A stretch of DNA of 51,250 bases, taken from contig JAUIHQ010000002.1 of assembly GCA_030432155.1 (NCBI GenBank), forward strand, positions 1-51,250, given 5' to 3'. Position numbers and translations under genes: made by a program. A model generated the notes under the pieces. It did not search any database. It was not told the DNA's origin and was given only the letters and a program-made list of their open reading frames with translations. This document shows, in pieces, positions 1 to 51,250 of the stretch. Source of the stretch: a bacterium. Lineage in GTDB: Bacteria > Verrucomicrobiota > Kiritimatiellia > CAIVKH01. Numbering within the stretch: the stretch's first letter is position 1; each line of letters opens with the position of its first letter.

Positions 1-619
1 CAGAGAGGGCACCGCCGATCCGCTCCCATTGCAGCCTTCGTTGACCTGCTTCGCGAAGCGGGCTCGATGCCGCTGTGGCGACGTCGACGTCGGTGCTTTC
101 TGTGGTCACGTCTGCGCCTGTGCCGTCGGCAACTGCGGCGTGGTGTTGGTTGTCTATTGGCAACTGTGGTGCTGTGGTGCCATTGCTCTGTGAGGCGGTC
201 TGCCGTTTGCTGGCTTTGACCCGCCGCAGGGCGAAGAGCTCCAGCCCCAGGTAGCTGGCGAAGAAAAAGATCGCCGAGATGATGGCAAATTCAGACAGCT
301 TGACGGTGCCAAGGCCCGGCACTTTCAGGAAGAAGCGGTTGTGAACCAGCGGCGGCACGAGAACGCCGAGGAGAGGGACGATGCCCAGCAGCATTAGCGT
401 GAGATAGAAGGTGCGGAGGCTGCGTCTTCGAGCTGGGTGGTGGGCGTTGCGGCGCCACTCCCAGCGCAGCAGCGCGCCAAAGGCAAAGAGGACCAGTAGC
501 GGCGCGCCTGCAGTCATCGATTGGAAGGCCCAGGCCAGCACCGCCGCCGCCAGCAAGACCAGCAGCGCCGTAGCCACAAAGCCATGAGAAGTGCGGCGTC
601 TGATCGACGCCAAGGACCC
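1..619 (-). CDS. Polytopic membrane protein segment running off the left edge; probably the frameshifted continuation of the DUF2157-like gene. Not in the supplied ORF track.
   Basis: Hand translation of the minus frame is open from the stop at 620-622 to position 1. It reads ...SHGFVATALLVLLAAAVLAWAFQSMTAGAPLLVLFAFGALLRWEW...LTLMLLGIVPLLGVLVPPLVHNRFFLKVPGLGTVKLSEFAIISAIFFFASYLGLELFALRRVK..., with several clear TM helices. Confidence 0.5.
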
Positions 620-1337
620 TCACGCCCTGAGGCTTGATCGGTCGAAGTCGTCGGTACCATCGCCCGATGGCATCCACGGCTGCGCCGATGATCGGCCAGC
701 TTGCCAGGGTGTCCCAGAGCTTTTTCAGGCCATCTTGTGGCCACGCAAAGACCGCCAAAAACAACCAGGCTCCGACCAGAGACCACAGCAGCTGACGGTA
801 GAGAAAGCCATTGTAATTCAGGCCCTGACTGGCTAACGACAAGGTCGCCACCACGTATAGCCCGAGGCCGTTCAAGAAGAGGGCGATGGGCAGGGTCAGG
901 ACGGCCCAGGTCAACAGGAACGTATCGAACGACGCCGGCATGTGATAGGTCTGCGCAATCAAGGCGATGGATGACGCCACCATCAGCGACCAGAAAAGCC
1001 CCGCCGCCTCGCGCCAAGCCGCGGACGATGGATGCCGGAACAGCGCCATACCAGCGATCACCTGTGCGGAAACCAGGGGGAGAAACGAAAGAACCGTGCG
1101 TATCGGCCGCGAAAGGTCGGTCCAGTTGTACGCGAGAAGCAGGATGATGCCTCCGCCGATCAACAGGACTCCGATCGTACCAAACAACGCCATCAGGATC
1201 CTGCGGCCCCGGTCGGCGGACGCGACATCCACTGCGGGATACTCCTTGAGGATGCTGTCTCCCTGGTCCGACGTGATCAAGCCCCGCTCCACCCACTGCG
1301 GTACCTGTCCCTTAAGCCATTGAACTGGTTGCTTCAT
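291..1337 (-). CDS. DUF2157-like integral membrane protein; the C-terminal third of this frame looks non-coding.
   Basis: ATG at 1337 (MKQPVQWLKGQVPQWVERGLITSDQGDSILKEY) is followed by about 6 TM helices, as in DUF2157. After about aa 260 the frame becomes a G/A/P/R-rich low-complexity tail, while another frame carries TM helices. Confidence 0.55.
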   Translation of the reverse strand: MKQPVQWLKGQVPQWVERGLITSDQGDSILKEYPAVDVASADRGRRILMALFGTIGVLLIGGGIILLLAYNWTDLSRPIRTVLSFLPLVSAQVIAGMALFRHPSSAAWREAAGLFWSLMVASSIALIAQTYHMPASFDTFLLTWAVLTLPIALFLNGLGLYVVATLSLASQGLNYNGFLYRQLLWSLVGAWLFLAVFAWPQDGLKKLWDTLASWPIIGAAVDAIGRWYRRLRPIKPQGVRVLGVDQTPHFSWLCGYGAAGLAGGGGAGLGLPIDDCRRAATGPLCLWRAAALGVAPQRPPPSSKTQPPHLLSHANAAGHRPSPRRSRAAAGSQPLLPESAGPWHRQAV

Positions 1338-1537
1338 CGGTTCTCCTCCAATGTCGTATTGACACGAACGTTTAACGCAGACTCCGTGCCACTGCCTCGA
1401 CAACAAGCCAACCCCTTAACCCTTTGATTCATAACGCGTAACATCACAACGCAAATCACCTGTCACCATATCGACCATGTCTTGTGTTCATTTTATGCAT
1501 ATTTGTGTACATGAAATGAACATTGTCATGCATCTCG

Positions 1538-2752
1538 TCACAAGCGGTCGAAGCTTGTCATTTCGGTCAGAAGTGCCTGTCCCCGGGTCAGAACCGGGTC
1601 GTTTCGGGGAAATGTACCGGTTGGTTTCCGGTTGAGAAGAGAGCGCATATCCTCTTCCGTGACATCAACGATGTGGGCGGGCTCGATGCCTTCGCCGGTA
1701 ATGGGCGTACCGTCCGGCGTCAGCCAAGTTCCCGCGGTCAGGACCATCACCAGATCCTGGTTGAGGGGGATCATCCTCGTGACCGGGACCATACCGGGAG
1801 TGACCGATCCGACGGAATTGATGCGGGCGGCGGCCTTCAGGCCCGCCGCGAGCAGTTCACCCGATCCCGAGGTCGTCTGATCGAACAATACCACCATCGG
1901 GAGCATAGGATAGACCGGCGGTGACACGGTCAGCAACGAGTCCCGAACCTTGTCCCCCGCAGCCTGCACCGCCAGCACCGTCCCCTCCCCGACAAACAGT
2001 GACGCAACCTGGCGAACGGCCTGTATATCGAGACCGCCGGTCAACCGCAGATCCAGCAATACGCCTTCAAGCTGTCGGTCAAGGCGATGAAGTTCATGCT
2101 CGATGCACATGGCGGTGGTATGATCCCACCGCTCGATGACCACCCGGGCAAACCCTGACGTCCGGTCATACTCAACCCGGCAGGCATCGCTGCCCGGCTC
2201 GCAGGGAGCAACGACAAAGGAATGCTCTTCACCGGTGGCAGGCCGATACACCCGTAGATGCAGGTTTTCGCTGTCGATGTTGCGAATCAGACGGAGCACC
2301 TCAGGCAGGAACATGGTCTCGACTTTTTTTCGATTAACAGCCTGCACGAGATCACCCGGAAGGAGACCGGATGAGGCTGCCGGAGATCCGGGCAGGATCC
2401 GCTGGATAAGCACCACGCCACGGCGGCGGGCCAGATCGATGCCCCATGCCGGGAGAGCGAGGTAGGATCCATCCTGCATGTAGGGCAGTTCATCCTGGTG
2501 CAACACCGTGGACCAGGGGTCGAGGTTGGCCACCATGCCGGCAAGGGCATTGGATACAAGGTGGTGCGTTTCCGCCCGCTCGGGATTGACATAGTAGTCC
2601 TGGATGGTCCCCACCGTGCCCCTGAGGTAACGGATCATCTGCTTCCGCTCCAGCTCATCGGGGTCGACACCGCGGTCGCGGCATGAGAACCATGCGGCAA
2701 GCACAAGTATCAGCAGGGTCAGGATGCGGATCAGCACCATCATCCCCGTCAC
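1538..2752 (-). CDS. S41 family C-terminal processing peptidase-like protein with TM anchor and PDZ domain.
   Basis: TM anchor MMVLIRILTLLILVLAAWF, PDZ-like LPGSPAASSGLLPGDLVQAVN, and S41 core VVLFDQTTSGSGELLAAGLK...VGSVTPGMVPVT. GTG at 2752 overlaps the upstream stop (GTGA); alternative ATG at 2743. Confidence 0.8.
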   Translation of the reverse strand: MTGMMVLIRILTLLILVLAAWFSCRDRGVDPDELERKQMIRYLRGTVGTIQDYYVNPERAETHHLVSNALAGMVANLDPWSTVLHQDELPYMQDGSYLALPAWGIDLARRRGVVLIQRILPGSPAASSGLLPGDLVQAVNRKKVETMFLPEVLRLIRNIDSENLHLRVYRPATGEEHSFVVAPCEPGSDACRVEYDRTSGFARVVIERWDHTTAMCIEHELHRLDRQLEGVLLDLRLTGGLDIQAVRQVASLFVGEGTVLAVQAAGDKVRDSLLTVSPPVYPMLPMVVLFDQTTSGSGELLAAGLKAAARINSVGSVTPGMVPVTRMIPLNQDLVMVLTAGTWLTPDGTPITGEGIEPAHIVDVTEEDMRSLLNRKPTGTFPRNDPVLTRGQALLTEMTSFDRL

Positions 2753-3138
2753 CCGAGCTTTTTGAAACGACCGGGAAATCCCGCGGGGACTTCATACACG
2801 AAACCGGAGGCCATGGCCGACGGCTGTTCCCGCACCCGATCGAACCAGCACATGAGCATCCAGGCCTGGTCCCACAGCGGAAGGCCCAGCCAGTCGGGGG
2901 AAAGAAGGAGGACGGGACACCCGCACTGTTTCCAGGCTTCGAGCCGGTGAGGATTGTTGCGGATGTCCGGATCCACGCCGATCAGGATCGCTCCATCCGC
3001 CGCGGCCAGCCAGTCGCGGTCGGGCAGAACACCGTGTACCCGGTCACGAACCGATTCCACCCGATCGTCGGGGCGCACCAGTTCCCGGAGCGAACGGGCC
3101 ATCCGGGGCGGAAGCGAACGGTCGAGAAGCACGTTCAT
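2749..3138 (-). CDS. PIN-like (DUF5615/COG4634-type) putative toxin.
   Basis: 129 aa from ATG 3138; the ORF-track extension to 3345 is unsupported. MNVLLDRSLPPRMARSLRELV...PDRDWL...ILIGVDPDIRNN fits the acidic-residue pattern of DUF5615 PIN-like proteins. ATGA overlap with the upstream DUF433 gene. Confidence 0.6.
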   Translation of the reverse strand: MNVLLDRSLPPRMARSLRELVRPDDRVESVRDRVHGVLPDRDWLAAADGAILIGVDPDIRNNPHRLEAWKQCGCPVLLLSPDWLGLPLWDQAWMLMCWFDRVREQPSAMASGFVYEVPAGFPGRFKKLG

Positions 3139-3830
3139 GTGAGAAGTCCTTCCTCGAACCGGCAGGCATCCAGCACTGCTTCCACCGATGTTTCGTACCA
3201 GCCCGCAATCTCGGTATGATCGTACCCCTGCAGCGCAGCCGCCTGGAGTACCGAGGTGGGAATGCCTTCGTCGGCGGTTACGGGCCGCCCGAACGACCGC
3301 AGGGGATCCAGCACAACCCGGCGGCTGCGCCCCAGCGGCCACCACCGGACCACGCCCTCGCCGTCGTCAAACTCCAGCTCTTCCCGGAGCGGCGCCGTGG
3401 TTTCGGCAAACAACTGCTGTTGCGATTCCAGATCCACCACGTTGGCGCGGCCGGTCGACTCCATCATCTCCAGCACAAGATGCCCGCCGTCGCTGCGAAA
3501 CCGGTTCGTACAGAAGGGATGGGTCAGACCGAACTGTTCCCGGGCCTGGGCCTGGGCATGACGGATCTTCTGCCAGGAGACGCCGAGGTCGAGGAATGCA
3601 TCGAGAAACCGCATCTCCACCAGGTCGCGGAACGACACGGCAAGACGTCCGGCGCATTCCGGCAGCGAGCCTTCCCAAACCGGCGGGACGTCGTGACGCT
3701 TCCCGTCTTTCCGGTAGGAGTATCCCTGCAGCCATCGCCGGATACGGCTCTCGGAAATCCCGGTCAGTCTCGAGGCGCCGGGAATGGTATACACCCCGGA
3801 TTCCAGCCACCGTACATGGGGGTCATTCAT
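3135..3830 (-). CDS. DUF433 (COG2442) domain protein, long form with an N-terminal HTH-like region; putative antitoxin.
   Basis: The C-terminus GRPVTADEGIPTSVLQAAALQGYDHTEIAGWYETSVEAVLDACRFEE is DUF433-like. The N-terminus GASRLTGISESRIRRWL is HTH-like. ATGA overlaps at both ends. Confidence 0.65.
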   Translation of the reverse strand: MNDPHVRWLESGVYTIPGASRLTGISESRIRRWLQGYSYRKDGKRHDVPPVWEGSLPECAGRLAVSFRDLVEMRFLDAFLDLGVSWQKIRHAQAQAREQFGLTHPFCTNRFRSDGGHLVLEMMESTGRANVVDLESQQQLFAETTAPLREELEFDDGEGVVRWWPLGRSRRVVLDPLRSFGRPVTADEGIPTSVLQAAALQGYDHTEIAGWYETSVEAVLDACRFEEGLLT

Positions 3831-5146
3831 GACGCCCTGATTGTAGCACCGGCGGCCGAACGTTCACTTCTTTTCCGAAGCGGCAGCCACGACAGAATCC
3901 ATGCTGCGCCCATCCCGGCCAGGATAGCATAAAGGACATCGGCCATGGCCATGCCCTCCGCAACCGCCGCCTGCAATGAAGGCTCGGACATCATGATCAT
4001 GGCAAACATCACCGGCCCGAACAGCAGGGCCATGACCAGCCATAGAACCGTCAACCGCCGCCGTCCAGGGTACAGCGCGGCCGCAACAAGCCCGACCACC
4101 GAAAACGCGGCGAGGAAGGGGAAGAACGGCCACTGCTTCGCCATCAGCACCCGCCACGCATCAAACACGGAATACCATCGGTGCTGTTCGGATAGAAAGA
4201 CCGACAGGTTGCACGCGGTGTCGGCGGGAAAGATACGGCCATGCATGATATCCGCCATCTGCCCCGACACCATCGGCCATCCCCCGGCCGCCATGGTCAC
4301 GCCGTGCACCGACAACCCGACAAGGAACGCCACGGCCGCGAGCAACACAGTGTTGCGGAATCGCAGGTTCCAAAGAAACGCCGAGGCAAACAGCCACAGG
4401 CAGATCGCGATCGGCAACGCAAATGGATCGTCGAAGGGCGAGAAGGCCCATGCGGCAAGACCCAGCGCCAGCGCGCCGGCAAATGCGGAAGCATGAAGAA
4501 ACAACCGGGGACGAATCAGCAGCGTGGTAAGCGCCAGCACCGGCGCCAGGACACGGGCCGGAGGATACAGGACCGACATCCATCCGGCCACCAGGGCCAG
4601 TACGACAAATGTCATATTACTGCGCTCTTCGGTCCACCGGACCAGCAACCAAAGGAATAAAACCGTAAGGGCGGCATGAAGGGACGCATCGGATCCATCA
4701 CCCACGTGACCCAGTGTTCGCGCACCGATGACAAACAGAATGCCGGCGGCCCAGGATCCCGCCACCCGCGCCCAGGCCGGTTTCGCGGATCCCGCCACGG
4801 CACGATGTACGATCAGGCCGATCCCGCCGGCCGCCAGCGATGTCAGTACCGCCGCCAACCACGTACCGGCCGTTACCGCCTCCACCGAAACGCCGGCCCA
4901 TCCGGACACGGTCTGTACAGCGGCGACCAGCATGCCCCACAACGGGTTGTCATAAAGGAGGGGGCTGCCCGGCGATCCGGCCGGTCCTTCGCCGGCCGGC
5001 GAGAGCAGGGGCAGGGATATCCCGGACAGCATGGCGACCGTCGTCCCAATCCCGGCGGCAAACGGAACGAACCATGCCGCGACCGCCGTTCCGCGATGCC
5101 CCATCCCGTGTTGGTCACTCTTCATTGCGCTTTCATCCTGTGCCAT
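3827..5146 (-). CDS. Polytopic inner-membrane protein with 10 or more TM helices; function unknown (glycosyltransferase-C/DUF2723-like topology).
   Basis: Long hydrophobic ORF; its stop overlaps the ATG of the DUF433 gene (ATGA). Start is uncertain: TTG 5197, ATG 5146 (used here), or ATG 5125 preceded by AGGA. Confidence 0.6.
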   Translation of the reverse strand: MAQDESAMKSDQHGMGHRGTAVAAWFVPFAAGIGTTVAMLSGISLPLLSPAGEGPAGSPGSPLLYDNPLWGMLVAAVQTVSGWAGVSVEAVTAGTWLAAVLTSLAAGGIGLIVHRAVAGSAKPAWARVAGSWAAGILFVIGARTLGHVGDGSDASLHAALTVLFLWLLVRWTEERSNMTFVVLALVAGWMSVLYPPARVLAPVLALTTLLIRPRLFLHASAFAGALALGLAAWAFSPFDDPFALPIAICLWLFASAFLWNLRFRNTVLLAAVAFLVGLSVHGVTMAAGGWPMVSGQMADIMHGRIFPADTACNLSVFLSEQHRWYSVFDAWRVLMAKQWPFFPFLAAFSVVGLVAAALYPGRRRLTVLWLVMALLFGPVMFAMIMMSEPSLQAAVAEGMAMADVLYAILAGMGAAWILSWLPLRKRSERSAAGATIRAS

Positions 5147-5186
5147 TGCTTCACCCATGAAGTTCGTGCAGAGTACTCCACTGCTC

Positions 5187-6962
5187 ATGCGCAGCAAATC
5201 ACATAATCTTGCATCCTACCTGAAACCATACCGGTGGACGATCACCGCCGGAATTGCCTTTGTCGCCGGCTCCATCGGCATCGGCGTGCTGGCCATTCCC
5301 AAGCTGAACGGGCGGATCATCGACGGCCTGGAGCAACAGGCGTTCGACTGGCGCGGGCTGTCCGTTCTTGTCGCGATGTTCCTCGGGTCGGCGGTGTTGG
5401 GAACCCTGTTCTCGATCCTGATGCGCCGGTTGCTTCTGGGCATGTCACGACGGGTGGAACACGATATCCGGCGCGACACGTTCGCCCGGCTGACCGAGCT
5501 CGACACCGCGTACTTCCACAAAGAATACACCGGCGACATCATGACGCGGATGACCTCGGACCTGAACTCTGTCCGGGAGTTCATCGGCCAGGGTTGCCTC
5601 CAGGGGGCGCGAATCGCCCTCGGCTTCCCCATCGCTCTCACCGTGATGTTCCTCGAGAATGTGCTGCTGGCGCTGACCATTCTCGCCATCATTCCCGTCA
5701 TCAGCATTGTCTTCTTTTTCGTCATCCGGATGGTCCGGTCCCGGTACGACGCGGTGCAGGAGCAGTTCTCGGTCATCACCACGTACTGCCAGGAAATGTT
5801 CGGGGGCTTCCGCACGATCAAGGGCTTCGGCATCGAGACGCGCGCCCGCTCCCGCTTCCGCATGCTGAACGAGGAATTCATCCGCCGCAACATGGCCCTG
5901 ACCCGGATCGAGGAACCGGTGTGGCCTTTCATGATGCTCATGTTCGGCGTCAGTACGCTGCTGCTGCTGCTCGTCGGGGGCACGTTGATTATCCGCGAGC
6001 GCATCACCATCGGAACGCTGATCGAGTTCAACTATTATATGTTCTTCCTGCAATGGCCGATGCTGGCCCTGGGATGGACGTCGAATATGATCCAGCGCGG
6101 CCTCGCGAGCTGGAAGCGGATTCGGGCGATCATGGATGCCGAACCGAACATCAAGGACGGGGCCATGACAGACCCTTCGATTGACCAGGCCGACGGCGAT
6201 ATCGTGTTCAACGACGTCTCGCTTCATATCGACGGCGCCGACCTGCTTCACCCTTTTTCCCTGACCATTCCCCGCGGGCAATGTGTCGCGATCACCGGTC
6301 CGACAGGCAGCGGGAAGACGCTGCTGGTCTCGCTGATCATGCGCCTGATGGATCCCACCTCCGGGCAGGTATCTATCGGTGGCCGGGACCTTCGCACGAT
6401 CCCGCTGAAAACGCTGCGGCAGTCCATCGGGGTCGCCCCGCAGGAGCCCTTCCTGTTTTCCGACACCCTTGCCAACAATATCGCATTTGGCCTCCCCGCG
6501 GAGAATCCGGATTCCATGGCGATGCACGGGGAGAAAATCAACTGGGCCTCGACCGTCGCGCACCTTCACGAGGATGTTGAAGGATTCCCGCGGAAGTATG
6601 AAACGCTGGTCGGGGAACGGGGCGTGACCCTGTCCGGCGGCCAGCGCCAGCGGACGGCGATCGGACGGGCCCTTGCCGTCCAGCCCAACATCCTGATTCT
6701 CGACGATGTCTTTTCCGCGGTGGATACCCAGACCGAGGCGGCGATTCTCCGGCAGCTCCTCCCCGTGCTCAGGGGGCGGACGTCAATCCTGATCAGCCAT
6801 CGCGTCTCGACCCTGAAACATGCCGACCGCATCCTCGTCATGGAGGACGGCCGCATCGTGGAGGACGGAACTCACGGCGAGCTGGTCCGGCAGGACGGGT
6901 ACTACCGCGAACTCGATGAGATGCAACGGCTGGAAGCGCGACTCGAGGAGGATCCGGCATGA
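5187..6962 (+). CDS. ABC exporter permease/ATPase, subunit 1 of a heterodimer (degenerate Walker B).
   Basis: N-terminus MRSKSHNLASYLKPYRW, six-TM domain, Walker A GPTGSGKT, signature LSGGQRQR, Walker B ILILDDVFSAVD (Asp replaces the catalytic Glu), H-loop ILISHR. Confidence 0.9.
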   Translation: MRSKSHNLASYLKPYRWTITAGIAFVAGSIGIGVLAIPKLNGRIIDGLEQQAFDWRGLSVLVAMFLGSAVLGTLFSILMRRLLLGMSRRVEHDIRRDTFARLTELDTAYFHKEYTGDIMTRMTSDLNSVREFIGQGCLQGARIALGFPIALTVMFLENVLLALTILAIIPVISIVFFFVIRMVRSRYDAVQEQFSVITTYCQEMFGGFRTIKGFGIETRARSRFRMLNEEFIRRNMALTRIEEPVWPFMMLMFGVSTLLLLLVGGTLIIRERITIGTLIEFNYYMFFLQWPMLALGWTSNMIQRGLASWKRIRAIMDAEPNIKDGAMTDPSIDQADGDIVFNDVSLHIDGADLLHPFSLTIPRGQCVAITGPTGSGKTLLVSLIMRLMDPTSGQVSIGGRDLRTIPLKTLRQSIGVAPQEPFLFSDTLANNIAFGLPAENPDSMAMHGEKINWASTVAHLHEDVEGFPRKYETLVGERGVTLSGGQRQRTAIGRALAVQPNILILDDVFSAVDTQTEAAILRQLLPVLRGRTSILISHRVSTLKHADRILVMEDGRIVEDGTHGELVRQDGYYRELDEMQRLEARLEEDPA

Positions 6963-8773
6963 TTGATCATCTCGAGTCCGACATTCCGGCCCGGCTGTTC
7001 GACCGGGGATTGATGGCGAAACTTCTGCGCTATGTCCGGCCCTACCGCCTGCAGATGGGGATCGCCATGCTTCTCAGCATACCCATGACCCTGCTGATGA
7101 ACTACCTTCCCCTGCTGATTGCGAGGGCAATTGATGACTACATCCGGGAGACCGGGGCCGCCCTCACGCCCGACGAACGGCTGGGCGGGCTGTACCATAC
7201 CGCCGGTCTCTACCTCGCTGTGGCGGCGGGGGCCATGGTATTCCGCTTCGGCCAGGGGTACCTGATGTCGTGGGTCGGGCAGCACATCATCTATGACATG
7301 CGTGCCGATATTTTCGGCAAGATCATGCGGTTGCCGCTGCGCTTTGTGGACCGCAACCCGGTGGGACGGCTGCTCACACGGATCGGTTCGGATGTGGATG
7401 CGATGCAGAGGATGCTGACCGACGGCCTGGTCGGCCTCATCGCCGATCTCGTGACCATCATCGGCATCGTCGGTTACATGATCTACCTCAGCCCCCGCCT
7501 CGCCTCGATTCTGCTCATCCTGATCCCGGTTCTCCTCGTGACCCTCACCTGGCTGAACGGCAAGGTGCGCAAGGCGCATCGCGAAGAGCGCAAACGCCGG
7601 TCGGCCCTGAACTCGTATCTTCAGGAAATGATCACCGGCATGCAGACCATCCAGTTGTTCAACCGGGAGGGCCGAACCAATGCCCGGTTCGCCGAGTACA
7701 ACCGGTACCTGCTGGATGCCCTGCTCCGCACGGTGAAGTGGTTCAGTTATTCCTTCCCGGCCACGGAAATCCTGAACGCGGTGACACTGTCGATGGTCCT
7801 GATGGCCGGGGGCTACATGGCGTTGAACGGTATCGGCGGCATCGAGAGCGGGGTGCTGGTGGCCTACATATATTACCTGAAGGATTTCTTCCGCCCTCTC
7901 GAGGATCTATCGGAAAAATCGAACGTCCTCCAATCGGCCATGGCCTCGGCGGAGCGGGTCTTCGACCTTCTCGGGCAGGATGAGGAAATCCATGATCCCC
8001 TGGACCCGGTCGCCATCGATACTTTCCGCGGCGAGGTGGAATTCGACCACGTGTGGTTTGCCTATCAGGATGAAGACTGGGTGCTTCAGGATGTCTCGTT
8101 CCGCATCCGGCCCGGCGAGTCCATCGCGTTTGTGGGAGCGACGGGCGCCGGCAAATCCACGATCATCAGCCTCATCGCCCGGTTTTACGACGTACAGCGG
8201 GGCTCGGTGAAGGTCGACGGCCGGGACGTGCGGGACTACAACCAGTCCGAGCTTCGCCGACGCATCGGGATTGTTCTCCAGGATCCTTTTATCTTCTCGG
8301 GCACGCTGGCCGAGAACATCACCCTTCATAATCCCGCGGTAACGCGGGAGACGGTTGTCGAGTCCTCGCGCTACGTAAACGCCTCTCGGTTCATCGAAAC
8401 CCGCGAGGGCGGATACGACGGGCAGGTGATGGAACGCGGGGCCGGCCTTTCCACCGGGCAGAAACAGCTCCTCGCCCTCGCCCGCGCACTTTCCCAGAAT
8501 CCGGACATCCTGCTGATCCTCGACGAAGCGACCGCGAACGTGGATACGGAAACGGAGATGCTGATCCAGGACGCCCTGAAAAAACTGATGCGCAACCGCA
8601 CCAGCATCATTATCGCCCACCGGCTCTCGACGATCCGCGATGTGAACCGTATCTTTGTCATGCGCCACGGCCGGATCGAGGAGGAGGGATCGCACCGCGA
8701 GCTGCTGGCGAGGAATGGCTATTACCGCCGTCTGTATGACCTGCTGTCCCATGAACCGGGAGCGCACGCATGA
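6959..8773 (+). CDS. ABC exporter permease/ATPase, subunit 2 of a heterodimer (canonical Walker B, variant signature).
   Basis: ATGA overlap with subunit 1. Walker A GATGAGKST, signature LSTGQKQ, Walker B LLILDEATANVD, H-loop IIIAHR. Confidence 0.9.
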   Translation: MIDHLESDIPARLFDRGLMAKLLRYVRPYRLQMGIAMLLSIPMTLLMNYLPLLIARAIDDYIRETGAALTPDERLGGLYHTAGLYLAVAAGAMVFRFGQGYLMSWVGQHIIYDMRADIFGKIMRLPLRFVDRNPVGRLLTRIGSDVDAMQRMLTDGLVGLIADLVTIIGIVGYMIYLSPRLASILLILIPVLLVTLTWLNGKVRKAHREERKRRSALNSYLQEMITGMQTIQLFNREGRTNARFAEYNRYLLDALLRTVKWFSYSFPATEILNAVTLSMVLMAGGYMALNGIGGIESGVLVAYIYYLKDFFRPLEDLSEKSNVLQSAMASAERVFDLLGQDEEIHDPLDPVAIDTFRGEVEFDHVWFAYQDEDWVLQDVSFRIRPGESIAFVGATGAGKSTIISLIARFYDVQRGSVKVDGRDVRDYNQSELRRRIGIVLQDPFIFSGTLAENITLHNPAVTRETVVESSRYVNASRFIETREGGYDGQVMERGAGLSTGQKQLLALARALSQNPDILLILDEATANVDTETEMLIQDALKKLMRNRTSIIIAHRLSTIRDVNRIFVMRHGRIEEEGSHRELLARNGYYRRLYDLLSHEPGAHA

Positions 8774-9654
8774 TGAAACGCCGCCTGATATATGTCGCCG
8801 TTCTGCTGTCGTTCGCATCCGTCGCCCTCGGCGGCGAAGAGCCGCGGGGCCTGATCTGGAAAGCGGTCCGTGGAGAGGCCGAGGTCTTTCTCGCGGGATC
8901 GGTTCACATCCTCGACTCGGGGTCGCCCGGCCTTCCGCCATCGTATCTCCGCGCGGCCGATGACGCGGCGGTCATCTTCTTTGAGACGGATATGCAGGCC
9001 GCGCAGTCACCGGATGTCCAGCGGAACCTTCGCCGGATGGCCTCGTTTCCGCCGGATACAAGATTGTCATCCCACATCGACAAAGCCCTGGTCCGGCGGC
9101 TCCAGGATCATATCCGCGGTTCCGGTATCACGCTGGACACACTTCAGCCGTACCGCCCGTGGTTTGTCGCTCTCACCCTCACCATTCAATCCTTCCGCGA
9201 CCACGGGATGAACCCCGAGCAGGGTGTGGATATGCAGTTGCTGGAACGGGCCCGCGACCGGGATGTCGACATCCGGTTTTTCGAAACCGCGGTCGAACAG
9301 TTCCGCCTGTTCGCGGACATGAGCGACGACCTCTCGGAAGCCTTCCTCGCCAAGACCCTCGAGGATATCGAACAGTTTGACGACCTGGTGGGCGGGATGC
9401 TGGACCTGTGGCGCGCCGGCGACGCCGAGACGCTTCATGCCTACATGCTCGAGCAATTCGACGGATATGAGGATGTCTACCGGACCTGGGTCATCGACCG
9501 TAATCACGCGTGGCTGCCCGCCATCCTCAACGCGGCGGAAGAGAGTCGATCGGTTCTGGTTGTGGCCGGGGCGGCCCATCACACCGGGCCGGAAGGGCTC
9601 CCCGCATTGCTGACGGCGGAGGGCTATACCGTGGAGCGGATCCCATACCCCTGA
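8770..9654 (+). CDS. TraB/GumN family protein (secreted).
   Basis: ATGA overlap with the ABC gene. Signal peptide MMKRRLIYVAVLLSFASVALG. Motifs GSVHIL, FFETD, DRNHAWLP and VLVVAGAAHHTGPEGL are typical of TraB/GumN. Confidence 0.8.
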   Translation: MMKRRLIYVAVLLSFASVALGGEEPRGLIWKAVRGEAEVFLAGSVHILDSGSPGLPPSYLRAADDAAVIFFETDMQAAQSPDVQRNLRRMASFPPDTRLSSHIDKALVRRLQDHIRGSGITLDTLQPYRPWFVALTLTIQSFRDHGMNPEQGVDMQLLERARDRDVDIRFFETAVEQFRLFADMSDDLSEAFLAKTLEDIEQFDDLVGGMLDLWRAGDAETLHAYMLEQFDGYEDVYRTWVIDRNHAWLPAILNAAEESRSVLVVAGAAHHTGPEGLPALLTAEGYTVERIPYP

Positions 9655-10571
9655 TCGGGTTTATCGGCCGAAGGTCCTTTCCGCAGCTTCCATGCAAACA
9701 GAAGTCCCATGGACAGCAGGAACAGGGGCGTCGGTTCGGGAATGACGGTAAGATCCATGTTCAGGCTGCTGATACGGATGGTCCGGTTTCCCGATCCCCA
9801 GCTATTCAATCCGAAGCCGATGGTGTCGAACGTGAAAGATGACGAGGTGAGCTCGATGGTGTTGAAGTTATAGAACGTATCGGTGAAGTAATCATACGAT
9901 CCCCTCACCTCCATGGTCGTGAGCCCCGACCTTCTTAGATCCAGCGTAAGCACCTTGTCATATGAATAGGAAACGGCATCGGGAAGACCCAGGCCGCTGT
10001 AGACCGACGTGAATCCGCCGGCGACACCCCCGAGCGCTGAACTGAACAATCCGTCTCCGGTATCGGCCTGCCGGATGGAGCCTCCGGAAAAGTCCGTCCC
10101 GGTGGCCATCCGGAACAGATACCCGTCCGGCGAACCCAGATTCATGGTGGCCATGGAATCATTTGCATTGATGGATACGTTATCGGGCCGGTCGCCGAGA
10201 AACAGGCGGAAGTTGCTGGCATTGTTCGCCATGTTGGCCGACCCGACAAACACGATCTCCACAACGACCCGGTCCCCTATGCCCAGCGTGAATTCATCGA
10301 ACGCCTTGTAGAATCCGGACCGGTCCAGCGTGGCATCCGTGGCCCGGAGATAATTGTCCGGAGGCACTGCTGGAAGTGTGTTGGCATTGAAGTCGCCGGC
10401 GTAATACCAGCCGTGAGCGGACGCATCCGGCGAACCGCTGTTGGCAAAATCATCGGTGAAAAGAACCGCGGCGTCGGTGATGCCGCCCAAACCGGCCGTC
10501 ACGACGCCTGCACATACGGCAAGACACCGAACCTGCAAGGGCCTTATTCGAATAACCGGTTTATTCAACAT
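9624..10571 (-). CDS. PEP-CTERM sorting-domain secreted protein.
   Basis: ATG at 10571 (MLNKPVIRIRPLQVRCLAVCAGVVTAGLG signal). C-terminal VIPEPTPLFLLSMGLLFAWKLRK is a PEP motif plus TM plus basic tail. Confidence 0.8.
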   Translation of the reverse strand: MLNKPVIRIRPLQVRCLAVCAGVVTAGLGGITDAAVLFTDDFANSGSPDASAHGWYYAGDFNANTLPAVPPDNYLRATDATLDRSGFYKAFDEFTLGIGDRVVVEIVFVGSANMANNASNFRLFLGDRPDNVSINANDSMATMNLGSPDGYLFRMATGTDFSGGSIRQADTGDGLFSSALGGVAGGFTSVYSGLGLPDAVSYSYDKVLTLDLRRSGLTTMEVRGSYDYFTDTFYNFNTIELTSSSFTFDTIGFGLNSWGSGNRTIRISSLNMDLTVIPEPTPLFLLSMGLLFAWKLRKGPSADKPDQGYGIRSTV

Positions 10572-10738
10572 GCCTGTATCGTTTCCCCACACCAGCCTTA
10601 CGGGAAACCAACACGGGGTCAACCGGTCATGCGGACCGGACCCGACAAACAAATGTTACATTTCCGACCTGCTTATTCGTGGAATTCTATGATTGATCGC
10701 GAACGGCGTGAGTGGGACAAGCTTGCAGTACAGGATCC

Positions 10739-11647
10739 ATGAGCATGACCAAACGCATACTCTGCATCGCGGCAACACCGGCGTTTCAGCAAATCATGAC
10801 CTTTCCGCACTACCGGCCGGGTTCGGTGAACCGGGCGGCGGACACCCGGGTCACGATCGCCGGCAAAGGCGTGAACACCGCCCGGGCCGCGACACTCCTC
10901 GGCTGCAGGACCACCGCGCTGATCTGCGCCGGCGGATACAACCGCGGGCGCCTGGAGGCATCTCTGGATCGTGAGAACATCGGGTACCGCATCATCGACA
11001 CCGGCTCCCCGGTTCGAACCTGCATCACCATCCGAGATGAGACGTCAGGCGGTACTGTGAACATGACCGAGCTGGTCGAGGAAAGCCTGCCGCTGAGCCA
11101 GGATGTCATGGAGGCGCTTATCGAGGCCGTCCGTACCGAGAGCCGGCAGGCGGATCTTGTTCTGCTTTGCGGGAACCCTCCGCCGGAAACGCCGCACGAT
11201 CTGTACCGGCGCGTGACCGAAGTATCGGCTGTTCCGGTGATGATCGACGCACGGGGTCCGTGGGCGCTGGAAGCCCTCGCCGCCCGTCCGCTTCTGCTGA
11301 AAATGAATCGTGAGGAATGGGAGGACATGAAGGATGCCGTACCCTCTCCGTCCGCGGATGCCGGCGACACCTGGCTGTTCATCACCGATGGCCCGAGCGT
11401 CGCCCTGCTCTCTCGGGGGGATACCTGTATTCGCCTCACGCCTCCGGTTGTCACCGATGTCGTGAACACCGTTGGCTGCGGGGATGCGACGACCGGAGGC
11501 CTGGCCGTTGCGTGGGTCGAAGGCAGGCCGATGCCGGAAGCCGCGGCCCGGGGCCTGGCCGCGGGAAGCGCTTCCGCACTGACCCATGACCCGGGGCGAC
11601 TTGATCCCGCCAGGGCACAGGACCTCTTCGCGCAGGTCAGGGTTTGA
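10739..11647 (+). CDS. PfkB-family carbohydrate kinase (1-phosphofructokinase/tagatose-6-P kinase-like).
   Basis: GKGVNTARA near the N-terminus and the C-terminal NTVGCGDATTGGL motif are typical of PfkB kinases. ATG at 10739 or 10745. Confidence 0.8.
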   Translation: MSMTKRILCIAATPAFQQIMTFPHYRPGSVNRAADTRVTIAGKGVNTARAATLLGCRTTALICAGGYNRGRLEASLDRENIGYRIIDTGSPVRTCITIRDETSGGTVNMTELVEESLPLSQDVMEALIEAVRTESRQADLVLLCGNPPPETPHDLYRRVTEVSAVPVMIDARGPWALEALAARPLLLKMNREEWEDMKDAVPSPSADAGDTWLFITDGPSVALLSRGDTCIRLTPPVVTDVVNTVGCGDATTGGLAVAWVEGRPMPEAAARGLAAGSASALTHDPGRLDPARAQDLFAQVRV

Positions 11648-12815
11648 ATGTTTCGAGGTCGGCGGGCAGGCTGGCCTCGGGAAACGCTCGTACCAGGTCG
11701 CGAACAACCTGCCGGGCAAGATGAGCCTGACCGGCCGCGACATACGCCCGCGCCAGCCGGATCAGGATCTCCATGCGGCTGTCCGGCGGAAGATAACGGG
11801 CCCGCAACCGCGCCTTTTCCAGCACCTCCGCCGCCTCATCGAATGATCCCTGCTTCATCAGCACAAATCCGAGGGTGTCGAGAGCGGCGGGATTGGAGGG
11901 TTCAAGGATCGAGGCCCGGCGGGCGAAACTCTCCGCTTCATCCAGCTTGATCCCCTGCTCGGCAAGAAGATAGGCGAGGTTGTTACAGACCCGCGCGTTC
12001 ATCTCATCCCGGCCGAATGCAGTGCGGTACATATCTTCCGCGTCGCCGGGACGGCCGGCCGACCGGAACAGGTTGCCGGCGGCAACCAGGAGATCCGGAT
12101 TGTCCGGTTCCATCTGCAGGGCGGCATTCATATCGACCAGCGCCTGATCACGAAGCCCCTGGTTGTCGAGAAAGCGGGCGCGGGAGACATGCTCCAGCAT
12201 CGACATATCCCACCGGGGGTACTCCGCGGGCGCCACCACCAGCATCCATCGTTGGACCGGCCGCCACAGCCGGTCGAATTCAGCCACCGAATACACGGTG
12301 GGTTGGCCGCCCCCGGCCTGGCAGGCGATCTGGAGGCTTTCCCGGTTGAACCCGTTCACCACCGCATAGCGGCGGGAATGAAGATCCCCGGTATCCTGGA
12401 GCATCACGATCACCGGGACATCGGACCGGATCCGCTCCTCGAGCTTGCGGCGGTTTCCATACTCCGCGAATGCCCACAGGCCCTGGTGACCGGAAAGCTG
12501 GATCATGCGCTCCTGGATCGTGGCCAGATCGCTGCCGGTACCGGCAAGCGCGGCATCCACATCGTCCTGGGACATGCGGATGCCCCAGAATCGGAAGACC
12601 GAGGTCAGGGGGGCCGAACCCCTGTCCCGGTCATTGAAACCGAGCGGCGGAACATCCTCGATGTAATAACCGTCCCTCGGAAAGCGGGCGAGGTTCTCCA
12701 TGAAATTGTCCCCGGGACGGGGGGAGGCACAGGCGGTCAGAAACAGGAGCAAGGACACGACCATCAACGCAGTCCGCGCTGCGAACCGGAGTTCAGAACG
12801 ATCGGAGGTCGTCAT
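11637..12815 (-). CDS. Lipoprotein with an N-terminal C39-like (PA2778-type) peptidase-fold domain and C-terminal TPR repeats.
   Basis: ATG 12815. Lipobox LLLFLTAC. DVPPLGF...VIVMLQDTG...RRYAVVNGFN resembles C39-like peptidase domains. The C-terminal half has TPR-like repeats (NNLAYLLAEQG, LDTLGFVLMKQG). Confidence 0.6.
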   Translation of the reverse strand: MTTSDRSELRFAARTALMVVSLLLFLTACASPRPGDNFMENLARFPRDGYYIEDVPPLGFNDRDRGSAPLTSVFRFWGIRMSQDDVDAALAGTGSDLATIQERMIQLSGHQGLWAFAEYGNRRKLEERIRSDVPVIVMLQDTGDLHSRRYAVVNGFNRESLQIACQAGGGQPTVYSVAEFDRLWRPVQRWMLVVAPAEYPRWDMSMLEHVSRARFLDNQGLRDQALVDMNAALQMEPDNPDLLVAAGNLFRSAGRPGDAEDMYRTAFGRDEMNARVCNNLAYLLAEQGIKLDEAESFARRASILEPSNPAALDTLGFVLMKQGSFDEAAEVLEKARLRARYLPPDSRMEILIRLARAYVAAGQAHLARQVVRDLVRAFPEASLPADLETFKP

Positions 12816-13107
12816 CGATGACACCCAGAACGCCGGGGGTGCTCTTGACCAGGGCCAGAGCCCGCAGTTTGACCGCGGCATCGGGTACCCGGCCGTGCAG
12901 GGAGACCACGCCGTCCCGGGTGGTCACGCCGATCATGAAGCGTCCGGTGATGCCGTCTTCGCTGAGCCGGTTCTCCACCGCGGACGTGACGTCGGCATCG
13001 GTTGCCGGCTCGGCCAGCGGATCGTCGATTGCAGGCAGATTCGTACAACCCGCGGTCAACCACCCGAGGCAGGAAACAAAGGCACACAACAGGATCCATC
13101 GCTTCAT
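12793..13107 (-). CDS. BON-domain lipoprotein (OsmY-like).
   Basis: ATG 13107. MKRWILLCAFVSCLGWLTAGC lipobox, then one BON domain (DADVTSAVENRL...VSLHGRVPDAAVKLRALALVKSTPGVLGVIDDL). Confidence 0.8.
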   Translation of the reverse strand: MKRWILLCAFVSCLGWLTAGCTNLPAIDDPLAEPATDADVTSAVENRLSEDGITGRFMIGVTTRDGVVSLHGRVPDAAVKLRALALVKSTPGVLGVIDDDLRSF

Positions 13108-13232
13108 GGCGCGAACGATACGCAACCCCCCGGAAAAGGTCAATGTTCCTCGGTCGCTGGACAAGTCCGCATCATCCGTTATAGTTGGTGTGTCGCAATG
13201 ACGCGATTGTTATACGAAGGAGATGTTTCTTT

Positions 13233-13859
13233 ATGGCACACACAGTACCTGATCTGCCGTATCCGAAGGATGCGCTGGAGCCGCATATCGATGCCCAGAC
13301 CATGGAAATTCACCATGACAAGCACCATGCGGCTTACGTAAGCAAATTGAATGCCGCCCTTGAAAAAGCCCCCGATCTGCAGAGTCTGTCGGTGGAAGAC
13401 CTGATCGGGGATCTGAGCAAGGTTCCGGAAGGAATCCGCGGCGCAGTCCGCAACAACGGCGGCGGCCACGCCAACCACAGCCTTTTCTGGCAGGTGATCG
13501 GCCCGGACGGCGGCGGAGAACCGTCGGGCGCCCTCGCCGATGCCATCAAGTCCGAGCTCGGCGGCTTCGATGCGTTTAAAGAGAAGTTCGCCGATGCCGC
13601 GGCAACCCGCTTCGGATCGGGTTGGGCATGGCTTTGCGTGAAGAGCGACGGCAAACTCTGCGTCTGCTCGACCCCGAATCAGGACAGCCCGCTGATGAAC
13701 GGCGTGGCCGAATGCCCGGGAACCCCGATCCTCGGACTCGACGTCTGGGAGCATGCCTATTACCTCAAGTACCAGAACCGCCGCCCCGACTACATCGCGG
13801 CCTTCTGGAACGTGGTCAACTGGGCCAAGGTCGGCGAACTGTATGACGCCGCGACCTGA
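13233..13859 (+). CDS. sodA: Superoxide dismutase, Mn-type signature.
   Basis: AAGGAG RBS at 13217-13222. [67 protein letters not shown]. Confidence 0.93.
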
Positions 13860-13889
13860 CGGCGCACGATACCATTCACGAACGACGAC

Positions 13890-13924
13890 GGCCCGCGGAA
13901 ACGCGGGCCGTTTTGTTTGTTTTG
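13890..13924 (+). terminator. Rho-independent terminator after sodA.
   Basis: GGCCCGCG-GAAA-CGCGGGCC stem-loop followed by TTTTGTTTGTTTT. Confidence 0.8.
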
Positions 13925-14029
13925 ACCATTCCTCACCGGCAATGCTAGGAAGGAGTTGCTCTCGCCGGTGTGGCCGTATTCTTCGGTCCAGGACATGGTG
14001 TCCGCGGCTAGGAAAGCAGGGGTATTCAC

Positions 14030-15133
14030 ATGGCAAACGTCGTTCTTGAGAACGTATACAAAATCTATCCGGGGGATGTCGTCGCAGTCAACGACGCCAA
14101 CCTCGAAATCGAAGACCAGGAATTCGTCGTCCTCGTCGGGCCGTCCGGCTGCGGCAAATCGACGACTCTCCGCATGATTGCGGGGCTGGAGGAAATCAGC
14201 AAGGGCAGCATCTACATCGATGGCAAGAAGGTCAACGATGTCCCTCCCAAGAACCGCGACATCGCCATGGTGTTTCAGAACTACGCCCTCTATCCCCATA
14301 TGTCGGTTTACAAGAACATGGCGTTCGGCCTGAAGCTGCGCCGGTTTCCCAAGGATGAGATCGAAAAGCGGGTGCGTGAAGCCGCGGAAATCCTCGGCAT
14401 CGAGATGCTTCTCCACCGCAAGCCCAAGGAACTATCCGGCGGACAGCGCCAGCGGGTCGCGGTCGGCCGGGCCATCGTGCGGAAGCCGAAAGCCTTCCTG
14501 TTCGACGAGCCCCTGTCCAATCTCGATGCGAAGATGCGGGTGCAGATGCGGACGGAGATCAGCAAGCTTCACACCCGACTGTCGTCGACCATGATCTACG
14601 TCACCCACGATCAGGTGGAAGCCATGACCATGGGCGATCGGATTGTGGTCATGAAAGACGGCCTCATTCAGCAGGTCGCCCCACCGTTGAAGCTGTACGA
14701 TCAGCCCGCGAACCAGTTCGTGGCCGGCTTTATCGGCAGCCCCCCCATGAACTTCTTCAACGGCTCCATCGTATCCAAGGGTGACGGGCTGTGGTTCGAC
14801 GAAGGAGGCTTCTCCATCCGCGTCGGTACCGACCAGGAGTCGAAACTTGCGCCGTATGCCGGCAAGCCGATCGTCTTCGGTATCCGGCCCGAGGATATCG
14901 CCGATGTCCTGTACGTAACCAACCCCAACCCCGATCACCAGATGACGGCCAAGATCGAGGTGCTCGAGCCCATGGGTTCGGAAATTTACCTCTACCTGAC
15001 CACCGGCAAACACACCTTTATCGCCCGGGTCGGAGCGAGCGAGAATGCCGACGTCAACCAGGACTTGAATCTCGTGTTCGACATGAAGAAATCGCATTTC
15101 TTCGATCACGACTCAGGCGAAACGATTGTCTGA
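14030..15133 (+). CDS. ugpC: Sugar-type ABC importer ATPase (MalK/UgpC/MsiK family), with no adjacent permease or binding protein.
   Basis: [35 protein letters not shown], and a C-terminal regulatory domain of MalK type. The symbol is family-level only. Confidence 0.85.
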
Positions 15134-15145
15134 CCCACGACTCCA

Positions 15146-15169
15146 CCCTCCGCCCGCCCGGGCGGAGGG
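15146..15169 (+). terminator. GC-rich hairpin after the ABC ATPase gene; no U-tract.
   Basis: CCCTCCGCCC-GCCC-GGGCGGAGGG, a 10-bp perfect stem 13 nt after the stop codon. Confidence 0.35.
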
Positions 15170-15248
15170 AGAGGGATTCGAAACCTCGGTTTCCGGCTCG
15201 GCGGTCTGCGGTGGACCCGCGGGCTGATCCCTGCTACATATCGGGGTG

Positions 15249-16418
15249 ATGGAAAACGATCCCAATATGTTCATGGTTGTTCTGCTGTTCCTCCTGGTGA
15301 GCGGCCTTGCCTTCGTGGTAATCGCCCTCGCCACCAGCTTCCTGCGATTCCAGATGATGACGGAAAGCACCGCCGCTGATGAGGCGGGGATTGAAGGCGA
15401 CGACAAAGCTCTGAAGCTGGAACTCGTTCGCAAACTCACCGGCATCAAGCGGCGGCGGGCCAGCCTGACCCTGTTGATGATGCGGGTGGTACCCGCCGCC
15501 GGCGCAACCGGTGAGCCGTCCGAGAGCATCCGCACGGAGTTCCGGGACGCGCTGCAGCGCGAGCTGCGCAACGAGGATACCGTCTCCCGGCTTGATAAGG
15601 GTTTCGGCTGGGGTGTGCTGCTGGTCGATGCCAACCGCGATGTCTCAGCCATTATCAAACGTCTTGATGATGCCGCCCGGGATGCCCAGTGGCCCGAAGG
15701 ATACCAGACCCCGGAGGGCGGCTGGCGGATCGGCGTCGCCCGCTCGCCGGAAGACGGCGCCACCGCAGCCGATCTATACGCAGCGGGCAAGAGAGCGCTG
15801 GATGAGGCGATGGAGCAGGGCAAGGTCCATGTATTCGCCTCCGCCCCCGCCGCCTCCGACGTTCAGGATGGTCCGGAGGATAGCCGGGAACACATGGATG
15901 CCATCATGGACGAACGCCACCTCATCCCGGCGCTGCGGAAGTACATCGCCCTCTACCGCAAGGAGGATATTCCGGTCACCGTGATCATGACCGATATCGA
16001 TCACTTCGACCGGTATAACAATCACTACGGCAGGGAAACCGGCGACGCCATCCTGAGGGATTTCGCGGCATTCCTGGAGAAGGAAATCCGGGAGGAAGAT
16101 CTTCTCGCCCGCTGCGATGGCGACGGGTTTATCATGGCCATGGGCATTGCGCCCGATATCGGTGAGCAGGTCGCAAGCCGGATACATGCCGCCCTTCGCC
16201 GGCATGTTTTCGATCCCGACCGGAAAAAACTCAAGCTGACCGCCAGCTTCGGCATCGCCGGCTATCCTGATGTTGTCGGCAACGCGTCACGATACCTCGA
16301 TGCCGCGGATCATGCCCTGCGCACCGCCAAGGCCAGGGGCCGCAATACCTGCGTCCGATTCACGACCGACATGCTGACCGCCGCCGTTCGCAGCCAGGGG
16401 ACCAAGGATGTCTTCTGA
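15249..16418 (+). CDS. Membrane-anchored protein with two tandem degenerate GGDEF domains.
   Basis: TM segment MFMVVLLFLLVSGLAFVVIALA. Domain 2: VIMTDIDHFDRYNNHYGRETGD...REEDLLARCDGDGF...SFGIAGYP...ADHALRTAKARGRN. Domain 1: RNEDTVSRLDKGFG...RIGVARSPEDG...GKRALDEAMEQG. Confidence 0.8.
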   Translation: MENDPNMFMVVLLFLLVSGLAFVVIALATSFLRFQMMTESTAADEAGIEGDDKALKLELVRKLTGIKRRRASLTLLMMRVVPAAGATGEPSESIRTEFRDALQRELRNEDTVSRLDKGFGWGVLLVDANRDVSAIIKRLDDAARDAQWPEGYQTPEGGWRIGVARSPEDGATAADLYAAGKRALDEAMEQGKVHVFASAPAASDVQDGPEDSREHMDAIMDERHLIPALRKYIALYRKEDIPVTVIMTDIDHFDRYNNHYGRETGDAILRDFAAFLEKEIREEDLLARCDGDGFIMAMGIAPDIGEQVASRIHAALRRHVFDPDRKKLKLTASFGIAGYPDVVGNASRYLDAADHALRTAKARGRNTCVRFTTDMLTAAVRSQGTKDVF

Positions 16419-17154
16419 GTCGCTCCAGCTCGGGGTCAACATCGACCACGTTGCGACCCTGCGCCAGGTGCGCAAGGCCTCCTATCCTCAGCCCATCGAT
16501 GCGGCCCGCCTGTGTGCGGAAGCCGGCGCCCATGGCCTGACCGTTCATCTTCGGGAGGACCGACGCCATATTCAGGACAGCGATGTCCGGGCCATCAAGC
16601 ATGCCGCCCTCCTGCCCCTCAACCTGGAGCTCGGCAACCACCCGGAGATCGTGGCCATCGCCCTCGGCATCCGGCCCGATGAGGTATGCCTTGTACCCGA
16701 GCGGCGGGAGGAACTCACCACCGAGGGCGGTCTTGACGTGGCCGGCCGTCTGGAAGAGCTGGCTCCCACCGTCAGCGCGTTCGGCGAGGCGGGAACCGAT
16801 GTCAGTATGTTCATCGATCCCGATCTCGACCAGGTCGAGGCCTCGGCCCGGATCGGCGCCCCCACGATTGAGCTGCATACCGGAACGGTTTGCACCGCCC
16901 CGGATGCGGAAGCGGAACGGGAAACGGAGCGCCTGGTGAAGGCCGCGGTGCGGGCTCACGAGCTGGGGTTGCGGGTCAACGCCGGGCACGGCATCAACCT
17001 CGACAACCTCAACCGTATCCTCCGCATCCCCCACCTGTCCGTTCTCAACATCGGCCACAGCATTGTCAGCCGGGCGGTAATGATCGGGATGAAAGCCGCA
17101 GTAAAGGAAATGCTCGAGGCCATGGCCGCCTACCGGGGAGGCGGTACGGCATGA
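16408..17154 (+). CDS. pdxJ: Pyridoxine 5'-phosphate synthase.
   Basis: LGVNIDHVATLRQVR, HGLTVHLREDRRHIQD, LNLE, VCLVPERREELTTEGGLD, ELHTG, NAGHGIN. Confidence 0.93.
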   Translation: MSSESLQLGVNIDHVATLRQVRKASYPQPIDAARLCAEAGAHGLTVHLREDRRHIQDSDVRAIKHAALLPLNLELGNHPEIVAIALGIRPDEVCLVPERREELTTEGGLDVAGRLEELAPTVSAFGEAGTDVSMFIDPDLDQVEASARIGAPTIELHTGTVCTAPDAEAERETERLVKAAVRAHELGLRVNAGHGINLDNLNRILRIPHLSVLNIGHSIVSRAVMIGMKAAVKEMLEAMAAYRGGGTA

Positions 17155-18722
17155 AACTGGTGACCGCGGAACAGATGCGCGAGCTGGACCGCCGGACGAT
17201 CGAGGAATACGAGGTCAAAGGCGAAGTATTGATGGAGCGTGCGGGTCAGGGCGTTGCCTCCATCGTCCGACGTCTCGCCGAGGTATGCGGCTTTCCCGGG
17301 GCGATGATTCACCTGATCGCCGGACGCGGCAACAACGGCGGCGATGCTTTTGTGGCCGCGCGTGCGCTGAAGGAATCGGGATGTGCAGTCGAGGTCTGGT
17401 TGGCCGGTTCCGAAAACCAGGTCCGCGGCGATGCCCTGATCCACCTGAGCCGGATGAAGAAAGCCGGCATCGAGCTGATTGAACTGCCCACGGTGGAGGA
17501 TTGGGATGCAGCCGCCCGGGAACCGTTTTATGCAGAGATCGTCGTCGACGGTGTCCTGGGAACCGGCCTGACCGGCCCGGCCCGCGGGCCCGCGGTCGGC
17601 GCCATCCAGTACATCAAGACCGTCCAGCGCGACGCGCTTTGTGTATCCATCGATATCCCTTCCGGCCTGAATGCGGACAGCGGCGCCGCCGAAGGGGATG
17701 CCGTCACTGCGGACGTGACCGTCACCATGGGTCTGCCCAAGATCGGCATGGTCAAGCCCTCGGCCATCGACTACATCGGCACGCTCGAGGTCATCGATAT
17801 CGGCATCCCGGGGGAAGCCATCTCGGACGTTGAACGTACCGAGCCCCTGGAGTTCATTCATGCCGCGGATATGCGATCGGTTTTTCCGCGGCGGCCCCGA
17901 AGTTCCCACAAAGGAACCTACGGTCATGCATGGATCATCGGGGGAAGCCGGCGATTCAGCGGCGCCTGCAGTCTTGCCGGGATCGCCGCCCTGAAATCAG
18001 GAGCCGGTCTCGTGACCGCGATAGTTCCCTCGGGCATTCACGCCGTGACCGCGTCCGTTCACGAACTGATGGTCGTGGCCGGGGAAGACGACGAGTCCGG
18101 CTTCCTGACCGCAAACAGCCTGGCCGCGATGGAGGATGCATGGCCGCAGATGAGTGCGGTGCTGGCCGGGCCGGGGATGGGCAACCGGGACGAAACCCGG
18201 AGCCTTGTGGAAGACATCCTGGGCCGCGCCGGTTGCCCGGTCGTCCTCGATGCCGACGCCCTCAACGTGTTTGCCGGTGATGCTGCCGCCCTCGCCGGAC
18301 TGCGCAAGGGATCGATGGTCCTGACCCCCCACCCCGGAGAGCTCGCACGGTTACTCGGTGTTTCCACCACCGCGGTCCAGGCCGACCGGTTCGCTCACGC
18401 GCAAAAGGCCGCGGAACTCACCGGCGCGGTGGTCGTACTGAAAGGTGCGGGCACCCTTGTTGCATCCCCCGAGCAAACTCTCCGGGTCAACATGACCGGC
18501 AACCCCGGCATGGCCACCGGCGGAGCGGGCGATGTGCTTGCCGGCATGATCACCGGGTTCATCGCCCAAGGCATTGCCCCCTGGGATGCAGCGCGGGCCG
18601 GGGTGTATCTGCACGGCAAAGCGGGTGATTTCGCAGCTTGGCGCAAATGCCAGGCCGGCATGATCGCGGGCGACATCCTCGACGAGATACCCTACGCGCT
18701 GCGCGACCTGATGATCCGATAA
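17151..18722 (+). CDS. nnr: Bifunctional NAD(P)H-hydrate repair enzyme (epimerase / ADP-dependent dehydratase).
   Basis: ATGA overlap with pdxJ. MKLVTAEQMRELDRRTIE, GRGNNGGDAFVAAR, HKGTYGH, GPGMG, KGAGTLV, GNPGMATGGAGDVLAG. The ORF-track N-terminal extension from 16890 is unsupported. Confidence 0.92.
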   Translation: MKLVTAEQMRELDRRTIEEYEVKGEVLMERAGQGVASIVRRLAEVCGFPGAMIHLIAGRGNNGGDAFVAARALKESGCAVEVWLAGSENQVRGDALIHLSRMKKAGIELIELPTVEDWDAAAREPFYAEIVVDGVLGTGLTGPARGPAVGAIQYIKTVQRDALCVSIDIPSGLNADSGAAEGDAVTADVTVTMGLPKIGMVKPSAIDYIGTLEVIDIGIPGEAISDVERTEPLEFIHAADMRSVFPRRPRSSHKGTYGHAWIIGGSRRFSGACSLAGIAALKSGAGLVTAIVPSGIHAVTASVHELMVVAGEDDESGFLTANSLAAMEDAWPQMSAVLAGPGMGNRDETRSLVEDILGRAGCPVVLDADALNVFAGDAAALAGLRKGSMVLTPHPGELARLLGVSTTAVQADRFAHAQKAAELTGAVVVLKGAGTLVASPEQTLRVNMTGNPGMATGGAGDVLAGMITGFIAQGIAPWDAARAGVYLHGKAGDFAAWRKCQAGMIAGDILDEIPYALRDLMIR

Positions 18723-18724
18723 GA

Positions 18725-19780
18725 CTACCCGCCCGCCACCAGGGTCGGCTCAATCAGGATACGTTCGACCCGGGCATTGCGGTTGGTCAATCGCCACAGC
18801 AATTGATCGACGCCCCGGCGACCGATTGCAGTGGCGTGAATATCGATCTCCGCAGGACGGGGATGAAGGGACGATACGAGGATCTCTTCATTGTTACAGG
18901 ATACGACATCGATATCGCGGCCGGGATGGATCCCTTGCTCGACGAGGATCGGATACACCGCCGCGGCGAGCAGATCCGAGTTTACGAACAATCCGGTCGG
19001 ACGCACAGGCGAGTCAGCCATGGTTCGAACCAGTGCCTCAAGACTTGACCGGTTCACCCGGTTGTATTGGGCTGTGGCTTCGATCAAATCCGGATCGGTG
19101 AGCAGGATGGCATCTCCGCCCGCACGCTTCATGACCGAGGCAAAGTCTGCACCCCGGTATTCGTGACGCGCTTGCGCAGGTGTGCTGATGTGCGCGCAGC
19201 ACGTATGCCCGCGATCCAACAGATAGCGTGCCGCCAGCTCACCGATGACCCGGTTGTTGTAGGTAACATGATCACATCCCTCGAGCATGTCCGACGTCCC
19301 CATCACCCGAACACACGGCAACGCACCCAGCGATCCGCTTTCCATGATTTCCTTTATTCGTCCGAATATGATGACGCCATCAACCTCACGCTTCAACATG
19401 GCGGACCGCAATTGATGGAGTCCGTCGATGTAGCTGAGCATCAGGCCGAATCCATGATCGGCAAGCGCCGTCTCGATCCCCTGGAGAACCTCCGCATACA
19501 CTGGAGCGCGCAATTGGCCCCGGGAGATTCCGTAAATCAGCAGTGCAACCCTTCGCTTGCGCCTCTCCCGGGGTCGATTCAACCTTGGCCCCCGCCGACG
19601 ATTCGGCGGCTGAGGCTCATAGCCGATTTTCGCCATCGCCGCCCGCACCGCTCCCACCGTTCGCGGTTTGACTCCGGCACGGTTGTTAATCACGCGGGAT
19701 ACCGTCGCGACCGAAACGCCCGCTTCACGGGCTACCGTGTAAATGGATTGATGCTCTGTTGTTGCTGTCGTGTCGTTCAT
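18725..19780 (-). CDS. LacI-family transcriptional regulator.
   Basis: ATG 19780. HTH IYTVAREAGVSVATVSRVINN, followed by a periplasmic-binding-protein-like sugar-binding fold. Confidence 0.88.
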   Translation of the reverse strand: MNDTTATTEHQSIYTVAREAGVSVATVSRVINNRAGVKPRTVGAVRAAMAKIGYEPQPPNRRRGPRLNRPRERRKRRVALLIYGISRGQLRAPVYAEVLQGIETALADHGFGLMLSYIDGLHQLRSAMLKREVDGVIIFGRIKEIMESGSLGALPCVRVMGTSDMLEGCDHVTYNNRVIGELAARYLLDRGHTCCAHISTPAQARHEYRGADFASVMKRAGGDAILLTDPDLIEATAQYNRVNRSSLEALVRTMADSPVRPTGLFVNSDLLAAAVYPILVEQGIHPGRDIDVVSCNNEEILVSSLHPRPAEIDIHATAIGRRGVDQLLWRLTNRNARVERILIEPTLVAGG

Positions 19781-19832
19781 GAATCGCCTTCCTGCCATGT
19801 GACAGAATGAAAAGCGGGGGATAGATTGTCAA

Positions 19833-19850
19833 TGTAATAATTATATTACA
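19833..19850. promoter_or_regulatory. Candidate operator palindrome TGTAATA-ATTA-TATTACA in the LacI/AraC divergent region.
   Basis: Perfect 7-bp inverted arms, 53 bp upstream of the LacI start, inside a strongly AT-rich stretch. Confidence 0.4.
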
Positions 19851-19871
19851 AAATAGATATATCGTTTTATC

Positions 19872-19885
19872 CCTTTATATAAAGG
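19872..19885. promoter_or_regulatory. Perfect 14-bp palindrome CCTTTATATAAAGG.
   Basis: Self-complementary 14-mer in the same AT-rich divergent region. Confidence 0.35.
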
Positions 19886-20059
19886 TGTTTATGTATTAAA
19901 TATTCTTCTTTATATTTTCTTATGAAAAGTAATTAATACTTGATCTTCCGTCGGCCGTCGCCGATAGTATCTCCATCTCATACGCGGCATGGATGCCCTG
20001 TGCCCGTGAGACATGTTCAAAGGCGGGTGACGGTGAAACAAAACCATCCGAACACGGTT

Positions 20060-21016
20060 ATGAGCAGAGAAACGGTCGGGAGCAGTGCGAAGCCCGGTGA
20101 TCCCAGCATCCTGCAACAGCTTATGGACGTGCTGATGGCGGATTCACGTTTCAGCCTCCGGTTCGAGGATCTTTCCGGTATTTGCCAGGACATCGAGACG
20201 CTTCATCTTCCGGCCGTCTACCACAGTCACAATTCGTCGTTCTGTGAGCTGGCCCGCATCGACAAACGTGATCAGGGGCGTTCCCGCTGTCAGAGAAACC
20301 GCGATGCCATCAACCGTCTGGCCGCGCGCCGGCGCGAGCCGTTTATCGGCCGCTGTCATCTCGGACTGACCGAAATCGTGTATCCGCTTCTGATCGATGG
20401 CATCCTGCTCGGCGTCTTTCTGTGCGGATCGGTTGTTCTTCGCGGAACCGAGGAATCCAGTCGCGAACGTATTCGCCGTCACGCGATCCGTACCGGCACA
20501 TGCCCTTCGCGCTGGCTGGAAGCGCTGGGCGACTGTCCGCATGTAACCCAGACCGAGTTGTCCGGCGTCATGTCGAGGCTGGAGGTACTGGCGAGGATCA
20601 CGAAAACCCTGGTCCAGGCATCCGGGTATCCGATTCGAAATTATCGTCCCTATGCCTCGCAACGGGTGATGGAGAAGAGGCGCCAACAGCCGGCGATCGT
20701 GCGGATGGCGCGATGGCACATTGCCCGCCATCTCAATGAACCGCTCACCGTGCGAATTGTTGCCGAGTGGATGAGATGCCATCCGGATTATCTGAGCCGG
20801 AAGTTCAAGGAGTGTGAAGGAATCAGTCTGCATGAGTACATCATTCACGCCCGGCTGAATCGAGCCCGGCAGATGCTGCGCAGTTCGGATTGCGATGTCG
20901 GGCAGATCGGCTTCGAAACCGGCTTTCGCAGTCACAGCCACTTCACAAAGGTTTTCCGTCTACACGTCGGCATGACCCCCAGCGACTACCGGGATCAGCT
21001 TGCCTCGGTCGGCTGA
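20060..21016 (+). CDS. AraC-family regulator with a PocR-like sensory domain.
   Basis: The Cys-rich N-terminal domain (FCELARIDKRDQGRSRCQRN...IGRCHLGLTEIVYPLLIDGILLGVFLCG) resembles PocR. C-terminal AraC HTH: HPDYLSRKFKE...GFRSHSHFTKVFRLHVGMTPSDYR. Confidence 0.8.
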   Translation: MSRETVGSSAKPGDPSILQQLMDVLMADSRFSLRFEDLSGICQDIETLHLPAVYHSHNSSFCELARIDKRDQGRSRCQRNRDAINRLAARRREPFIGRCHLGLTEIVYPLLIDGILLGVFLCGSVVLRGTEESSRERIRRHAIRTGTCPSRWLEALGDCPHVTQTELSGVMSRLEVLARITKTLVQASGYPIRNYRPYASQRVMEKRRQQPAIVRMARWHIARHLNEPLTVRIVAEWMRCHPDYLSRKFKECEGISLHEYIIHARLNRARQMLRSSDCDVGQIGFETGFRSHSHFTKVFRLHVGMTPSDYRDQLASVG

Positions 21017-21037
21017 GTTGAGCCTATACATTATCCC

Positions 21038-21056
21038 GTACGATCGTTGATCGTAC
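21038..21056. terminator. Hairpin between the convergent AraC and VOC genes.
   Basis: GTACGATC-GTT-GATCGTAC, a perfect 8-bp stem with no U-tract. Confidence 0.3.
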
Positions 21057-21072
21057 CGGTCGGTGAACCCGG

Positions 21073-21486
21073 TTACGATACATAGTCACTCTTGTATTCA
21101 TCGGTTGGTTCAAACGACTGGACGATGTCCAGGTACAGCCCGTTGGGATCCTGGATACAGAAGTGCCGCTGACCCCAATCCTCGGATCGCAACGCAAGCA
21201 CGATGGGGAGCGATTTTGATGTCGCCGCTTCGTATGCCGCGTCCGCATCGTCCACTTCCAGGCTCAAAATGACCCCTTTTCCGGAAAAGGCGTTCTGAAA
21301 GATGGGGGGCTGTGTGGGCTGTTCCGGCAGCATGAAACCAACCTGCACACCGGATTTCGTGAGGAGGTGAAGGTACCAGTCACCCGAGAATACGACATCG
21401 AAACCCAGATGTTCCGTGTAGAATGTTTTCGCGGCTTCGAGATCCTTGACGATACATACCGGAAACGAGCTTTTGGGTTGGATCAT
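21073..21486 (-). CDS. VOC (glyoxalase/bleomycin-resistance) family protein.
   Basis: 137 aa. DLEAAKTFYTEHLGFDVVF...LEVDDADAAYE...WGQRHFCIQDPNGLYLDIV, typical of the VOC fold. Confidence 0.8.
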   Translation of the reverse strand: MIQPKSSFPVCIVKDLEAAKTFYTEHLGFDVVFSGDWYLHLLTKSGVQVGFMLPEQPTQPPIFQNAFSGKGVILSLEVDDADAAYEAATSKSLPIVLALRSEDWGQRHFCIQDPNGLYLDIVQSFEPTDEYKSDYVS

Positions 21487-21502
21487 GTGCAGTACCTCGT
21501 GA

Positions 21503-22360
21503 TTATGGGGTGTGATTCGTCGGTTCGGGCAGACCCTCCGCCGGCGGGCCGAGATGCCGATGGAGAAAGGTTCGGATTTCGGTCAGGTAGGCGGGCGTTT
21601 CGGACCAGCTTGACTCGTCGTGGTCGCCGCGGAGGCTGACGAAGGATTTGGGCTCGGGGGCCGCGCGATAGAGCATCATGCCGAGATCGAAGGGAATCAG
21701 CTTGTCGTCGATGCTGTGGGAGAAAAGTTTGGGAATGGAGACGGATCCGATTTTGGCCAGGGAATCGAACCGGTAGCGAAGCAGCCGGCCGACGGGCAAC
21801 CGCGGATACCAGCGGCGGCCGAGAATCAGGGAGGACGGAAAGGTACATTCGAGAATCAATCCCCTGAGCGGCTTATCCAGCGCAAGCTGAACCGCGACCG
21901 CCCCGCCGAGAGACGCCCCGTAGGCCACCACCGGCGGTTTGTCGTCATCGGCGTATTTCGAGCGGACAACCTCGTAGGCCGCCCTCGCATCCCGGTAGAT
22001 TCCCTTCTCCGATGGGCGGCCGCGGCTCCGACCGTATCCCCGATAATCGAAGATGAACACGTTCACCCCCTGACCCTGAAGGTCCGCGGCGAGATCCACC
22101 CGGTCGCTGATGTTCTGGGCATTGCCGTGACAATACAGGAGGGTTCCCGCGGCGCCGGGATACGGAATCCACCAACCGTGCAGCCGGCAGCCGTCCTCGG
22201 CCACGAAATCCACCTCATCATACTCCAGCCCGCGGTCGGCGGGTGTTCCGCTCATGGTCCGGGAGGGACGAAAGGCATGACTCCACTCGAACCAGCGCGA
22301 CCACACGATGAATCCGGCCGCAGCGAGAGCAGACAGTGCGATGAGCATGTTCGCACTCAT
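21503..22360 (-). CDS. Alpha/beta hydrolase (ABHD12/13-like), membrane-anchored.
   Basis: N-terminal TM, HGNAQN, nucleophile elbow GASLGG, C-terminal D...H. ATGA overlap with the upstream M24 gene. Confidence 0.85.
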   Translation of the reverse strand: MSANMLIALSALAAAGFIVWSRWFEWSHAFRPSRTMSGTPADRGLEYDEVDFVAEDGCRLHGWWIPYPGAAGTLLYCHGNAQNISDRVDLAADLQGQGVNVFIFDYRGYGRSRGRPSEKGIYRDARAAYEVVRSKYADDDKPPVVAYGASLGGAVAVQLALDKPLRGLILECTFPSSLILGRRWYPRLPVGRLLRYRFDSLAKIGSVSIPKLFSHSIDDKLIPFDLGMMLYRAAPEPKSFVSLRGDHDESSWSETPAYLTEIRTFLHRHLGPPAEGLPEPTNHTP

Positions 22361-23481
22361 CGAATCTCAAAGGTCTTCGGACACGAAGCCAGCACACGGC
22401 AGTTGTTCTTCAACACCACCACGGTATCCTCAATCCGAACCCCGCCGATGTCGGGATCATACAGGCCCGGCTCCACTGTCACCACGTTCCCCCGGGCAAG
22501 TTGATGTGCGGCGAGACTGATCGAAGGGGCCTCATGAATCTCCAGGCCCACGCCGTGACCGGTTCCATGGAAGAAGCCTCGCGGGATTCCGTCGACCACA
22601 CGGGTGGGAAACCCGCAGGTGTCAAAATACTCGCGGATGTATTCATGAATCGCCCAACCTTTGGCCCCGGCCCGGACCATGGTCAGCGCGTCGGCCTGGG
22701 CTTTCTTCACTGCACGATACATCCGCTTCTGATCCGGCGTGGCCCGGCCCTTCACCACCGTGCGGGTGATGTCGCCCCAGTACCCGGTTTTCTGATGATA
22801 GGGAAAAATATCGAGGACGATGGTTTCCCCGGCTCGCAACGGTCCGCTCCCGGTATCGTGGGGATCCGCCGCCTGTTTTCCGCCCGCGATAATGATGCCG
22901 CGGGTCGCGCACTGATGCGACAACAGCTCCACTTCGATTTCATACTTCATCCGTTCCGACGTCAGGATATGACGACCGAGCCGAAGTGTTCCGCCGGAAT
23001 CAATGGTCGAGGCCCGCAGGAGCAGAACGCCTTTCTTCACGGCGGCGGCGGCTGCTCTCTGCACCTCCTCCATGCAGGCAATTTCTTTCCGGGTCTTCAC
23101 CGCGCGCGACGGATACAGAGGGCCGTCCGACACCTCGATCCGGATACCCCGCTTCCGCAGCATGTCCGCAATGGAAATCGGAAACGTCGGCGGGACGGTC
23201 ACACGCCGCAATCCCCGTTGTTTCAGCAGAGCCTTCGCCCACACCCCGACGCTGCGGCCGTCCTTGCGGGTGAGACCAAGCTCTGTCGACAGCAGTACCT
23301 TGACCCGGTGCGACTCCTGTTTCGCCCGTCCGTATTCCAACTCCGGCACCACGAGAAAGCGTCGATTCCCTTCATCTAGAAACACCACCGGATCCACCGG
23401 CATAAACCCGGAAGCATAGCGCATATCCGACGCCTGTTCCGCGCCGGCAATGATGAGTTTGGGTCCTGTTGACTGTTTCAT
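22357..23481 (-). CDS. M24-family Xaa-Pro aminopeptidase.
   Basis: ATG 23481. DIFPYHQKTGYWGDITRT, HGTGHGVGLEIHEAP, VTVEPGLY, VRIEDTVVV. Confidence 0.88.
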   Translation of the reverse strand: MKQSTGPKLIIAGAEQASDMRYASGFMPVDPVVFLDEGNRRFLVVPELEYGRAKQESHRVKVLLSTELGLTRKDGRSVGVWAKALLKQRGLRRVTVPPTFPISIADMLRKRGIRIEVSDGPLYPSRAVKTRKEIACMEEVQRAAAAAVKKGVLLLRASTIDSGGTLRLGRHILTSERMKYEIEVELLSHQCATRGIIIAGGKQAADPHDTGSGPLRAGETIVLDIFPYHQKTGYWGDITRTVVKGRATPDQKRMYRAVKKAQADALTMVRAGAKGWAIHEYIREYFDTCGFPTRVVDGIPRGFFHGTGHGVGLEIHEAPSISLAAHQLARGNVVTVEPGLYDPDIGGVRIEDTVVVLKNNCRVLASCPKTFEIR

Positions 23482-23985
23482 CAGACATCCTTTATGGGGG
23501 TTTCCCTTATGAATCATCCTGTCACGTCGCTATGAACGGGATCAACGAATTCTCCTTATTTTTCGTCTTTGCCGTTCACAAACCGCACACAAACAATACG
23601 TTAATCACGAATACTACATCTTGTGGTTTTTCACCTGATGAAATCTATGCGTGGTAGCCCTCGAAAAAGATTCACCGTTTCTTTTTTTTTCCCTTGTTCG
23701 CACAGCATCCGGTTCCTAGTGTCTGTCCGACACGAGGACGGCAGGTGAACAAACCGGCTGTTGATAAGATGTTAATAACTTGATTTGTACGATGTTGCGC
23801 AAGGAGAAGACCAGACGAATATCACCGGCCCTGATGCCCTGATTGCAAAGGCTTATCACCCGGTTTTTTCTGTTGGTCTCGGCGGCAACGCATGCGCCGG
23901 TTGGTTTCTCGTTCTTCCCCGTGTCTTCCGATGAGTACGAAGCGGAAACAATTTGTTTTTCGAAACAGGGGTTGGACGAACGTTG

Positions 23986-25341
23986 ATGAATGCACAAGCG
24001 GTTTGGAGCAGGGCCTGCCGTCATCTGAAGGACACGCTATCCAAGGATGTCTTTGACCGGTGGATCGGGGTAATTGAAGCGCATGATTGTGATGAGCAGA
24101 ACCGCATGGTGCTGCGGGTCGCCAACAATTTTTACCAGTCCTGGCTGGAGGAAAATTACCTCTCGCTGATTCAGGACGCGGTCCGCGCAGTATCCGAACG
24201 TCCGCTGGAGGTCGCTTTCCACGTCGACCGCAATGCCCAGCTCGAAGAGCCGCCGTCGATGGTGATGACCGAGACCCGGGAGTCTCAGAAAAAGAAGCCG
24301 GCGAAGCAGGCCGCGAAGCCGGCGTTGAATCCCAAGTATATCTTCGACTCGTTTGTCGTCGGCCCGTCGAACAATTTCCCCCATGCCGCCTCGCTCGCGG
24401 TGGCCCAGTCTCCGGGGCGTGCCTACAACCCGCTGTTCCTCTACGGGGGTGTCGGCCTCGGCAAGACCCACCTGATGCAGGCCATCGGCAATCATGTCTA
24501 CCAGCAGCACAAGGCCTGCATCCGGTACGTCTCCTGCGAGCAATTCACGAATGAATACATCGACGCTCTCCAGCGCCAGGCCCTCGTTGAGTTCCGCAAG
24601 AAGTACCGCAGCACGGATGTCCTGCTGATCGACGATATCCAGTTCCTCGCGGGCAAGGAACGGATGCAGGAGGAATTCTTCCATACGTTTAATTCGCTGT
24701 TCGACAGTCACAAACAGATCGTGCTGACCTGCGACCGTCCGGCCAGCGAGATTCCGGGACTGGAGCACCGCCTGGTATCACGATTCGAGTGGGGACTGGT
24801 CACGGAGCTTGAACAGCCGGACGTGGAAACCCGGATCGCGATTCTCCGCAAGAAACAGGAACAGTTGAATGTCCAGGTCGAAGCCTCGGTCATCAATTAC
24901 CTCGCCGAGAACATCCGGGCCAACATCCGCCGCCTCGAGGGCGCGCTGATCCGGGTGGTATCCTACGCCTCCCTGACCGGCAAGCCGGTCACTATCGAAG
25001 TCGTTGACTACCTGCTGCGGGACACCCTGGACCAGGAGCGGCAGACCGCGATCACCATCGAGGAGATCCAGAAGATCGTTTCGGATTACTTCGACATCCG
25101 GATGGGCGACATGGTCAGCAACCGGCGGCCGCAATCGATCGCCTTCCCCCGCCAGGTCGCAATGTACCTCTGCCGCGAGGTCACAAATCAGTCCCTGCCC
25201 ACCATCGGCAATGCCTTCGGCAGGAACCACGCCACCGTGGTGCATGCCTGCAAAACGGTGTCCAAGCGCCTGAAGGATGATGCGACCTTCCGCCAATCGA
25301 TGATGGTCCTCCAGCAGCGCATCGGAAAGCGCTCGTCCTGA
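23986..25341 (+). CDS. dnaA: Chromosomal replication initiator DnaA.
   Basis: NPLFLYGGVGLGKTHLMQAIG, LLIDDIQFLAGKE, NIRRLEGAL, and the C-terminal DNA-binding helix FGRNHATVVHACK. Confidence 0.96.
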   Translation: MNAQAVWSRACRHLKDTLSKDVFDRWIGVIEAHDCDEQNRMVLRVANNFYQSWLEENYLSLIQDAVRAVSERPLEVAFHVDRNAQLEEPPSMVMTETRESQKKKPAKQAAKPALNPKYIFDSFVVGPSNNFPHAASLAVAQSPGRAYNPLFLYGGVGLGKTHLMQAIGNHVYQQHKACIRYVSCEQFTNEYIDALQRQALVEFRKKYRSTDVLLIDDIQFLAGKERMQEEFFHTFNSLFDSHKQIVLTCDRPASEIPGLEHRLVSRFEWGLVTELEQPDVETRIAILRKKQEQLNVQVEASVINYLAENIRANIRRLEGALIRVVSYASLTGKPVTIEVVDYLLRDTLDQERQTAITIEEIQKIVSDYFDIRMGDMVSNRRPQSIAFPRQVAMYLCREVTNQSLPTIGNAFGRNHATVVHACKTVSKRLKDDATFRQSMMVLQQRIGKRSS

Positions 25342-25464
25342 CCCGGCCGATGCACGCCCTGTCTCCTTCTTGCCCGGTTACCCGCACGGTCTGGTTCTCC
25401 GTTGTACCGTTTCAATCCGTCTTGTGTTCGCCGTTGATGAACCCCACAATAACCTGTCAATGGC

Positions 25465-25660
25465 TGTGGACGGATCGTGAATAACTCCGGCCGCTGTGGA
25501 CAACGGAATGTCGCCGACAGAATTGTCCACAGCCGGGACCGGCAGAAAAGAAGCTGTTTGCAGTATGTTTAATCATTGTTGTATCTATCAACAGGACATA
25601 ATAATAAGACGGATTACCCATATAGATACTTCCAGTATTCAGAGGGTTGTTGATAGACCC
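25465..25660. other. Candidate oriC: DnaA-box cluster plus an AT-rich unwinding region in the dnaA-dnaN spacer.
   Basis: TGTGGACGG (25465-25473), TGTGGACAA (25495-25503) and TTGTCCACA (25523-25531), plus weaker CTATCAACA (25585-25593) and TGTTGATAG (25648-25656). About 100 bp of AT-rich sequence lies between them. Confidence 0.6.
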
Positions 25661-25677
25661 GATTGGAGAAGCCATCC

Positions 25678-26769
25678 ATGAAGCTCAAAGTAAACAAAGA
25701 CGTTATCCTCGAAGGTCTCCAGCGCGTGCAGTCCGTGGTCGGCGCCCGCACCACCCTTCCAATCCTCTACAACGTGTATCTCAAGGCCGAGGATGACAAA
25801 CTCTGGCTGACCGCCACCGACCTCGATGTGTCGGTCCGGACCCATATCGCCGCCGATATCTCACGAGCCGGCGGGTCCACCCTCCCGGCGAAACGTGTCT
25901 TCAGCATCTGCAATGCCCTCCCCTCCACGGATATCGAGATCAACATCGACGACAAGGATGTGGCCACGATCAAGGCCGGTTCCTCCCGGTTCAAGATCAT
26001 CGGCATCAGCGAGGATGAGTTCCCCCCGCTGCCCAAGTTCGCCGGCGACAAAACCTACACCCTCGACCAGGGCGTGTTCCGCAACATGCTTTCCAACGTG
26101 TCCTACGCCGCCTCGACCGATGAAAGCCGGTACGTCCTCAACGGCGTGCTTCTGAGTTTCAAGGAAGACAAGTTGACGGTCGTGGCTACGGATGGCCGAA
26201 GGATGGCTCTGTATGAGCAGGACGTGGAGTTTCCGGCCGAGTTGCAGGGAGACTACGTCGTGCCGAGCAAGACCGTTCAGGAGCTTCTGAAGACGCTGGA
26301 CAGCGAGGGAAGCCTGAAAGTCATGGTCAGCGAAAACCAGATCGCCTTTGAGTTTGATTCCATGCTGATCATCTCGAAGCTGATCGAGGGTACCTTCCCC
26401 AATTTCCGCCAGGTGATCCCGTCGCAATGCGAGGAGCGGGTGAACGTGGAGCGGGAACAGCTTCTGACCGCGATCAAGCGTGTGGCCCTGGTCAGCGACA
26501 AAACCACCTCGGTCACGCTCGGGTTCTCCAAAAACCACCTCGAGCTGGTGGCGGTGGCCCCGGACGTCGGCGAAGCCACGGAAACCATTGCCGTCAAATA
26601 CACCGGCAAGGAACTGCAGATTTCCTTCAACCCCGAATTTCTCGTGGACAGCCTCCGCAGCCTGACCAACGACGAAATCGCCCTGGAGTTGACCGACAAC
26701 CTCAGCCCCGCCGTCCTCAAAACCGACGCCCCCTTCCTCTACGTGCTGATGCCGATGCGGGTGCGGTGA
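25678..26769 (+). CDS. dnaN: DNA polymerase III beta sliding clamp.
   Basis: GGAGAAG RBS, then MKLKVNKDVILEGLQRVQSVVGARTTLPIL...; about 364 aa, adjacent to dnaA. Confidence 0.95.
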   Translation: MKLKVNKDVILEGLQRVQSVVGARTTLPILYNVYLKAEDDKLWLTATDLDVSVRTHIAADISRAGGSTLPAKRVFSICNALPSTDIEINIDDKDVATIKAGSSRFKIIGISEDEFPPLPKFAGDKTYTLDQGVFRNMLSNVSYAASTDESRYVLNGVLLSFKEDKLTVVATDGRRMALYEQDVEFPAELQGDYVVPSKTVQELLKTLDSEGSLKVMVSENQIAFEFDSMLIISKLIEGTFPNFRQVIPSQCEERVNVEREQLLTAIKRVALVSDKTTSVTLGFSKNHLELVAVAPDVGEATETIAVKYTGKELQISFNPEFLVDSLRSLTNDEIALELTDNLSPAVLKTDAPFLYVLMPMRVR

Positions 26770-26805
26770 CGCGAAAAGCTCCGTCGGAAATTCAGGAATT
26801 CCCCC

Positions 26806-26843
26806 GTTGAACGTTCAACGTTGAACGTTGTGCGTTGAACGTT
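26806..26843. repeat. Three copies of GTTGAACGTT at 14-bp period, followed by a T-run; likely a bidirectional terminator or structured element.
   Basis: Copies at 26806-26815, 26820-26829 and 26834-26843. Contains the perfect 16-bp palindrome CGTTGAACGTTCAACG. Lies between the convergent dnaN and queE. Confidence 0.6.
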
Positions 26844-26847
26844 TTTC

Positions 26848-27645
26848 CTAAAGCGCTCCCATCGCTTTGTGCAACTGGGGGATGATCCGGATGTCGGTCA
26901 GGTTTTCCGCCAGCCGGGCCTGCCAATCGAAGAGTTGACGCAGGGTCGGCGGGTTGTCGGCTTCGCCGAACGGGGTCAGGGGCTGGAGGATGACCGGAAT
27001 GGAGGGGTCGATGGCGGCCACGATGGCTGCCGCCTGATCAAGTTCACGGTCCGGGGTGTCGGCGGAGACGACCGCTTTCACGAAAACATCCTTCCCTGCA
27101 TCCCTGCACCGCTTCAGGAAATGACGGTGTCCTCCCCACGCGCTTTCGTTGCCGGTGGCGCCCGGCAGTTTGATATCCATGGCGACGATATCGACATGTG
27201 CGATCACCTTGTCGAGTTCGTGGTAGAGATCCCCCGAGGTTTCAAGGTACGTCCGGAAACCTGCGCGCTTCAAACCGGGCAGCACCCCGGCAAGAAATCC
27301 GGTCTGCATCAGCGGCTCTCCCCCGGTCAGGACGATGGAATGATGCAGGCCCCGGGGATGATCAAAGTCCCGGACCAGCTTCACCAACTCATCCGCGGTC
27401 AATGGATTGCTGCGGGTCTCGCGGTCATACCCGGCGCCCGCTTGTTTCTCGATGCGAAAGGAATCCGGCCGGAAGCCGGCAGGCTGCCAGGCGGTTACGG
27501 TCTCGGGGGTGTCGCAATACCGGCAGCGGCGGTGGCAGCCGTAGAGCCGGATGAAAAGCTGTCGGCACCCGGCATACGGGCCCTCGCCCTGCACCGAGCT
27601 GAACACCTCGGTCAGGTAGCCGCTGATCTGGTTGGATGAGGTCAT
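26848..27645 (-). CDS. queE: Radical SAM 7-carboxy-7-deazaguanine synthase-like protein.
   Basis: ATG 27645. EVFSSVQGEGPYAGCRQLFIRLYGCHRRCRYCDTPE (QueE-type N-terminus with CxxxCxxC). The ORF-track extension to 27813 is unsupported. Confidence 0.75.
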   Translation of the reverse strand: MTSSNQISGYLTEVFSSVQGEGPYAGCRQLFIRLYGCHRRCRYCDTPETVTAWQPAGFRPDSFRIEKQAGAGYDRETRSNPLTADELVKLVRDFDHPRGLHHSIVLTGGEPLMQTGFLAGVLPGLKRAGFRTYLETSGDLYHELDKVIAHVDIVAMDIKLPGATGNESAWGGHRHFLKRCRDAGKDVFVKAVVSADTPDRELDQAAAIVAAIDPSIPVILQPLTPFGEADNPPTLRQLFDWQARLAENLTDIRIIPQLHKAMGAL

Positions 27646-27726
27646 GGCGGGCATACAGTAGCGGGAATCCGCGGACCGCGCCACCCTCGCGGAAGGAAAA
27701 AGAATTAAGTCGTCCATTCCCCAACG

Positions 27727-27857
27727 GATCCCCTCCCCCGGAGGGGTGCCCGAAGGGCGGGGTGGGTTTGGTGTTGGTGATACGATGCCCGTTATACGTG
27801 ACCCACGACCCACCCCGTCTCCGCTGTCGCGGATCCACCCCTCCGGGGGAGGGGATC
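27727..27857. repeat. Large imperfect inverted repeat (REP-like / structured element).
   Basis: GATCCCCTCCCCCGGAGGGGTG (27727-27748) is the exact reverse complement of 27836-27857. Inner arms are GGGGTGGGT and ACCCACCCC. Each outer arm is itself a hairpin, CCCCTCC-CCC-GGAGGGG. Confidence 0.7.
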
Positions 27858-27940
27858 GGATTGTTGTGTGGAATCACGTGCTGCAGTCGCCCGGAACTTT
27901 TCCTTGCCTTGATCCGTGTCGGATTGAAGCATGGTGCGTG

Positions 27941-29266
27941 ATGATTTGTTTCCGCCATCTTGTGTTCACACTCCTCGCGATCGGCATCGGCTCTCTTTCC
28001 GCATCGGCCTGGGAACTGACGGACGCTCTCGACCAGCAGGGTGATGCTTTGTGGTCCATGACGCCTGATGATTTCATGAACCGCTATCGTGAGGATGACT
28101 TCCGCTGGACCTCGCAGTCACGTCGAACCGCCCGGGCCTTTCGATCGTCGACCACGGTGTTCGGGGAAACGTCGGTGGAGGTGCTGGCGAAATTCGGCGA
28201 CCGCGGCATGACTGCCCTCGGGGCGTCGGTCTACAACCGGGGCGATATGGGTCATCTTTCGTTCGACCGGTATGAATCGACAATCCAATCGCTCCGGACA
28301 TCGCTGGACAGCCGGTTCGGTCCCGGAACCGAGCTTGACGACCAGTTGAAGTCCGCCGGGGTGAAACGCGATGCATGGTACTGGAAGAAGGGCGCCACCC
28401 AGGCCAGGTTGCTGACCAGCTACTCCACCCGTTTTGGTCAGGCCGGTGAAGACCGTCCGGAATACATTCGCGTGATCCTTGAACCATACGACAAAGCGGC
28501 CGATCCTACCCTTGCCATTAATCGTTTGCGTCTCCGCGACAAGGCGAACGAAGTATCCACATCGTCCCTTCGCGAGCGGGTGGTGCGGGAGGCCGACGGC
28601 GATGTGTTTATCGAAGGCATTCCCATGGTTGATCAGGGCGATAAGGGGTACTGCGCGGTGGCAACGACCGCCCGGATACTCCAATACTACGGGATGCCCG
28701 GCGACCAGCACGAGCTGGCCCAGCTTGTGAACACCACCGCCGGCGGGGGAACCAATCCCGAGGTCATGCTCGATACAATGAAAATGATCGGCTCAAAACT
28801 CGACTGCAAGGTCCGCGTCCTCGAAGCATATGATGTGGATGATTATCTGAAGCTGATCGACCGTTACAACCGGGAAGCCAGGCGGGAGGACCGCCGGGAG
28901 ATTCAGACCGGACGCATGATTCACATTTCCTCAATCTATTCGAACATGGATCCATCCCTGCTGCGTGATGTCCGGTTGAAGAGTAGGGGGGATTTCAAGC
29001 GGTTCATCGATGACATCGAGGAATCGGTCGCCGAAGGCATTCCTCTTTCCTGGAGCGTGATTGTCGGTATCGTTGACGAGAATCCTCCAATCACCGGCGC
29101 CGGCGGGCATTTGCGCCTGATCATCGGCCACAATCCAAAAACCGGCGAGGTTCTCTATTCCGATACATGGGGCCGGGGGCATGAGAAAAAACGAATGAAG
29201 GCCGAGGATGCCTGGATGATCACCACCGGCCTGTATCGCGTGGAACCCCGTTACACGACCCGATAG
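27941..29266 (+). CDS. Secreted protein with a C-terminal C39-like/papain-like cysteine peptidase domain.
   Basis: Signal MICFRHLVFTLLAIGIGSLSASA. DQGDKGYCAVATTARILQYYG (Cys motif) and GGHLRLIIGHN (His motif). Confidence 0.6.
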   Translation: MICFRHLVFTLLAIGIGSLSASAWELTDALDQQGDALWSMTPDDFMNRYREDDFRWTSQSRRTARAFRSSTTVFGETSVEVLAKFGDRGMTALGASVYNRGDMGHLSFDRYESTIQSLRTSLDSRFGPGTELDDQLKSAGVKRDAWYWKKGATQARLLTSYSTRFGQAGEDRPEYIRVILEPYDKAADPTLAINRLRLRDKANEVSTSSLRERVVREADGDVFIEGIPMVDQGDKGYCAVATTARILQYYGMPGDQHELAQLVNTTAGGGTNPEVMLDTMKMIGSKLDCKVRVLEAYDVDDYLKLIDRYNREARREDRREIQTGRMIHISSIYSNMDPSLLRDVRLKSRGDFKRFIDDIEESVAEGIPLSWSVIVGIVDENPPITGAGGHLRLIIGHNPKTGEVLYSDTWGRGHEKKRMKAEDAWMITTGLYRVEPRYTTR

Positions 29267-29495
29267 GGCGGTTTCAAAAAGTCGTAGCCGCTCATCTCGC
29301 ACTCGTGCACATAGTCGTACACGCGATCCCCCGATCCGTGTGTTTAAGTAGGTGTACGAGTAAGGTCGAAGTCGCCAATGAAAAGGATACGGATTTATTT
29401 AAACCACCCTCGATCGATCCGGGTGACTCTTCAGACAACGCGGCCTGCTTTCATACCATCAACCATGTGAAAGCCCCCCCCGCAGCATCACGCAT

Positions 29496-29558
29496 CCCAC
29501 AACCCGAAACGCGCATCCCGCATCTCGAATCCCGTATCCCGTAACCCGTATCCCGCCC
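29496..29558 (-). repeat. Degenerate heptamer array (CCCRYAW-type), G-rich on the minus strand.
   Basis: 7-bp phased units CCCACAA CCCGAAA CGCGCAT CCCGCAT CTCGAAT CCCGTAT CCCGTAA CCCGTAT CCCG, ending at the stop codon of the minus-strand gene (29559). Confidence 0.6.
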
Positions 29559-29873
29559 CTATTCCCCCTCCACCGGCGGTTCATACTCCGGGTCGGGGGC
29601 GTTGGTCCGGGCGGCGGAGGGCAGGCCTTCGAGAACGGCCGGGTAGTTCATGCGGAAGGTTGTGTCATAGCGATAGCGCGTGGCGCTGGACAGGGCGACC
29701 CACTTGTAGGTCTTTTCCTGTCCTTCGACAACCAGCACCAGACCGTCGTCCTGAATTTCCTTCACCTCGCCGCGGATTCGTACCCCGTTGATGAGATAGA
29801 TATCGGCCGCGAATCCTGCCGAGAGGACAAGCATCCATATCATCATGACGTGCCGAATCAATTTGCTCATCAT
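29559..29873 (-). CDS. Small secreted hypothetical protein.
   Basis: MMSKLIRHVMMIWMLVLSAGFA signal-like N-terminus and about 80 aa mature; no recognisable family. Confidence 0.5.
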   Translation of the reverse strand: MMSKLIRHVMMIWMLVLSAGFAADIYLINGVRIRGEVKEIQDDGLVLVVEGQEKTYKWVALSSATRYRYDTTFRMNYPAVLEGLPSAARTNAPDPEYEPPVEGE

Positions 29874-29923
29874 GACCGAAAGGGTAGCGGAAACCGAAAG
29901 GTCAGGCAATCTGTTCCGGTTGG

Positions 29924-30880
29924 TTATGATGGCTGATGAGGTTCGAGCACCCAGCGGCTGTTGAACCAGAAATACTGCTCCGGATGCTCGAGGATGAATG
30001 CAGTCATCCGGTTCATGACATGCGTGGTAAGGCGGATGATTTCTTCGTCACGATGTGCATTCGCATCCGGGTGGATCGGTTCCTCGATGATCCATTGGTG
30101 ACGAGTCCAGCCGATGCGGGTGGTATAGGCATGATAGATCGGCACATTCGCTTTCCACGCGAACAGGGCCATGCCGCCGGCGAGGCTCGCGGTGTGATTC
30201 AGGAACGGCACGTCAATCGCGGTGGCCGGATCTTTCGATCGCAGATCAGGCAGGATGGCCAGCACTTCCCCCTTCTTCAGCCGCCGGATGACTGAACCGA
30301 GAGCCCGGCTGTGCCGTTCCACCACCCCCATGCCAAACCGGGTCCGCATCCGGTTCAGGTACGCATCCGTGAGCGGATTCCGCTGCCGCCGCATCATCGC
30401 GAAGAGCGGCATGCCGTGCAGACTCAACCCGATCCCCGCGAGATCCCAGTTGCCGCTGTGGCATACCGCGACCACCGCCCCGCGTCCCTCGCGGGCACGG
30501 GCAACGAGCTCCTCGTGCCCGGAGCAGGTTGCAATCTTCCAGATATTCTCCTCGGTATAACGGGGGGTCCGCATGAGATCGATGGCGTTAAAGAAAAGGT
30601 TCCGCCAGGCAATCCATACCGCCCGCCGGATCGCCCGGCGGTCCATGCGGTCGCCCATGACCGAAGCCATCCGCCGGCGGGCCTCCACGATTTTCTTCCG
30701 GGCCGGAAGGGATGCGGTACCGGCCAGCAGCCAGCCGATGAATAGCGCTGCCCGGTAGGGAAGGATGGATACAAGGAACGAGACGCCGCGAAGCAGGGCG
30801 TATTCGAGGATATGACGGGGCCGGTGACGCACAAACGGACTATGAAGGAGGCCGGGGGAGGCGGGCAAGTTCTTGATCAA
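29924..30880 (-). CDS. LpxL/HtrB-family lipid A (lysophospholipid) acyltransferase.
   Basis: HX4D motif CHSGNWDL, LPDLR, and a C-terminal EQYFWFNSRW motif typical of lauroyl/myristoyl acyltransferases. Start is TTG 30880 or GTG 30831. Confidence 0.8.
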   Translation of the reverse strand: MIKNLPASPGLLHSPFVRHRPRHILEYALLRGVSFLVSILPYRAALFIGWLLAGTASLPARKKIVEARRRMASVMGDRMDRRAIRRAVWIAWRNLFFNAIDLMRTPRYTEENIWKIATCSGHEELVARAREGRGAVVAVCHSGNWDLAGIGLSLHGMPLFAMMRRQRNPLTDAYLNRMRTRFGMGVVERHSRALGSVIRRLKKGEVLAILPDLRSKDPATAIDVPFLNHTASLAGGMALFAWKANVPIYHAYTTRIGWTRHQWIIEEPIHPDANAHRDEEIIRLTTHVMNRMTAFILEHPEQYFWFNSRWVLEPHQPS

Positions 30881-31541
30881 CCTCCCGGGGTTCTTCCATC
30901 AGCACCCGGAACCCGACATCGCGATCCCGGTAGGTTGCATTCATGAACACCCGGAGATCGACCCGTAGCATTGATGGCGCATCCTCGGCCCAGCTTCCTC
31001 CCATGATCATCGGCTCCCCATCGTCGCCACGACACCATTCCGCGACATTTCCCGCCATGTCAAAAAGCCCGAAGGCATTCGGCGGATACGATGCGACCCG
31101 AGCCGGGCCCGAGGCATCGAACACGCAGCGATTCGACCAGCTCCCCCACCCCCAAGGAAACGGCGCTCCGAATATGCCGCCGCGAGAGGCCCGTTCCCAT
31201 TCGCCGGCCGTCGGCAACCGCACGGTTTGACCCGATTCCTTCCCGAGCCATTCACAGTAGGCTTCCGCCTCGCTGATATCGATTCCGGTGACCGGGTCGC
31301 GGGGATGACCGGCCATCGGTTCCCGCCCGGTTGCTTCACAGTACCGGTTGAACTGATCCACCGTGACCTCCGTCGCCGAAAGGCGAAACGTGTTTTCATC
31401 CTCCGAGCGGGGGATAAGGCGGGAAGGGTATTCCGCAACCCGGCCGGACAGGACGCCCGCCGCGACGGCCAGGACCAGCAGGAGACCGGCAACGTAACGT
31501 TTTACCTCTCGGAAAATCCTCGTTTTGAAAAGGTTCATCAT
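30840..31541 (-). CDS. Formylglycine-generating-enzyme (SUMF1/FGE-sulfatase) domain protein, membrane-anchored.
   Basis: TEVTVDQFNRYC, RLPTAGEWERA, NAFGLFDMAGNVAEWC, GGSW, GFRV. Confidence 0.85.
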   Translation of the reverse strand: MMNLFKTRIFREVKRYVAGLLLVLAVAAGVLSGRVAEYPSRLIPRSEDENTFRLSATEVTVDQFNRYCEATGREPMAGHPRDPVTGIDISEAEAYCEWLGKESGQTVRLPTAGEWERASRGGIFGAPFPWGWGSWSNRCVFDASGPARVASYPPNAFGLFDMAGNVAEWCRGDDGEPMIMGGSWAEDAPSMLRVDLRVFMNATYRDRDVGFRVLMEEPREVDQELARLPRPPS

Positions 31542-31555
31542 GTGCGGATAACTTT

Positions 31556-31585
31556 TTGACAGGGAATGATCGGATTGACTAGTAT
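31556..31585 (+). promoter_or_regulatory. Possible sigma70-type promoter for the 31635 gene.
   Basis: TTGACA (31556-31561), an 18-nt spacer, then TAGTAT (31580-31585), about 50 nt upstream of the ATG. Confidence 0.3.
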
Positions 31586-31634
31586 TTCCGCGCACGGATC
31601 ATCAATTCGGATTAAACTCAAGGCAGGTGGCGTA

Positions 31635-32408
31635 ATGGATGAACTCGCACCGATAGTCATATTGGCCGTTTCGGTACTCGGCGTCGTGATCATGGCGATC
31701 GTGGTCGCCAAACTGGTATCTCTTTCCAAAGTTGTGGAGCGTCTTACCGAGCAATTACCCGGAACCGGCATGACCGCGAAGGAACTGGCGGATGAACTCG
31801 GCGGGAAAATTGATGAATCCTTCAAGAACTACCTGCCTCAGCCGGACAAGGTTTCCAGCGCGATCACCAGCTCGGTCGAACAGTCCGTAAAATCCGCTGC
31901 AACCAACGTGGAGGGCCTCCACAAGAAACTCCTGGATAGTCAGGACGCGCTTCTCGACAAGCTCATGGCGCATGAAAAGGACACGGTCAGCGGTCTCGAA
32001 GCCGCTCAGAAAGCCCTGTCCGGCGCAGCGACGCAGCTCGCGGCGGGGCTGGATACCGGATCCCAGAAGCTGAATGCATCGTTTGACACCGGCGCGGGTA
32101 AGCTCGTTTCCGCGTTGAATGAAAGCGCCAGCGGCATCCAGTCAGCGATGAACGATCACGCGGTGAAACTCGGCCAGGCGGTGGACACGCTTTCCAAGCA
32201 GCTCGATAAGATCGCGAAACTTGAGGAAGAAATCCAGAAGGTGCTGCACCTCCAGCAGGTGACGGATGAGACCATGAAGTCGGTTTCGTCCAGCGTCCAG
32301 TTCGGAGAGCTGGTTTCGACCCTCAAGGATCACCTCACCAAGTCGGACAAGCTGATCGAGGAAGCCACCCGGCCTCGTACGATCCGCCTCGTCGAAAGCG
32401 AATCCTGA
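31635..32408 (+). CDS. Membrane-anchored helical-repeat (coiled-coil/apolipoprotein-like) hypothetical protein.
   Basis: TM MDELAPIVILAVSVLGVVIMAIVVA, followed by about 230 aa of A/S/K/L/Q-rich amphipathic helical sequence. Confidence 0.6.
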   Translation: MDELAPIVILAVSVLGVVIMAIVVAKLVSLSKVVERLTEQLPGTGMTAKELADELGGKIDESFKNYLPQPDKVSSAITSSVEQSVKSAATNVEGLHKKLLDSQDALLDKLMAHEKDTVSGLEAAQKALSGAATQLAAGLDTGSQKLNASFDTGAGKLVSALNESASGIQSAMNDHAVKLGQAVDTLSKQLDKIAKLEEEIQKVLHLQQVTDETMKSVSSSVQFGELVSTLKDHLTKSDKLIEEATRPRTIRLVESES

Positions 32409-32473
32409 CCGTCGGTCCATCGTCCGGACAACCGGCATAGACCTGAACCGGATGTTCATGGTACACTCCGGCC

Positions 32474-33244
32474 ATGTTCTCCGCCGATACCCATGTGCAC
32501 GTATATCCGTGCTATGACCTGGACAGGTTTCTCCGGAACGCCCGGACCGGACTTCTCGCTGCCGGCCACCCCGCCCTTCTCTGTCTGACCGAACGGCATG
32601 ACTGCCGTTTTTTCCAGGATCTTGCCGGCGGAACCGTGAATCTTCCCGGGGGATACCGGGTGGAAGCCAGCGGTGAGGCCGAGGCGGTTTCGATTGTTCA
32701 TGACGATGGCGACCGGTTGTTTGTCGTTGCCGGACGGCAGATCGTGACCGCGGAAAAGATCGAAGTGCTGGCCCTCACCCGAGACCTGGAACTCAAGGAC
32801 GGCAAACCGGTCCGGACGGTTCTCGACGACATTCTTCACCAGGGCGGGATTCCGGTTCTGAGCTGGGCCCCCGGCAAGTGGATGTTCAAGCGGGGGCGGA
32901 TCATCGATAAACTGATTGAAACCTGCTCCCACGATTACTTTCTTCTCGGGGATACCTCCCTGCGGCCCACCGTCTGGCCGACCCCGCGCTTGATGAAACT
33001 CGGCCGCAAACTAGGGTTTCGAACCGTCTACGGCTCCGATCCCCTTCCGGTTCCCGGCGACGAAGAGCAGGTTGCGTCCTACCGCACCCTGTTCCATGCC
33101 GACTTCCGTCCCGAGCTCCCCGCATCCTCCCTGCGCTACGCCCTTACCCATGCCTCGGTACAAACCGAACCGCTCGGTTCGCGGGGGACCGCGGCGACGG
33201 TGTGGAAACGTCTGCGGGCGAATGAGGCTGTTCGGAGAGGATAA
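32474..33244 (+). CDS. Hypothetical protein with an N-terminal DTHVH metal-binding-like motif (PHP/amidohydrolase-like).
   Basis: MFSADTHVHVYP start. 256-aa ORF with coding-like composition; the family call is weak. Confidence 0.5.
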   Translation: MFSADTHVHVYPCYDLDRFLRNARTGLLAAGHPALLCLTERHDCRFFQDLAGGTVNLPGGYRVEASGEAEAVSIVHDDGDRLFVVAGRQIVTAEKIEVLALTRDLELKDGKPVRTVLDDILHQGGIPVLSWAPGKWMFKRGRIIDKLIETCSHDYFLLGDTSLRPTVWPTPRLMKLGRKLGFRTVYGSDPLPVPGDEEQVASYRTLFHADFRPELPASSLRYALTHASVQTEPLGSRGTAATVWKRLRANEAVRRG

Positions 33245-33388
33245 GACTTGCCCCCCGCGGATGCTCGTGGAGCAGCCCGTCTCGGAAAACCCTGAGATTC
33301 ATCAGGAAGGCAGGCCCGAAACCCGAAACCTGACACCTTAAATCATACCATTCCTTCCCGGCCGGACTTCTGGTAGATTGTCCGGGCC

Positions 33389-34588
33389 ATGCACGATGTG
33401 GAGGACAAACCGGGACGGATTCTGATGGTGACATCCCTCCCCTATTTTCAATGGCGCGGGTCGCCGATCCGGATCGGATTCAACCTCCTGGCCGCAGTGA
33501 AGAACGGATATGAGGTGGACCTGCTCACCCTTCCGGTGGGCGAGGACAAGCCGGTCGACGGCGTACGCATCCTGCGGGTCGCCAATCCCTTCAACGTCAC
33601 CAACATTCCCATCGGCCCGTCGTTTCACAAGCTGGTGTTCGACATGCTGCTTCTTGTCCGTGCGGTCGGCCTCGCCCGGAGGAACCGGTACCGCATCGTC
33701 CATGGTTTCGAGGACACCGGTCTTGTCGCGTGGATCGCAGCGAAGGTATGCGGAGCGAAAACGGTATTTGAAAAGCATTCGGATCCGGCATCTCATCGCG
33801 ACAAGCCTCTGAAGAATCTCATCCTCATGCTCTACCGCTGGGTGGAGAAGCGGGCCATGCGGCGTGCCGATGCGATCATCGGGACCGGAGAAAGTCTATG
33901 CGATATGGCCCGCGCCGCCGCACCCGGCAAGCCGGTGCATCATATCTTTGATATCCCGTCGTCGCTGGTCGAACCCGATCCGGATGAAGCGCAGACCATC
34001 CGGCAGTCGCTTCAGGCTTCCCCGGACGAAGTTCTCGCCCTGTATGTCGGCTCGTTCGCGGTGTACCAAGGTCTCGATCTGATGTTCAAAGCCATGCCCT
34101 ACGTGGTGAAGCGCCATCCCCATGTCCGCTTCATCATCATCGGGGGAACCGACGGGGAGATCGAGGAGCGCCGGCTCTGGCTTCGCAACAACGGGATGGA
34201 AGACCGGGTAACGTTTCCCGGCAAGGTGCCGCCGGACCGGCTTCCTCATTATCTCGCGGCCGCGGATATACTGCTTTCGCCCCGCAGTTCCGGAGTCAAC
34301 ACGCCGCTCAAACTCCTGGATTACATGAAAGCGGCCCGGCCGATCGTCGCCACCGACAACCCCGCCAACCGGAAGATTCTCGATGATTCCTTCGCCATTC
34401 TCGTGGAACCCCATCCGCCGGCGTTTGCCGACGGTATTTCCCATCTCGCCGGCGACGAGGATCTTCGGCTCCGTTTCGGGGCCAACGGGCGTCAGCTTAT
34501 GGATGAAACATTCAATTTCGAGGAATTTGCCCGGCGGCTGGGCCGGTGTTATGCTGAAGTCGCCGGTGCTCCGGAAACAGAATCTTAA
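33389..34588 (+). CDS. GT4 (GT-B fold) glycosyltransferase.
   Basis: ILMVTS...; C-terminal half FIIIGGTDGE, FPGKVP, ADILLSPRSSGVNTPLKLLDYMKAARPIVATD (E-x7-E-like region). Confidence 0.85.
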   Translation: MHDVEDKPGRILMVTSLPYFQWRGSPIRIGFNLLAAVKNGYEVDLLTLPVGEDKPVDGVRILRVANPFNVTNIPIGPSFHKLVFDMLLLVRAVGLARRNRYRIVHGFEDTGLVAWIAAKVCGAKTVFEKHSDPASHRDKPLKNLILMLYRWVEKRAMRRADAIIGTGESLCDMARAAAPGKPVHHIFDIPSSLVEPDPDEAQTIRQSLQASPDEVLALYVGSFAVYQGLDLMFKAMPYVVKRHPHVRFIIIGGTDGEIEERRLWLRNNGMEDRVTFPGKVPPDRLPHYLAAADILLSPRSSGVNTPLKLLDYMKAARPIVATDNPANRKILDDSFAILVEPHPPAFADGISHLAGDEDLRLRFGANGRQLMDETFNFEEFARRLGRCYAEVAGAPETES

Positions 34589-34673
34589 TACCTCATGGCT
34601 GGATTTAACCAAGCCGGTCAGGGTAGGATAAAACGATTTCCTCGGTGCATGCGTTAAACGAATACAATACCCG

Positions 34674-37469
34674 ATGCTTGTTTCTCGTTCATACAGACGG
34701 ACAGTTGTGCTGCTCCTCTGGGCGGCCGTTCTCGGCCTCAGGCCGGTTTCGGCTCAGGAAGGCATGGGGCCGGATGAAGTGTACCAGCTCGGGCTGACCC
34801 ACTTTACGTCCGGCAAATTTGCCGATGCCATACCGAACTTCGAGTATCTCATCGACATCTTCGGTAATGAACCTTCTCTGCAGGACGTGATCGAAGCCTC
34901 CTATTACGGACTCGGCTGCAGCCAGTACAACATCGGTCAATACACCGAGTCGATCGCGACCTTCCGTGACTACATCAAGAAGTTTCCATCCGCGAAGTTG
35001 CTCGATGAGGCGATGTTCCGGATTGCATCGGCTCACCAGGCTGTCGAGGCCTACGGTGATGCAGTCGACGCCTACCGCGAGCTGCTCGAGAAACAGCCGG
35101 ATTCCCTGTTCGCTGAAGATGCCGCGTTTCAGCTCGCTCTCTGCTACATGGCCGATGAGAATGCTTCCGCCGCCGCGAAGGCCTTCGCCTTTTTCGTCGA
35201 GACGTTTCCCCGATCCGACCTCAAGCCCCAGGCTTACGTGTTCATGGCCCGGTCCCAGCTTGATAACGGCGACTACAAAACCGCTCTCGATACACTGGTC
35301 AAGGTCGGAGAGTACGCCAACCGCTTCGAGCATGTCGTTCATGCAAACTTCATCGCCATGGAGATCGGCGATCTCGCGTTTGAGGATACCGAGTACCGCC
35401 TTGCCCTGAAGGCCTTCCGCCGCGTCCGTACCATGAATTCGCTGATTCGGCTTCAGGAGCGGCAGATCGACCGGACGGAACAGCAGCTTGCCTTTCTTTC
35501 CCGCCAGCGGGTGCGCCCCTCCGAGGTTGCTGAGCATTTCCGCAAGGAGCGGCGGCTGAGGATGTCGCTTTCCACGCTCAAGGACGCGCTTGAACAATTG
35601 AAGGAAACCCCCGACTACGATGCCGGGGTGTTCCACCGGATCGGACGTTGTTTCTACAGCATCGAACGCCTGTGGGAAGCGCGCACGGCCTATCGCCGTG
35701 TGATCGAGGAAGCAGACGATCCGGTGCTTCAGGAAGCGGCCGGGTTCGACCTGATCCTGACCCTGAGCCGGTTGCGCCGGTTTGATGAACTGATTGCCGC
35801 GGCCGATCAGTACCTCGACCGGTTCGGAGACGATCCTGAGCTGATTGAAAAGGGCCGGGTGCCTGCGGTGGCATTCATGCGGGCGGAGTCGTTCCTCAAT
35901 CGCGAAATGTTCGAGGCGTGCGAGACCGAAATGGCCAATCTGATGGAGGTGTATCCCGATCATCCCCGCATGCCGAGGATCCGGTTCTACCATGCGCTTT
36001 CGATGGCGATGCAGGAGAAGTTCAGTGAGGCGATTCCCGCGTTTGAGGAGTGGCTCAAGGATTATCCCGACCACCACGTGGCGTCCGAAGTGTCCTACTG
36101 GCTCCCGGTTTCGATGTTTTATGACAGCCGGTATGAACAGGCCATTCCTTTGCTCGACGCCTATGTGAAAGCCTACCCGATGTCGGTCTACACCCCGGAA
36201 GCGGCGTATCGTTCGGCCTTGTGCAAGTATGCGCTGGAGCGATACGGCGAGGCGGCGGAGGAATTGGATGCATGGCTGATCAACCATCCCGATCACCTGT
36301 TCAAATGGGAGGCCCGGGTGACGCTCGGTGATGCCCTGGCCGCGGAAGGTGAGCTGGAGCGGGCGGAGGAAGCCTACCGCTCGGTCACCGCGGAGGCGGG
36401 GCCGTTGCATTACCTGGCCATCAACCAGCTCAACAAGGTGTACAAGGCGCTGGATAGCGAAGAGGCGTATGTTTCGATGGCCAAGGTGCACATCGATTAC
36501 ATGCAGGCAAACCCGGAATCACCGAACATGGTGGAATCGGCCTTCCACGCGGGGTGGGCGCTCCGGCAGCTCGACCGGTCGGACGAAGCCCGCAGGCTGT
36601 ACTGGCAGACAATCAAGAAGTTCGGCGATCAACGGGACTGGGAAGGATTCCAGAAGCTGTTCGGTGATCTGCCCCTGTTGTACCGCGACGAGCCGGACGG
36701 CCGGTTGTATGCCGACTTTGTCGATGCGATGGAAGAGGCTCGCGAGGAAGGACACCGGGTGCTGCTTGCCCGCCTGGTGAAAGCCGAACTCGACAATCGC
36801 GGACGGGATGAAGCGGAGATCGCCGAGGAAATGCTGCGCCGGTTCCGCATCCAGGAATTCGGTCCTGAACTGCTGGCCTTTCTCGGAAACGCCCTGGTGA
36901 AAAGCGGCGATCCGGCGCAGGGGATGACCTTTCTGGAGTTGCTGCTGGAACAGCATCCGAATTCCATGTTTGCCGATGTCGCCTACGCCCGGAAAGCCGA
37001 AGCCCTGCTGGCGTCGGGCAACAACGAAGAGGCCCTGGCCTACGCGGATATTGCGGTTGCCCGTGCGACCGGGCCGGAACTGATGATGGAAGCGGTGTTT
37101 GTCCAGGGCCGTGCCCTGCAGGCGCTGGGGCGCAACGAGGAGGCGCTGGAGGCATTCCGCAATGTCCTGGCCAGCCGCGCCACCCCCCAGGCGCTGAAGC
37201 CGGAGGCGATGCTGGCCGCCGCGGCCTGTCATGAAGCGATGGATGAAACCGCCAAGGCCATCCCCTATTATCAACGCATTTACGTCATGTACCGCGCCTA
37301 TTCCGACGCCGTGGCGGAAGCCTACATGCGAAGCGCCCGGGCCTTCATCACGCTGCGCGACCGGGCATCCGCGATCAACACCTACCGGGAAATGCTGAAC
37401 ACGGAATCTCTGCAGGGCCGCCCCGAGCTCGAGGCAGCCCGGAAGAAACTTGCGGAGCTGGAGTCATGA
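34674..37469 (+). CDS. Large periplasmic TPR-repeat protein (931 aa), first gene of the ExbBD-VWA operon.
   Basis: Signal MLVSRSYRRTVVLLLWAAVLGLRPVSAQE, then many YbgF-like TPR units (e.g. GKFADAIPNFEYLI, GQYTESIATFRDYIKKFP). Confidence 0.85.
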   Translation: MLVSRSYRRTVVLLLWAAVLGLRPVSAQEGMGPDEVYQLGLTHFTSGKFADAIPNFEYLIDIFGNEPSLQDVIEASYYGLGCSQYNIGQYTESIATFRDYIKKFPSAKLLDEAMFRIASAHQAVEAYGDAVDAYRELLEKQPDSLFAEDAAFQLALCYMADENASAAAKAFAFFVETFPRSDLKPQAYVFMARSQLDNGDYKTALDTLVKVGEYANRFEHVVHANFIAMEIGDLAFEDTEYRLALKAFRRVRTMNSLIRLQERQIDRTEQQLAFLSRQRVRPSEVAEHFRKERRLRMSLSTLKDALEQLKETPDYDAGVFHRIGRCFYSIERLWEARTAYRRVIEEADDPVLQEAAGFDLILTLSRLRRFDELIAAADQYLDRFGDDPELIEKGRVPAVAFMRAESFLNREMFEACETEMANLMEVYPDHPRMPRIRFYHALSMAMQEKFSEAIPAFEEWLKDYPDHHVASEVSYWLPVSMFYDSRYEQAIPLLDAYVKAYPMSVYTPEAAYRSALCKYALERYGEAAEELDAWLINHPDHLFKWEARVTLGDALAAEGELERAEEAYRSVTAEAGPLHYLAINQLNKVYKALDSEEAYVSMAKVHIDYMQANPESPNMVESAFHAGWALRQLDRSDEARRLYWQTIKKFGDQRDWEGFQKLFGDLPLLYRDEPDGRLYADFVDAMEEAREEGHRVLLARLVKAELDNRGRDEAEIAEEMLRRFRIQEFGPELLAFLGNALVKSGDPAQGMTFLELLLEQHPNSMFADVAYARKAEALLASGNNEEALAYADIAVARATGPELMMEAVFVQGRALQALGRNEEALEAFRNVLASRATPQALKPEAMLAAAACHEAMDETAKAIPYYQRIYVMYRAYSDAVAEAYMRSARAFITLRDRASAINTYREMLNTESLQGRPELEAARKKLAELES

Positions 37470-38374
37470 AGCGGGGTGTCGTCATCCTGATGCTGGCGGC
37501 GCTGCTGGCGCCGGTGTGGACGCGAACGGCTGCGGCCCAGGGAAGCCGTGAGCGGGGACTCGGACCGGTCACCCTCCTGACGCCGCGCGGTGAACTGGAC
37601 GTCCGACTGATCCGGCGCGAGCGCGATCTCGTGTGGGTGGACCGTGAAACCCGTTCCGGCACGTTCATCGAAACCGGGGTGCCGGTGAGCGACATCCAGG
37701 CCCTTCGCTACGAGGAACCGCGCCTGTTCAGCCTCGCCGAAGCCGCACGCACACCCTCGCAGATGCGTACGGTCATCGAGGCATTGGATAAGATGATTGT
37801 CCAGTTCTCCCCGTACCTTGACCTGCCGAACATCCCCTCCATCCGCGCGCTGGAGATCAAGGCGTCGCTACATGAAAGCCTCGGTGAATGGGACGAAGCG
37901 ATTGCCGCGTACCGGGAGCTGCTCGACAAGGATTACCGGCTGGAGGATCGCGACACCATCCAGTTGCGGACCGGCCTGGCCGGGGTCCGGGCGGGCCGGG
38001 CGGAGGAGGCGCTGGCCATGCTGGAAACCGCGGAGATTCCGGAGGACGATCTCGTGTTGATGTCGGACGTGCGGATGGCCCGGGCCCGGGCTCATACCGC
38101 CGCCGGCAAACCGGTGGAGGCGGTCAATGACCTGATGCACCTGGTGGTGTTTTATCCGTTTGTCCAGACCAACGAGGCCCGCGCCCTGTCCGCCGTCGTT
38201 CCCAATTACATCGAGCTGGGTGACTGGAGCGCGGTGACCCGAACCCTCGAGGCATTGAACGACCAATATCCCGATTCGCCCCATACCGCCTCGGCGGAGA
38301 TGGCGGTGGAACAGCATCGATCCGCACTGGAAGAAGAACAAGCACGGGCGTTGCCCGACATGCCCGAAGAATGA
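37466..38374 (+). CDS. Periplasmic TPR-like protein (302 aa).
   Basis: ATGA overlap with the upstream TPR gene. Signal MKRGVVILMLAALLAPVWTRTAAAQ. TPR-like GEWDEAIAAYRELLDKDY. Confidence 0.75.
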   Translation: MKRGVVILMLAALLAPVWTRTAAAQGSRERGLGPVTLLTPRGELDVRLIRRERDLVWVDRETRSGTFIETGVPVSDIQALRYEEPRLFSLAEAARTPSQMRTVIEALDKMIVQFSPYLDLPNIPSIRALEIKASLHESLGEWDEAIAAYRELLDKDYRLEDRDTIQLRTGLAGVRAGRAEEALAMLETAEIPEDDLVLMSDVRMARARAHTAAGKPVEAVNDLMHLVVFYPFVQTNEARALSAVVPNYIELGDWSAVTRTLEALNDQYPDSPHTASAEMAVEQHRSALEEEQARALPDMPEE

Positions 38375-38389
38375 CATGAGGACACCATC

Positions 38390-39169
38390 ATGAAACGAAC
38401 CCTGATGACATGCATACTGGCCGCCGGCATCGGCATACTCGGGGGCCTGACCCTGAATGCCTATGCCCAGGAGGCCGAAGCCGCCGCGGCCCCGCAGAAG
38501 ACAACCCTGTTTGACCTGATCGCCGCCGGCGGTTGGGCGATGTGGCCGCTTGGCGCGTTGTCCTTTGCGATGATCGCCATGGCCACGATCAACTATCAAA
38601 AGGTCAGCGAGAAGAAATTGATTCCGCAGGCCGCGCTGGGCCAGATCAAGGCCGCCGCCGACCAGCAGAATGCGCGACAGGTCTATTCCATCGCGACCAA
38701 TGTCGACAGTCTCTTCACCAATGCCCTCGCCGCGGGATTGCGGAAGTTCAATCTCGAGGATCCGGCGGAGAGCAAACACAGCGTTGAGGATGCCATCAGC
38801 GAAGCGGTGTCGCGTGAGGAATCCCAGATCGGGTTCTGGATCAACTTTCTCTCGCTGATTGCGGCGGTGTCTCCGATGGTGGGACTGCTCGGTACGGTCA
38901 GCGGCATGATCGGCGCCTTCCAGAAAATCGGCGCCGGGGGCATGGGCAAACCGGAGTTGCTGGCCGGGGATATCGGCCAGGCGCTGATCACCACCGCCAC
39001 CGGCCTGATTATCGCCATCCCCGCGATGTTCTTCTTCTTCCTGTTCCGCAATTCGCTGAATCGCCTGATTCAGAAAGCCGAAGAGGAATTTTCCTACGTG
39101 CTGGATGACCTCACTGGCACCGGCATGGGTCTGATGGATGCCGAAGACGTGGAAGAGGTTGAAGGGTAA
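38390..39169 (+). CDS. exbB: MotA/TolQ/ExbB proton-channel protein.
   Basis: Signal-like N-terminus, then GLLGTVSGMIGAFQKI...IGQALITTATGLIIAIPAMFFF, typical of ExbB/TolQ. Confidence 0.9.
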   Translation: MKRTLMTCILAAGIGILGGLTLNAYAQEAEAAAAPQKTTLFDLIAAGGWAMWPLGALSFAMIAMATINYQKVSEKKLIPQAALGQIKAAADQQNARQVYSIATNVDSLFTNALAAGLRKFNLEDPAESKHSVEDAISEAVSREESQIGFWINFLSLIAAVSPMVGLLGTVSGMIGAFQKIGAGGMGKPELLAGDIGQALITTATGLIIAIPAMFFFFLFRNSLNRLIQKAEEEFSYVLDDLTGTGMGLMDAEDVEEVEG

Positions 39170-39205
39170 GGAGCGGGAACCGCCGTACCCGGCAGGATAT
39201 CGACG

Positions 39206-39667
39206 ATGAAGCTGAAGCACCGCAACAATCCGGATCTCGACATCGACATGACGCCGATGATCGACTGCGTCTTCCTGTTGCTGATCTTCTTCATGTGCGT
39301 GGCGTCGATGTCCAAGGTGGATCTGACCCCGGAATTGGAGCTCCCGGTGGCGCCCAAGGCGTCCATCCCCGAGGATCTGCGGGCCCGCGGCGTGATCAAC
39401 ATCCTGCCCATCGGGGCCGAGACCAGCGCACAGGAAATTGTGACCGAGGATTCGCCGTTCATGGTGTCCGGACGGCTGACCGACGACAAGGGCTTGAGCC
39501 GGGCCATTTCTGAAAAGCTCGCGCAGGAACCGGATTTGCGGGTGTATATGCGGATCGACCGCAACGCGGATTTCGGACTGGTGCGCCGCGGGATCAAGGC
39601 CTGCGCCGAGGCCGGGGTGTACGACATCATTTTCGCATCCTACCAGAGCTCGGGAGGCGGAGGCTAA
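39206..39667 (+). CDS. exbD: ExbD/TolR family protein (paralog 1).
   Basis: DIDMTPMIDCVFLLLIFFM with the conserved TM Asp, and a periplasmic ExbD fold. Confidence 0.9.
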   Translation: MKLKHRNNPDLDIDMTPMIDCVFLLLIFFMCVASMSKVDLTPELELPVAPKASIPEDLRARGVINILPIGAETSAQEIVTEDSPFMVSGRLTDDKGLSRAISEKLAQEPDLRVYMRIDRNADFGLVRRGIKACAEAGVYDIIFASYQSSGGGG

Positions 39668-39669
39668 CC

Positions 39670-40110
39670 ATGAAGATTCGCCGCGCAACCGAGATTCCGC
39701 TGAAGATCGACATGACGCCGATGATCGATGCGGTGTTCCTGCTCCTGATCTTTTTCATGGTCACCACCACCCTCCACCGGCAGGAAGCGGATATCAGCTT
39801 TGCCTTGCCCGGGGTGGCCCAGCAGGACGAACCGGTGGAAATTCCCGACGAGCAGATCATCGAGATTTATGGCGACGGCGTGGTGATGCTGAACGGGCTT
39901 CAGTATGATCCTCCCGGCGTACCGGACATGCCGGAGCTGGTTGAAACCCTCACCCGCTTCAAGGCGACCGCCGATGCAAACAAGGTCGAAGCGATGATCA
40001 CCATCGCGCCCGATGCCGACGTGAAGCATCAGCGGGTGGTCGATGTGCTGAATGCCTGCGCGGCGGCGAAGATTGCCAATGTAACCTTTTCCGTGGACGA
40101 GGAGAGCTGA
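39670..40110 (+). CDS. exbD: ExbD/TolR family protein (paralog 2).
   Basis: KIDMTPMIDAVFLLLIFFM with the conserved TM Asp; 2-nt gap to paralog 1. Confidence 0.9.
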   Translation: MKIRRATEIPLKIDMTPMIDAVFLLLIFFMVTTTLHRQEADISFALPGVAQQDEPVEIPDEQIIEIYGDGVVMLNGLQYDPPGVPDMPELVETLTRFKATADANKVEAMITIAPDADVKHQRVVDVLNACAAAKIANVTFSVDEES

Positions 40111-40112
40111 CA

Positions 40113-41144
40113 ATGCTCAGGCAACTGTTCTCCATCTGGAACCGGCCGGATCACGGCGATCGAAAATCGCCGCTCACCGCGGTGATCGTCAGCATCGTGT
40201 TTCACATTCTCCTGCTGTTCGGAGCCGGGTACCTGACGGTGATGGTGCTGCAAAGCCGGGAAAAAGTGATGTTCGAGGCCAAGAAGCCTCCGTCGATTCC
40301 CGCCCGCAAGCTCGAACACAGCATCCGGGTCAAGCAGATGCAGCAGCAGGTGCGCAAACCCCAGATCCTTCAGCGTCTGGTCTCCCAGGCTCCCAGTGCC
40401 GTTGCGTTGCCTGAGCTCCCGAAGATGGATGCGCCGGATATCCGCAACATGAGGGACACCCCGATCCTCAACAACAGCCAGAGCATGCTCGGTCAGCTCG
40501 GTCGGGACGGCGGCGGCCTCGGCCGCGGCATGACCGGGGGCGGCGGGTATTCTGATGCGAAGTTCTTTGGCCAGAATGTCCGCACCCGCGCGGTGTGCAT
40601 CCTGTTCGACTGCACCGGCAGCATGTATTCCAAGGGCGTGGTTACGGACGTCAAGCGTGAGGCGTCACGCATGCTTGAGGAATTGAATCCCGCCACCAAG
40701 TTCAACCTCATTGCCTTCGTGGACGGCGCCGAAGGCGTGACCCCAAGCCTCGTGTTCGCCATTCAGGAGAACAAGGAGAAGGCCATCGCCTGGCTGGATA
40801 CCATCCAGGAAAACCGACAGGGCAACCGCAGCGGCTATTCCGGCAGTACCCCCGACCAGGCGATTCGTATGGCGGTGGATATCGGCGCGGACACGATCTT
40901 TCTGCTGACCGACGATTTTCCGAACCTGTCAAAAGTAGTGAACGGCAACCGGGAGAGGATTGATGACCATGCCGATCAGCTCGAGGATTTCATCCGCGGG
41001 ATCGAAACCCAGTACGGACGTTCGGTAAAGATCAACCCCATCCTCTACAAGCCCAACCAGGGCCGATCCGGCGATGCATCCCGGGACTATTGGAAAAAAA
41101 TCGCCCGCATCACCGGCGGCAAGATGCAGGTCATCGAAGACTGA
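40113..41144 (+). CDS. TonB-position protein: TonB-like SxxxH signal anchor, Pro/Gln-rich linker, and a C-terminal VWA (MIDAS) domain.
   Basis: Anchor VIVSIVFHILLLFGAGYL (compare E. coli TonB LLSVCIHGAVVAGLLY). VWA: AVCILFDCTGSM (DxTxS), GSTPDQAI, IFLLTDD. No TonB C-terminal-like sequence recognisable. Confidence 0.75.
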   Translation: MLRQLFSIWNRPDHGDRKSPLTAVIVSIVFHILLLFGAGYLTVMVLQSREKVMFEAKKPPSIPARKLEHSIRVKQMQQQVRKPQILQRLVSQAPSAVALPELPKMDAPDIRNMRDTPILNNSQSMLGQLGRDGGGLGRGMTGGGGYSDAKFFGQNVRTRAVCILFDCTGSMYSKGVVTDVKREASRMLEELNPATKFNLIAFVDGAEGVTPSLVFAIQENKEKAIAWLDTIQENRQGNRSGYSGSTPDQAIRMAVDIGADTIFLLTDDFPNLSKVVNGNRERIDDHADQLEDFIRGIETQYGRSVKINPILYKPNQGRSGDASRDYWKKIARITGGKMQVIED

Positions 41145-41212
41145 TCAAACGTGCGCGATTCAACATATTGTTGTTGTCGCGGCTACACAAAATGCTTCTC
41201 TGATCTAAGATA

Positions 41213-41267
<55 letters not shown>

Positions 41268-41274
41268 TAACCAA

Positions 41275-44200
41275 CTACTCCGCTTCCCGCCACCGGATCC
41301 GGTAGAAGCGGGAGGTGGATGAATCGGTGTTGGTTTCGACGTACACCATGGATGACCCATCGCCGGTCACACTCATGAATCCGGTCGGCTCCCACGATTC
41401 ATTCGTGCCCAGGCCGGAGGCGGCCATCACGTCGTATACACTGTTGGACAGTCCGGGCCATTCGAGGTGAAACGTACGGTCGTTGGTGTTGACCGAGGAT
41501 CTGGCCTCTCGCCCGAACCAGTCCGCGGGGTTCAGGGGATTGTGACCGGCGGCAAGCTCCTCTCCGTCCGTCTGACCATCGCCGTCGCTGTCCGGTATTC
41601 GAGCTCCCGTTTCCCCGGCATCGGCAATCCCGTTTGCATTGAGATCTTCGGCCAGGTCGGGAATCCCGTCGCCATCGGTATCGAAGGTATCGAGGCGTAG
41701 CTGAAAATATTCCAAGGACTCAAGGTCCCCATCTCCGTTGCCCAACGGAACCTGGTATGCGCCGTTCAAGCCTCCCCCGTCGGCGGTGGCATAGGAGGCC
41801 ACGCTCAGGTACAGGTTCGACGGAATGCGTCCGAAAACCTGCACAAGATCGATCGCGCCTTCCAGATATCCGCCGTTGTTGAACGGGGTGGCCGCGGGAT
41901 GGCTGAGGTCCATGGCGTTGTTAATGAACCAGCCCTCGAAATCACTGTCGTTTTCGTCGGCCAGAAAATGCAGCCTCCCGAACACCCGGCCCGATTTGGC
42001 CCACGGCGCCGACAGGTCGGGATCCGGGTCGTCGGTCACGAAGATGAAGTGGTCGTTGCCTTCTCCCGCATCCTCGGTGGCGACATAAAGAAGCTTTCCG
42101 TTGAAGTCGGCATACAGGTGCAGGACATTCGTGGCGCGAACCGTCGCCGCTTCGGCGTCCGACAGGATGCCGTCGAGCACATAGGTTTTGAGCGGGACTT
42201 CCTGCTGGTTTCCGCCGGAGGTTTCGAACACCACCGCCCCGGTGGCGGGATAGAAGCGAAGGCACTCATTGCTGTCGATGTTGATGTCGAGGTCCTGCGA
42301 GGGCGGGACCTGGTGGGTCGGCAGGATGGACCCGCCGTCGGCGCTGCCGTAAATCCCCACCGCCATCCAGATCGATTCCGGAACCGTGCCGTATTGTTCC
42401 TCGAGATTGATCACCCCTTCGAGCACACCGCCGTTGGGTCCGGTCTTGGCGTTGGCCGATGCCCGGGTGCGGTACCACGAAACAAAGTCATTGTCGTTTT
42501 CGTCGGCGAGGAACGGGCCGTCCAGCGCGATCGTCCCGTTTTTGTTCCACAGCTCCACCTCGACGCCGGCCACGGCCTGCTCGTCATCGAGAAAGATAAA
42601 GTGGTCGTTGCCCTCGCCGGCATCGACGGTGGCGACATACAGAGCCTTGTTCGTGGCGTCGTAGGCTGCATAAAGAGAAATGCCGTTGTTGTGCGCGATC
42701 TGGGGGACTCCTTCGTCAAGCACACCGTCGAGCACGAAGGACCCGAGCGGGTGGAGTCCGCCCGTCCCGGTGCCGGTATCAAAGAACGATTCAAAAGCCG
42801 CGCCGAGCTCCACGGCGTCGGCCGAGGTCGCGGTTGCGCCGATCACGATCCGGCAGCGGGTGTTCTGGGGCAGTAGCGCGTCAGGGTTGAAAACCATGCG
42901 CGTATTCTCATTGAACCAGGAGAACACCCCCGCCGTTTCAGGTTCCATGGAAAACGCGGCCTCGACCGAGCCGGTCTCCATGGACCGGTCGAACTCGATT
43001 ACGATGGACGAAGCCCGGTCAACGCCGGTGGTGTCATGACGGGGGCTGATCGAGATAACGGACGGTGCAAGGGCGATGAGTCGGTCTGACGGGATGTAGA
43101 TGCGGGATTCATACCCGCCGAGGGTCAACGCCACCAGGCCCGGTCCGCCCCCGCTTCCCACCGTCAGGGTGTCGTTGGTGTTGAAGATGTTGACCAGCAC
43201 GGTTCCGTTGGAATGGATCACCGCCGGACCGGATCCGTTATAGATCGCTTCCCGGGAGCCCGAGGCGGTGTTCAGGGCGACGAGAACGCCGTTGGTGTCG
43301 AGGATGCGCTCATACACGTACAGGCCGCTCCCGGCAAAGTCCTGCCACCGTTCCTGGAAGACCCCGCGGCGTAGCTCCGGATACGCCTCGCGCAACAGGT
43401 TCAGGGTGCGGACATGACGGTACAGGGGATGGGTCATATCGAAGTTATCGCCGAGGGACGGGCCGTACTCGAACTCTCCGTCGAACATGTCCTCCCGGTC
43501 ATAGGGATCATTCCCGCCGTCGAACCCCTGCTCCGTTCCGTAGTAGAGGCACGGCACCTGGAGGTGGGTGTAGAGAAACGTCAGGGCGGGATAGAGTCGG
43601 GTTTGGTTGCCGTTCAGCTTGTCCGCGGCAAGCGCCCGCGACATATCGTGATTGTCGAGAAACATGATAAGCTGGTGACGGGCCTCGGGGTCGTAGTCGC
43701 TCAGCCAGCCGTGACGATCGGATATCTGTGAAGTGTTCTGACCGCGGATGAACACATTCTCCATCGTGTTGAGCATGGGAAAATACAAGGCGGACGGAAA
43801 CCGGTTGGTCCCGGTGAAGGCGCCGACTTCGCTATCGAGCCCGCGCCACGCTTCGGCATAGCTGAGAAAGTTGGTTTTCCCGAGGGAGGAGGCATGGTCC
43901 TCGATGGCGGGCAGAAAATACTCCCAGAAATCCATCTCGATGTGACGGGCGGTGTCGACGCGGAATCCGTCGCAGTCCGTGGCCTCGATGAGGCCCTTGT
44001 AGATCCGCACCAGGTCGTCGCGTACCTGTTGATCCTCGGTGCGGATGCCGTCCAGGCCGGAGAAGTCGCCGAGGATCGACTGTGTCGCATCATCCCAGTT
44101 CTGGACATTCCCGTAGTTGTGAAGCCGGGACAGATCATCGAAGGGCGGGGCATGACGGCGGTTGCTGTTGCGCCAGCGCAGGTTGTACCCGTTGATGTTG

Positions 44201-44742
44201 AACGAGGGGAAACCGAAGTCGGTGGAGTCGGCAAGGTCCCCGAGATGGTTCTGGACCACATCGATGATCACATAGATCCCCCGGGCGTGGGCGGCATCGA
44301 TGAAATTCCGGAGATCCTCGAGCGTGCCCCAATGAGGATCGATCATGTTGAAATCGGTGGCGGCGTACCCGTGAAAACTCCCGCGTACATTCTTCACCAC
44401 CGGGCTGATCCATACCGCCTTCGCGCCGAGCATCTGCAGGTAATCGAGCTTCTGCTCCAGCCCTTCAAAATCCCCGCCGTGGACCGATACCGTGCCGTAG
44501 GGATTGGTGTCGGCATCCGGGTTGTCGTCGTTGTTCGCCGGGTCCCCGTCATAAAACCGGTCCGTCATCACCTGGTAAATGTTGATGTCCCGCCAATCGG
44601 TGGGCGACGGGGTGAAGGCGAACCCCGGGGTATCGTTGGTGCGGGATGGAAGGGTCGACCAGGTTTGGGCGAACCCGGCGCCTGCGATCGCCGAAAAACT
44701 GACCGCAACGCAAAGCGCCCGGCGCTGGATGCCTGAATACAT
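41275..44742 (-). CDS. Secreted multidomain GH13 alpha-amylase-family glycoside hydrolase (1155 aa).
   Basis: Signal MYSGIQRRALCVAVSFSAIAGAGFAQ. GH13 regions DVVQNH, GFRVDTARH, YAEAW, FLDNHD. A tandem ~185-aa domain pair carries GEGNDHFIF. Thrombospondin-type-3-like DTDGDGIPD/DSDGDGQTD repeats. Confidence 0.9.
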   Translation of the reverse strand: MYSGIQRRALCVAVSFSAIAGAGFAQTWSTLPSRTNDTPGFAFTPSPTDWRDINIYQVMTDRFYDGDPANNDDNPDADTNPYGTVSVHGGDFEGLEQKLDYLQMLGAKAVWISPVVKNVRGSFHGYAATDFNMIDPHWGTLEDLRNFIDAAHARGIYVIIDVVQNHLGDLADSTDFGFPSFNINGYNLRWRNSNRRHAPPFDDLSRLHNYGNVQNWDDATQSILGDFSGLDGIRTEDQQVRDDLVRIYKGLIEATDCDGFRVDTARHIEMDFWEYFLPAIEDHASSLGKTNFLSYAEAWRGLDSEVGAFTGTNRFPSALYFPMLNTMENVFIRGQNTSQISDRHGWLSDYDPEARHQLIMFLDNHDMSRALAADKLNGNQTRLYPALTFLYTHLQVPCLYYGTEQGFDGGNDPYDREDMFDGEFEYGPSLGDNFDMTHPLYRHVRTLNLLREAYPELRRGVFQERWQDFAGSGLYVYERILDTNGVLVALNTASGSREAIYNGSGPAVIHSNGTVLVNIFNTNDTLTVGSGGGPGLVALTLGGYESRIYIPSDRLIALAPSVISISPRHDTTGVDRASSIVIEFDRSMETGSVEAAFSMEPETAGVFSWFNENTRMVFNPDALLPQNTRCRIVIGATATSADAVELGAAFESFFDTGTGTGGLHPLGSFVLDGVLDEGVPQIAHNNGISLYAAYDATNKALYVATVDAGEGNDHFIFLDDEQAVAGVEVELWNKNGTIALDGPFLADENDNDFVSWYRTRASANAKTGPNGGVLEGVINLEEQYGTVPESIWMAVGIYGSADGGSILPTHQVPPSQDLDINIDSNECLRFYPATGAVVFETSGGNQQEVPLKTYVLDGILSDAEAATVRATNVLHLYADFNGKLLYVATEDAGEGNDHFIFVTDDPDPDLSAPWAKSGRVFGRLHFLADENDSDFEGWFINNAMDLSHPAATPFNNGGYLEGAIDLVQVFGRIPSNLYLSVASYATADGGGLNGAYQVPLGNGDGDLESLEYFQLRLDTFDTDGDGIPDLAEDLNANGIADAGETGARIPDSDGDGQTDGEELAAGHNPLNPADWFGREARSSVNTNDRTFHLEWPGLSNSVYDVMAASGLGTNESWEPTGFMSVTGDGSSMVYVETNTDSSTSRFYRIRWREAE

Positions 44743-44825
44743 CTCCCCATCCTACTCACCGATGGCCGGAAAGTAAAACGATCCACGCGGTGGATGTTTT
44801 CCAGCCTGATCCTTGGCGACGTCTC

Positions 44826-44880
44826 GGCGCTCAAGGGACTGAGCGCCCTACCTGGTAGGGCGGCGAGTCCCTTCGCCGCC
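44826..44880. promoter_or_regulatory. Highly structured GC-rich element with mutually exclusive hairpins and complementary loops.
   Basis: GGCGCTCA-AGGGAC-TGAGCGCC and GGCGGCGA-GTCCCT-TCGCCGCC have exactly complementary loops. A central CGCCCTACC/GGTAGGGCG stem competes with both. Confidence 0.45.
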
Positions 44881-44936
44881 GCGTTGCGGCGATCACCTGG
44901 ATGGTGAAATGATATCAAAGCCGCTAAGGATCACGG

Positions 44937-44986
44937 TTTTCCAGGGATTGGAAAAACCGCCGGGCCTTTTTCCAACCATTGGAAAA
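44937..44986. promoter_or_regulatory. Two copies of a 19-bp palindrome TTTTCCA-N5-TGGAAAA, 31 bp apart.
   Basis: 44937-44955 (TTTTCCAGGGATTGGAAAA) and 44968-44986 (TTTTCCAACCATTGGAAAA), 65 nt upstream of ATG 45051. Confidence 0.55.
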
Positions 44987-45050
44987 TGGCGGGCGGCCTC
45001 CGCGCCTCCCCTCTTCCAACCGGAATCACTTCTGTGGTATCCATGGCGGT

Positions 45051-45890
45051 ATGAAGGAAATCTGGATCATGTGGCGTCATCCGAAGATGGTCGCCTGGTG
45101 TCTGTTGACCGCGGTGATGATACTCATCGCGCGGCTTCCGTTTTTCCTCGTGCCGATCGTCCCCTACCATCTTGATTTCAATCCCGGGGTGGCGCTGATT
45201 CCCCTGTCCGGGGTGTTCTTCGGCCCGGCGGGGGCGTGGGGGGCCGCGTTGGCCACCGGGACCGGGGACCTTCTGTACGGCATCGGGTCGGTGATGACTC
45301 CGTTCCGGGTGATTGGATCGTTCCTGTTCGCCCTCGCATCGAAGAAGTTATGGAGCCTTTGTCTGACCCGTTCCGACCTGGTGCCGGAAATGATCCCTAC
45401 CTGGCGGCGCACCATGCGCTACATGGTCGTGCTCGCGCCGGGCTGCTTCATCGATGCCGCGTGGAACGGGTTTGGTTCCGCGGTGAACGGACTGTATCCC
45501 TTCACCTACATCGCGGGGATCGTGCTGGTGCATCACCTGTTGTTCTGTGCGGTGCTGGGTCCGGTACTCTACCGGTTCTTTGCCCGGGAGCTGGTGCCGA
45601 ACTTCGGGCACTGGCGGATGATCATGCACGGTGAGGAGCAGGGGTTCCGGCTTGCCTTTCATAACGGCGCCATCATCTTCATTGCGGCGATCGGGGGGTG
45701 GCTGGCGCCGTTCCTGGTCAGCGGGCTCGTCTACGGAGTCTGGCCCTTCCGCCACTATTACATCGGCACCATCGTCGCCCCCCAGGTGTATCTCGCCGCC
45801 CTACCCTTCCTCCTGGCGCAGATCTACACATTGGCCATTGCCCGGGGAGAAGCAGGACATCACCCTCAGCCCCCTCCTGCTACGGATTAA
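45051..45890 (+). CDS. Polytopic membrane protein, ECF-transporter S-component-like N-terminal half.
   Basis: FNPGVALIPLSGVFFGPAGAWGAALATGTGDLLYG resembles the GxxGP...G..G..D motif region of S-components. About 7-8 TM helices. Start is ATG 45051, or 45069/45087. Confidence 0.55.
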   Translation: MKEIWIMWRHPKMVAWCLLTAVMILIARLPFFLVPIVPYHLDFNPGVALIPLSGVFFGPAGAWGAALATGTGDLLYGIGSVMTPFRVIGSFLFALASKKLWSLCLTRSDLVPEMIPTWRRTMRYMVVLAPGCFIDAAWNGFGSAVNGLYPFTYIAGIVLVHHLLFCAVLGPVLYRFFARELVPNFGHWRMIMHGEEQGFRLAFHNGAIIFIAAIGGWLAPFLVSGLVYGVWPFRHYYIGTIVAPQVYLAALPFLLAQIYTLAIARGEAGHHPQPPPATD

Positions 45891-46129
45891 TACCCCCCGG
45901 ACTTGAGCCCCATCTCATCCTTCACCTGTCCCTCCACCTTCACTATTCGATATGTTAATTTAAAGTATGGCCCCGAACGGCTTGTAAATTCACATCCGCT
46001 TTAATCACGCGGGCACTGATATCCCGCAGCCTGACCCCTATAATCTTATTTTTCGCCTCCCGTTTCAATTCTAATTGCATCAGGCAAATCTGTTCTCGTA
46101 CGATTTACGATATAGAGGGAAAACAAGGT

Positions 46130-47269
46130 ATGATTATGAATCAAATTCTATCGGTTACCCGAGCCTTGTCCGACCTGCCGTTATTGGTGCTGGTATTTCT
46201 TATCTCTGTTACCACAGACGTTTCCATTGCGGATGAGGTGGACGTTTCATCAAGTCAACTCTATGACACCAACAAATTCACCGGATTGATGGCCAATCAT
46301 GCGGAAGACATCGCAGAACTCGAACAGACATTCGTTGATCATCAATATTCCTATCTGCCCATTGCTCCACCATTCAGTGATTTTGTTCTGGATCAACCTG
46401 CCAATGCTCCCGTGATACCGTTCAGCGTCGAAGGGTTTCCCTCATCATTTAATGAGGGCTTGATTGGCTATTACGAGAACAGCGTCGTTGTCTATCCGGT
46501 AACCATTATGGAGGATGCCTCCACTCGGTATACGGTGTTTTTGAATGAAGACGGACAGGCCATCTATTCCATTGCCCCTGTTTCTGGATATGACCCTTTC
46601 GCCTACCTGAAATATCGGTTTCCCTCCCTGTATACAGGGACAACACACTGGTTAACGGTTCAGGAGTACGAGGACGTCTATGACCCCTCCAGAATCCGCA
46701 TGAAGGCGACACTTATTCCCGATGATTATCTTGAGTTTTACTTGTATGCCGAGCAACAGGTTCAGGCATTTCTACCGTCAATTGGATTTGGAGGAGGCGG
46801 AATGGCCATGATGTCAGGAGGCGGTGGTTCCGACAGCAACATCGTCTTTACCAGCATTCATCTGGCGACCAACGGGCTGGCCATGTGCGTGGCCTATCCA
46901 ACGAATTTCACGAACAGATTGGATATCTTTTCCTGCAACTACATCGAAAAGGAAGCCTGGGAGGTTGCAGCAGGTCAACTTTCTACGACGGGAACGAATG
47001 TCATTACATGGGTGGAAACAAATTCATGGCTGAACGTTCCTCCATTCTATCGCAATTACGCCGCCGCAAATGCGGATATTGATACGGATGGTGATGGCCT
47101 CTCCGACCCCCGTGAAAATATGGTCCATCTGTCCGACCCGACCAATGTTGAAACGGATGGCGACGGCATGAACGATTATGACGAAGTCCAGCAGGGATTT
47201 AATCCTGCCGTTTCAAACCTACCATCAAGAATCACAATTCATTTTCCCGTGAATGGACGTGTTTTGTAA
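46130..47269 (+). CDS. Secreted hypothetical protein with C-terminal thrombospondin-type-3-like Ca-binding repeats; lower-GC island.
   Basis: Signal/TM LPLLVLVFLISVTTDVSIA. Gly-rich linker GFGGGGMAMMSGGGGSD. DIDTDGDGLSDP and ETDGDGMNDYDE. The TAA stop overlaps the ATG of the next gene (TAATG). Confidence 0.65.
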   Translation: MIMNQILSVTRALSDLPLLVLVFLISVTTDVSIADEVDVSSSQLYDTNKFTGLMANHAEDIAELEQTFVDHQYSYLPIAPPFSDFVLDQPANAPVIPFSVEGFPSSFNEGLIGYYENSVVVYPVTIMEDASTRYTVFLNEDGQAIYSIAPVSGYDPFAYLKYRFPSLYTGTTHWLTVQEYEDVYDPSRIRMKATLIPDDYLEFYLYAEQQVQAFLPSIGFGGGGMAMMSGGGGSDSNIVFTSIHLATNGLAMCVAYPTNFTNRLDIFSCNYIEKEAWEVAAGQLSTTGTNVITWVETNSWLNVPPFYRNYAAANADIDTDGDGLSDPRENMVHLSDPTNVETDGDGMNDYDEVQQGFNPAVSNLPSRITIHFPVNGRVL

Positions 47270-50200
47270 TGAGTAACCCAGCATGCAAAGATAATCTTAA
47301 GCAATCCAGGCTGATTCTAGTCGCGGTTGCCTCTATACTATTGTTCTCGGACGCGACCATTTACGCAAATGTCGTTGATACACTGGTCGTGCCGATCAAT
47401 GACAGCCAGCCCGTATCACAGGACGAGACCTGTAGTAGCGAAATTCTCGTAAAAACAATGAACGTCAAACCCGTGTTACCGCAAGGTGCAACAATTACCT
47501 CCTGCGTATTAAATGTAGATTTCATCGATGATGCATTCAAAACCGCCGGAGGGGCGATTGACGGAGGTTTCGATAACTGCGAACCGAGCAGTGGATATAC
47601 AGGCATTGACATGCTTCCATATATCGATACCGCCGTGGGCGAATTCGACATCGAATTATGGGACAAGACCGATCAAACCCCAAGCGGACAAAACGAGGTC
47701 AGCATTCAGGGGAGCGTAACATACATGTACACACTCGACCCGATTGTTCCGCCAATGGATGATACAAACGCGCTACTTGAAACCATTGTTTTTGACGACT
47801 GTAAAAAAGGAGACTCTCCTCTCAAGAAGCTTGGGTGCGGAGCTTGCGGAGACGATGGCAACCCTCAAGCGTATGTAATTGTTGCTAATTTCAACGTATT
47901 AATCATGGACACACCCATCTGGCATGAAACGGAAGTCGGCCCCCCACTGGAATTGAAAATGATTTTCAGTAATTACGCCGAGACAAATTCTGCGAAAACC
48001 TTCGGCCCCAAATGGGACCATAATTGGAACTGTTACGTCAGAATGATCGGCCCCGGCACGAATTCGGTGCGACTGCCATCGGGAAGCATCGTCTCATTTA
48101 CCTCTACGGGGGGAAGTCCGTGGTCTCCACCAAGCACTCTGACAGGCGAATTGATCTTCACCAACAGCGTGTTTCAATACATCAAGCCGGATGGTCAGGT
48201 GCTTCAATATGCGGTATCATTGGGAGATACCAACGTATATCTTCTTGACCGAATATGGGATGCTTGGTCAAACACGGTTGAAGTCAGTTATACGAATGAC
48301 CGTCCATTTCAAGTAACGCAAATCAACCCCGACACGGGAAGATACCTTGAGTTTTCATATACAGGCACGAATGCCCATGCCGATACTGTAAACACAGAAT
48401 CCAACGCTCTCAGGACGGCAACTTTTTCATACGATTCAGCAGGATTTCTGACCAACGTCATAGACATGGGGGAATACGGCTATGTCTACACTTATACCAA
48501 TGGCTTTATGGAGGGCGTCTACAAGGAATCCGTATCAGGCACCAGACGAATGGGATTCTCGTATAGCTCAACTCCCGACACGTGGGACGCTACGAACTCG
48601 CACATTCTGACAACCACGGATGCCGAAGATCGAACAAGAAAATTCACCTGGAAGTTCGGGCTGGTCACAGAAGACACGGAATATCTGTCGCAATCCAACA
48701 GGGAGTACTACGTCATTGACTTAAAAACAAACAAAGGAGCCGTTGTCATTCAACATGGAAACGTCAACGGTGCGTCAAGGTATTATTCTTTTCTCTCCAC
48801 AGAACACATACATGTCTACGAAGACAGAGACGGGGCTGAATGGGATTACACCCGCAACGACAATCACCAGATTACTTCCATCACGGACCCGCTGAATAAC
48901 GTATGGAGCAACGTCTATGACACCAACGGGATCGACCTTCTTTACGTTTCGCCCCCCGAAGGAGAACCACAAGCCTATTGGACCTATGTATCAGGCAAAC
49001 ATGCTGTTGAGACGGAAACCAACGCCTTAGGCAAGGTAACATTGTACCAGTACAATGAACTTGGTCTTGTTACGAACTGGCATGATGGCCGAACAACGAG
49101 TTCGCTTTTTTACGACTCGGAAGGTCGTCTTCTTTCATGGCACAGGAATGGAATCCTGATGGAGACCAATCAGTATGACGCCTTCGGTCGGCTGATCTGG
49201 CAACAGAACTCGGCGGGGCTGATCATGACCAACGCATATGACGATCTGAACAGGCCATTATCTCAGACCTATAACAACAACGGTGAAACATCGACACAAT
49301 CAGTGCAGTATGATTGCTGTTTCATCGACCAAACCGTAGATCGGAAAGGACGGATATCTTACTACACCTATAATGACCTTGGCTGGATGCTGGAAGAGAC
49401 CAACCCGAAAGGGCTGACGAATTACTACGGGTACGGATACCACGGCCAGCCCGAATCCATTTCCAACGTTCTGGAACACGAAACCAGAGAATATACGCCT
49501 GAAGGATGGATTAAGAGACGCGAATTGCCTGAACGCTCCTTTGATGGAACTCATGCGGAGAATTTCTTTTATGACAATGAAGGGCTTCTTACCAAGCAAC
49601 AGGGTCTTGCGGGTGAATTTTACAAGTACGAGTATGATGACCTTGGTCAATTGACGGCAGTCTATGTTCCTGACGGAAGCACCCTCGATTTCGGGACCGA
49701 AGAGTATGTCCGCTATGCCACGAACCGCTACGATCCCAGAGGTCGAGTCGTCTGGTCTACGGACATTCGTGGCCTCGAAACAACCAATACCTACAATGAC
49801 CTCGGCCTGATGACGGGACGCAATCATCCCGACTCAACCACAGAAGCGTGGACTTACAATCCCTGGGGGCAGATTACCAGTTACAAAGACAGGGCGGATC
49901 AGATTGTCAGCAACCTCTATGACAGCGTTGGAAGGCTGATTGAACAGATAGATGCAAGGGGCTTCAGCACTCACTTCGGTTATTCCGACGCTGATTTCGT
50001 TACGTCTGTCAGCAATGAGGTACTGGAGATTGCATGGACGTTTGATTATGACGATGAAGGTCGCATCACCACTATCAATAATCCTGATCAAACGCAGGAA
50101 ACCCGTGCCTATGACACCGTGGGTTCGGTTACTCAATTTGTCCGTGGAGGCATCACGGTTGTCTATGAATATGATGACCTTGATAACCTTACGGCAGTCC

Positions 50201-51250
50201 TTGTTGAAAACACGCAGGATGTTGTCGGGGGAGGCGGTGGCGGAGGCGGACCTCCGACTTCCACCAATGAAACCGAATGGCTACTGGTTGTCAGCAATCG
50301 GTATGATGTATTGGGTAGAAAGATCTACTCGGAAACATCGGATGGACTTACGTTTACAAACACTTTCGACAACTGGGGTGAACTAAATACCCGCTTCTGG
50401 CCCGAAGGATTGAGTGATTCTTTTGAATACGGAGACAGAGGATTAACCAATTGGACAGACAGGCTTGGCATCGAGAACAAACTGGCTCTTGATTCTCTTG
50501 GAAGAGTGATTGGCATTACCGATGGAGAAAGCCGAACCATCCAATTTGCTTACCTGACCAATGGCATTGACCAACTGATTACGCTCATTGACGGCAACAG
50601 CAACACGACATCATGGACCTATGATGAGTATGGGAATCCATCCCAGAAAACCTATGCCGACTCTTCGCAGGAAACCTATTCCTTTGATGTCCTGAACCGC
50701 ATCACGAACAAACTGGACGCTTCGGGAATCGACACGGCCTACGGGTATGATGAGGTTGGAAATCTGACCTCCATCCAATACGGAAATGACCCCCTGATTG
50801 AGTTGGGATATGACGCTCTCAACCGTCGCACAAACATGACCGATGGTGTTGGAACGACGACATGGGAATATGACTCAATGGGAAGAATCACTTCGGAGTC
50901 GGGTCCGTTCAATCAGGATGTAACAGCATCCTATGATTCACTTGGAAGAATGACCAACCTCACCCTGAGTGGTTATTCATGGGATTGGGAGTATGATGTT
51001 CTTGGAAGAATCACATACGTGGACGGCCCCGAAGGCTTGTACGGCTTTTCCTATCTGGATAACGGCTTCCGACGGGTTTCGGTATCATGGCCAAACCAGA
51101 TTGGAGCAAGTTACCAGTATGACTCCCTGAAGCATCTCACCAATATTGATTGCGATGAAATGTTCTCCATCGGCTATCAGTATGACGATGGAGGAAGGCG
51201 AACCAATGAAGTATGGGAAAGTGGTCGCTCCATTTCCTACGGCTATGATG
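47269..51250 (+). CDS. RHS/YD-repeat protein (polymorphic-toxin-type shell), 5' partial in window, runs off the right edge. Not in the supplied ORF track.
   Basis: Hand translation from ATG 47269 found no stop through 51250. N-terminus MSNPACKDNLKQSRLILVAVASILLFSDATIYA. More than 20 YD repeats, e.g. YDAFGRLIW, YDSVGRLIEQ, YDDEGRITTI, YDVLGRKIY, YDSMGRITSE, YDVLGRITYV. Confidence 0.85.
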   Translation, partial: MSNPACKDNLKQSRLILVAVASILLFSDATIYANVVDTLVVPINDSQPVSQDETCSSEILVKTMNVKPVLPQGATITSCVLNVDFIDDAFKTAGGAIDGGFDNCEPSSGYTGIDMLPYIDTAVGEFDIELWDKTDQTPSGQNEVSIQGSVTYMYTLDPIVPPMDDTNALLETIVFDDCKKGDSPLKKLGCGACGDDGNPQAYVIVANFNVLIMDTPIWHETEVGPPLELKMIFSNYAETNSAKTFGPKWDHNWNCYVRMIGPGTNSVRLPSGSIVSFTSTGGSPWSPPSTLTGELIFTNSVFQYIKPDGQVLQYAVSLGDTNVYLLDRIWDAWSNTVEVSYTNDRPFQVTQINPDTGRYLEFSYTGTNAHADTVNTESNALRTATFSYDSAGFLTNVIDMGEYGYVYTYTNGFMEGVYKESVSGTRRMGFSYSSTPDTWDATNSHILTTTDAEDRTRKFTWKFGLVTEDTEYLSQSNREYYVIDLKTNKGAVVIQHGNVNGASRYYSFLSTEHIHVYEDRDGAEWDYTRNDNHQITSITDPLNNVWSNVYDTNGIDLLYVSPPEGEPQAYWTYVSGKHAVETETNALGKVTLYQYNELGLVTNWHDGRTTSSLFYDSEGRLLSWHRNGILMETNQYDAFGRLIWQQNSAGLIMTNAYDDLNRPLSQTYNNNGETSTQSVQYDCCFIDQTVDRKGRISYYTYNDLGWMLEETNPKGLTNYYGYGYHGQPESISNVLEHETREYTPEGWIKRRELPERSFDGTHAENFFYDNEGLLTKQQGLAGEFYKYEYDDLGQLTAVYVPDGSTLDFGTEEYVRYATNRYDPRGRVVWSTDIRGLETTNTYNDLGLMTGRNHPDSTTEAWTYNPWGQITSYKDRADQIVSNLYDSVGRLIEQIDARGFSTHFGYSDADFVTSVSNEVLEIAWTFDYDDEGRITTINNPDQTQETRAYDTVGSVTQFVRGGITVVYEYDDLDNLTAVLVENTQDVVGGGGGGGGPPTSTNETEWLLVVSNRYDVLGRKIYSETSDGLTFTNTFDNWGELNTRFWPEGLSDSFEYGDRGLTNWTDRLGIENKLALDSLGRVIGITDGESRTIQFAYLTNGIDQLITLIDGNSNTTSWTYDEYGNPSQKTYADSSQETYSFDVLNRITNKLDASGIDTAYGYDEVGNLTSIQYGNDPLIELGYDALNRRTNMTDGVGTTTWEYDSMGRITSESGPFNQDVTASYDSLGRMTNLTLSGYSWDWEYDVLGRITYVDGPEGLYGFSYLDNGFRRVSVSWPNQIGASYQYDSLKHLTNIDCDEMFSIGYQYDDGGRRTNEVWESGRSISYGYD

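Follow-up and report, generated by a model that had tools for sequence, protein, structure and literature searches.

What does a Ton/Tol-type motor pull on when the gene in the tonB position encodes a VWA domain? This question was raised by six genes on the plus strand at 34674-41144 of the window, by which we mean the whole stretch of bacterial DNA analysed (51,250 nucleotides, GCA_030432155.1 JAUIHQ010000002.1:1-51250). The genes encode a TPR protein of 931 residues (TPR931, 34674..37469), a second TPR protein of 302 residues (TPR302, 37466..38374), an ExbB/TolQ-like proton-channel subunit of 259 residues (38390..39169), two ExbD/TolR-like subunits of 153 and 146 residues (ExbD1, 39206..39667; ExbD2, 39670..40110) and, in the tonB/tolA position, a VWA protein of 343 residues that is a candidate force transducer (40113..41144). 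These ORF coordinates agreed with the first-pass annotation, which had claimed six same-strand genes with junctions of -4, 15, 36, 2 and 2 nt; the negative value is the 4-nt overlap of the TPR302 start with the TPR931 end. Judged by this spacing, the six genes are probably co-transcribed, and scans of the block for promoters and terminators gave no signal above chance. In the window, the block adjoins genes for a lipid A acyltransferase and a GT4 glycosyltransferase.

Conservation of the block was evaluated across related genomes. Of 54 Kiritimatiellia-type genomes, about 40 carry the full set of six genes in the same order and on a single strand; the remaining loci mostly end at contig ends, and the shorter contigs retain the link between ExbB/ExbD and VWA. 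The same gene order was found on three metagenome contigs around a VWA homolog with 28% identity, so the synteny check on the block held both among the genomes and in this homolog, and more remote members of the VWA family sit immediately 3' of ExbD genes. The VWA protein itself shares 48-70% identity across at least 54 species. Genes flanking the loci were not conserved between lineages, and no gene for a VWA-domain partner adjoins the block in any lineage examined. We confirmed that the six-gene block is a real, strongly conserved operon, with an arrangement far beyond chance. The TPR genes are absent from the locus in three rumen MAGs, so these proteins may be dispensable. In a distant relative, fused to a Ser/Thr kinase, the short contig shows no ExbD gene immediately 5', so the helix-linker-VWA module may also act outside a motor.

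The family matches of the motor subunits bore out the claim of one ExbB/TolQ channel and two ExbD paralogs that keep the transmembrane Asp. The channel subunit matched Pfam MotA_ExbB (PF01618, 1e-29), and ExbD1 and ExbD2 matched Pfam ExbD (PF02472) at 6.2e-18 and 3.7e-22, respectively. Membrane Asp20 was kept in every aligned ortholog of ExbD1 (50/50) and ExbD2 (51/51), both of which contain DMTPMID[CA]VFLLLIFFM, while the pore-lining Thr169, Thr201 and Thr202 of the channel subunit were invariant in 48/48 orthologs. This subunit carries a signal-like extension at its N-terminus and is predicted to form the pentamer of a 5:2 motor. The Ton/Tol-like character of the motor therefore stood, with a correction to its ExbB/ExbD naming, since the NCBIfam scores lie closer to TolQ/TolR: 83 bits for TolQ (TIGR02796) against 51 for ExbB (TIGR02797), with both below cut-off, and 37.6 against 32.6 bits for ExbD1 and 51.5 against 23 bits for ExbD2 with the TolR and ExbD models, all TolQ/TolR scores being far below the equivalog cut-offs. 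ExbD1 and ExbD2 share only 26% identity with each other, compared with 48-75% and 61-77% with their own orthologs, which points to an old duplication of which both copies were kept.

The product of the last gene was hardly recognisable as a VWA protein by Pfam, as the three VWA models reached 15-19 bits, short of their cut-offs of 24-27. The fold was nevertheless evident from the AF2 model, in which the VWA domain (residues 147-343, 40551..41141, plus strand) reached a pLDDT of 89-97, above 90 over residues 150-343. Foldseek searches against the PDB returned many VWA domains with E values from 9e-12 to 1e-5, including that of ITIH4 (E 9e-12) and the BatB-like Bacteroides fragilis aerotolerance structure 4jdu (E 2e-6), and the VWA domain of CLCA1 gave a TM-score of 0.77. 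Besides an FFG hairpin, the domain has a complete MIDAS (Asp166-x-Thr168-x-Ser170, Thr246, Asp267), whose DxSxS motif aligns with D[IK]SGS of ITIH1/ITIH4 and whose five positions were all kept in 52/52 orthologs when exchange of Ser and Thr was allowed. With a threshold of E <= 0.1, neither Pfam nor NCBIfam gave a match to TonB_C (PF03544) or TolA domain III (PF06519) in 40113-41144. The proposal that a VWA-domain protein, with no TonB_C or TolA domain, occupies the tonB position was thus upheld.

How the VWA protein could contact the motor is suggested by its N-terminus. AF2 modelled a helix at residues 19-48 with a pLDDT of 84-94 across residues 21-50, and the transmembrane helix assigned from this model and the ortholog alignment (residues 20-46, 40170..40250, plus strand) bears a face of Ser27, His31, Ala38 and Thr42. 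The spacing of these residues (i, i+4, i+11, i+15) is that of the SHLS motor-binding motif of TonB/TolA, with Ala38 and Thr42 at the positions where the E. coli motif has Leu and Ser. They were conserved in 45/50 (Ser), 50/50 (His), 51/51 (Ala) and 52/52 (Thr) aligned orthologs. The N-terminus is of the uncleaved type, and a lipobox was looked for in it and found absent. The helix is followed by a periplasmic linker (residues 47-146, 40251..40550, plus strand) composed of a post-helix box, KVMFEAKKPPSIP, a conserved basic segment, KLEHSIRVKQMQQQVRKPQILQRLV, a Pro-containing stretch and a Gly-rich end. Majority-residue conservation among 52 orthologs was 0.74-0.91 in the linker versus 0.64 in the VWA domain, and the pLDDT of the linker was 43-54. 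The conserved K-V-M-F-E-x-K-K-P-P, with invariant Phe54 and Pro60, sits where a motor box has been placed in force transducers (residues ~55-60, PMC12204202); AF2 gave no beta-strand motor box in residues 47-63 (pLDDT ~51-53).

An arrangement of this kind has been reported before. Williams-Jones et al. (2025, Mol Biol Evol msaf138, PMC12204202) described, from sequence alone, "vWA force transducers" encoded 3' of TPR-tolQ-tolR-tolR in PVC bacteria, with Tichowtungia aerotolerans (Kiritimatiellota) as the reference of the class. Their AF3 models have the transducer helix binding the motor through a conserved His (section 8, Fig. 4), and no deletion phenotypes are reported for the class (PMC12204202). 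We compared the VWA protein with the Tichowtungia reference, taken from the supplement of PMC12204202 with one missing Leu restored from the second transducer. BLASTP gave an E value of 2e-15 with about 24% identity over the first 214 residues, and hhalign a probability of 98.9% over 237 columns. The homology is colinear from the helix through the linker, a segment of which aligns with the Tichowtungia linker, to the VWA domain. Common to both are a SHLS-type His helix, a linker of ~100 residues (domain II) and a C-terminal vWA domain, and the gene context, 3' of TPR, tolQ-like and two heterologous tolR-like genes, agrees in the window, the 54 loci and the distant homolog. The two differ in length, with 343 residues in the window protein against 474-476 in the Tichowtungia transducers, and the former lacks a long insertion present in the C-terminal half of the latter. 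The VWA gene is single-copy in the window, whereas Tichowtungia has two tandem transducers, and DxTxS...T...D is retained in the window protein, whereas Tichowtungia reads D-A-D-K-R at the first MIDAS motif. Sequence comparison thus identifies the window protein as a homolog of the published class that belongs to a shorter subfamily with an intact MIDAS. New here in relation to PMC12204202 are the number of TPR genes, two in the window and three in other lineages where that report mentions one, and the conservation of the linker above that of the VWA domain. The claim that the system was not recognised as a characterised one held in part: it is experimentally uncharacterised, but its class had already been described. 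The SHLS-register helix and the homology to the Tichowtungia transducer support the idea that the VWA protein couples physically to the motor, and these two, along with the missing TonB_C/TolA domains and the synteny, favoured the earlier reading of a motor whose output is not TonB.

The two TPR proteins matched many TPR families in Pfam, TPR_6 (1.7e-36) and TPR_16 (1.7e-29) in the case of TPR931, and their N-termini show a hydrophobic stretch followed by an Ala-rich site without a lipobox Cys, consistent with the earlier reading of two TPR proteins with predicted Sec signals. Both would accordingly be exported. A lipobox-like motif was present in only 1/50 and 0/27 clustered ORFs of the two proteins. 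TPR931 consists entirely of TPRs, with five stretches of the YbgF/CpoB type, and has orthologs 5' of the motor in about 40 loci; in some lineages, its counterpart is split into genes of ~400 and ~800 residues or is ~1200 residues long. Over these five stretches, it scored 169.9 bits against the NCBIfam model tol_pal_ybgF (TIGR02795, cut-off 90.1), a match that reflects the repeat type and not orthology, as the score is summed over five generic TPR_6-type repeats. It also matched a BamD-type TPR model of NCBIfam. TPR302 begins with a conserved beta-rich domain of ~60 residues, seen in an alignment of 18 orthologs, followed by TPR repeats. Its residues 1-125 had no family match in Pfam, and single-sequence AF2 gave strands 31-59 at low confidence and a helical TPR region with a pLDDT of 65-90.

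We consider it probable, at roughly 60%, that the six genes form one Ton/Tol-type envelope machine with the VWA protein as its output subunit. Starting from the directly observed gene content, motifs, VWA fold, class homology and synteny, a mechanism can be proposed by homology. The ExbB/TolQ pentamer would serve as the proton channel, and ExbD1 and ExbD2 would form the central dimer, probably a heterodimer, to which each contributes a proton-binding Asp20. The helix of the VWA protein would dock on the outside of the pentamer via its Ser27/His31/Ala38/Thr42 face, as in TonB/TolA, the conserved stretch right after the helix may engage the ExbD periplasmic domain, and the linker of ~100 residues would take the VWA domain across the periplasm. 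There its metal site could bind an acidic residue of a partner, so that proton flow would be converted into a pull on the VWA-bound partner. The two soluble periplasmic TPR proteins may act as scaffolds or adaptors, possibly on the conserved linker.

Other outputs, or none, have to be weighed against this reading. The block resembles TonB-ExbB-ExbD in its homologous ExbB/ExbD subunits, which keep the catalytic Asp, in the third gene at the tonB position and in a Ser-x3-His helix with the same face, but it has neither a TonB_C domain nor a Pro-rich rigid spacer. No part of the VWA protein is more conserved than its linker, whereas domain II of TonB is generally of low complexity and variable. 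If the VWA protein stood in for the TonB C-terminal domain to energise outer-membrane transporters for nutrient import, its position after exbB-exbD-exbD and the TonB register of its helix would fit, and Kiritimatiellia are polysaccharide degraders. However, the TonB C-terminal domain captures TonB boxes through beta-strand addition, for which the VWA fold offers nothing, and the ~32 large ORFs of the 51-kb window that were scanned contained no TonB-dependent receptor domain (Plug, TonB_dep_Rec). In Pontiella, TonB-dependent transporter domains lie near its glycoside hydrolases, in favour of such a role, but Pontiella also carries PF03544, an ordinary TonB (PMC10880615), and in Kiritimatiella glycovorans TonB-dependent uptake was not detected (PMC5148204), making this surrogate function very unlikely. 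We give equally little credence to a surface adhesion or motility apparatus of the Myxococcus Agl-Glt kind with the VWA adhesin CglB, which was suggested in PMC12204202. The parts are similar, namely a TolQR-type motor, TPR proteins and a MIDAS-bearing VWA domain, and in PMC9946355 a VWA adhesin is shown to act together with a TolQR-like motor. CglB, though, is a surface-exposed outer-membrane lipoprotein, while a TonB-like helix without a lipobox anchors the window protein in the inner membrane, so that it cannot itself reach the cell surface. Also against a gliding machine are the near-universal presence and good conservation of the block across the sampled MAGs, and the flanks examined held no linked Glt-type outer-membrane or other envelope-spanning genes.

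It is also conceivable, yet unlikely, that no force is transduced. The VWA and TPR proteins would then build a static complex, either periplasmic or Bat-like (aerotolerance type), or the VWA protein would serve to regulate or anchor the motor instead of transmitting its work. Bat operons likewise pair membrane-anchored VWA proteins (BatA/BatB) with TPR proteins (BatC/BatE), weak NCBIfam matches to BatC occur in the block, and the 4jdu match and the kinase-fused relative point the same way. Against this, the block and its neighbours have no MoxR ATPase, DUF58 or BatD genes, ExbB-ExbD-ExbD is present, and the invariant motor-binding His in the TonB register, together with the strict exbB-exbD-exbD linkage, is hard to explain without motor contact. 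A more specific version of the output-subunit reading, possible but held only tentatively, is that the block supplies the missing TolQ-TolR-TolA(-CpoB) arm of the Tol-Pal system in Kiritimatiellia, with the VWA domain replacing TolA domain III, capturing TolB/Pal via its metal site and stabilising the outer membrane at division. The preference of the motor subunits for TolQ/TolR models argues for it, although their scores fall short of equivalog level, as do the CpoB/YbgF-type units of TPR931, although that score is a sum over generic repeats; TolA domain III is missing, and the TPR proteins, at 931 and 302 residues and 5' of the motor, differ from CpoB of ~260 residues. Conservation over the 54 or more species looks like that of a housekeeping function, and the adjoining lipid A acyltransferase and glycosyltransferase genes are in keeping with it. 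The supplement of PMC12204202 lists tolB-pal without an annotatable TolA in Kiritimatiella glycovorans and neither TolA nor TonB in Tichowtungia. On the other side, no tolB/pal-like gene was recognised among the recurrent flanking families and the flank genes scanned at the 54 loci.

Taken to its full extent, this Tol-Pal version makes a speculative and rather doubtful proposal: the block might be the long-missing TolQ-TolR-TolA-CpoB arm of Tol-Pal in Kiritimatiellia, in which a VWA domain takes the place of TolA domain III, TolB/Pal capture depends on a metal ion, and the linker is a docking site for the TPR proteins and not a passive spacer. If the VWA domain does replace TolA domain III in this way, it would act as a catch that transmits force through an integrin-like metal site, and the outer membrane would be tethered in a new manner.

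The six genes of the block lie on the + strand in the order TPR931 (34674-37469, 931 aa), TPR302 (37466-38374, 302 aa), an ExbB/TolQ-like gene (38390-39169, 259 aa; Pfam MotA_ExbB, 1e-29), ExbD1 (39206-39667, 153 aa; Pfam ExbD, 6e-18), ExbD2 (39670-40110, 146 aa; Pfam ExbD, 4e-22) and the gene of a VWA protein (40113-41144, 343 aa), whose VWA matches in Pfam are sub-threshold. The ORF list confirmed the same-strand arrangement and coordinates of the first-pass annotation, with junctions of -4, 15, 36, 2 and 2 nt. A GT4 glycosyltransferase gene on the same strand ends 85 nt before the block, and a convergent gene for a 1155-aa alpha-amylase-domain protein comes next downstream, so that the block ends at 41144. 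Promoter and terminator scans of 33200-41500 found no more hits than expected from shuffled sequence, which speaks neither for nor against a single transcript, and tRNA and Rfam scans of the window returned no matches. Two antisense ORFs across the real genes (34689-36491 and 37868-39688, both on the - strand, 600 and 606 aa) were rejected as high-GC artefacts; in other loci, the ORFs that correspond to them form clusters solely through conservation of the sense genes.

The window is chromosomal with about 60% GC, and dnaA (23953-25341, +) beside dnaN (25663-26769, +) places it in the dnaA-dnaN region, a common site of replication origins. Envelope-related genes occupy the stretch just upstream of the block (29924-34588), namely a lipid A acyltransferase (29924-30880, -), an FGE-sulfatase-type protein (30840-31595, -) and the GT4 glycosyltransferase (33389-34588, +), which also precedes the block in the related locus L009. 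A separate 414-aa TPR protein (11637-12881, -) and a GGDEF diguanylate cyclase (15246-16418, +) are encoded elsewhere in the window. At 46001-51250 the GC content drops from about 0.60 to 0.47-0.49; encoded there are a 379-aa protein (46130-47269), which has a bacterial TSP3 repeat, and, from 47269, an ORF of >1327 aa with RHS repeats that continues beyond the window end. This region may be a horizontally acquired toxin-type island.

Judged by sequence, the motor parts are intact. Both ExbD paralogs carry the segment DMTPMID[CA]VFLLLIFFM, and the membrane Asp that had been noted in each, Asp20, is kept in 50/50 orthologs of ExbD1 and 51/51 of ExbD2; Thr169, Thr201 and Thr202 of ExbB are kept in 48/48. 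ExbD1 and ExbD2 match almost completely in the helix, and their divergence lies in the periplasmic domain. They share 26% identity with each other versus 48-77% with their own orthologs, indicating that both copies have been retained since an old duplication, a pattern that fits a heterodimer.

The product in the tonB position had been described as a non-TonB protein, and this held: neither TonB_C nor TolA was matched in Pfam or NCBIfam at E <= 0.1. Scores against the Pfam VWA models reached 15-19 bits (cut-offs 24-27). All 204 homologs detected are unnamed proteins; where the source is labelled, it is a MAG designated Kiritimatiellia, Verrucomicrobia, Spartobacteria or Lentisphaerota. In an AF2 model derived from 32 of the 204 homologs, residues 19-48 form a transmembrane helix with confidence, residues ~51-146 are of low confidence (pLDDT 43-54), and residues 150-343 form a confident alpha/beta domain (pLDDT 89-97). 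With Foldseek, the C-terminal domain matched VWA domains, best those of ITIH4 (E 9e-12), ITIH1, the bacterial VWA structure 4fx5, CLCA1 (TM-score 0.77) and pilus and LapA adhesin proteins. Its first MIDAS (metal-binding site) motif aligned with D-[IK]-S-G-S of ITIH1 and ITIH4, and all five MIDAS positions (Asp166, Ser/Thr168, Ser/Thr170, Thr/Ser246 and Asp267) are present in 52/52 orthologs. On the strength of these fold matches and the invariant site, the VWA domain most likely binds a ligand via a metal ion. A phmmer match of residues 243-307 to malic enzyme (E 8e-4) was dismissed as local chance similarity within the Rossmann-like VWA fold.

The membrane helix of the VWA protein places Ser27, His31, Ala38 and Thr42 at i, i+4, i+11 and i+15, which is the register of the Ser-His-Leu-Ser motif (SHLS) in the TonB/TolA helix. 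TonB and TolA use this motif to bind ExbB and TolQ (PMC12204202). No ortholog aligned over this helix lacks His31, Ala38 or Thr42, and Ser27 is present in 45/50. No other part of the protein is as conserved within the class as the linker. The majority-residue fraction is 0.90 in residues 64-92 and 0.91-0.93 in residues 133-159, compared with 0.64 in the VWA domain and 0.58 in the helix. High conservation together with low AF2 confidence suggests that linker segments fold on partner binding, the obvious candidates being the TPR proteins and the periplasmic domains of the ExbD paralogs. Conservation this strong does not reach the distant homolog P0141 and may therefore be lineage-specific.

[quoted passage not shown] Compared with the Tichowtungia transducer, whose sequence was retyped from the supplement of PMC12204202, the VWA protein gave a BLASTP E of 2e-15, colinear from the helix through the linker motifs to the VWA domain, and an hhalign probability of 98.9%. 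By this homology, the window locus is a member of the published class. It differs from the reference in length (343 aa versus 474-476, without the long insertion in the C-terminal half), in copy number (a single transducer versus two in tandem) and in the MIDAS site, which is complete and invariant in the window subfamily, whereas the first motif in Tichowtungia reads D-A-D-K-R. Further differences are the second TPR gene, where PMC12204202 mentions one, and the strong conservation of the linker. These differences are refinements and do not define a new kind. The earlier statement that this is not a recognised characterised system thus stands in part: the machine is still uncharacterised, but its class was proposed from sequence in 2025 (PMC12204202).

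A scan of one genome per species yielded 54 loci, and conservation of synteny was assessed in them by tblastn with the six window proteins. All six genes are colinear on one strand in ~40 of these, bearing out the expected synteny in relatives, and 11 others are shortened by contig ends. Three loci from rumen Kiritimatiellae MAGs (L033, L043 and L044) keep ExbB-ExbD-ExbD-VWA with other genes in the position of the TPR pair. They retain the conserved linker and the MIDAS site and have no upstream TPR genes, which may lie elsewhere or have been lost; in L043 an aminotransferase-like ORF, by reading of its sequence, and an ORF of unknown type take that place. When all flank ORFs from the 54 loci were clustered, no partner gene proved to be conserved. 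The flank families that recur, namely CN hydrolase, ArgJ, amino acid kinase and an AMP-binding/thioesterase protein, do so between closely related genomes only and are unrelated ordinary metabolic genes. As the flanks vary by lineage, the conserved unit is the six-gene block itself. Small unrelated genes are inserted in the ExbB/ExbD1 and ExbD2/VWA gaps of some relatives with gene order intact (L022 at 7995-8384 and 9478-9897; also L006, L013, L019, L020, L024, L025, L028, L032, L034 and L049). We rejected these extra ORFs of 130-150 aa as a third ExbD. The L022 sequences read as a 129-aa GxxExxY-type and a 139-aa four-helix-bundle-type protein.

A profile search of the VWA family against 1.84 billion representative proteins returned 2004 clusters at E <= 1e-3 and 282 at E <= 1e-10, and in many of them the match spans the helix through the end of the VWA domain. 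P0141, which is 28% identical, lies on three metagenome contigs in the order 915-aa TPR protein, 306-aa protein, ExbB, ExbD, small ORF, ExbD and VWA, the same order as in the window, and two further distant homologs (P0161 and P0125) immediately follow ExbD genes. Another, P0146 (L059, 486-2969; 827 aa), has an N-terminal Ser/Thr kinase fused to the helix-linker-VWA module, and no ExbD gene was called directly upstream on its short contig (4 kb). The module may also be used in signalling.

Both TPR proteins matched many TPR families in Pfam. Neither contains a lipobox, so they are probably soluble periplasmic proteins. TPR302 begins with a conserved beta-rich domain of ~60 residues, which had no family match and a pLDDT <50 in single-sequence AF2; homolog searches with the full protein and with its N-terminal 126 residues recovered the query alone. 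The large TPR gene encodes 931 aa in the window and, likewise undivided, ~1200 aa in L006 and L008; it is split into adjacent genes of ~400 and ~800 aa in L003, L005, L014, L015, L022, L034, L049 and L053, giving three TPR genes in those lineages versus two in the window.

The best reading of the block, at a probability of about 0.6, is a concrete version of the published proposal, a motor-driven VWA transducer pulling on a partner. The VWA fold, the SHLS-register helix, the synteny and the homology to the Tichowtungia transducer all support the first-pass proposal of a motor wired to a non-TonB output. In the mechanism, each step of which we infer from homology, an ExbB pentamer and an ExbD1/ExbD2 dimer would form the motor, and the VWA protein would contact the pentamer rim via its His31 face. 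Its linker of ~100 residues would span the periplasm, the VWA metal site would grip an acidic residue of a partner, and proton flow would pull on the partner so bound. A static Bat-like complex is unlikely, because MoxR, DUF58 and BatD genes are missing from the block and its neighbours and the His in the motor-binding register is invariant.

As to what the transducer acts on, the class description states that function is unknown and deletion phenotypes are unreported, and suggests gliding motility (PMC12204202). In our view gliding is less likely than a Tol-like envelope role, on evidence that is suggestive only. In NCBIfam, each of the three motor proteins has a better score with the TolQ/TolR models than with those for ExbB/ExbD, all under the equivalog cut-offs, and TPR931 carries CpoB/YbgF-type repeats (169.9 bits over five stretches, NCBIfam). 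The block is conserved across the class, and Kiritimatiella glycovorans has tolB-pal with no annotatable TolA (PMC12204202 supplement). Neither the recurrent flank families nor the flank genes scanned at the 54 loci included one that looked like tolB or pal. Being tethered to the inner membrane, the VWA domain cannot itself be a surface adhesin, which again favours a Tol-like role over gliding. A role as TonB surrogate is also less likely: TonB-dependent uptake systems went undetected in K. glycovorans (PMC5148204), and ordinary TonB domains occur in Pontiella (PMC10880615). None of the ~32 large ORFs scanned in the window contained a TonB-dependent receptor domain.

In Kiritimatiellia the block appears to be a core feature, and it exemplifies an uncharacterised machine in a clean and well-conserved form. 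Since the class had already been proposed from sequence, the window locus adds an example with refinements, MIDAS-intact and single-copy, rather than a discovery, and the real advance would be to identify the VWA ligand. To our knowledge, Ton and Tol were long the sole systems known to use a TonB/TolA-type tether to carry proton-motive energy from the inner membrane to the outer one. A VWA with a metal-dependent binding site, as a third kind of output domain, would widen the range of things that such motors can pull.

Follow-up and report, generated by a model that had tools for sequence, protein, structure and literature searches.

A 343-aa protein encoded by the last gene of a TPR-TPR-exbB-exbD-exbD-VWA operon is probably the TonB/TolA-like force-transducing arm of a TolQR/ExbBD-type 5:2 proton motor, with a MIDAS-bearing VWA domain as its predicted head. 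The gene lies in a 51,250-nucleotide stretch of a Kiritimatiellia contig (JAUIHQ010000002.1, positions 1 to 51,250 of the forward strand; assembly GCA_030432155.1) that we refer to throughout as the window. Here we document the architecture, conservation and fold of the protein, its operon, the conservation of that operon across the PVC superphylum, and its homology to a published family, the predicted "vWA force transducers" described by Williams-Jones et al. (2025, Mol Biol Evol 42:msaf138; PMC12204202). A first-pass annotation of the window had proposed that an energy-transducing anchor is joined to a VWA domain with a MIDAS, and the exbB-exbD-exbD operon, its synteny, the SHLS register of the anchor and the occurrence of the anchor module with other domains all support that proposal. 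Because the same conclusion appears in PMC12204202, the idea was right and not new, and since the concept was published in 2025 what the window contributes is one more member, not a discovery. We found no work on vWA force transducers in the literature after PMC12204202.

The protein has a single transmembrane (TM) helix at its N-terminus and, at its C-terminus, a VWA fold whose MIDAS is complete; we refer to the region between them as domain II. All of the sequence strings quoted in the first-pass annotation are found in the translation: VIVSIVFHILLLFGAGYL at residues 24-41, KKPPSIPARKLEHSIRVKQMQQQVRKPQ at residues 57-84, FDCTGSM at residues 165-171, GSTPDQ at residues 244-249, and LLTDD at residues 264-268. 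The protein has more than 200 close homologues, and 2026 cluster representatives match the family at E ≤ 1e-3. Residue conservation was counted over 120 close homologues (alignment A1, the close family) and cross-phylum conservation over a 48-sequence alignment. A scan of species genomes with the broader alignments A2 and A3 missed distant members because no stretch of these alignments is conserved enough, so A1 was used instead, and distant clades were reached through a profile protein search together with contig look-ups. In phmmer, residues 243-307 matched human malic enzyme (E=8e-4); this match falls inside the VWA domain and is unsupported by either the profile search or the fold, and we regard it as chance.

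Within the anchor, the Ser-x3-His motif singled out by the first-pass annotation is present as Ser27 and His31. The His is found in 120/120 close homologues and the Ser column is 83% Ser (S100/A11/T8), while A38 and T42 are, like His31, invariant in the close-family alignment. The conserved residues S27, H31, A38, and T42 thus stand at i, i+4, i+11, and i+15, which is the SHLS register of TonB and TolA (Ser-X3-His-X6-Leu-X3-Ser; PMC12215075), whose Ser and His contact ExbB/TolQ in cryo-EM structures (PMC12215075). S-x3-H occurs in 2, and the full register in none, of 374 non-family TM-like segments from the same loci, as compared to 31/32 family anchors; the motif is more than chance. The annotation had also matched a Gly at His+6 and a Tyr at His+9 to TonB, and here the register stands for the Ser/His pair and the SHLS positions but not for these two residues, whose likeness to TonB is coincidental: neither G37 (G66/A25/S14) nor Y40 (S46/Y26/F17) is conserved. 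Alignment of the anchor with those of TonB and TolA likewise revealed a shared S-x3-H but nothing else. Scored against a profile of 10 genuine TonB/TolA anchors, the target reaches 5.0 (leave-one-out range of the genuine anchors, -3.5 to 12.1), on a profile that is not discriminating, as 12/371 background segments that lack a His reach the same score. When the S/H columns are masked, the target is equalled or beaten by 363/371 background TM segments, leaving no detectable similarity to TonB/TolA beyond the Ser and His. S-x3-H is the whole of the sequence signature of TonB and TolA anchors, and whether the target aligns with them better than random segments do is therefore judged only on the motif, its conservation, and its context.

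Just past the membrane lies a candidate motor box, a D-box-like strand in which F54 is invariant in A1 and at least 90% conserved in distant subfamilies, and in which E55 and K57 are near-invariant. This segment is situated 20-26 residues past the His, as is the D-box of TonB (residues 43-54), which shows hydrophobic/hydrophilic alternation with flanking prolines (PMC10907165); in the published Tichowtungia exemplars a 'stator box' falls at residues ~55-60 (PMC12204202). The monomer AlphaFold2 model does not predict the segment as a strand. By analogy with TonB, we infer that it may bind ExbD.

Domain II occupies ~100 residues between the TM helix and the VWA domain (residues ~47-150 in the model). 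Part of it had been described as a K/P/Q-rich linker, but analysis of the homologues shows that this linker is not a loose spacer. With 9 Pro in the ~104 residues from 47 to 150, the region is not proline-rich in the manner of the TonB spacer; it is instead conserved, and partly helical or Gly-rich. Residues 60-103 hold many invariant positions (P60..K66-L-E-H69-x-I-R-V-K-Q-M..Q79-x-R-K-P83-Q-I-L-Q-R-L..P94..V-A-L99-P100-E-L-P103), including three invariant motifs. With these motifs and the D-box-like segment, few regions of the protein are as well conserved as the supposed linker. P83, L99, P100, and P103 keep at least 90% conservation across the 48 sequences of the cross-phylum alignment, and a helix is predicted at residues 64-92 with modest pLDDT in the AlphaFold2 model. 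That these motifs are invariant across phyla indicates that domain II is not a passive spacer. Even the Gly-rich stretch that follows has, despite its disorder, invariant Gly positions (G133-135, 137, 139, 142, and 145).

The assignment of the C-terminal domain to the VWA fold was borne out by structure prediction. Residues 155-343 of the AlphaFold2 model have a pLDDT above 90, and the best Foldseek matches are the VWA domains of ITIH4 (E=1.4e-11), ITIH1, the PilB pilin, alpha2delta, and CLCA1. Pfam VWA matches of the target are below cut-off (VWA_4 19.2, VWA_3 18.9, and VWA 15.2 bits vs 27, 27, and 23.8 bits, respectively); some relatives exceed the Pfam VWA cut-off. The MIDAS residues are conserved in orthologues, with D166 and D267 present in 120/120 close homologues and the other positions occupied by Ser or Thr only (168, S104/T16; 170, S115/T5; T246, T115/S5), and in the profile alignment the DxSxS motif falls on the MIDAS loop of ITIH4/ITIH1. 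Sequence and model together point to a metal-binding VWA head in this protein. Among His-anchored representatives the MIDAS is intact in 72/80. The MIDAS is not discussed in PMC12204202, and in the published exemplars it is degenerate (D-x-N-x-L, with the final Asp missing), so metal-dependent binding cannot be the way in which every family member couples.

Table 1 Features of the VWA protein and its operon (positions in the window).
Feature	Position	Strand	Basis
931-aa secreted TPR protein, YbgF/CpoB-type and BamD-type repeats	34674..37469	+	TIGR02795 tol_pal_ybgF 169.9 bits over 5 stretches; YfiO/BamD 92.6
Secreted ~300-aa TPR-repeat protein	37466..38374	+	Pfam TPR matches; N-terminus signal-peptide-like
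exbB/tolQ-like proton-channel subunit	38390..39169	+	Pfam MotA_ExbB 103 bits
exbD/tolR-like paralogue 1	39206..39667	+	Pfam ExbD 65.5 bits; TM Asp conserved 8/8 loci
exbD/tolR-like paralogue 2	39670..40110	+	Pfam ExbD 79 bits; TM Asp conserved 8/8 loci
CDS, VWA force-transducer-like protein, 343 aa + stop	40113..41144	+	ORF, ATG start, translation
N-terminal TM anchor, residues ~21-46	40173..40250	+	Model helix 19-48, pLDDT 86-94; SHLS-register residues
Ser27; His31 (plus A38, T42)	40191-40193; 40203-40205	+	SHLS-register positions of anchor
Candidate motor box / D-box-like strand, residues 48-60	40254..40292	+	Family consensus P-K-P-x-V-M-F-E-A-K-K-x-P
Conserved part of domain II, residues 60-103	40290..40421	+	Many invariant columns
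Gly-rich disordered spacer, residues 117-147	40461..40553	+	pLDDT <50 for residues 117-144
Periplasmic VWA domain (predicted), residues 150-343	40560..41141	+	pLDDT >90; Foldseek matches to VWA
Predicted MIDAS: D166-x-T168-x-S170; T246; D267	40608-40622; 40848-40850; 40911-40913	+	Conservation, profile alignment

The three genes immediately upstream of the VWA gene encode the subunits of a proton motor. Only 2 nt separate the stop codon of the second exbD gene from the ATG of the VWA gene, and a Shine-Dalgarno-like sequence (GAGGAGAG) lies within the end of that exbD gene. In comparisons with NCBIfam models, in which the scores of all the motor subunits are far under the equivalog cut-offs, the channel subunit scores 83 bits against TolQ and 51 against ExbB, and the two ExbD paralogues score 51.5 and 37.6 bits against TolR and 23 and 32.6 against ExbD. 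The channel subunit keeps the pore Thr residues and the TM3 Pro, and both ExbD paralogues retain the proton-binding Asp. The TM1 Ser-x3-Trp pair of E. coli ExbB/TolQ (Ser34/Trp38 in ExbB), which contacts the Ser and His of the transducer, is not recognisable here: a Ser is conserved and the Trp is missing, in a TM1 that aligns poorly. Near the operon we found no gene for an outer-membrane partner, TolB, Pal or a TonB-dependent transporter. We considered the acidic C-terminal tail (…LPDMPEE) of the ~300-aa TPR protein as a ligand for the MIDAS; three or more D/E in the last 8 residues occur in just 21/52 cases, and because the tail is not conserved we dropped this idea. PADLOC returned no match for the motor and VWA proteins, and on this null result we rejected the reading as an anti-phage defence system with a MotAB-like motor (e.g. 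Zorya).

The arrangement of the operon is conserved well beyond Kiritimatiellia. In all 47 of the 47 species loci whose upstream sequence is long enough, two exbD genes lie directly upstream of the VWA gene, with exbB also falling within the strict search range applied to these loci in 43/47, and 7 further contigs keep the arrangement, reaching Verrucomicrobiae and Methylacidiphilales at ~25% identity. The large TPR gene heads the module in all contexts read, and a gene of 298-362 aa lies between it and exbB in 7/7. The six-gene module is found in Kiritimatiellia, Lentisphaerota, Verrucomicrobiae (in the cultured Phragmitibacter flavus), Methylacidiphilales, and Akkermansiaceae, between unrelated flanks, and looks like a single-copy, core operon in lineages of very different lifestyles. 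A Phycisphaerales match that does not adjoin exbBD (P0361, E=3e-22) was treated as a generic anchored VWA protein and as evidence neither way. The anchor and domain II also occur together with other domains: P0148 and P0162 have kinase or SAM additions at the N-terminus, and the C-terminal region of P0261 has a subthreshold squalene-hopene-cyclase match only and no VWA match. Varied partners of this kind are consistent with domain recombination.

We favour a model in which every physical contact, the direction of the force, and the partner are inferred from these features. ExbB would form a pentameric channel and the two differing ExbD paralogues, both with a proton-binding Asp, a heterodimeric plug within it. 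The TM helix of the VWA protein would dock on the outside of ExbB through Ser27/His31, and the two ExbD proteins would use their periplasmic domains to hold the conserved strand past the membrane (residues ~50-57), much as the D-box of TonB is held. The rest of domain II, some ~90 residues with the flexible Gly-rich stretch among them, would span the periplasm, the VWA metal ion would grip an acidic residue of the partner, and proton flow would then pull that partner. The residues that the model singles out are H31, S27, F54, and the MIDAS triad.

Other explanations can be offered for an anchored VWA protein beside exbBD. BatA and BatB, of the Bacteroides/Leptospira aerotolerance operon, combine an N-terminal anchor with a periplasmic MIDAS VWA domain, and were the target a protein of this type it would serve as a static scaffold in the periplasm, with no mechanical meaning to its place beside exbBD and with a coincidental S-x3-H. 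The BatA-like structure 4jdu is indeed among the Foldseek matches (E=2e-6), Bat operons hold TPR proteins too, the large TPR protein gives a weak match to BatC (32.6 bits vs a cut-off of 175), and the Pfam VWA matches of the target are weak and generic. However, Bat operons contain MoxR ATPase and DUF58 genes, which are absent from this operon and its flanks, lack ExbB/ExbD, and have no requirement for an S-x3-H anchor, whereas in the family described here the exbB-exbD-exbD synteny is universal among the relatives examined, the genes overlap or nearly abut, His31 is invariant and part of a motif that is rare in background TM segments, and the candidate strand past the membrane is conserved. 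A static scaffold is thus highly improbable. We attach even less weight, amounting to a negligible chance, to the target being a member of a second published family, TPH-vWA, in which the VWA protein replaces TolR/ExbD and a trans-pore helix with a proton-binding Asp sits inside the TolQ pentamer. That family shares the layout of a TM-anchored VWA protein beside a tolQ-like gene, also occurs in Verrucomicrobia, and is defined by the absence of tolR/exbD (PMC12204202). The sequence refutes membership, as the TM helix of the target has no Asp and carries S-x3-H instead, and two bona fide Asp-bearing exbD genes are present at the locus.

A further possibility is that the VWA protein is a stator-like tether that fixes the ExbBD motor to an immobile structure of the periplasm or outer membrane, much as the OmpA-like domain of MotB anchors MotAB to peptidoglycan, while the motor works on another target, for instance the TPR proteins. 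Pfam recognises no peptidoglycan-binding domain in the ExbD paralogues, the TPR proteins are the only conserved partners in cis, and the invariant linear motifs of domain II resemble typical ligands of TPR domains, to which they might bind. Nevertheless, in the characterised 5:2 motors the protein held on the outside of the pentamer through its Ser and His is the transducer (TonB, TolA) and not an anchor (PMC12215075), and a long disordered Gly-rich spacer fits an arm that reaches and pulls better than it fits a rigid tether. We consider a tether unlikely and retain the force-transducing arm as our preferred reading.

As to what such an arm would do, a Tol-Pal-like role in envelope maintenance or division, as opposed to nutrient import, is our tentative suggestion, made at somewhat less than even confidence. 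It draws on the motor scores that are nearer to TolQ/TolR, the CpoB/YbgF-type TPR proteins, and the single-copy-looking core operon found across lifestyles. More speculatively, the MIDAS subfamily might be the general replacement for TolA/TonB in the PVC superphylum, linking the flow of protons to a partner in the outer membrane or periplasm by a metal-ion 'catch' on an acidic residue, and might also supply the energy with which Verrucomicrobiota take up large glycans independently of TonB; at present we regard this as doubtful. Kiritimatiellia and similar PVC bacteria are reported to be without recognisable TonB and TolA, and we know of no bacterial motor-driven transducer that couples through a metal-ion catch. 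If the model is correct, PVC bacteria drive an outer-envelope process by a familiar motor with a wholly different "hand", and the known repertoire of proton-driven trans-envelope machines is wider. We note as a lead only that mul1A (Amuc_0544), a gene of Akkermansia muciniphila for mucin utilisation that reportedly abolishes mucin use when disrupted, is two to four genes from genes annotated as ExbD/TolR (Amuc_0546) and MotA/TolQ/ExbB (Amuc_0548), with hypothetical genes between them (locus-tag annotations). The gene order of Amuc_0544-0548 differs from that of the canonical module in Akkermansiaceae MAGs.

The best structural matches, which are eukaryotic and Gram-positive adhesion domains (ITIH1/ITIH4, integrin I-like domains, and the PilB minor pilin), share an aligned DxSxS...T...D site but are secreted or surface adhesins, none of them tethered to a proton-driven motor. 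With E. coli TonB the target shares an N-in, single-pass Ser-x3-His anchor, a short candidate strand at the D-box position, co-encoded exbB/exbD, and a periplasm-spanning middle region of similar length. It differs from TonB in having no TonB_C domain (PF03544; no Pfam or NCBIfam match) and a VWA fold in its place, in a middle region that is strongly conserved rather than a proline-rich rigid linker, and in its predicted grip, which would be MIDAS metal coordination instead of beta-strand augmentation of a TonB box. The likeness to TolA and the Tol-Pal system extends to the SHLS anchor (TolA, IIISAVLHVILFAALIW; target, VIVSIVFHILLLFGAGYL), to motor subunits that score best against TolQ/TolR, to YbgF-type TPR proteins in the operon, and to a part-helical domain II. 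However, TolA domain III is missing, the window contains neither tolB nor pal, the TPR protein has five YbgF-like units in 931 aa compared to the 263 aa of CpoB, and the single TolR has two counterparts here.

The closest counterparts are the published exemplars, transducers 1 and 2 of Tichowtungia aerotolerans (Kiritimatiellota), which are encoded in the same type of operon and whose TM helix is placed at the TonB/TolA site in AF3 models (PMC12204202). Compared with the exemplar sequences, which were taken from the text of the supplement to PMC12204202 and have a few residues missing there, the target gives BLASTP E-values of 3.5e-14 and 4.3e-14 at ~24% identity and a family HMM score of 68 bits. 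Both have an SHLS-type Ser/His TM helix, a domain II of ~100 residues, and a C-terminal VWA domain, and both come from a PVC operon with TPR, tolQ-like, and two different tolR-like genes; the target also has a candidate for the motor/stator box that the exemplars carry just past the membrane. The exemplars are 474-476 aa long, with a large VWA insert that the 343-aa target does not have, are encoded by two transducer genes at one locus (supplement) rather than one, and have a degenerate MIDAS where that of the target is complete. As judged from sequence, the target belongs to a shorter subfamily of the published vWA force-transducer family, for which no deletion phenotype is known (PMC12204202). 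What our analysis adds to the published description is that the MIDAS is mostly intact in the family, that domain II carries conserved motifs, that both ExbDs have the Asp, and that the likeness of the anchor to TonB comes down to its Ser and His.

The protein encoded by the last gene of a tightly packed same-strand block (see table) has a single strongly hydrophobic segment (residues ~21–46; …LTAVIVSIVFHILLLFGAGYLTVMVL…), in which Ser27 and His31 lie four residues apart, and its C-terminal half carries the metal-site residues D166-C-T168-G-S170, T246, and D267. The strings quoted by the first-pass annotation, which had read this protein as a TonB-type anchor joined to a MIDAS-containing VWA domain, are all present in the ORF. 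An AlphaFold2 model built from 60 homologues contains a long N-terminal helix (residues 19–48), a second helix of modest confidence (64–92), a Gly-rich, disordered stretch (117–144), and a very confident α/β domain (~155–343). Foldseek matched this last domain to VWA domains, as the annotation had proposed, including those of ITIH4 (E = 1.4e-11), ITIH1, the PilB minor pilin, calcium-channel alpha2delta, CLCA1, and the BatA-like structure 4jdu; matches to Pfam VWA models were subthreshold only. In family profile searches the DxSxS loop aligns onto the MIDAS loop of ITIH4 and ITIH1. The MIDAS residues are essentially invariant among 120 close homologues, and four or five of the five positions are kept in 72/80 His-anchored representatives; the conservation of the predicted metal site is thus borne out as well. 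A marginal phmmer match of residues 243–307 (window 40839–41033) to human mitochondrial NAD-malic enzyme (E = 8e-4) found no support in the profile search or the fold, and we judged it to be a chance match.

Features of the transducer locus and its neighbours
Feature	Coordinates	Strand	Remarks
Secreted 931-aa TPR protein	34674–37469	+	five YbgF/CpoB-type units, BamD-type repeats
Secreted 302-aa TPR protein	37466–38374	+	TPR
MotA/TolQ/ExbB protein	38390–39169	+	
ExbD/TolR protein 1 (ExbD1)	39206–39667	+	
ExbD/TolR protein 2 (ExbD2)	39670–40110	+	differs from ExbD1
VWA protein (target ORF)	40113–41144	+	ATG start, 343 codons
Three invariant linear motifs of domain II	40290–40421	+	target residues 60–103
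Downstream 1155-aa secreted alpha-amylase-family protein	41275–44742	−	Big_5, bacterial TSP3 repeats
Downstream 379-aa TSP3-repeat protein	46130–47269	+	
Downstream >1327-aa RHS-repeat protein	47269–51250	+	extends past window end

Close relatives (at least 50% identical, ~345 aa) come from metagenome-assembled genomes of Kiritimatiellia, ‘Verrucomicrobia’, and Lentisphaerae, and every named entry among them is a ‘hypothetical protein’. When 1.8 billion cluster representatives were searched with a profile, 2026 proteins matched at E ≤ 1e-3, many of them in alignments that begin in the anchor and run through the whole VWA domain. At ~25% identity, a distant clade is found in Verrucomicrobiae (the cultured Phragmitibacter flavus and Luteolibacter among them), Methylacidiphilales, and Akkermansiaceae.

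Among the 120 close homologues His31 is invariant, as are Ala38 and Thr42, and the counts at position 27 are 100 Ser, 11 Ala, and 8 Thr. The spacing of these four residues (i, i+4, i+11, i+15) is exactly that of the Ser-X3-His-X6-Leu-X3-Ser (SHLS) motif. In cryo-EM structures from 2025 TonB and TolA touch ExbB and TolQ by way of this motif, and in both proteins the Ser and His are the only part of it with good conservation and structural engagement (PMC12215075). Across ~150 distant cluster representatives the His is found in 104/129 anchors, and ~85 of these also have Ser at His-4; position His+7 is usually Ala, Leu, or Phe, and His+11 is Val, Ile, or Thr. As a control we took every TM-like segment outside the family from the same set of ~65 loci (n = 374): S-x3-H occurs in two of these and the full register in none, compared with 31 of 32 family anchors. 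The Ser/His spacing noted by the first-pass annotation thus holds, but the Gly at His+6 and Tyr at His+9 that it had matched to E. coli TonB are not conserved among close homologues. The anchor shares the Ser/His pair with TonB and TolA, but a profile made from ten genuine anchors of these two families, with the Ser and His columns masked, has no similarity to it; it is therefore in the Ser/His pair alone that the anchor resembles TonB.

In one subgroup (cluster representatives P0158, P0190, P0193, P0215, P0219, P0224, and P0251) Gln replaces the anchor His, usually with Ala at −4, and most MIDAS positions are still present. Only the non-protonatable Asn is known to replace His20 of TonB, and this subgroup may inform on the role of the anchor His.

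Residues 57–84, which had been taken for a TonB-like K/P/Q-rich spacer, are instead among the most conserved stretches of the protein. The family consensus directly after the membrane is P-K-P-x-V-M-F-E-A-K-K-x-P, with F54 invariant; this short, hydrophobic, proline-flanked segment lies about as far from the His as does the D-box of E. coli TonB (QPISVTMVTPAD), which is held as a β-strand between two ExbD periplasmic domains (PMC10907165). Domain II, the region between anchor and VWA domain, contains three further motifs (K-L-E-H-x-I-R-V-K-Q-M, R-K-P-Q-I-L-Q-R-L, and V-A-L-P-E-L-P), whose core positions P83, L99, P100, and P103 are at least 90% conserved in a cross-phylum alignment. TPR domains commonly bind extended linear motifs of this kind, and the two TPR proteins are the sole conserved cis partners of the target. 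By this analogy the domain-II motifs may be docking sites for the TPR proteins of the operon.

Anchor and domain II also occur in other settings: fused to an N-terminal, cytoplasmic Ser/Thr kinase (cluster representative P0148), joined to a SAM domain (P0162), combined with several VWA domains in proteins of ~1400 aa (P0210 and P0245), or with a C-terminal region that matches squalene-hopene cyclase only below threshold and VWA models not at all (P0261). These varied combinations fit modular recombination.

The target ATG follows the exbD2 stop codon by 2 nt, with a GAGGAGAG motif 7–14 nt upstream. The six-gene module recurs, between unrelated flanks, in the seven contigs that we inspected in full. 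Of 56 species-representative loci, 47 extend 2 kb or more upstream; two exbD genes lie directly upstream in all 47, and exbB too, within a strict distance limit, in 43. The ExbB homologue retains the pore threonines and the TM3 proline, and the membrane Asp is present in both ExbD paralogues at 8/8 loci compared. In Kiritimatiellia the first periplasmic strand of ExbD1 is followed by an insertion, and ExbD2 has an insertion of ~10 residues (…PPGVPDMPEL…ATADANK…) in all eight loci. Judged from these sequences, the consistent differences between the paralogues suggest an obligate heterodimer.

A secreted protein of ~300–360 aa, here the 302-aa TPR protein, is always encoded after the large TPR gene and before exbB in loci L001–L065; section 8 of the 2025 paper on vWA force transducers (Williams-Jones et al.; PMC12204202) names only ‘a TPR gene’. 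The Verrucomicrobiae copies of this protein have no Pfam match, and many copies carry the motif E..[FY]Q[VI] close to a C-terminus that is of low complexity and often acidic. The large TPR protein includes a staphylococcal-nuclease-like (SNase, OB-fold) domain in some relatives (L003 671–3046; L004 4723–7185), a domain with no match in the 931-aa protein of the window. In Phragmitibacter flavus a type II secretion/type IV pilus-like cluster (pseudopilins, T2SSF, T2SSE; L061 10069–15533) directly follows the module on the opposite strand, an arrangement not seen in the other contexts inspected.

We propose that ExbB would form a pentamer and ExbD1/ExbD2 a heterodimeric plug, that the target TM helix would dock onto ExbB through S27/H31, and that the ExbD pair would grip the putative post-membrane strand. 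The Gly-rich remainder would span the periplasm, and the MIDAS metal would hold an acidic residue of a partner, on which proton flow would then exert force. The TonB D-box strand runs parallel to one ExbD protomer and antiparallel to the other (PMC10907165), and an asymmetric ExbD1/ExbD2 pair would suit such an asymmetric hold.

As to what the module does, we weakly favour a Tol-like function in the envelope or in division, because the motor subunits score closer to TolQ/TolR, the operon encodes YbgF/CpoB-type TPR proteins, and bacteria of widely differing lifestyles have the module as a core operon; nutrient import and gliding-type functions are possible alternatives. The rest of the window encodes no TonB-dependent transporter, TolB, Pal, TonB_C, MoxR, DUF58, or other Ton- or Tol-related protein, and PADLOC found no defence system. 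Akkermansia muciniphila could tie motor-coupled transducers of Verrucomicrobiota to a phenotype, since in this species disruption of mul1A (Amuc_0544) abolishes mucin use and lowers gut colonisation ~100-fold (PMC12570417). According to the literature, mul1A lies near an ExbD/TolR gene (Amuc_0546) and a MotA/TolQ/ExbB gene (Amuc_0548), with hypothetical genes between; the order of Amuc_0543–0548 differs from that of the canonical module in Akkermansiaceae MAGs. Were one of these hypothetical genes to encode an S-x3-H-anchored transducer, it would give the family its first phenotype.

Tichowtungia aerotolerans (Kiritimatiellota) is reported to lack TolA/TonB homologues, and its motor genes adjoin genes for proteins in which a TM helix with the SHLS motif and its conserved His is followed by a motor box, by a domain II of ~100 residues, and by a C-terminal vWA domain; AF3 places the helix at the TonB/TolA site, and no deletion phenotype is known for vWA transducers (PMC12204202). 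Our literature search found no experimental follow-up on them. The two Tichowtungia sequences, printed in the supplement (PMC12204202), match the target at E = 4e-14 (23–25% identity over residues 23–316) and score 68 bits against the target-family HMM, which places the target in the published family. Together with the SHLS register, the MIDAS conservation, the VWA fold, and the exbB-exbD-exbD operon, this supports the chimera of TonB/TolA-type anchor and MIDAS VWA domain that the first-pass annotation had described. Since the concept of a motor-coupled vWA transducer was already published in 2025, the interest of the locus is modest: it extends a known but still uncharacterised kind by one member of a separate subfamily, and what it adds is a conserved MIDAS, which the 2025 paper nowhere mentions (PMC12204202), conserved domain-II motifs, two ExbD paralogues that both appear competent from their sequences, and the limits of the similarity to the TonB anchor. 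The ‘stator box’ of the Tichowtungia proteins (residues ~55–60) is the putative counterpart of the post-membrane segment of the target, whereas their length is ~475 aa rather than 343 aa, and their D-x-N-x-L loop, without the last Asp, contrasts with the intact MIDAS of the target.

Follow-up and report, generated by a model that had tools for sequence, protein, structure and literature searches.

A truncated RHS polymorphic-toxin gene preceded by a TSP3-repeat partner gene at a contig end of an uncultured Kiritimatiellia bacterium

The end of a contig from an uncultured Kiritimatiellia bacterium carries the 5' three-quarters of an RHS polymorphic-toxin gene. The window, i.e. the whole stretch of 51,250 nucleotides analysed here, is the whole contig, and it is therefore the assembly that cuts the gene. 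Taken together, the data are best explained, with a probability of about 0.8, by a Sec-exported RHS polymorphic toxin that is coupled to a partner protein with TSP3 repeats, encloses its toxin tip in a cocoon and was probably acquired horizontally. The RHS toxin belongs to a known kind of polymorphic toxin; its partner and its N-terminal module are undescribed.

The + strand frame involved starts at 47203 and has ATG 47269 as its first start codon. Computed translation of 47269-51250 gives 1327 codons with 0 stops, an event whose chance is about 7e-31 under the local base composition. This confirms the open frame of about 1327 codons that the first-pass annotation had reported from this ATG, as well as its remark that the ORF track has nothing but short ORFs between 47.3 and 51.25 kb. 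Indeed, the mechanical ORF list lacks the RHS gene because it drops ORFs that run off the sequence end. The dense YD repeats announced there are also found, with E=3.7e-59 for the Pfam model RHS_repeat PF05593 (196.5 bits for a cutoff of 22) and E=7.7e-41 for the YD repeat model TIGR01643; the NCBIfam RHS_core model gives a partial match (115.6 bits vs a cutoff of 2000). The open frame, these models and the identity of window and contig thus all support an RHS/YD-repeat polymorphic-toxin gene cut by the sequence end.

An AlphaFold2 model of residues 1-520 (pLDDT 80, pTM 0.78) covers the beginning of the shell, and Foldseek aligns it over 330-420 columns with the T6SS Rhs cores 8qjd, 7q97, 7pq5 and 8cp6, with E values of about 1e-12. 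Both methods place the onset of the cocoon near aa 200, and the PDB sequence matches of the protein span aa 765-1327. Together with the RHS_repeat and YD_repeat models, they delimit the start and body of an RHS cocoon at aa ~201-1327 (47869..51250, + strand), up to the contig end that cuts the gene. A weak, below-threshold Pfam match to DUF6531 (PF20148, E=0.052) at aa 226-277 agrees in position with P0123, a protein of a different RHS family in which the same N-terminal module is followed by DUF6531 with E=1.8e-14. As estimated from 26 complete relatives, ~458-597 residues are missing, a part that would include, besides the remaining shell, the toxin tip and the autoprotease of the core.

The shell also carries, between two of its strands, a 23-residue loop insertion, QDVVGGGGGGGGPPTSTNETEWL (aa 983-1005, 50215..50283, + strand; family alignment and DNA), which is lacking in 27/27 relatives and is therefore unique among the 28 family members. 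The Gly8-Pro2 stretch previously noticed inside the repeat shell is part of it and is indeed present, as G987-G994 and P995-P996, but lies at 50227-50256, slightly to the right of the ~50221-50250 first given. As its glycine codons are mixed (GGG GGA GGC GGT GGC GGA GGC GGA), it does not result from a homopolymer slip, and it recurs without any difference in contigs assembled from other public metagenome runs.

The protein begins with a predicted Sec-type signal peptide (aa 1-33, 47269..47367, + strand) made of a basic n-region, the hydrophobic stretch LILVAVASILLF and then IYA followed by N, cleavage being placed by eye after IYA33. AlphaFold2 predicts a helix at aa 10-24, flanked by stretches of low confidence, and an equivalent leader, also judged by eye, occurs in every complete relative of the family alignment; the signal-like N-terminus first described is thus borne out. 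However, the ~400-aa unassigned region that was said to follow it has to be shortened, since the separate module covers only ~165 aa (aa ~35-200), the cocoon starting at about aa 200. This family-specific N-module (aa ~34-200, 47368..47868, + strand; AlphaFold2 and alignment A4) has as its core a beta-sandwich (aa 35-156 in the model) with the invariant C55 and C104, a VDD motif and the motif DGSFxIxLxDxT, followed by a PPxIxDTN/Cys-rich linker that closes with the invariant C190-x-x-C193…GSPQ. It is present in every family member of the alignment and is rare, with 16 cluster representatives in 1.84 billion proteins. Its comparison with Pfam at E up to 10 returns only noise, and a sequence profile search of the PDB gives 0 matches. 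An Ig-like nature of the module, which had as its basis the strand pattern of the AlphaFold2 model together with weak profile matches to Big_3_5 repeats in P0118, was not retained.

The gene directly upstream (46130..47269, + strand) encodes a partner protein of 379 aa, delimited from a TSP3_bac match, an AlphaFold2 model and the homologs P0087-P0103. Neither this gene nor the drop in GC content found at ~45.9 kb appears in the first-pass annotation. The partner displays a hydrophobic leader, an alpha/beta domain (aa 45-214), a Gly-rich linker, a small Fn3/Ig-like sandwich (aa 239-314), then two TSP3 calcium-binding repeats (aa ~316-358; Pfam TSP3_bac, E=2.8e-07) and a conserved C-terminal tail (V.I.FP.NG). 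Foldseek comparison of its model (pLDDT 72) with the PDB gives nothing better than E=0.06, a PDB profile search yields matches to the TSP3 repeats only, and an exact look-up of the protein with two alternative starts returns no record. Its stop codon overlaps the start codon of the RHS gene (TAATG), and both genes are predicted from this arrangement to be co-transcribed and translationally coupled. The GGAGG-like ribosome-binding site of the RHS gene lies in the last partner codons, so the conservation of the tail may partly operate at the nucleotide level.

A TSP3-tail gene directly precedes the RHS start in 12/12 assessable loci, the tail being read in L009-L015 by direct inspection of ORF ends. 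The body of the partner is variable: it consists, depending on the locus, of the partner domain, of LamG/HYR domains, or of giant adhesin-like forms of 1600-2100 aa. Furthermore, P0116 joins in a single polypeptide a partner-like region (hhalign 98.3%, E=1.6e-14) and the N-module (97.9%, E=3.2e-13). A partner universal to the N-module is ruled out by the locus of P0123, in which an ABC transporter and no TSP3 gene is found upstream.

The 27 relatives share 39-49% identity with the RHS protein over 95-100% of the query, and beyond them identity is at most 26%. They have a length of ~1800-1900 aa, come nearly all from Kiritimatiellia and are found in 7 of ~185,000 reference species. Of the seven copies in these genomes, four also lie at contig ends or are cut by them; RHS genes are often found at such ends, as assemblies break at their repeats and cassettes. 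The 26 full-length relatives have core endings of the type RDPxGE…NLY…D[PAL]xG[LRQ], beyond which they carry mutually unrelated tips of 112-248 aa, and conservation in the alignment drops there from ~0.7 to ~0.35. One tip belongs to Colicin_M (E=7e-19), with a target in the bacterial envelope, and another is lipase/Tle3-like. Small ORFs of 122-134 aa, two of them with lipoboxes, follow or overlap the RHS stop codon, and orphan RHS C-terminal cassettes occur near the RHS genes of relatives. The relatives thus bear out the variable C-terminal toxin and the immunity gene that were expected past the gene end; extrapolating from their 39-50% identity, this copy would likewise have a core, a toxin and an immunity gene. 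Most tips belong to no recognised family, and the evidence for an antibacterial role comes from a few tips and from the architecture of the loci.

All of the solved structures closest to the protein are those of T6SS Rhs effectors. RhsA (7q97), Tre23-Rhs (7pq5), RhsP (8h8a), Tse5 (8cp6), Tse15 (8uxt) and the S. bongori / Advenella Rhs proteins (8qja-d) share the beta-cocoon and provide the best structural and sequence matches; the RHS core ending and the encapsulated variable toxin are common to these effectors and to the family relatives. The protein could thus be an effector of a T6SS or of another contact-injection system whose genes lie elsewhere in the genome, the upstream gene being an unrelated neighbour. 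It is well established that T6SS Rhs genes can be distant from the main T6SS cluster, which favours this possibility, as does a Tle1-like gene ~9 kb downstream in the locus L006 of a relative. However, signatures of PAAR, VgrG, the clade domain and Eag chaperones are absent from the protein in Pfam and NCBIfam searches (N-terminus searched to E 10) and from the scanned upstream ORFs. The stated lack of nearby T6SS, PAAR or VgrG genes held for 33 ORF translations of the upstream 47 kb searched with Pfam, the contig having no downstream sequence. Unlike T6SS Rhs effectors, which are loaded in the cytoplasm and have no such leader, the whole family displays a cleavable-looking Sec leader, here followed by the beta-sandwich N-module; identity to the structures is 9-15%, and the coupling of a TSP3-tail gene in all 12 loci does not suit an unrelated neighbour. 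Injection by a T6SS is therefore very unlikely.

A second alternative is a Tc-toxin- or teneurin-like protein, acting against eukaryotic cells or in adhesion, with the partner as a binding subunit resembling the A component. Foldseek does match teneurins, a teneurin-like protein and TcB/TcC cocoons, although more weakly (E=1e-7 to 1e-4, the TcB/TcC match being at about 1e-4), partners carry adhesin-type domains (TSP3, LamG, HYR, Fn3-like), and most toxin tips are unassigned. Like the BC cocoons of Tc toxins (TcdB2-TccC3, YenB/YenC), the RHS cocoon has a separately encoded adjacent partner, which is TcA in these systems. However, the cocoon is here a single polypeptide and the partner a 379-aa protein with TSP3 repeats rather than a pore-forming TcA of ~2500 aa; no TcA-like protein is encoded by the upstream sequence. 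SpvB, TcB/TcdB N-terminal, beta-propeller, EGF and NHL domains are absent from the RHS protein in Pfam searches, and the Colicin M-type tip aims at the bacterial lipid II pathway. In addition, immunity-sized ORFs with lipoboxes and arrays of orphan cassettes are hallmarks of interbacterial polymorphic toxins (PMC3482391). A toxin or adhesin of this type thus appears quite improbable.

A Sec-exported polymorphic toxin fits these data better, and such proteins have precedents. WapA of Bacillus subtilis and Streptococcus suis is a Sec-exported wall-associated RHS toxin, which acts from the Gram-positive cell wall. It is exported by means of its signal peptide and serves, independently of T6SS, in interbacterial competition (PMC12704120), features that the present protein would share. 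Unlike WapA, the RHS protein has no wall-binding domain and has a separate partner protein. Furthermore, its host is a member of the PVC group, and genes for a lipid A acyltransferase and for ExbBD lie on the contig, so that the protein must also cross an outer membrane. Table 1 of Zhang, de Souza, Anantharaman, Iyer & Aravind 2012 (PMC3482391) lists polymorphic toxins of the Sec/T2SS class. The RHS protein resembles the RHS toxins of this class in its signal peptide, lineage-restricted N-domain and RHS repeats, no other trafficking domain having been found, and its relatives resemble them in their variable C-terminal toxin, downstream immunity gene and orphan cassettes. The Sec-dependent delivery suggested in the first pass thus agrees both with this class and with the leader, as judged by eye, in a context devoid of T6SS, PAAR and VgrG. 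The N-domains named in PMC3482391 (MAFB-N, MicroscillaN and APD1/2) do not obviously correspond to the N-module, and an obligate upstream TSP3-tail partner is not among the features reported there (0 occurrences of TSP3 or thrombospondin).

The two genes form a low-GC module (48% GC vs 60% for the flank in a 1-kb profile). Its boundary is an AT-rich intergenic region (45891..46129, no strand assigned) in which GC falls from ~60% to ~45%, the 100-nt profile giving 0.61 at 45800 and 0.46 at 45900, and which presumably includes the promoter. DnaA, with 72-76% identity, assigns the host to Kiritimatiellia, and a 48% GC module in a 60% GC chromosome makes a recent acquisition probable. The module was therefore probably acquired recently by horizontal transfer, at a chromosomal site ~20 kb from dnaA-dnaN. 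The abrupt GC shift could also be taken as a sign that sequences from two organisms were mis-joined at ~45.9 kb, or the locus as a dead gene fragment; the RHS gene has no end, and four public metagenome runs, biofloc runs among them, provide fragments at a low depth of ~3-4x, none of them past 51219. However, these fragments are all identical to the window, and an independent metagenome contig covering 45820-46733 bridges the junction. Moreover, 1327 stop-free codons are not expected of a dead gene, the conserved family residues are kept throughout, and the partner is an intact gene with correct coupling, so that a decaying or chimeric artefact is very unlikely. When an extension of the contig was sought with exact 53-nt queries, both genome_contigs and metagenome_contigs gave 0 matches. 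PADLOC defence models have 0 matches. Elsewhere in the window, 41275-44742 (- strand) encodes an alpha-amylase with Big_5 and TSP3 domains, which rules out an earlier reading of this gene as a Type ISP restriction enzyme in synteny with L003.

If the protein is indeed Sec-exported, it and its partner would both cross the inner membrane via Sec. The cocoon would enclose the C-terminal toxin, which the aspartyl autoprotease of the core would free, both lying past the contig end. The conserved TSP3-plus-tail end of the partner may dock on the N-module of the RHS protein, and its variable body may anchor the complex to a surface or target it to one. Such docking would replace the PAAR/VgrG mounting of T6SS Rhs effectors, and the targets would most likely be neighbouring bacteria. 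This protein of ~200 kDa would have to cross the outer membrane, and the contig encodes no secretion system. It is possible, though on balance doubtful, that the TSP3-tail partner and the N-module constitute an undescribed T6SS-independent mounting or delivery device of Kiritimatiellia and other PVC bacteria; if so, an exchangeable adhesin-like subunit would determine the site of display of the cocoon or the cell under attack.

Literature searches on TSP3 together with Rhs, and on Rhs or polymorphic toxins in Kiritimatiellia (Kiritimatiellota), found nothing relevant. The present gene shows that ORF lists without end-truncated frames conceal large genes at contig ends. RHS toxins fired by the type VI system are well understood; the present family bears on the route by which RHS proteins with a signal peptide get from bacteria with two membranes to their targets, and provides a testable handle on it, namely a strictly conserved two-gene unit, a Rosetta-stone fusion and a constant partner end borne by interchangeable adhesin-like bodies. 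More largely, it documents polymorphic-toxin warfare in Kiritimatiellia, a little-studied and mostly uncultured group.

The frame that starts at ATG 47269 (+ strand) comprises 1327 codons up to position 51250. Its translation contains no in-frame stop, in agreement with the roughly 1327 open codons counted by hand in the first-pass annotation. The frame is open from 47203, ATG 47269 being its first start codon, and the chance of 1327 codons without a stop is about 7e-31 at the local base composition. The YD repeats read by eye are recovered by profile searches (Pfam RHS_repeat, E=3.7e-59; TIGR01643 YD_repeat, E=7.7e-41). Neither an overlooked stop nor a lack of RHS_repeat matches was encountered. 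The absence of the gene from the ORF track, where only short ORFs appear across this stretch, had rightly been attributed to the lack of a stop within the window, since the mechanical list leaves out frames running past the sequence end. The RHS gene is truncated by the assembly and not by the choice of window, as the contig itself ends at 51250. Exact protein look-ups and exact 53-nt searches for a contig extension in two contig collections gave no match. Public metagenome data (four runs, from biofloc and one other metagenome) contain fragments identical to the window at a depth of ~3–4x, none of them extending past 51219. As contig and public fragments all stop by 51250, the C-terminal toxin and the immunity gene of the window copy are unreadable. 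Globally, this is with high confidence a real, truncated RHS polymorphic-toxin gene that had been correctly recognised.

Homology searches retrieved 27 proteins (39–49% identity, 95–100% query coverage), mostly of 1777–1903 aa; below them, scores fall steeply to generic RHS proteins with identities of at most 26%. The complete relatives are longer than the window protein's end by 458–597 residues (median 535). In the 28-sequence alignment, conservation stays at ~0.7 for ~360 columns beyond the last residue of the window, then collapses to ~0.35. The conserved part closes with a canonical RHS core (…RDPxGE…NLYxFVxNxP…DPxGL), followed by mutually unrelated tips of 112–248 aa. Ten tips were scanned: a Colicin M-like domain (E=7e-19), a lipase/Tle3-like alpha/beta hydrolase and a weak PIN-like match were each seen in one tip, no family being assigned to the others. 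Downstream ORFs of 122–134 aa, two of them with lipoprotein signals, overlap or abut the RHS stop codon, and the loci also carry orphan RHS C-terminal cassettes, each with its own core and differing tips. Judged from sequence, the relatives' loci display the classical polymorphic-toxin architecture. At one locus (L008, 1–18778), the full-length gene is flanked on either side by arrays of orphan RHS C-terminal fragments; they number at least five, small ORFs come after each of them, and together they amount to a large toxin-cassette reservoir. In relatives P0002–P0027, a conserved Ig-like-looking insert of ~60 residues (WTGGxxTVAGxVNYxAGTVTVNGV…TNVxVSAGTNxLTAVYxGP; alignment columns ~1550–1600, past the window's end) lies in the C-terminal part of the shell, ~250 residues ahead of the core motif. 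The family is present in 7 of ~185,000 species-representative genomes, mostly Kiritimatiellia MAGs, with several copies at or cut by contig ends.

The N-terminal ~400 aa, initially left unassigned, prove to be composite. The AlphaFold2 model of aa 1–520, built with the family alignment (pLDDT 80.1, pTM 0.78), displays a leader helix (aa 10–24), a beta-sandwich (aa 35–156), a low-confidence linker (aa 157–199) and unbroken beta-hairpins from aa ~200. With Foldseek, it matches the T6SS Rhs cocoon cores 8qjd, 7q97, 7pq5 and 8cp6 (E~1e-12, 330–420 columns), and a sub-threshold DUF6531 match (E=0.052) lies at aa 226–277. Therefore, only a module of ~165 aa (the N-module) stands apart, the remainder being a divergent start of the shell. 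The N-module carries invariant C55 and C104 and the motifs VDD, DGSFxIxLxDxT and PPxIxDTN, and ends with an invariant C190-x-x-C193…GSPQ immediately ahead of the shell. It matches nothing in Pfam or among PDB sequences, and when 1.84 billion cluster representatives were searched with its profile, it was recovered in only 16 proteins, mostly fragments of the same RHS family. P0123, from outside the main family, carries a signal peptide, the N-module, a significant DUF6531 (E=1.8e-14) and RHS repeats, an order that confirms that the N-module directly precedes the cocoon start. Its locus (L016, 5001–11616), a second RHS family called as two adjoining genes (580 and 1621 aa), has FtsX/OPT/ABC-transporter genes upstream in place of a TSP3 gene.

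In the main family, the RHS gene is coupled to an upstream partner. In the window, this gene (46130–47269, +; 379 aa) has a TAA stop that overlaps the RHS start as TAATG, and its product has a hydrophobic leader together with two calcium-binding repeats of the TSP3 type. Its AlphaFold2 model (pLDDT 72) comprises a confident alpha/beta domain (aa 45–214), a disordered Gly-rich linker, an Fn3/Ig-like sandwich (aa 239–314), the TSP3 repeats and, last, an unstructured tail; its best match among PDB folds is no better than E=0.06. In all 12 assessable loci (window, L001, L003, L006–L012, L014 and L015), the upstream neighbour ends in two TSP3 repeats and a conserved tail (G[FT]DP…SN…V.I.FP.NG..LP), its stop mostly overlapping the RHS start as ATGA. 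The bodies of these proteins are highly variable (the partner family of ~370–445 aa, proteins with LamG/HYR, and giants that reach 1598 and 2089 aa). Since the final partner codons (AAY GGN MGG AGG … ATGA) also make up a GGAGG-like ribosome-binding site that serves the RHS gene, the last residues may be conserved in part for their nucleotide sequence, although overall it is the third codon positions that vary most. In P0116, a single chain links a region resembling the partner (hhalign 98.3%, E=1.6e-14) to the N-module (97.9%, E=3.2e-13) and ends in a non-RHS C-terminus, a Rosetta-stone fusion that supports a functional link between partner and N-module. This 1032-aa protein (L018, 5001–8099) has TSP3 repeats in its partner-like region, the N-module at aa 354–469 and a C-terminus of ~560 aa without Pfam match, and a 316-aa signal-peptide ORF overlaps its stop; it may bear another payload on the same delivery module. 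A TSP3 repeat also occurs, with Big_5, in a secreted 1155-aa alpha-amylase of the window (41275–44742, −). TSP3 repeats seem common among secreted proteins of this organism and are, alone, less specific as a partner marker.

The Gly8-Pro2 stretch reported inside the repeat shell is indeed there (G987–G994 and P995–P996, nt 50227–50256), within a 23-residue insertion, QDVVGGGGGGGGPPTSTNETEWL (aa 983–1005), between two shell strands and missing in all 27 relatives. As its Gly codons are mixed and contigs of other public runs cover it without differences, the insertion is a real, lineage-specific loop.

The rest of the contig (~46 kb) is chromosomal housekeeping DNA. Near 45.9 kb, precisely where the partner/RHS module starts (boundary region 45891–46129), GC drops over 100 nt from 0.61 to 0.46. 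It goes from ~60% in 1–45890 to ~47–48%, the two genes (46130–51250) having 48%. A chimeric assembly could produce such a junction, but an independent contig bridges it, which argues against this explanation. As the relatives' loci mostly equal their host in GC (exception L008, 67% against 52%) and the window module does not, recent horizontal acquisition from a donor of lower GC is suggested. The last host-GC gene ahead of the module is a 303-aa ORF (44979–45890, +; TTG start, GC3 0.79, hydrophobic C-terminal half) without match in Pfam, NCBIfam or PADLOC. Between it and the amylase gene lie two near-perfect palindromes (44825–44881 and 44937–44986), one with 28-nt arms separated by 1 nt, the other TTTTCCAGGGATTGGAAAAA / TTTTTCCAACCATTGGAAAA with 10 nt between its arms, which could be an operator or terminator. 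Adjacent dnaA and dnaN (23953–26769, +) indicate that the contig probably covers the region of the chromosomal replication origin; cumulative GC skew reaches its minimum (~35–36 kb) away from dnaA. DnaA shares 72–76% identity with that of named Kiritimatiellia MAGs. The operon-like run at 34674–41144 (+) is an energy-transducing cluster of Tol/Ton-like type; it encodes a TPR/YfiO-like protein of 931 aa, a further TPR protein, ExbB, two ExbD proteins and a weakly VWA-like protein. L007 has a comparable ExbB-ExbD-ExbD set close to its RHS gene. Other annotated genes encode ABC transporters and a lipid A acyltransferase.

As the first-pass annotation had noted, no T6SS, PAAR or VgrG gene lies nearby (none among the 33 ORF translations scanned from the contig). 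The window protein displays the defining features of RHS proteins and, as read up to the contig end, of Sec-class polymorphic toxins, whereas it lacks those tested for T6SS Rhs effectors and Tc BC components. Table 1 of Zhang et al. 2012 (PMC3482391) already classes signal-peptide-only RHS-repeat polymorphic toxins as "T2SS/Sec-dependent", and lineage-specific globular domains after the leader are also described there; this kind of toxin is therefore already known. Searches of the open-access literature found neither the N-module nor an obligate TSP3-tail partner described, and no account of such systems from Kiritimatiellia. Taken alone, the window gene is ordinary; what it adds comes from its RHS family, which is rare, centred on Kiritimatiellia and of the Sec type, and which combines a new N-module with a strictly coupled TSP3-tail partner. 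Docking of the toxin through its partner is a tentative and rather doubtful proposal; more broadly, the N-module and the TSP3-tail partner hint at a mechanism of mounting or targeting independent of T6SS, without proving it.
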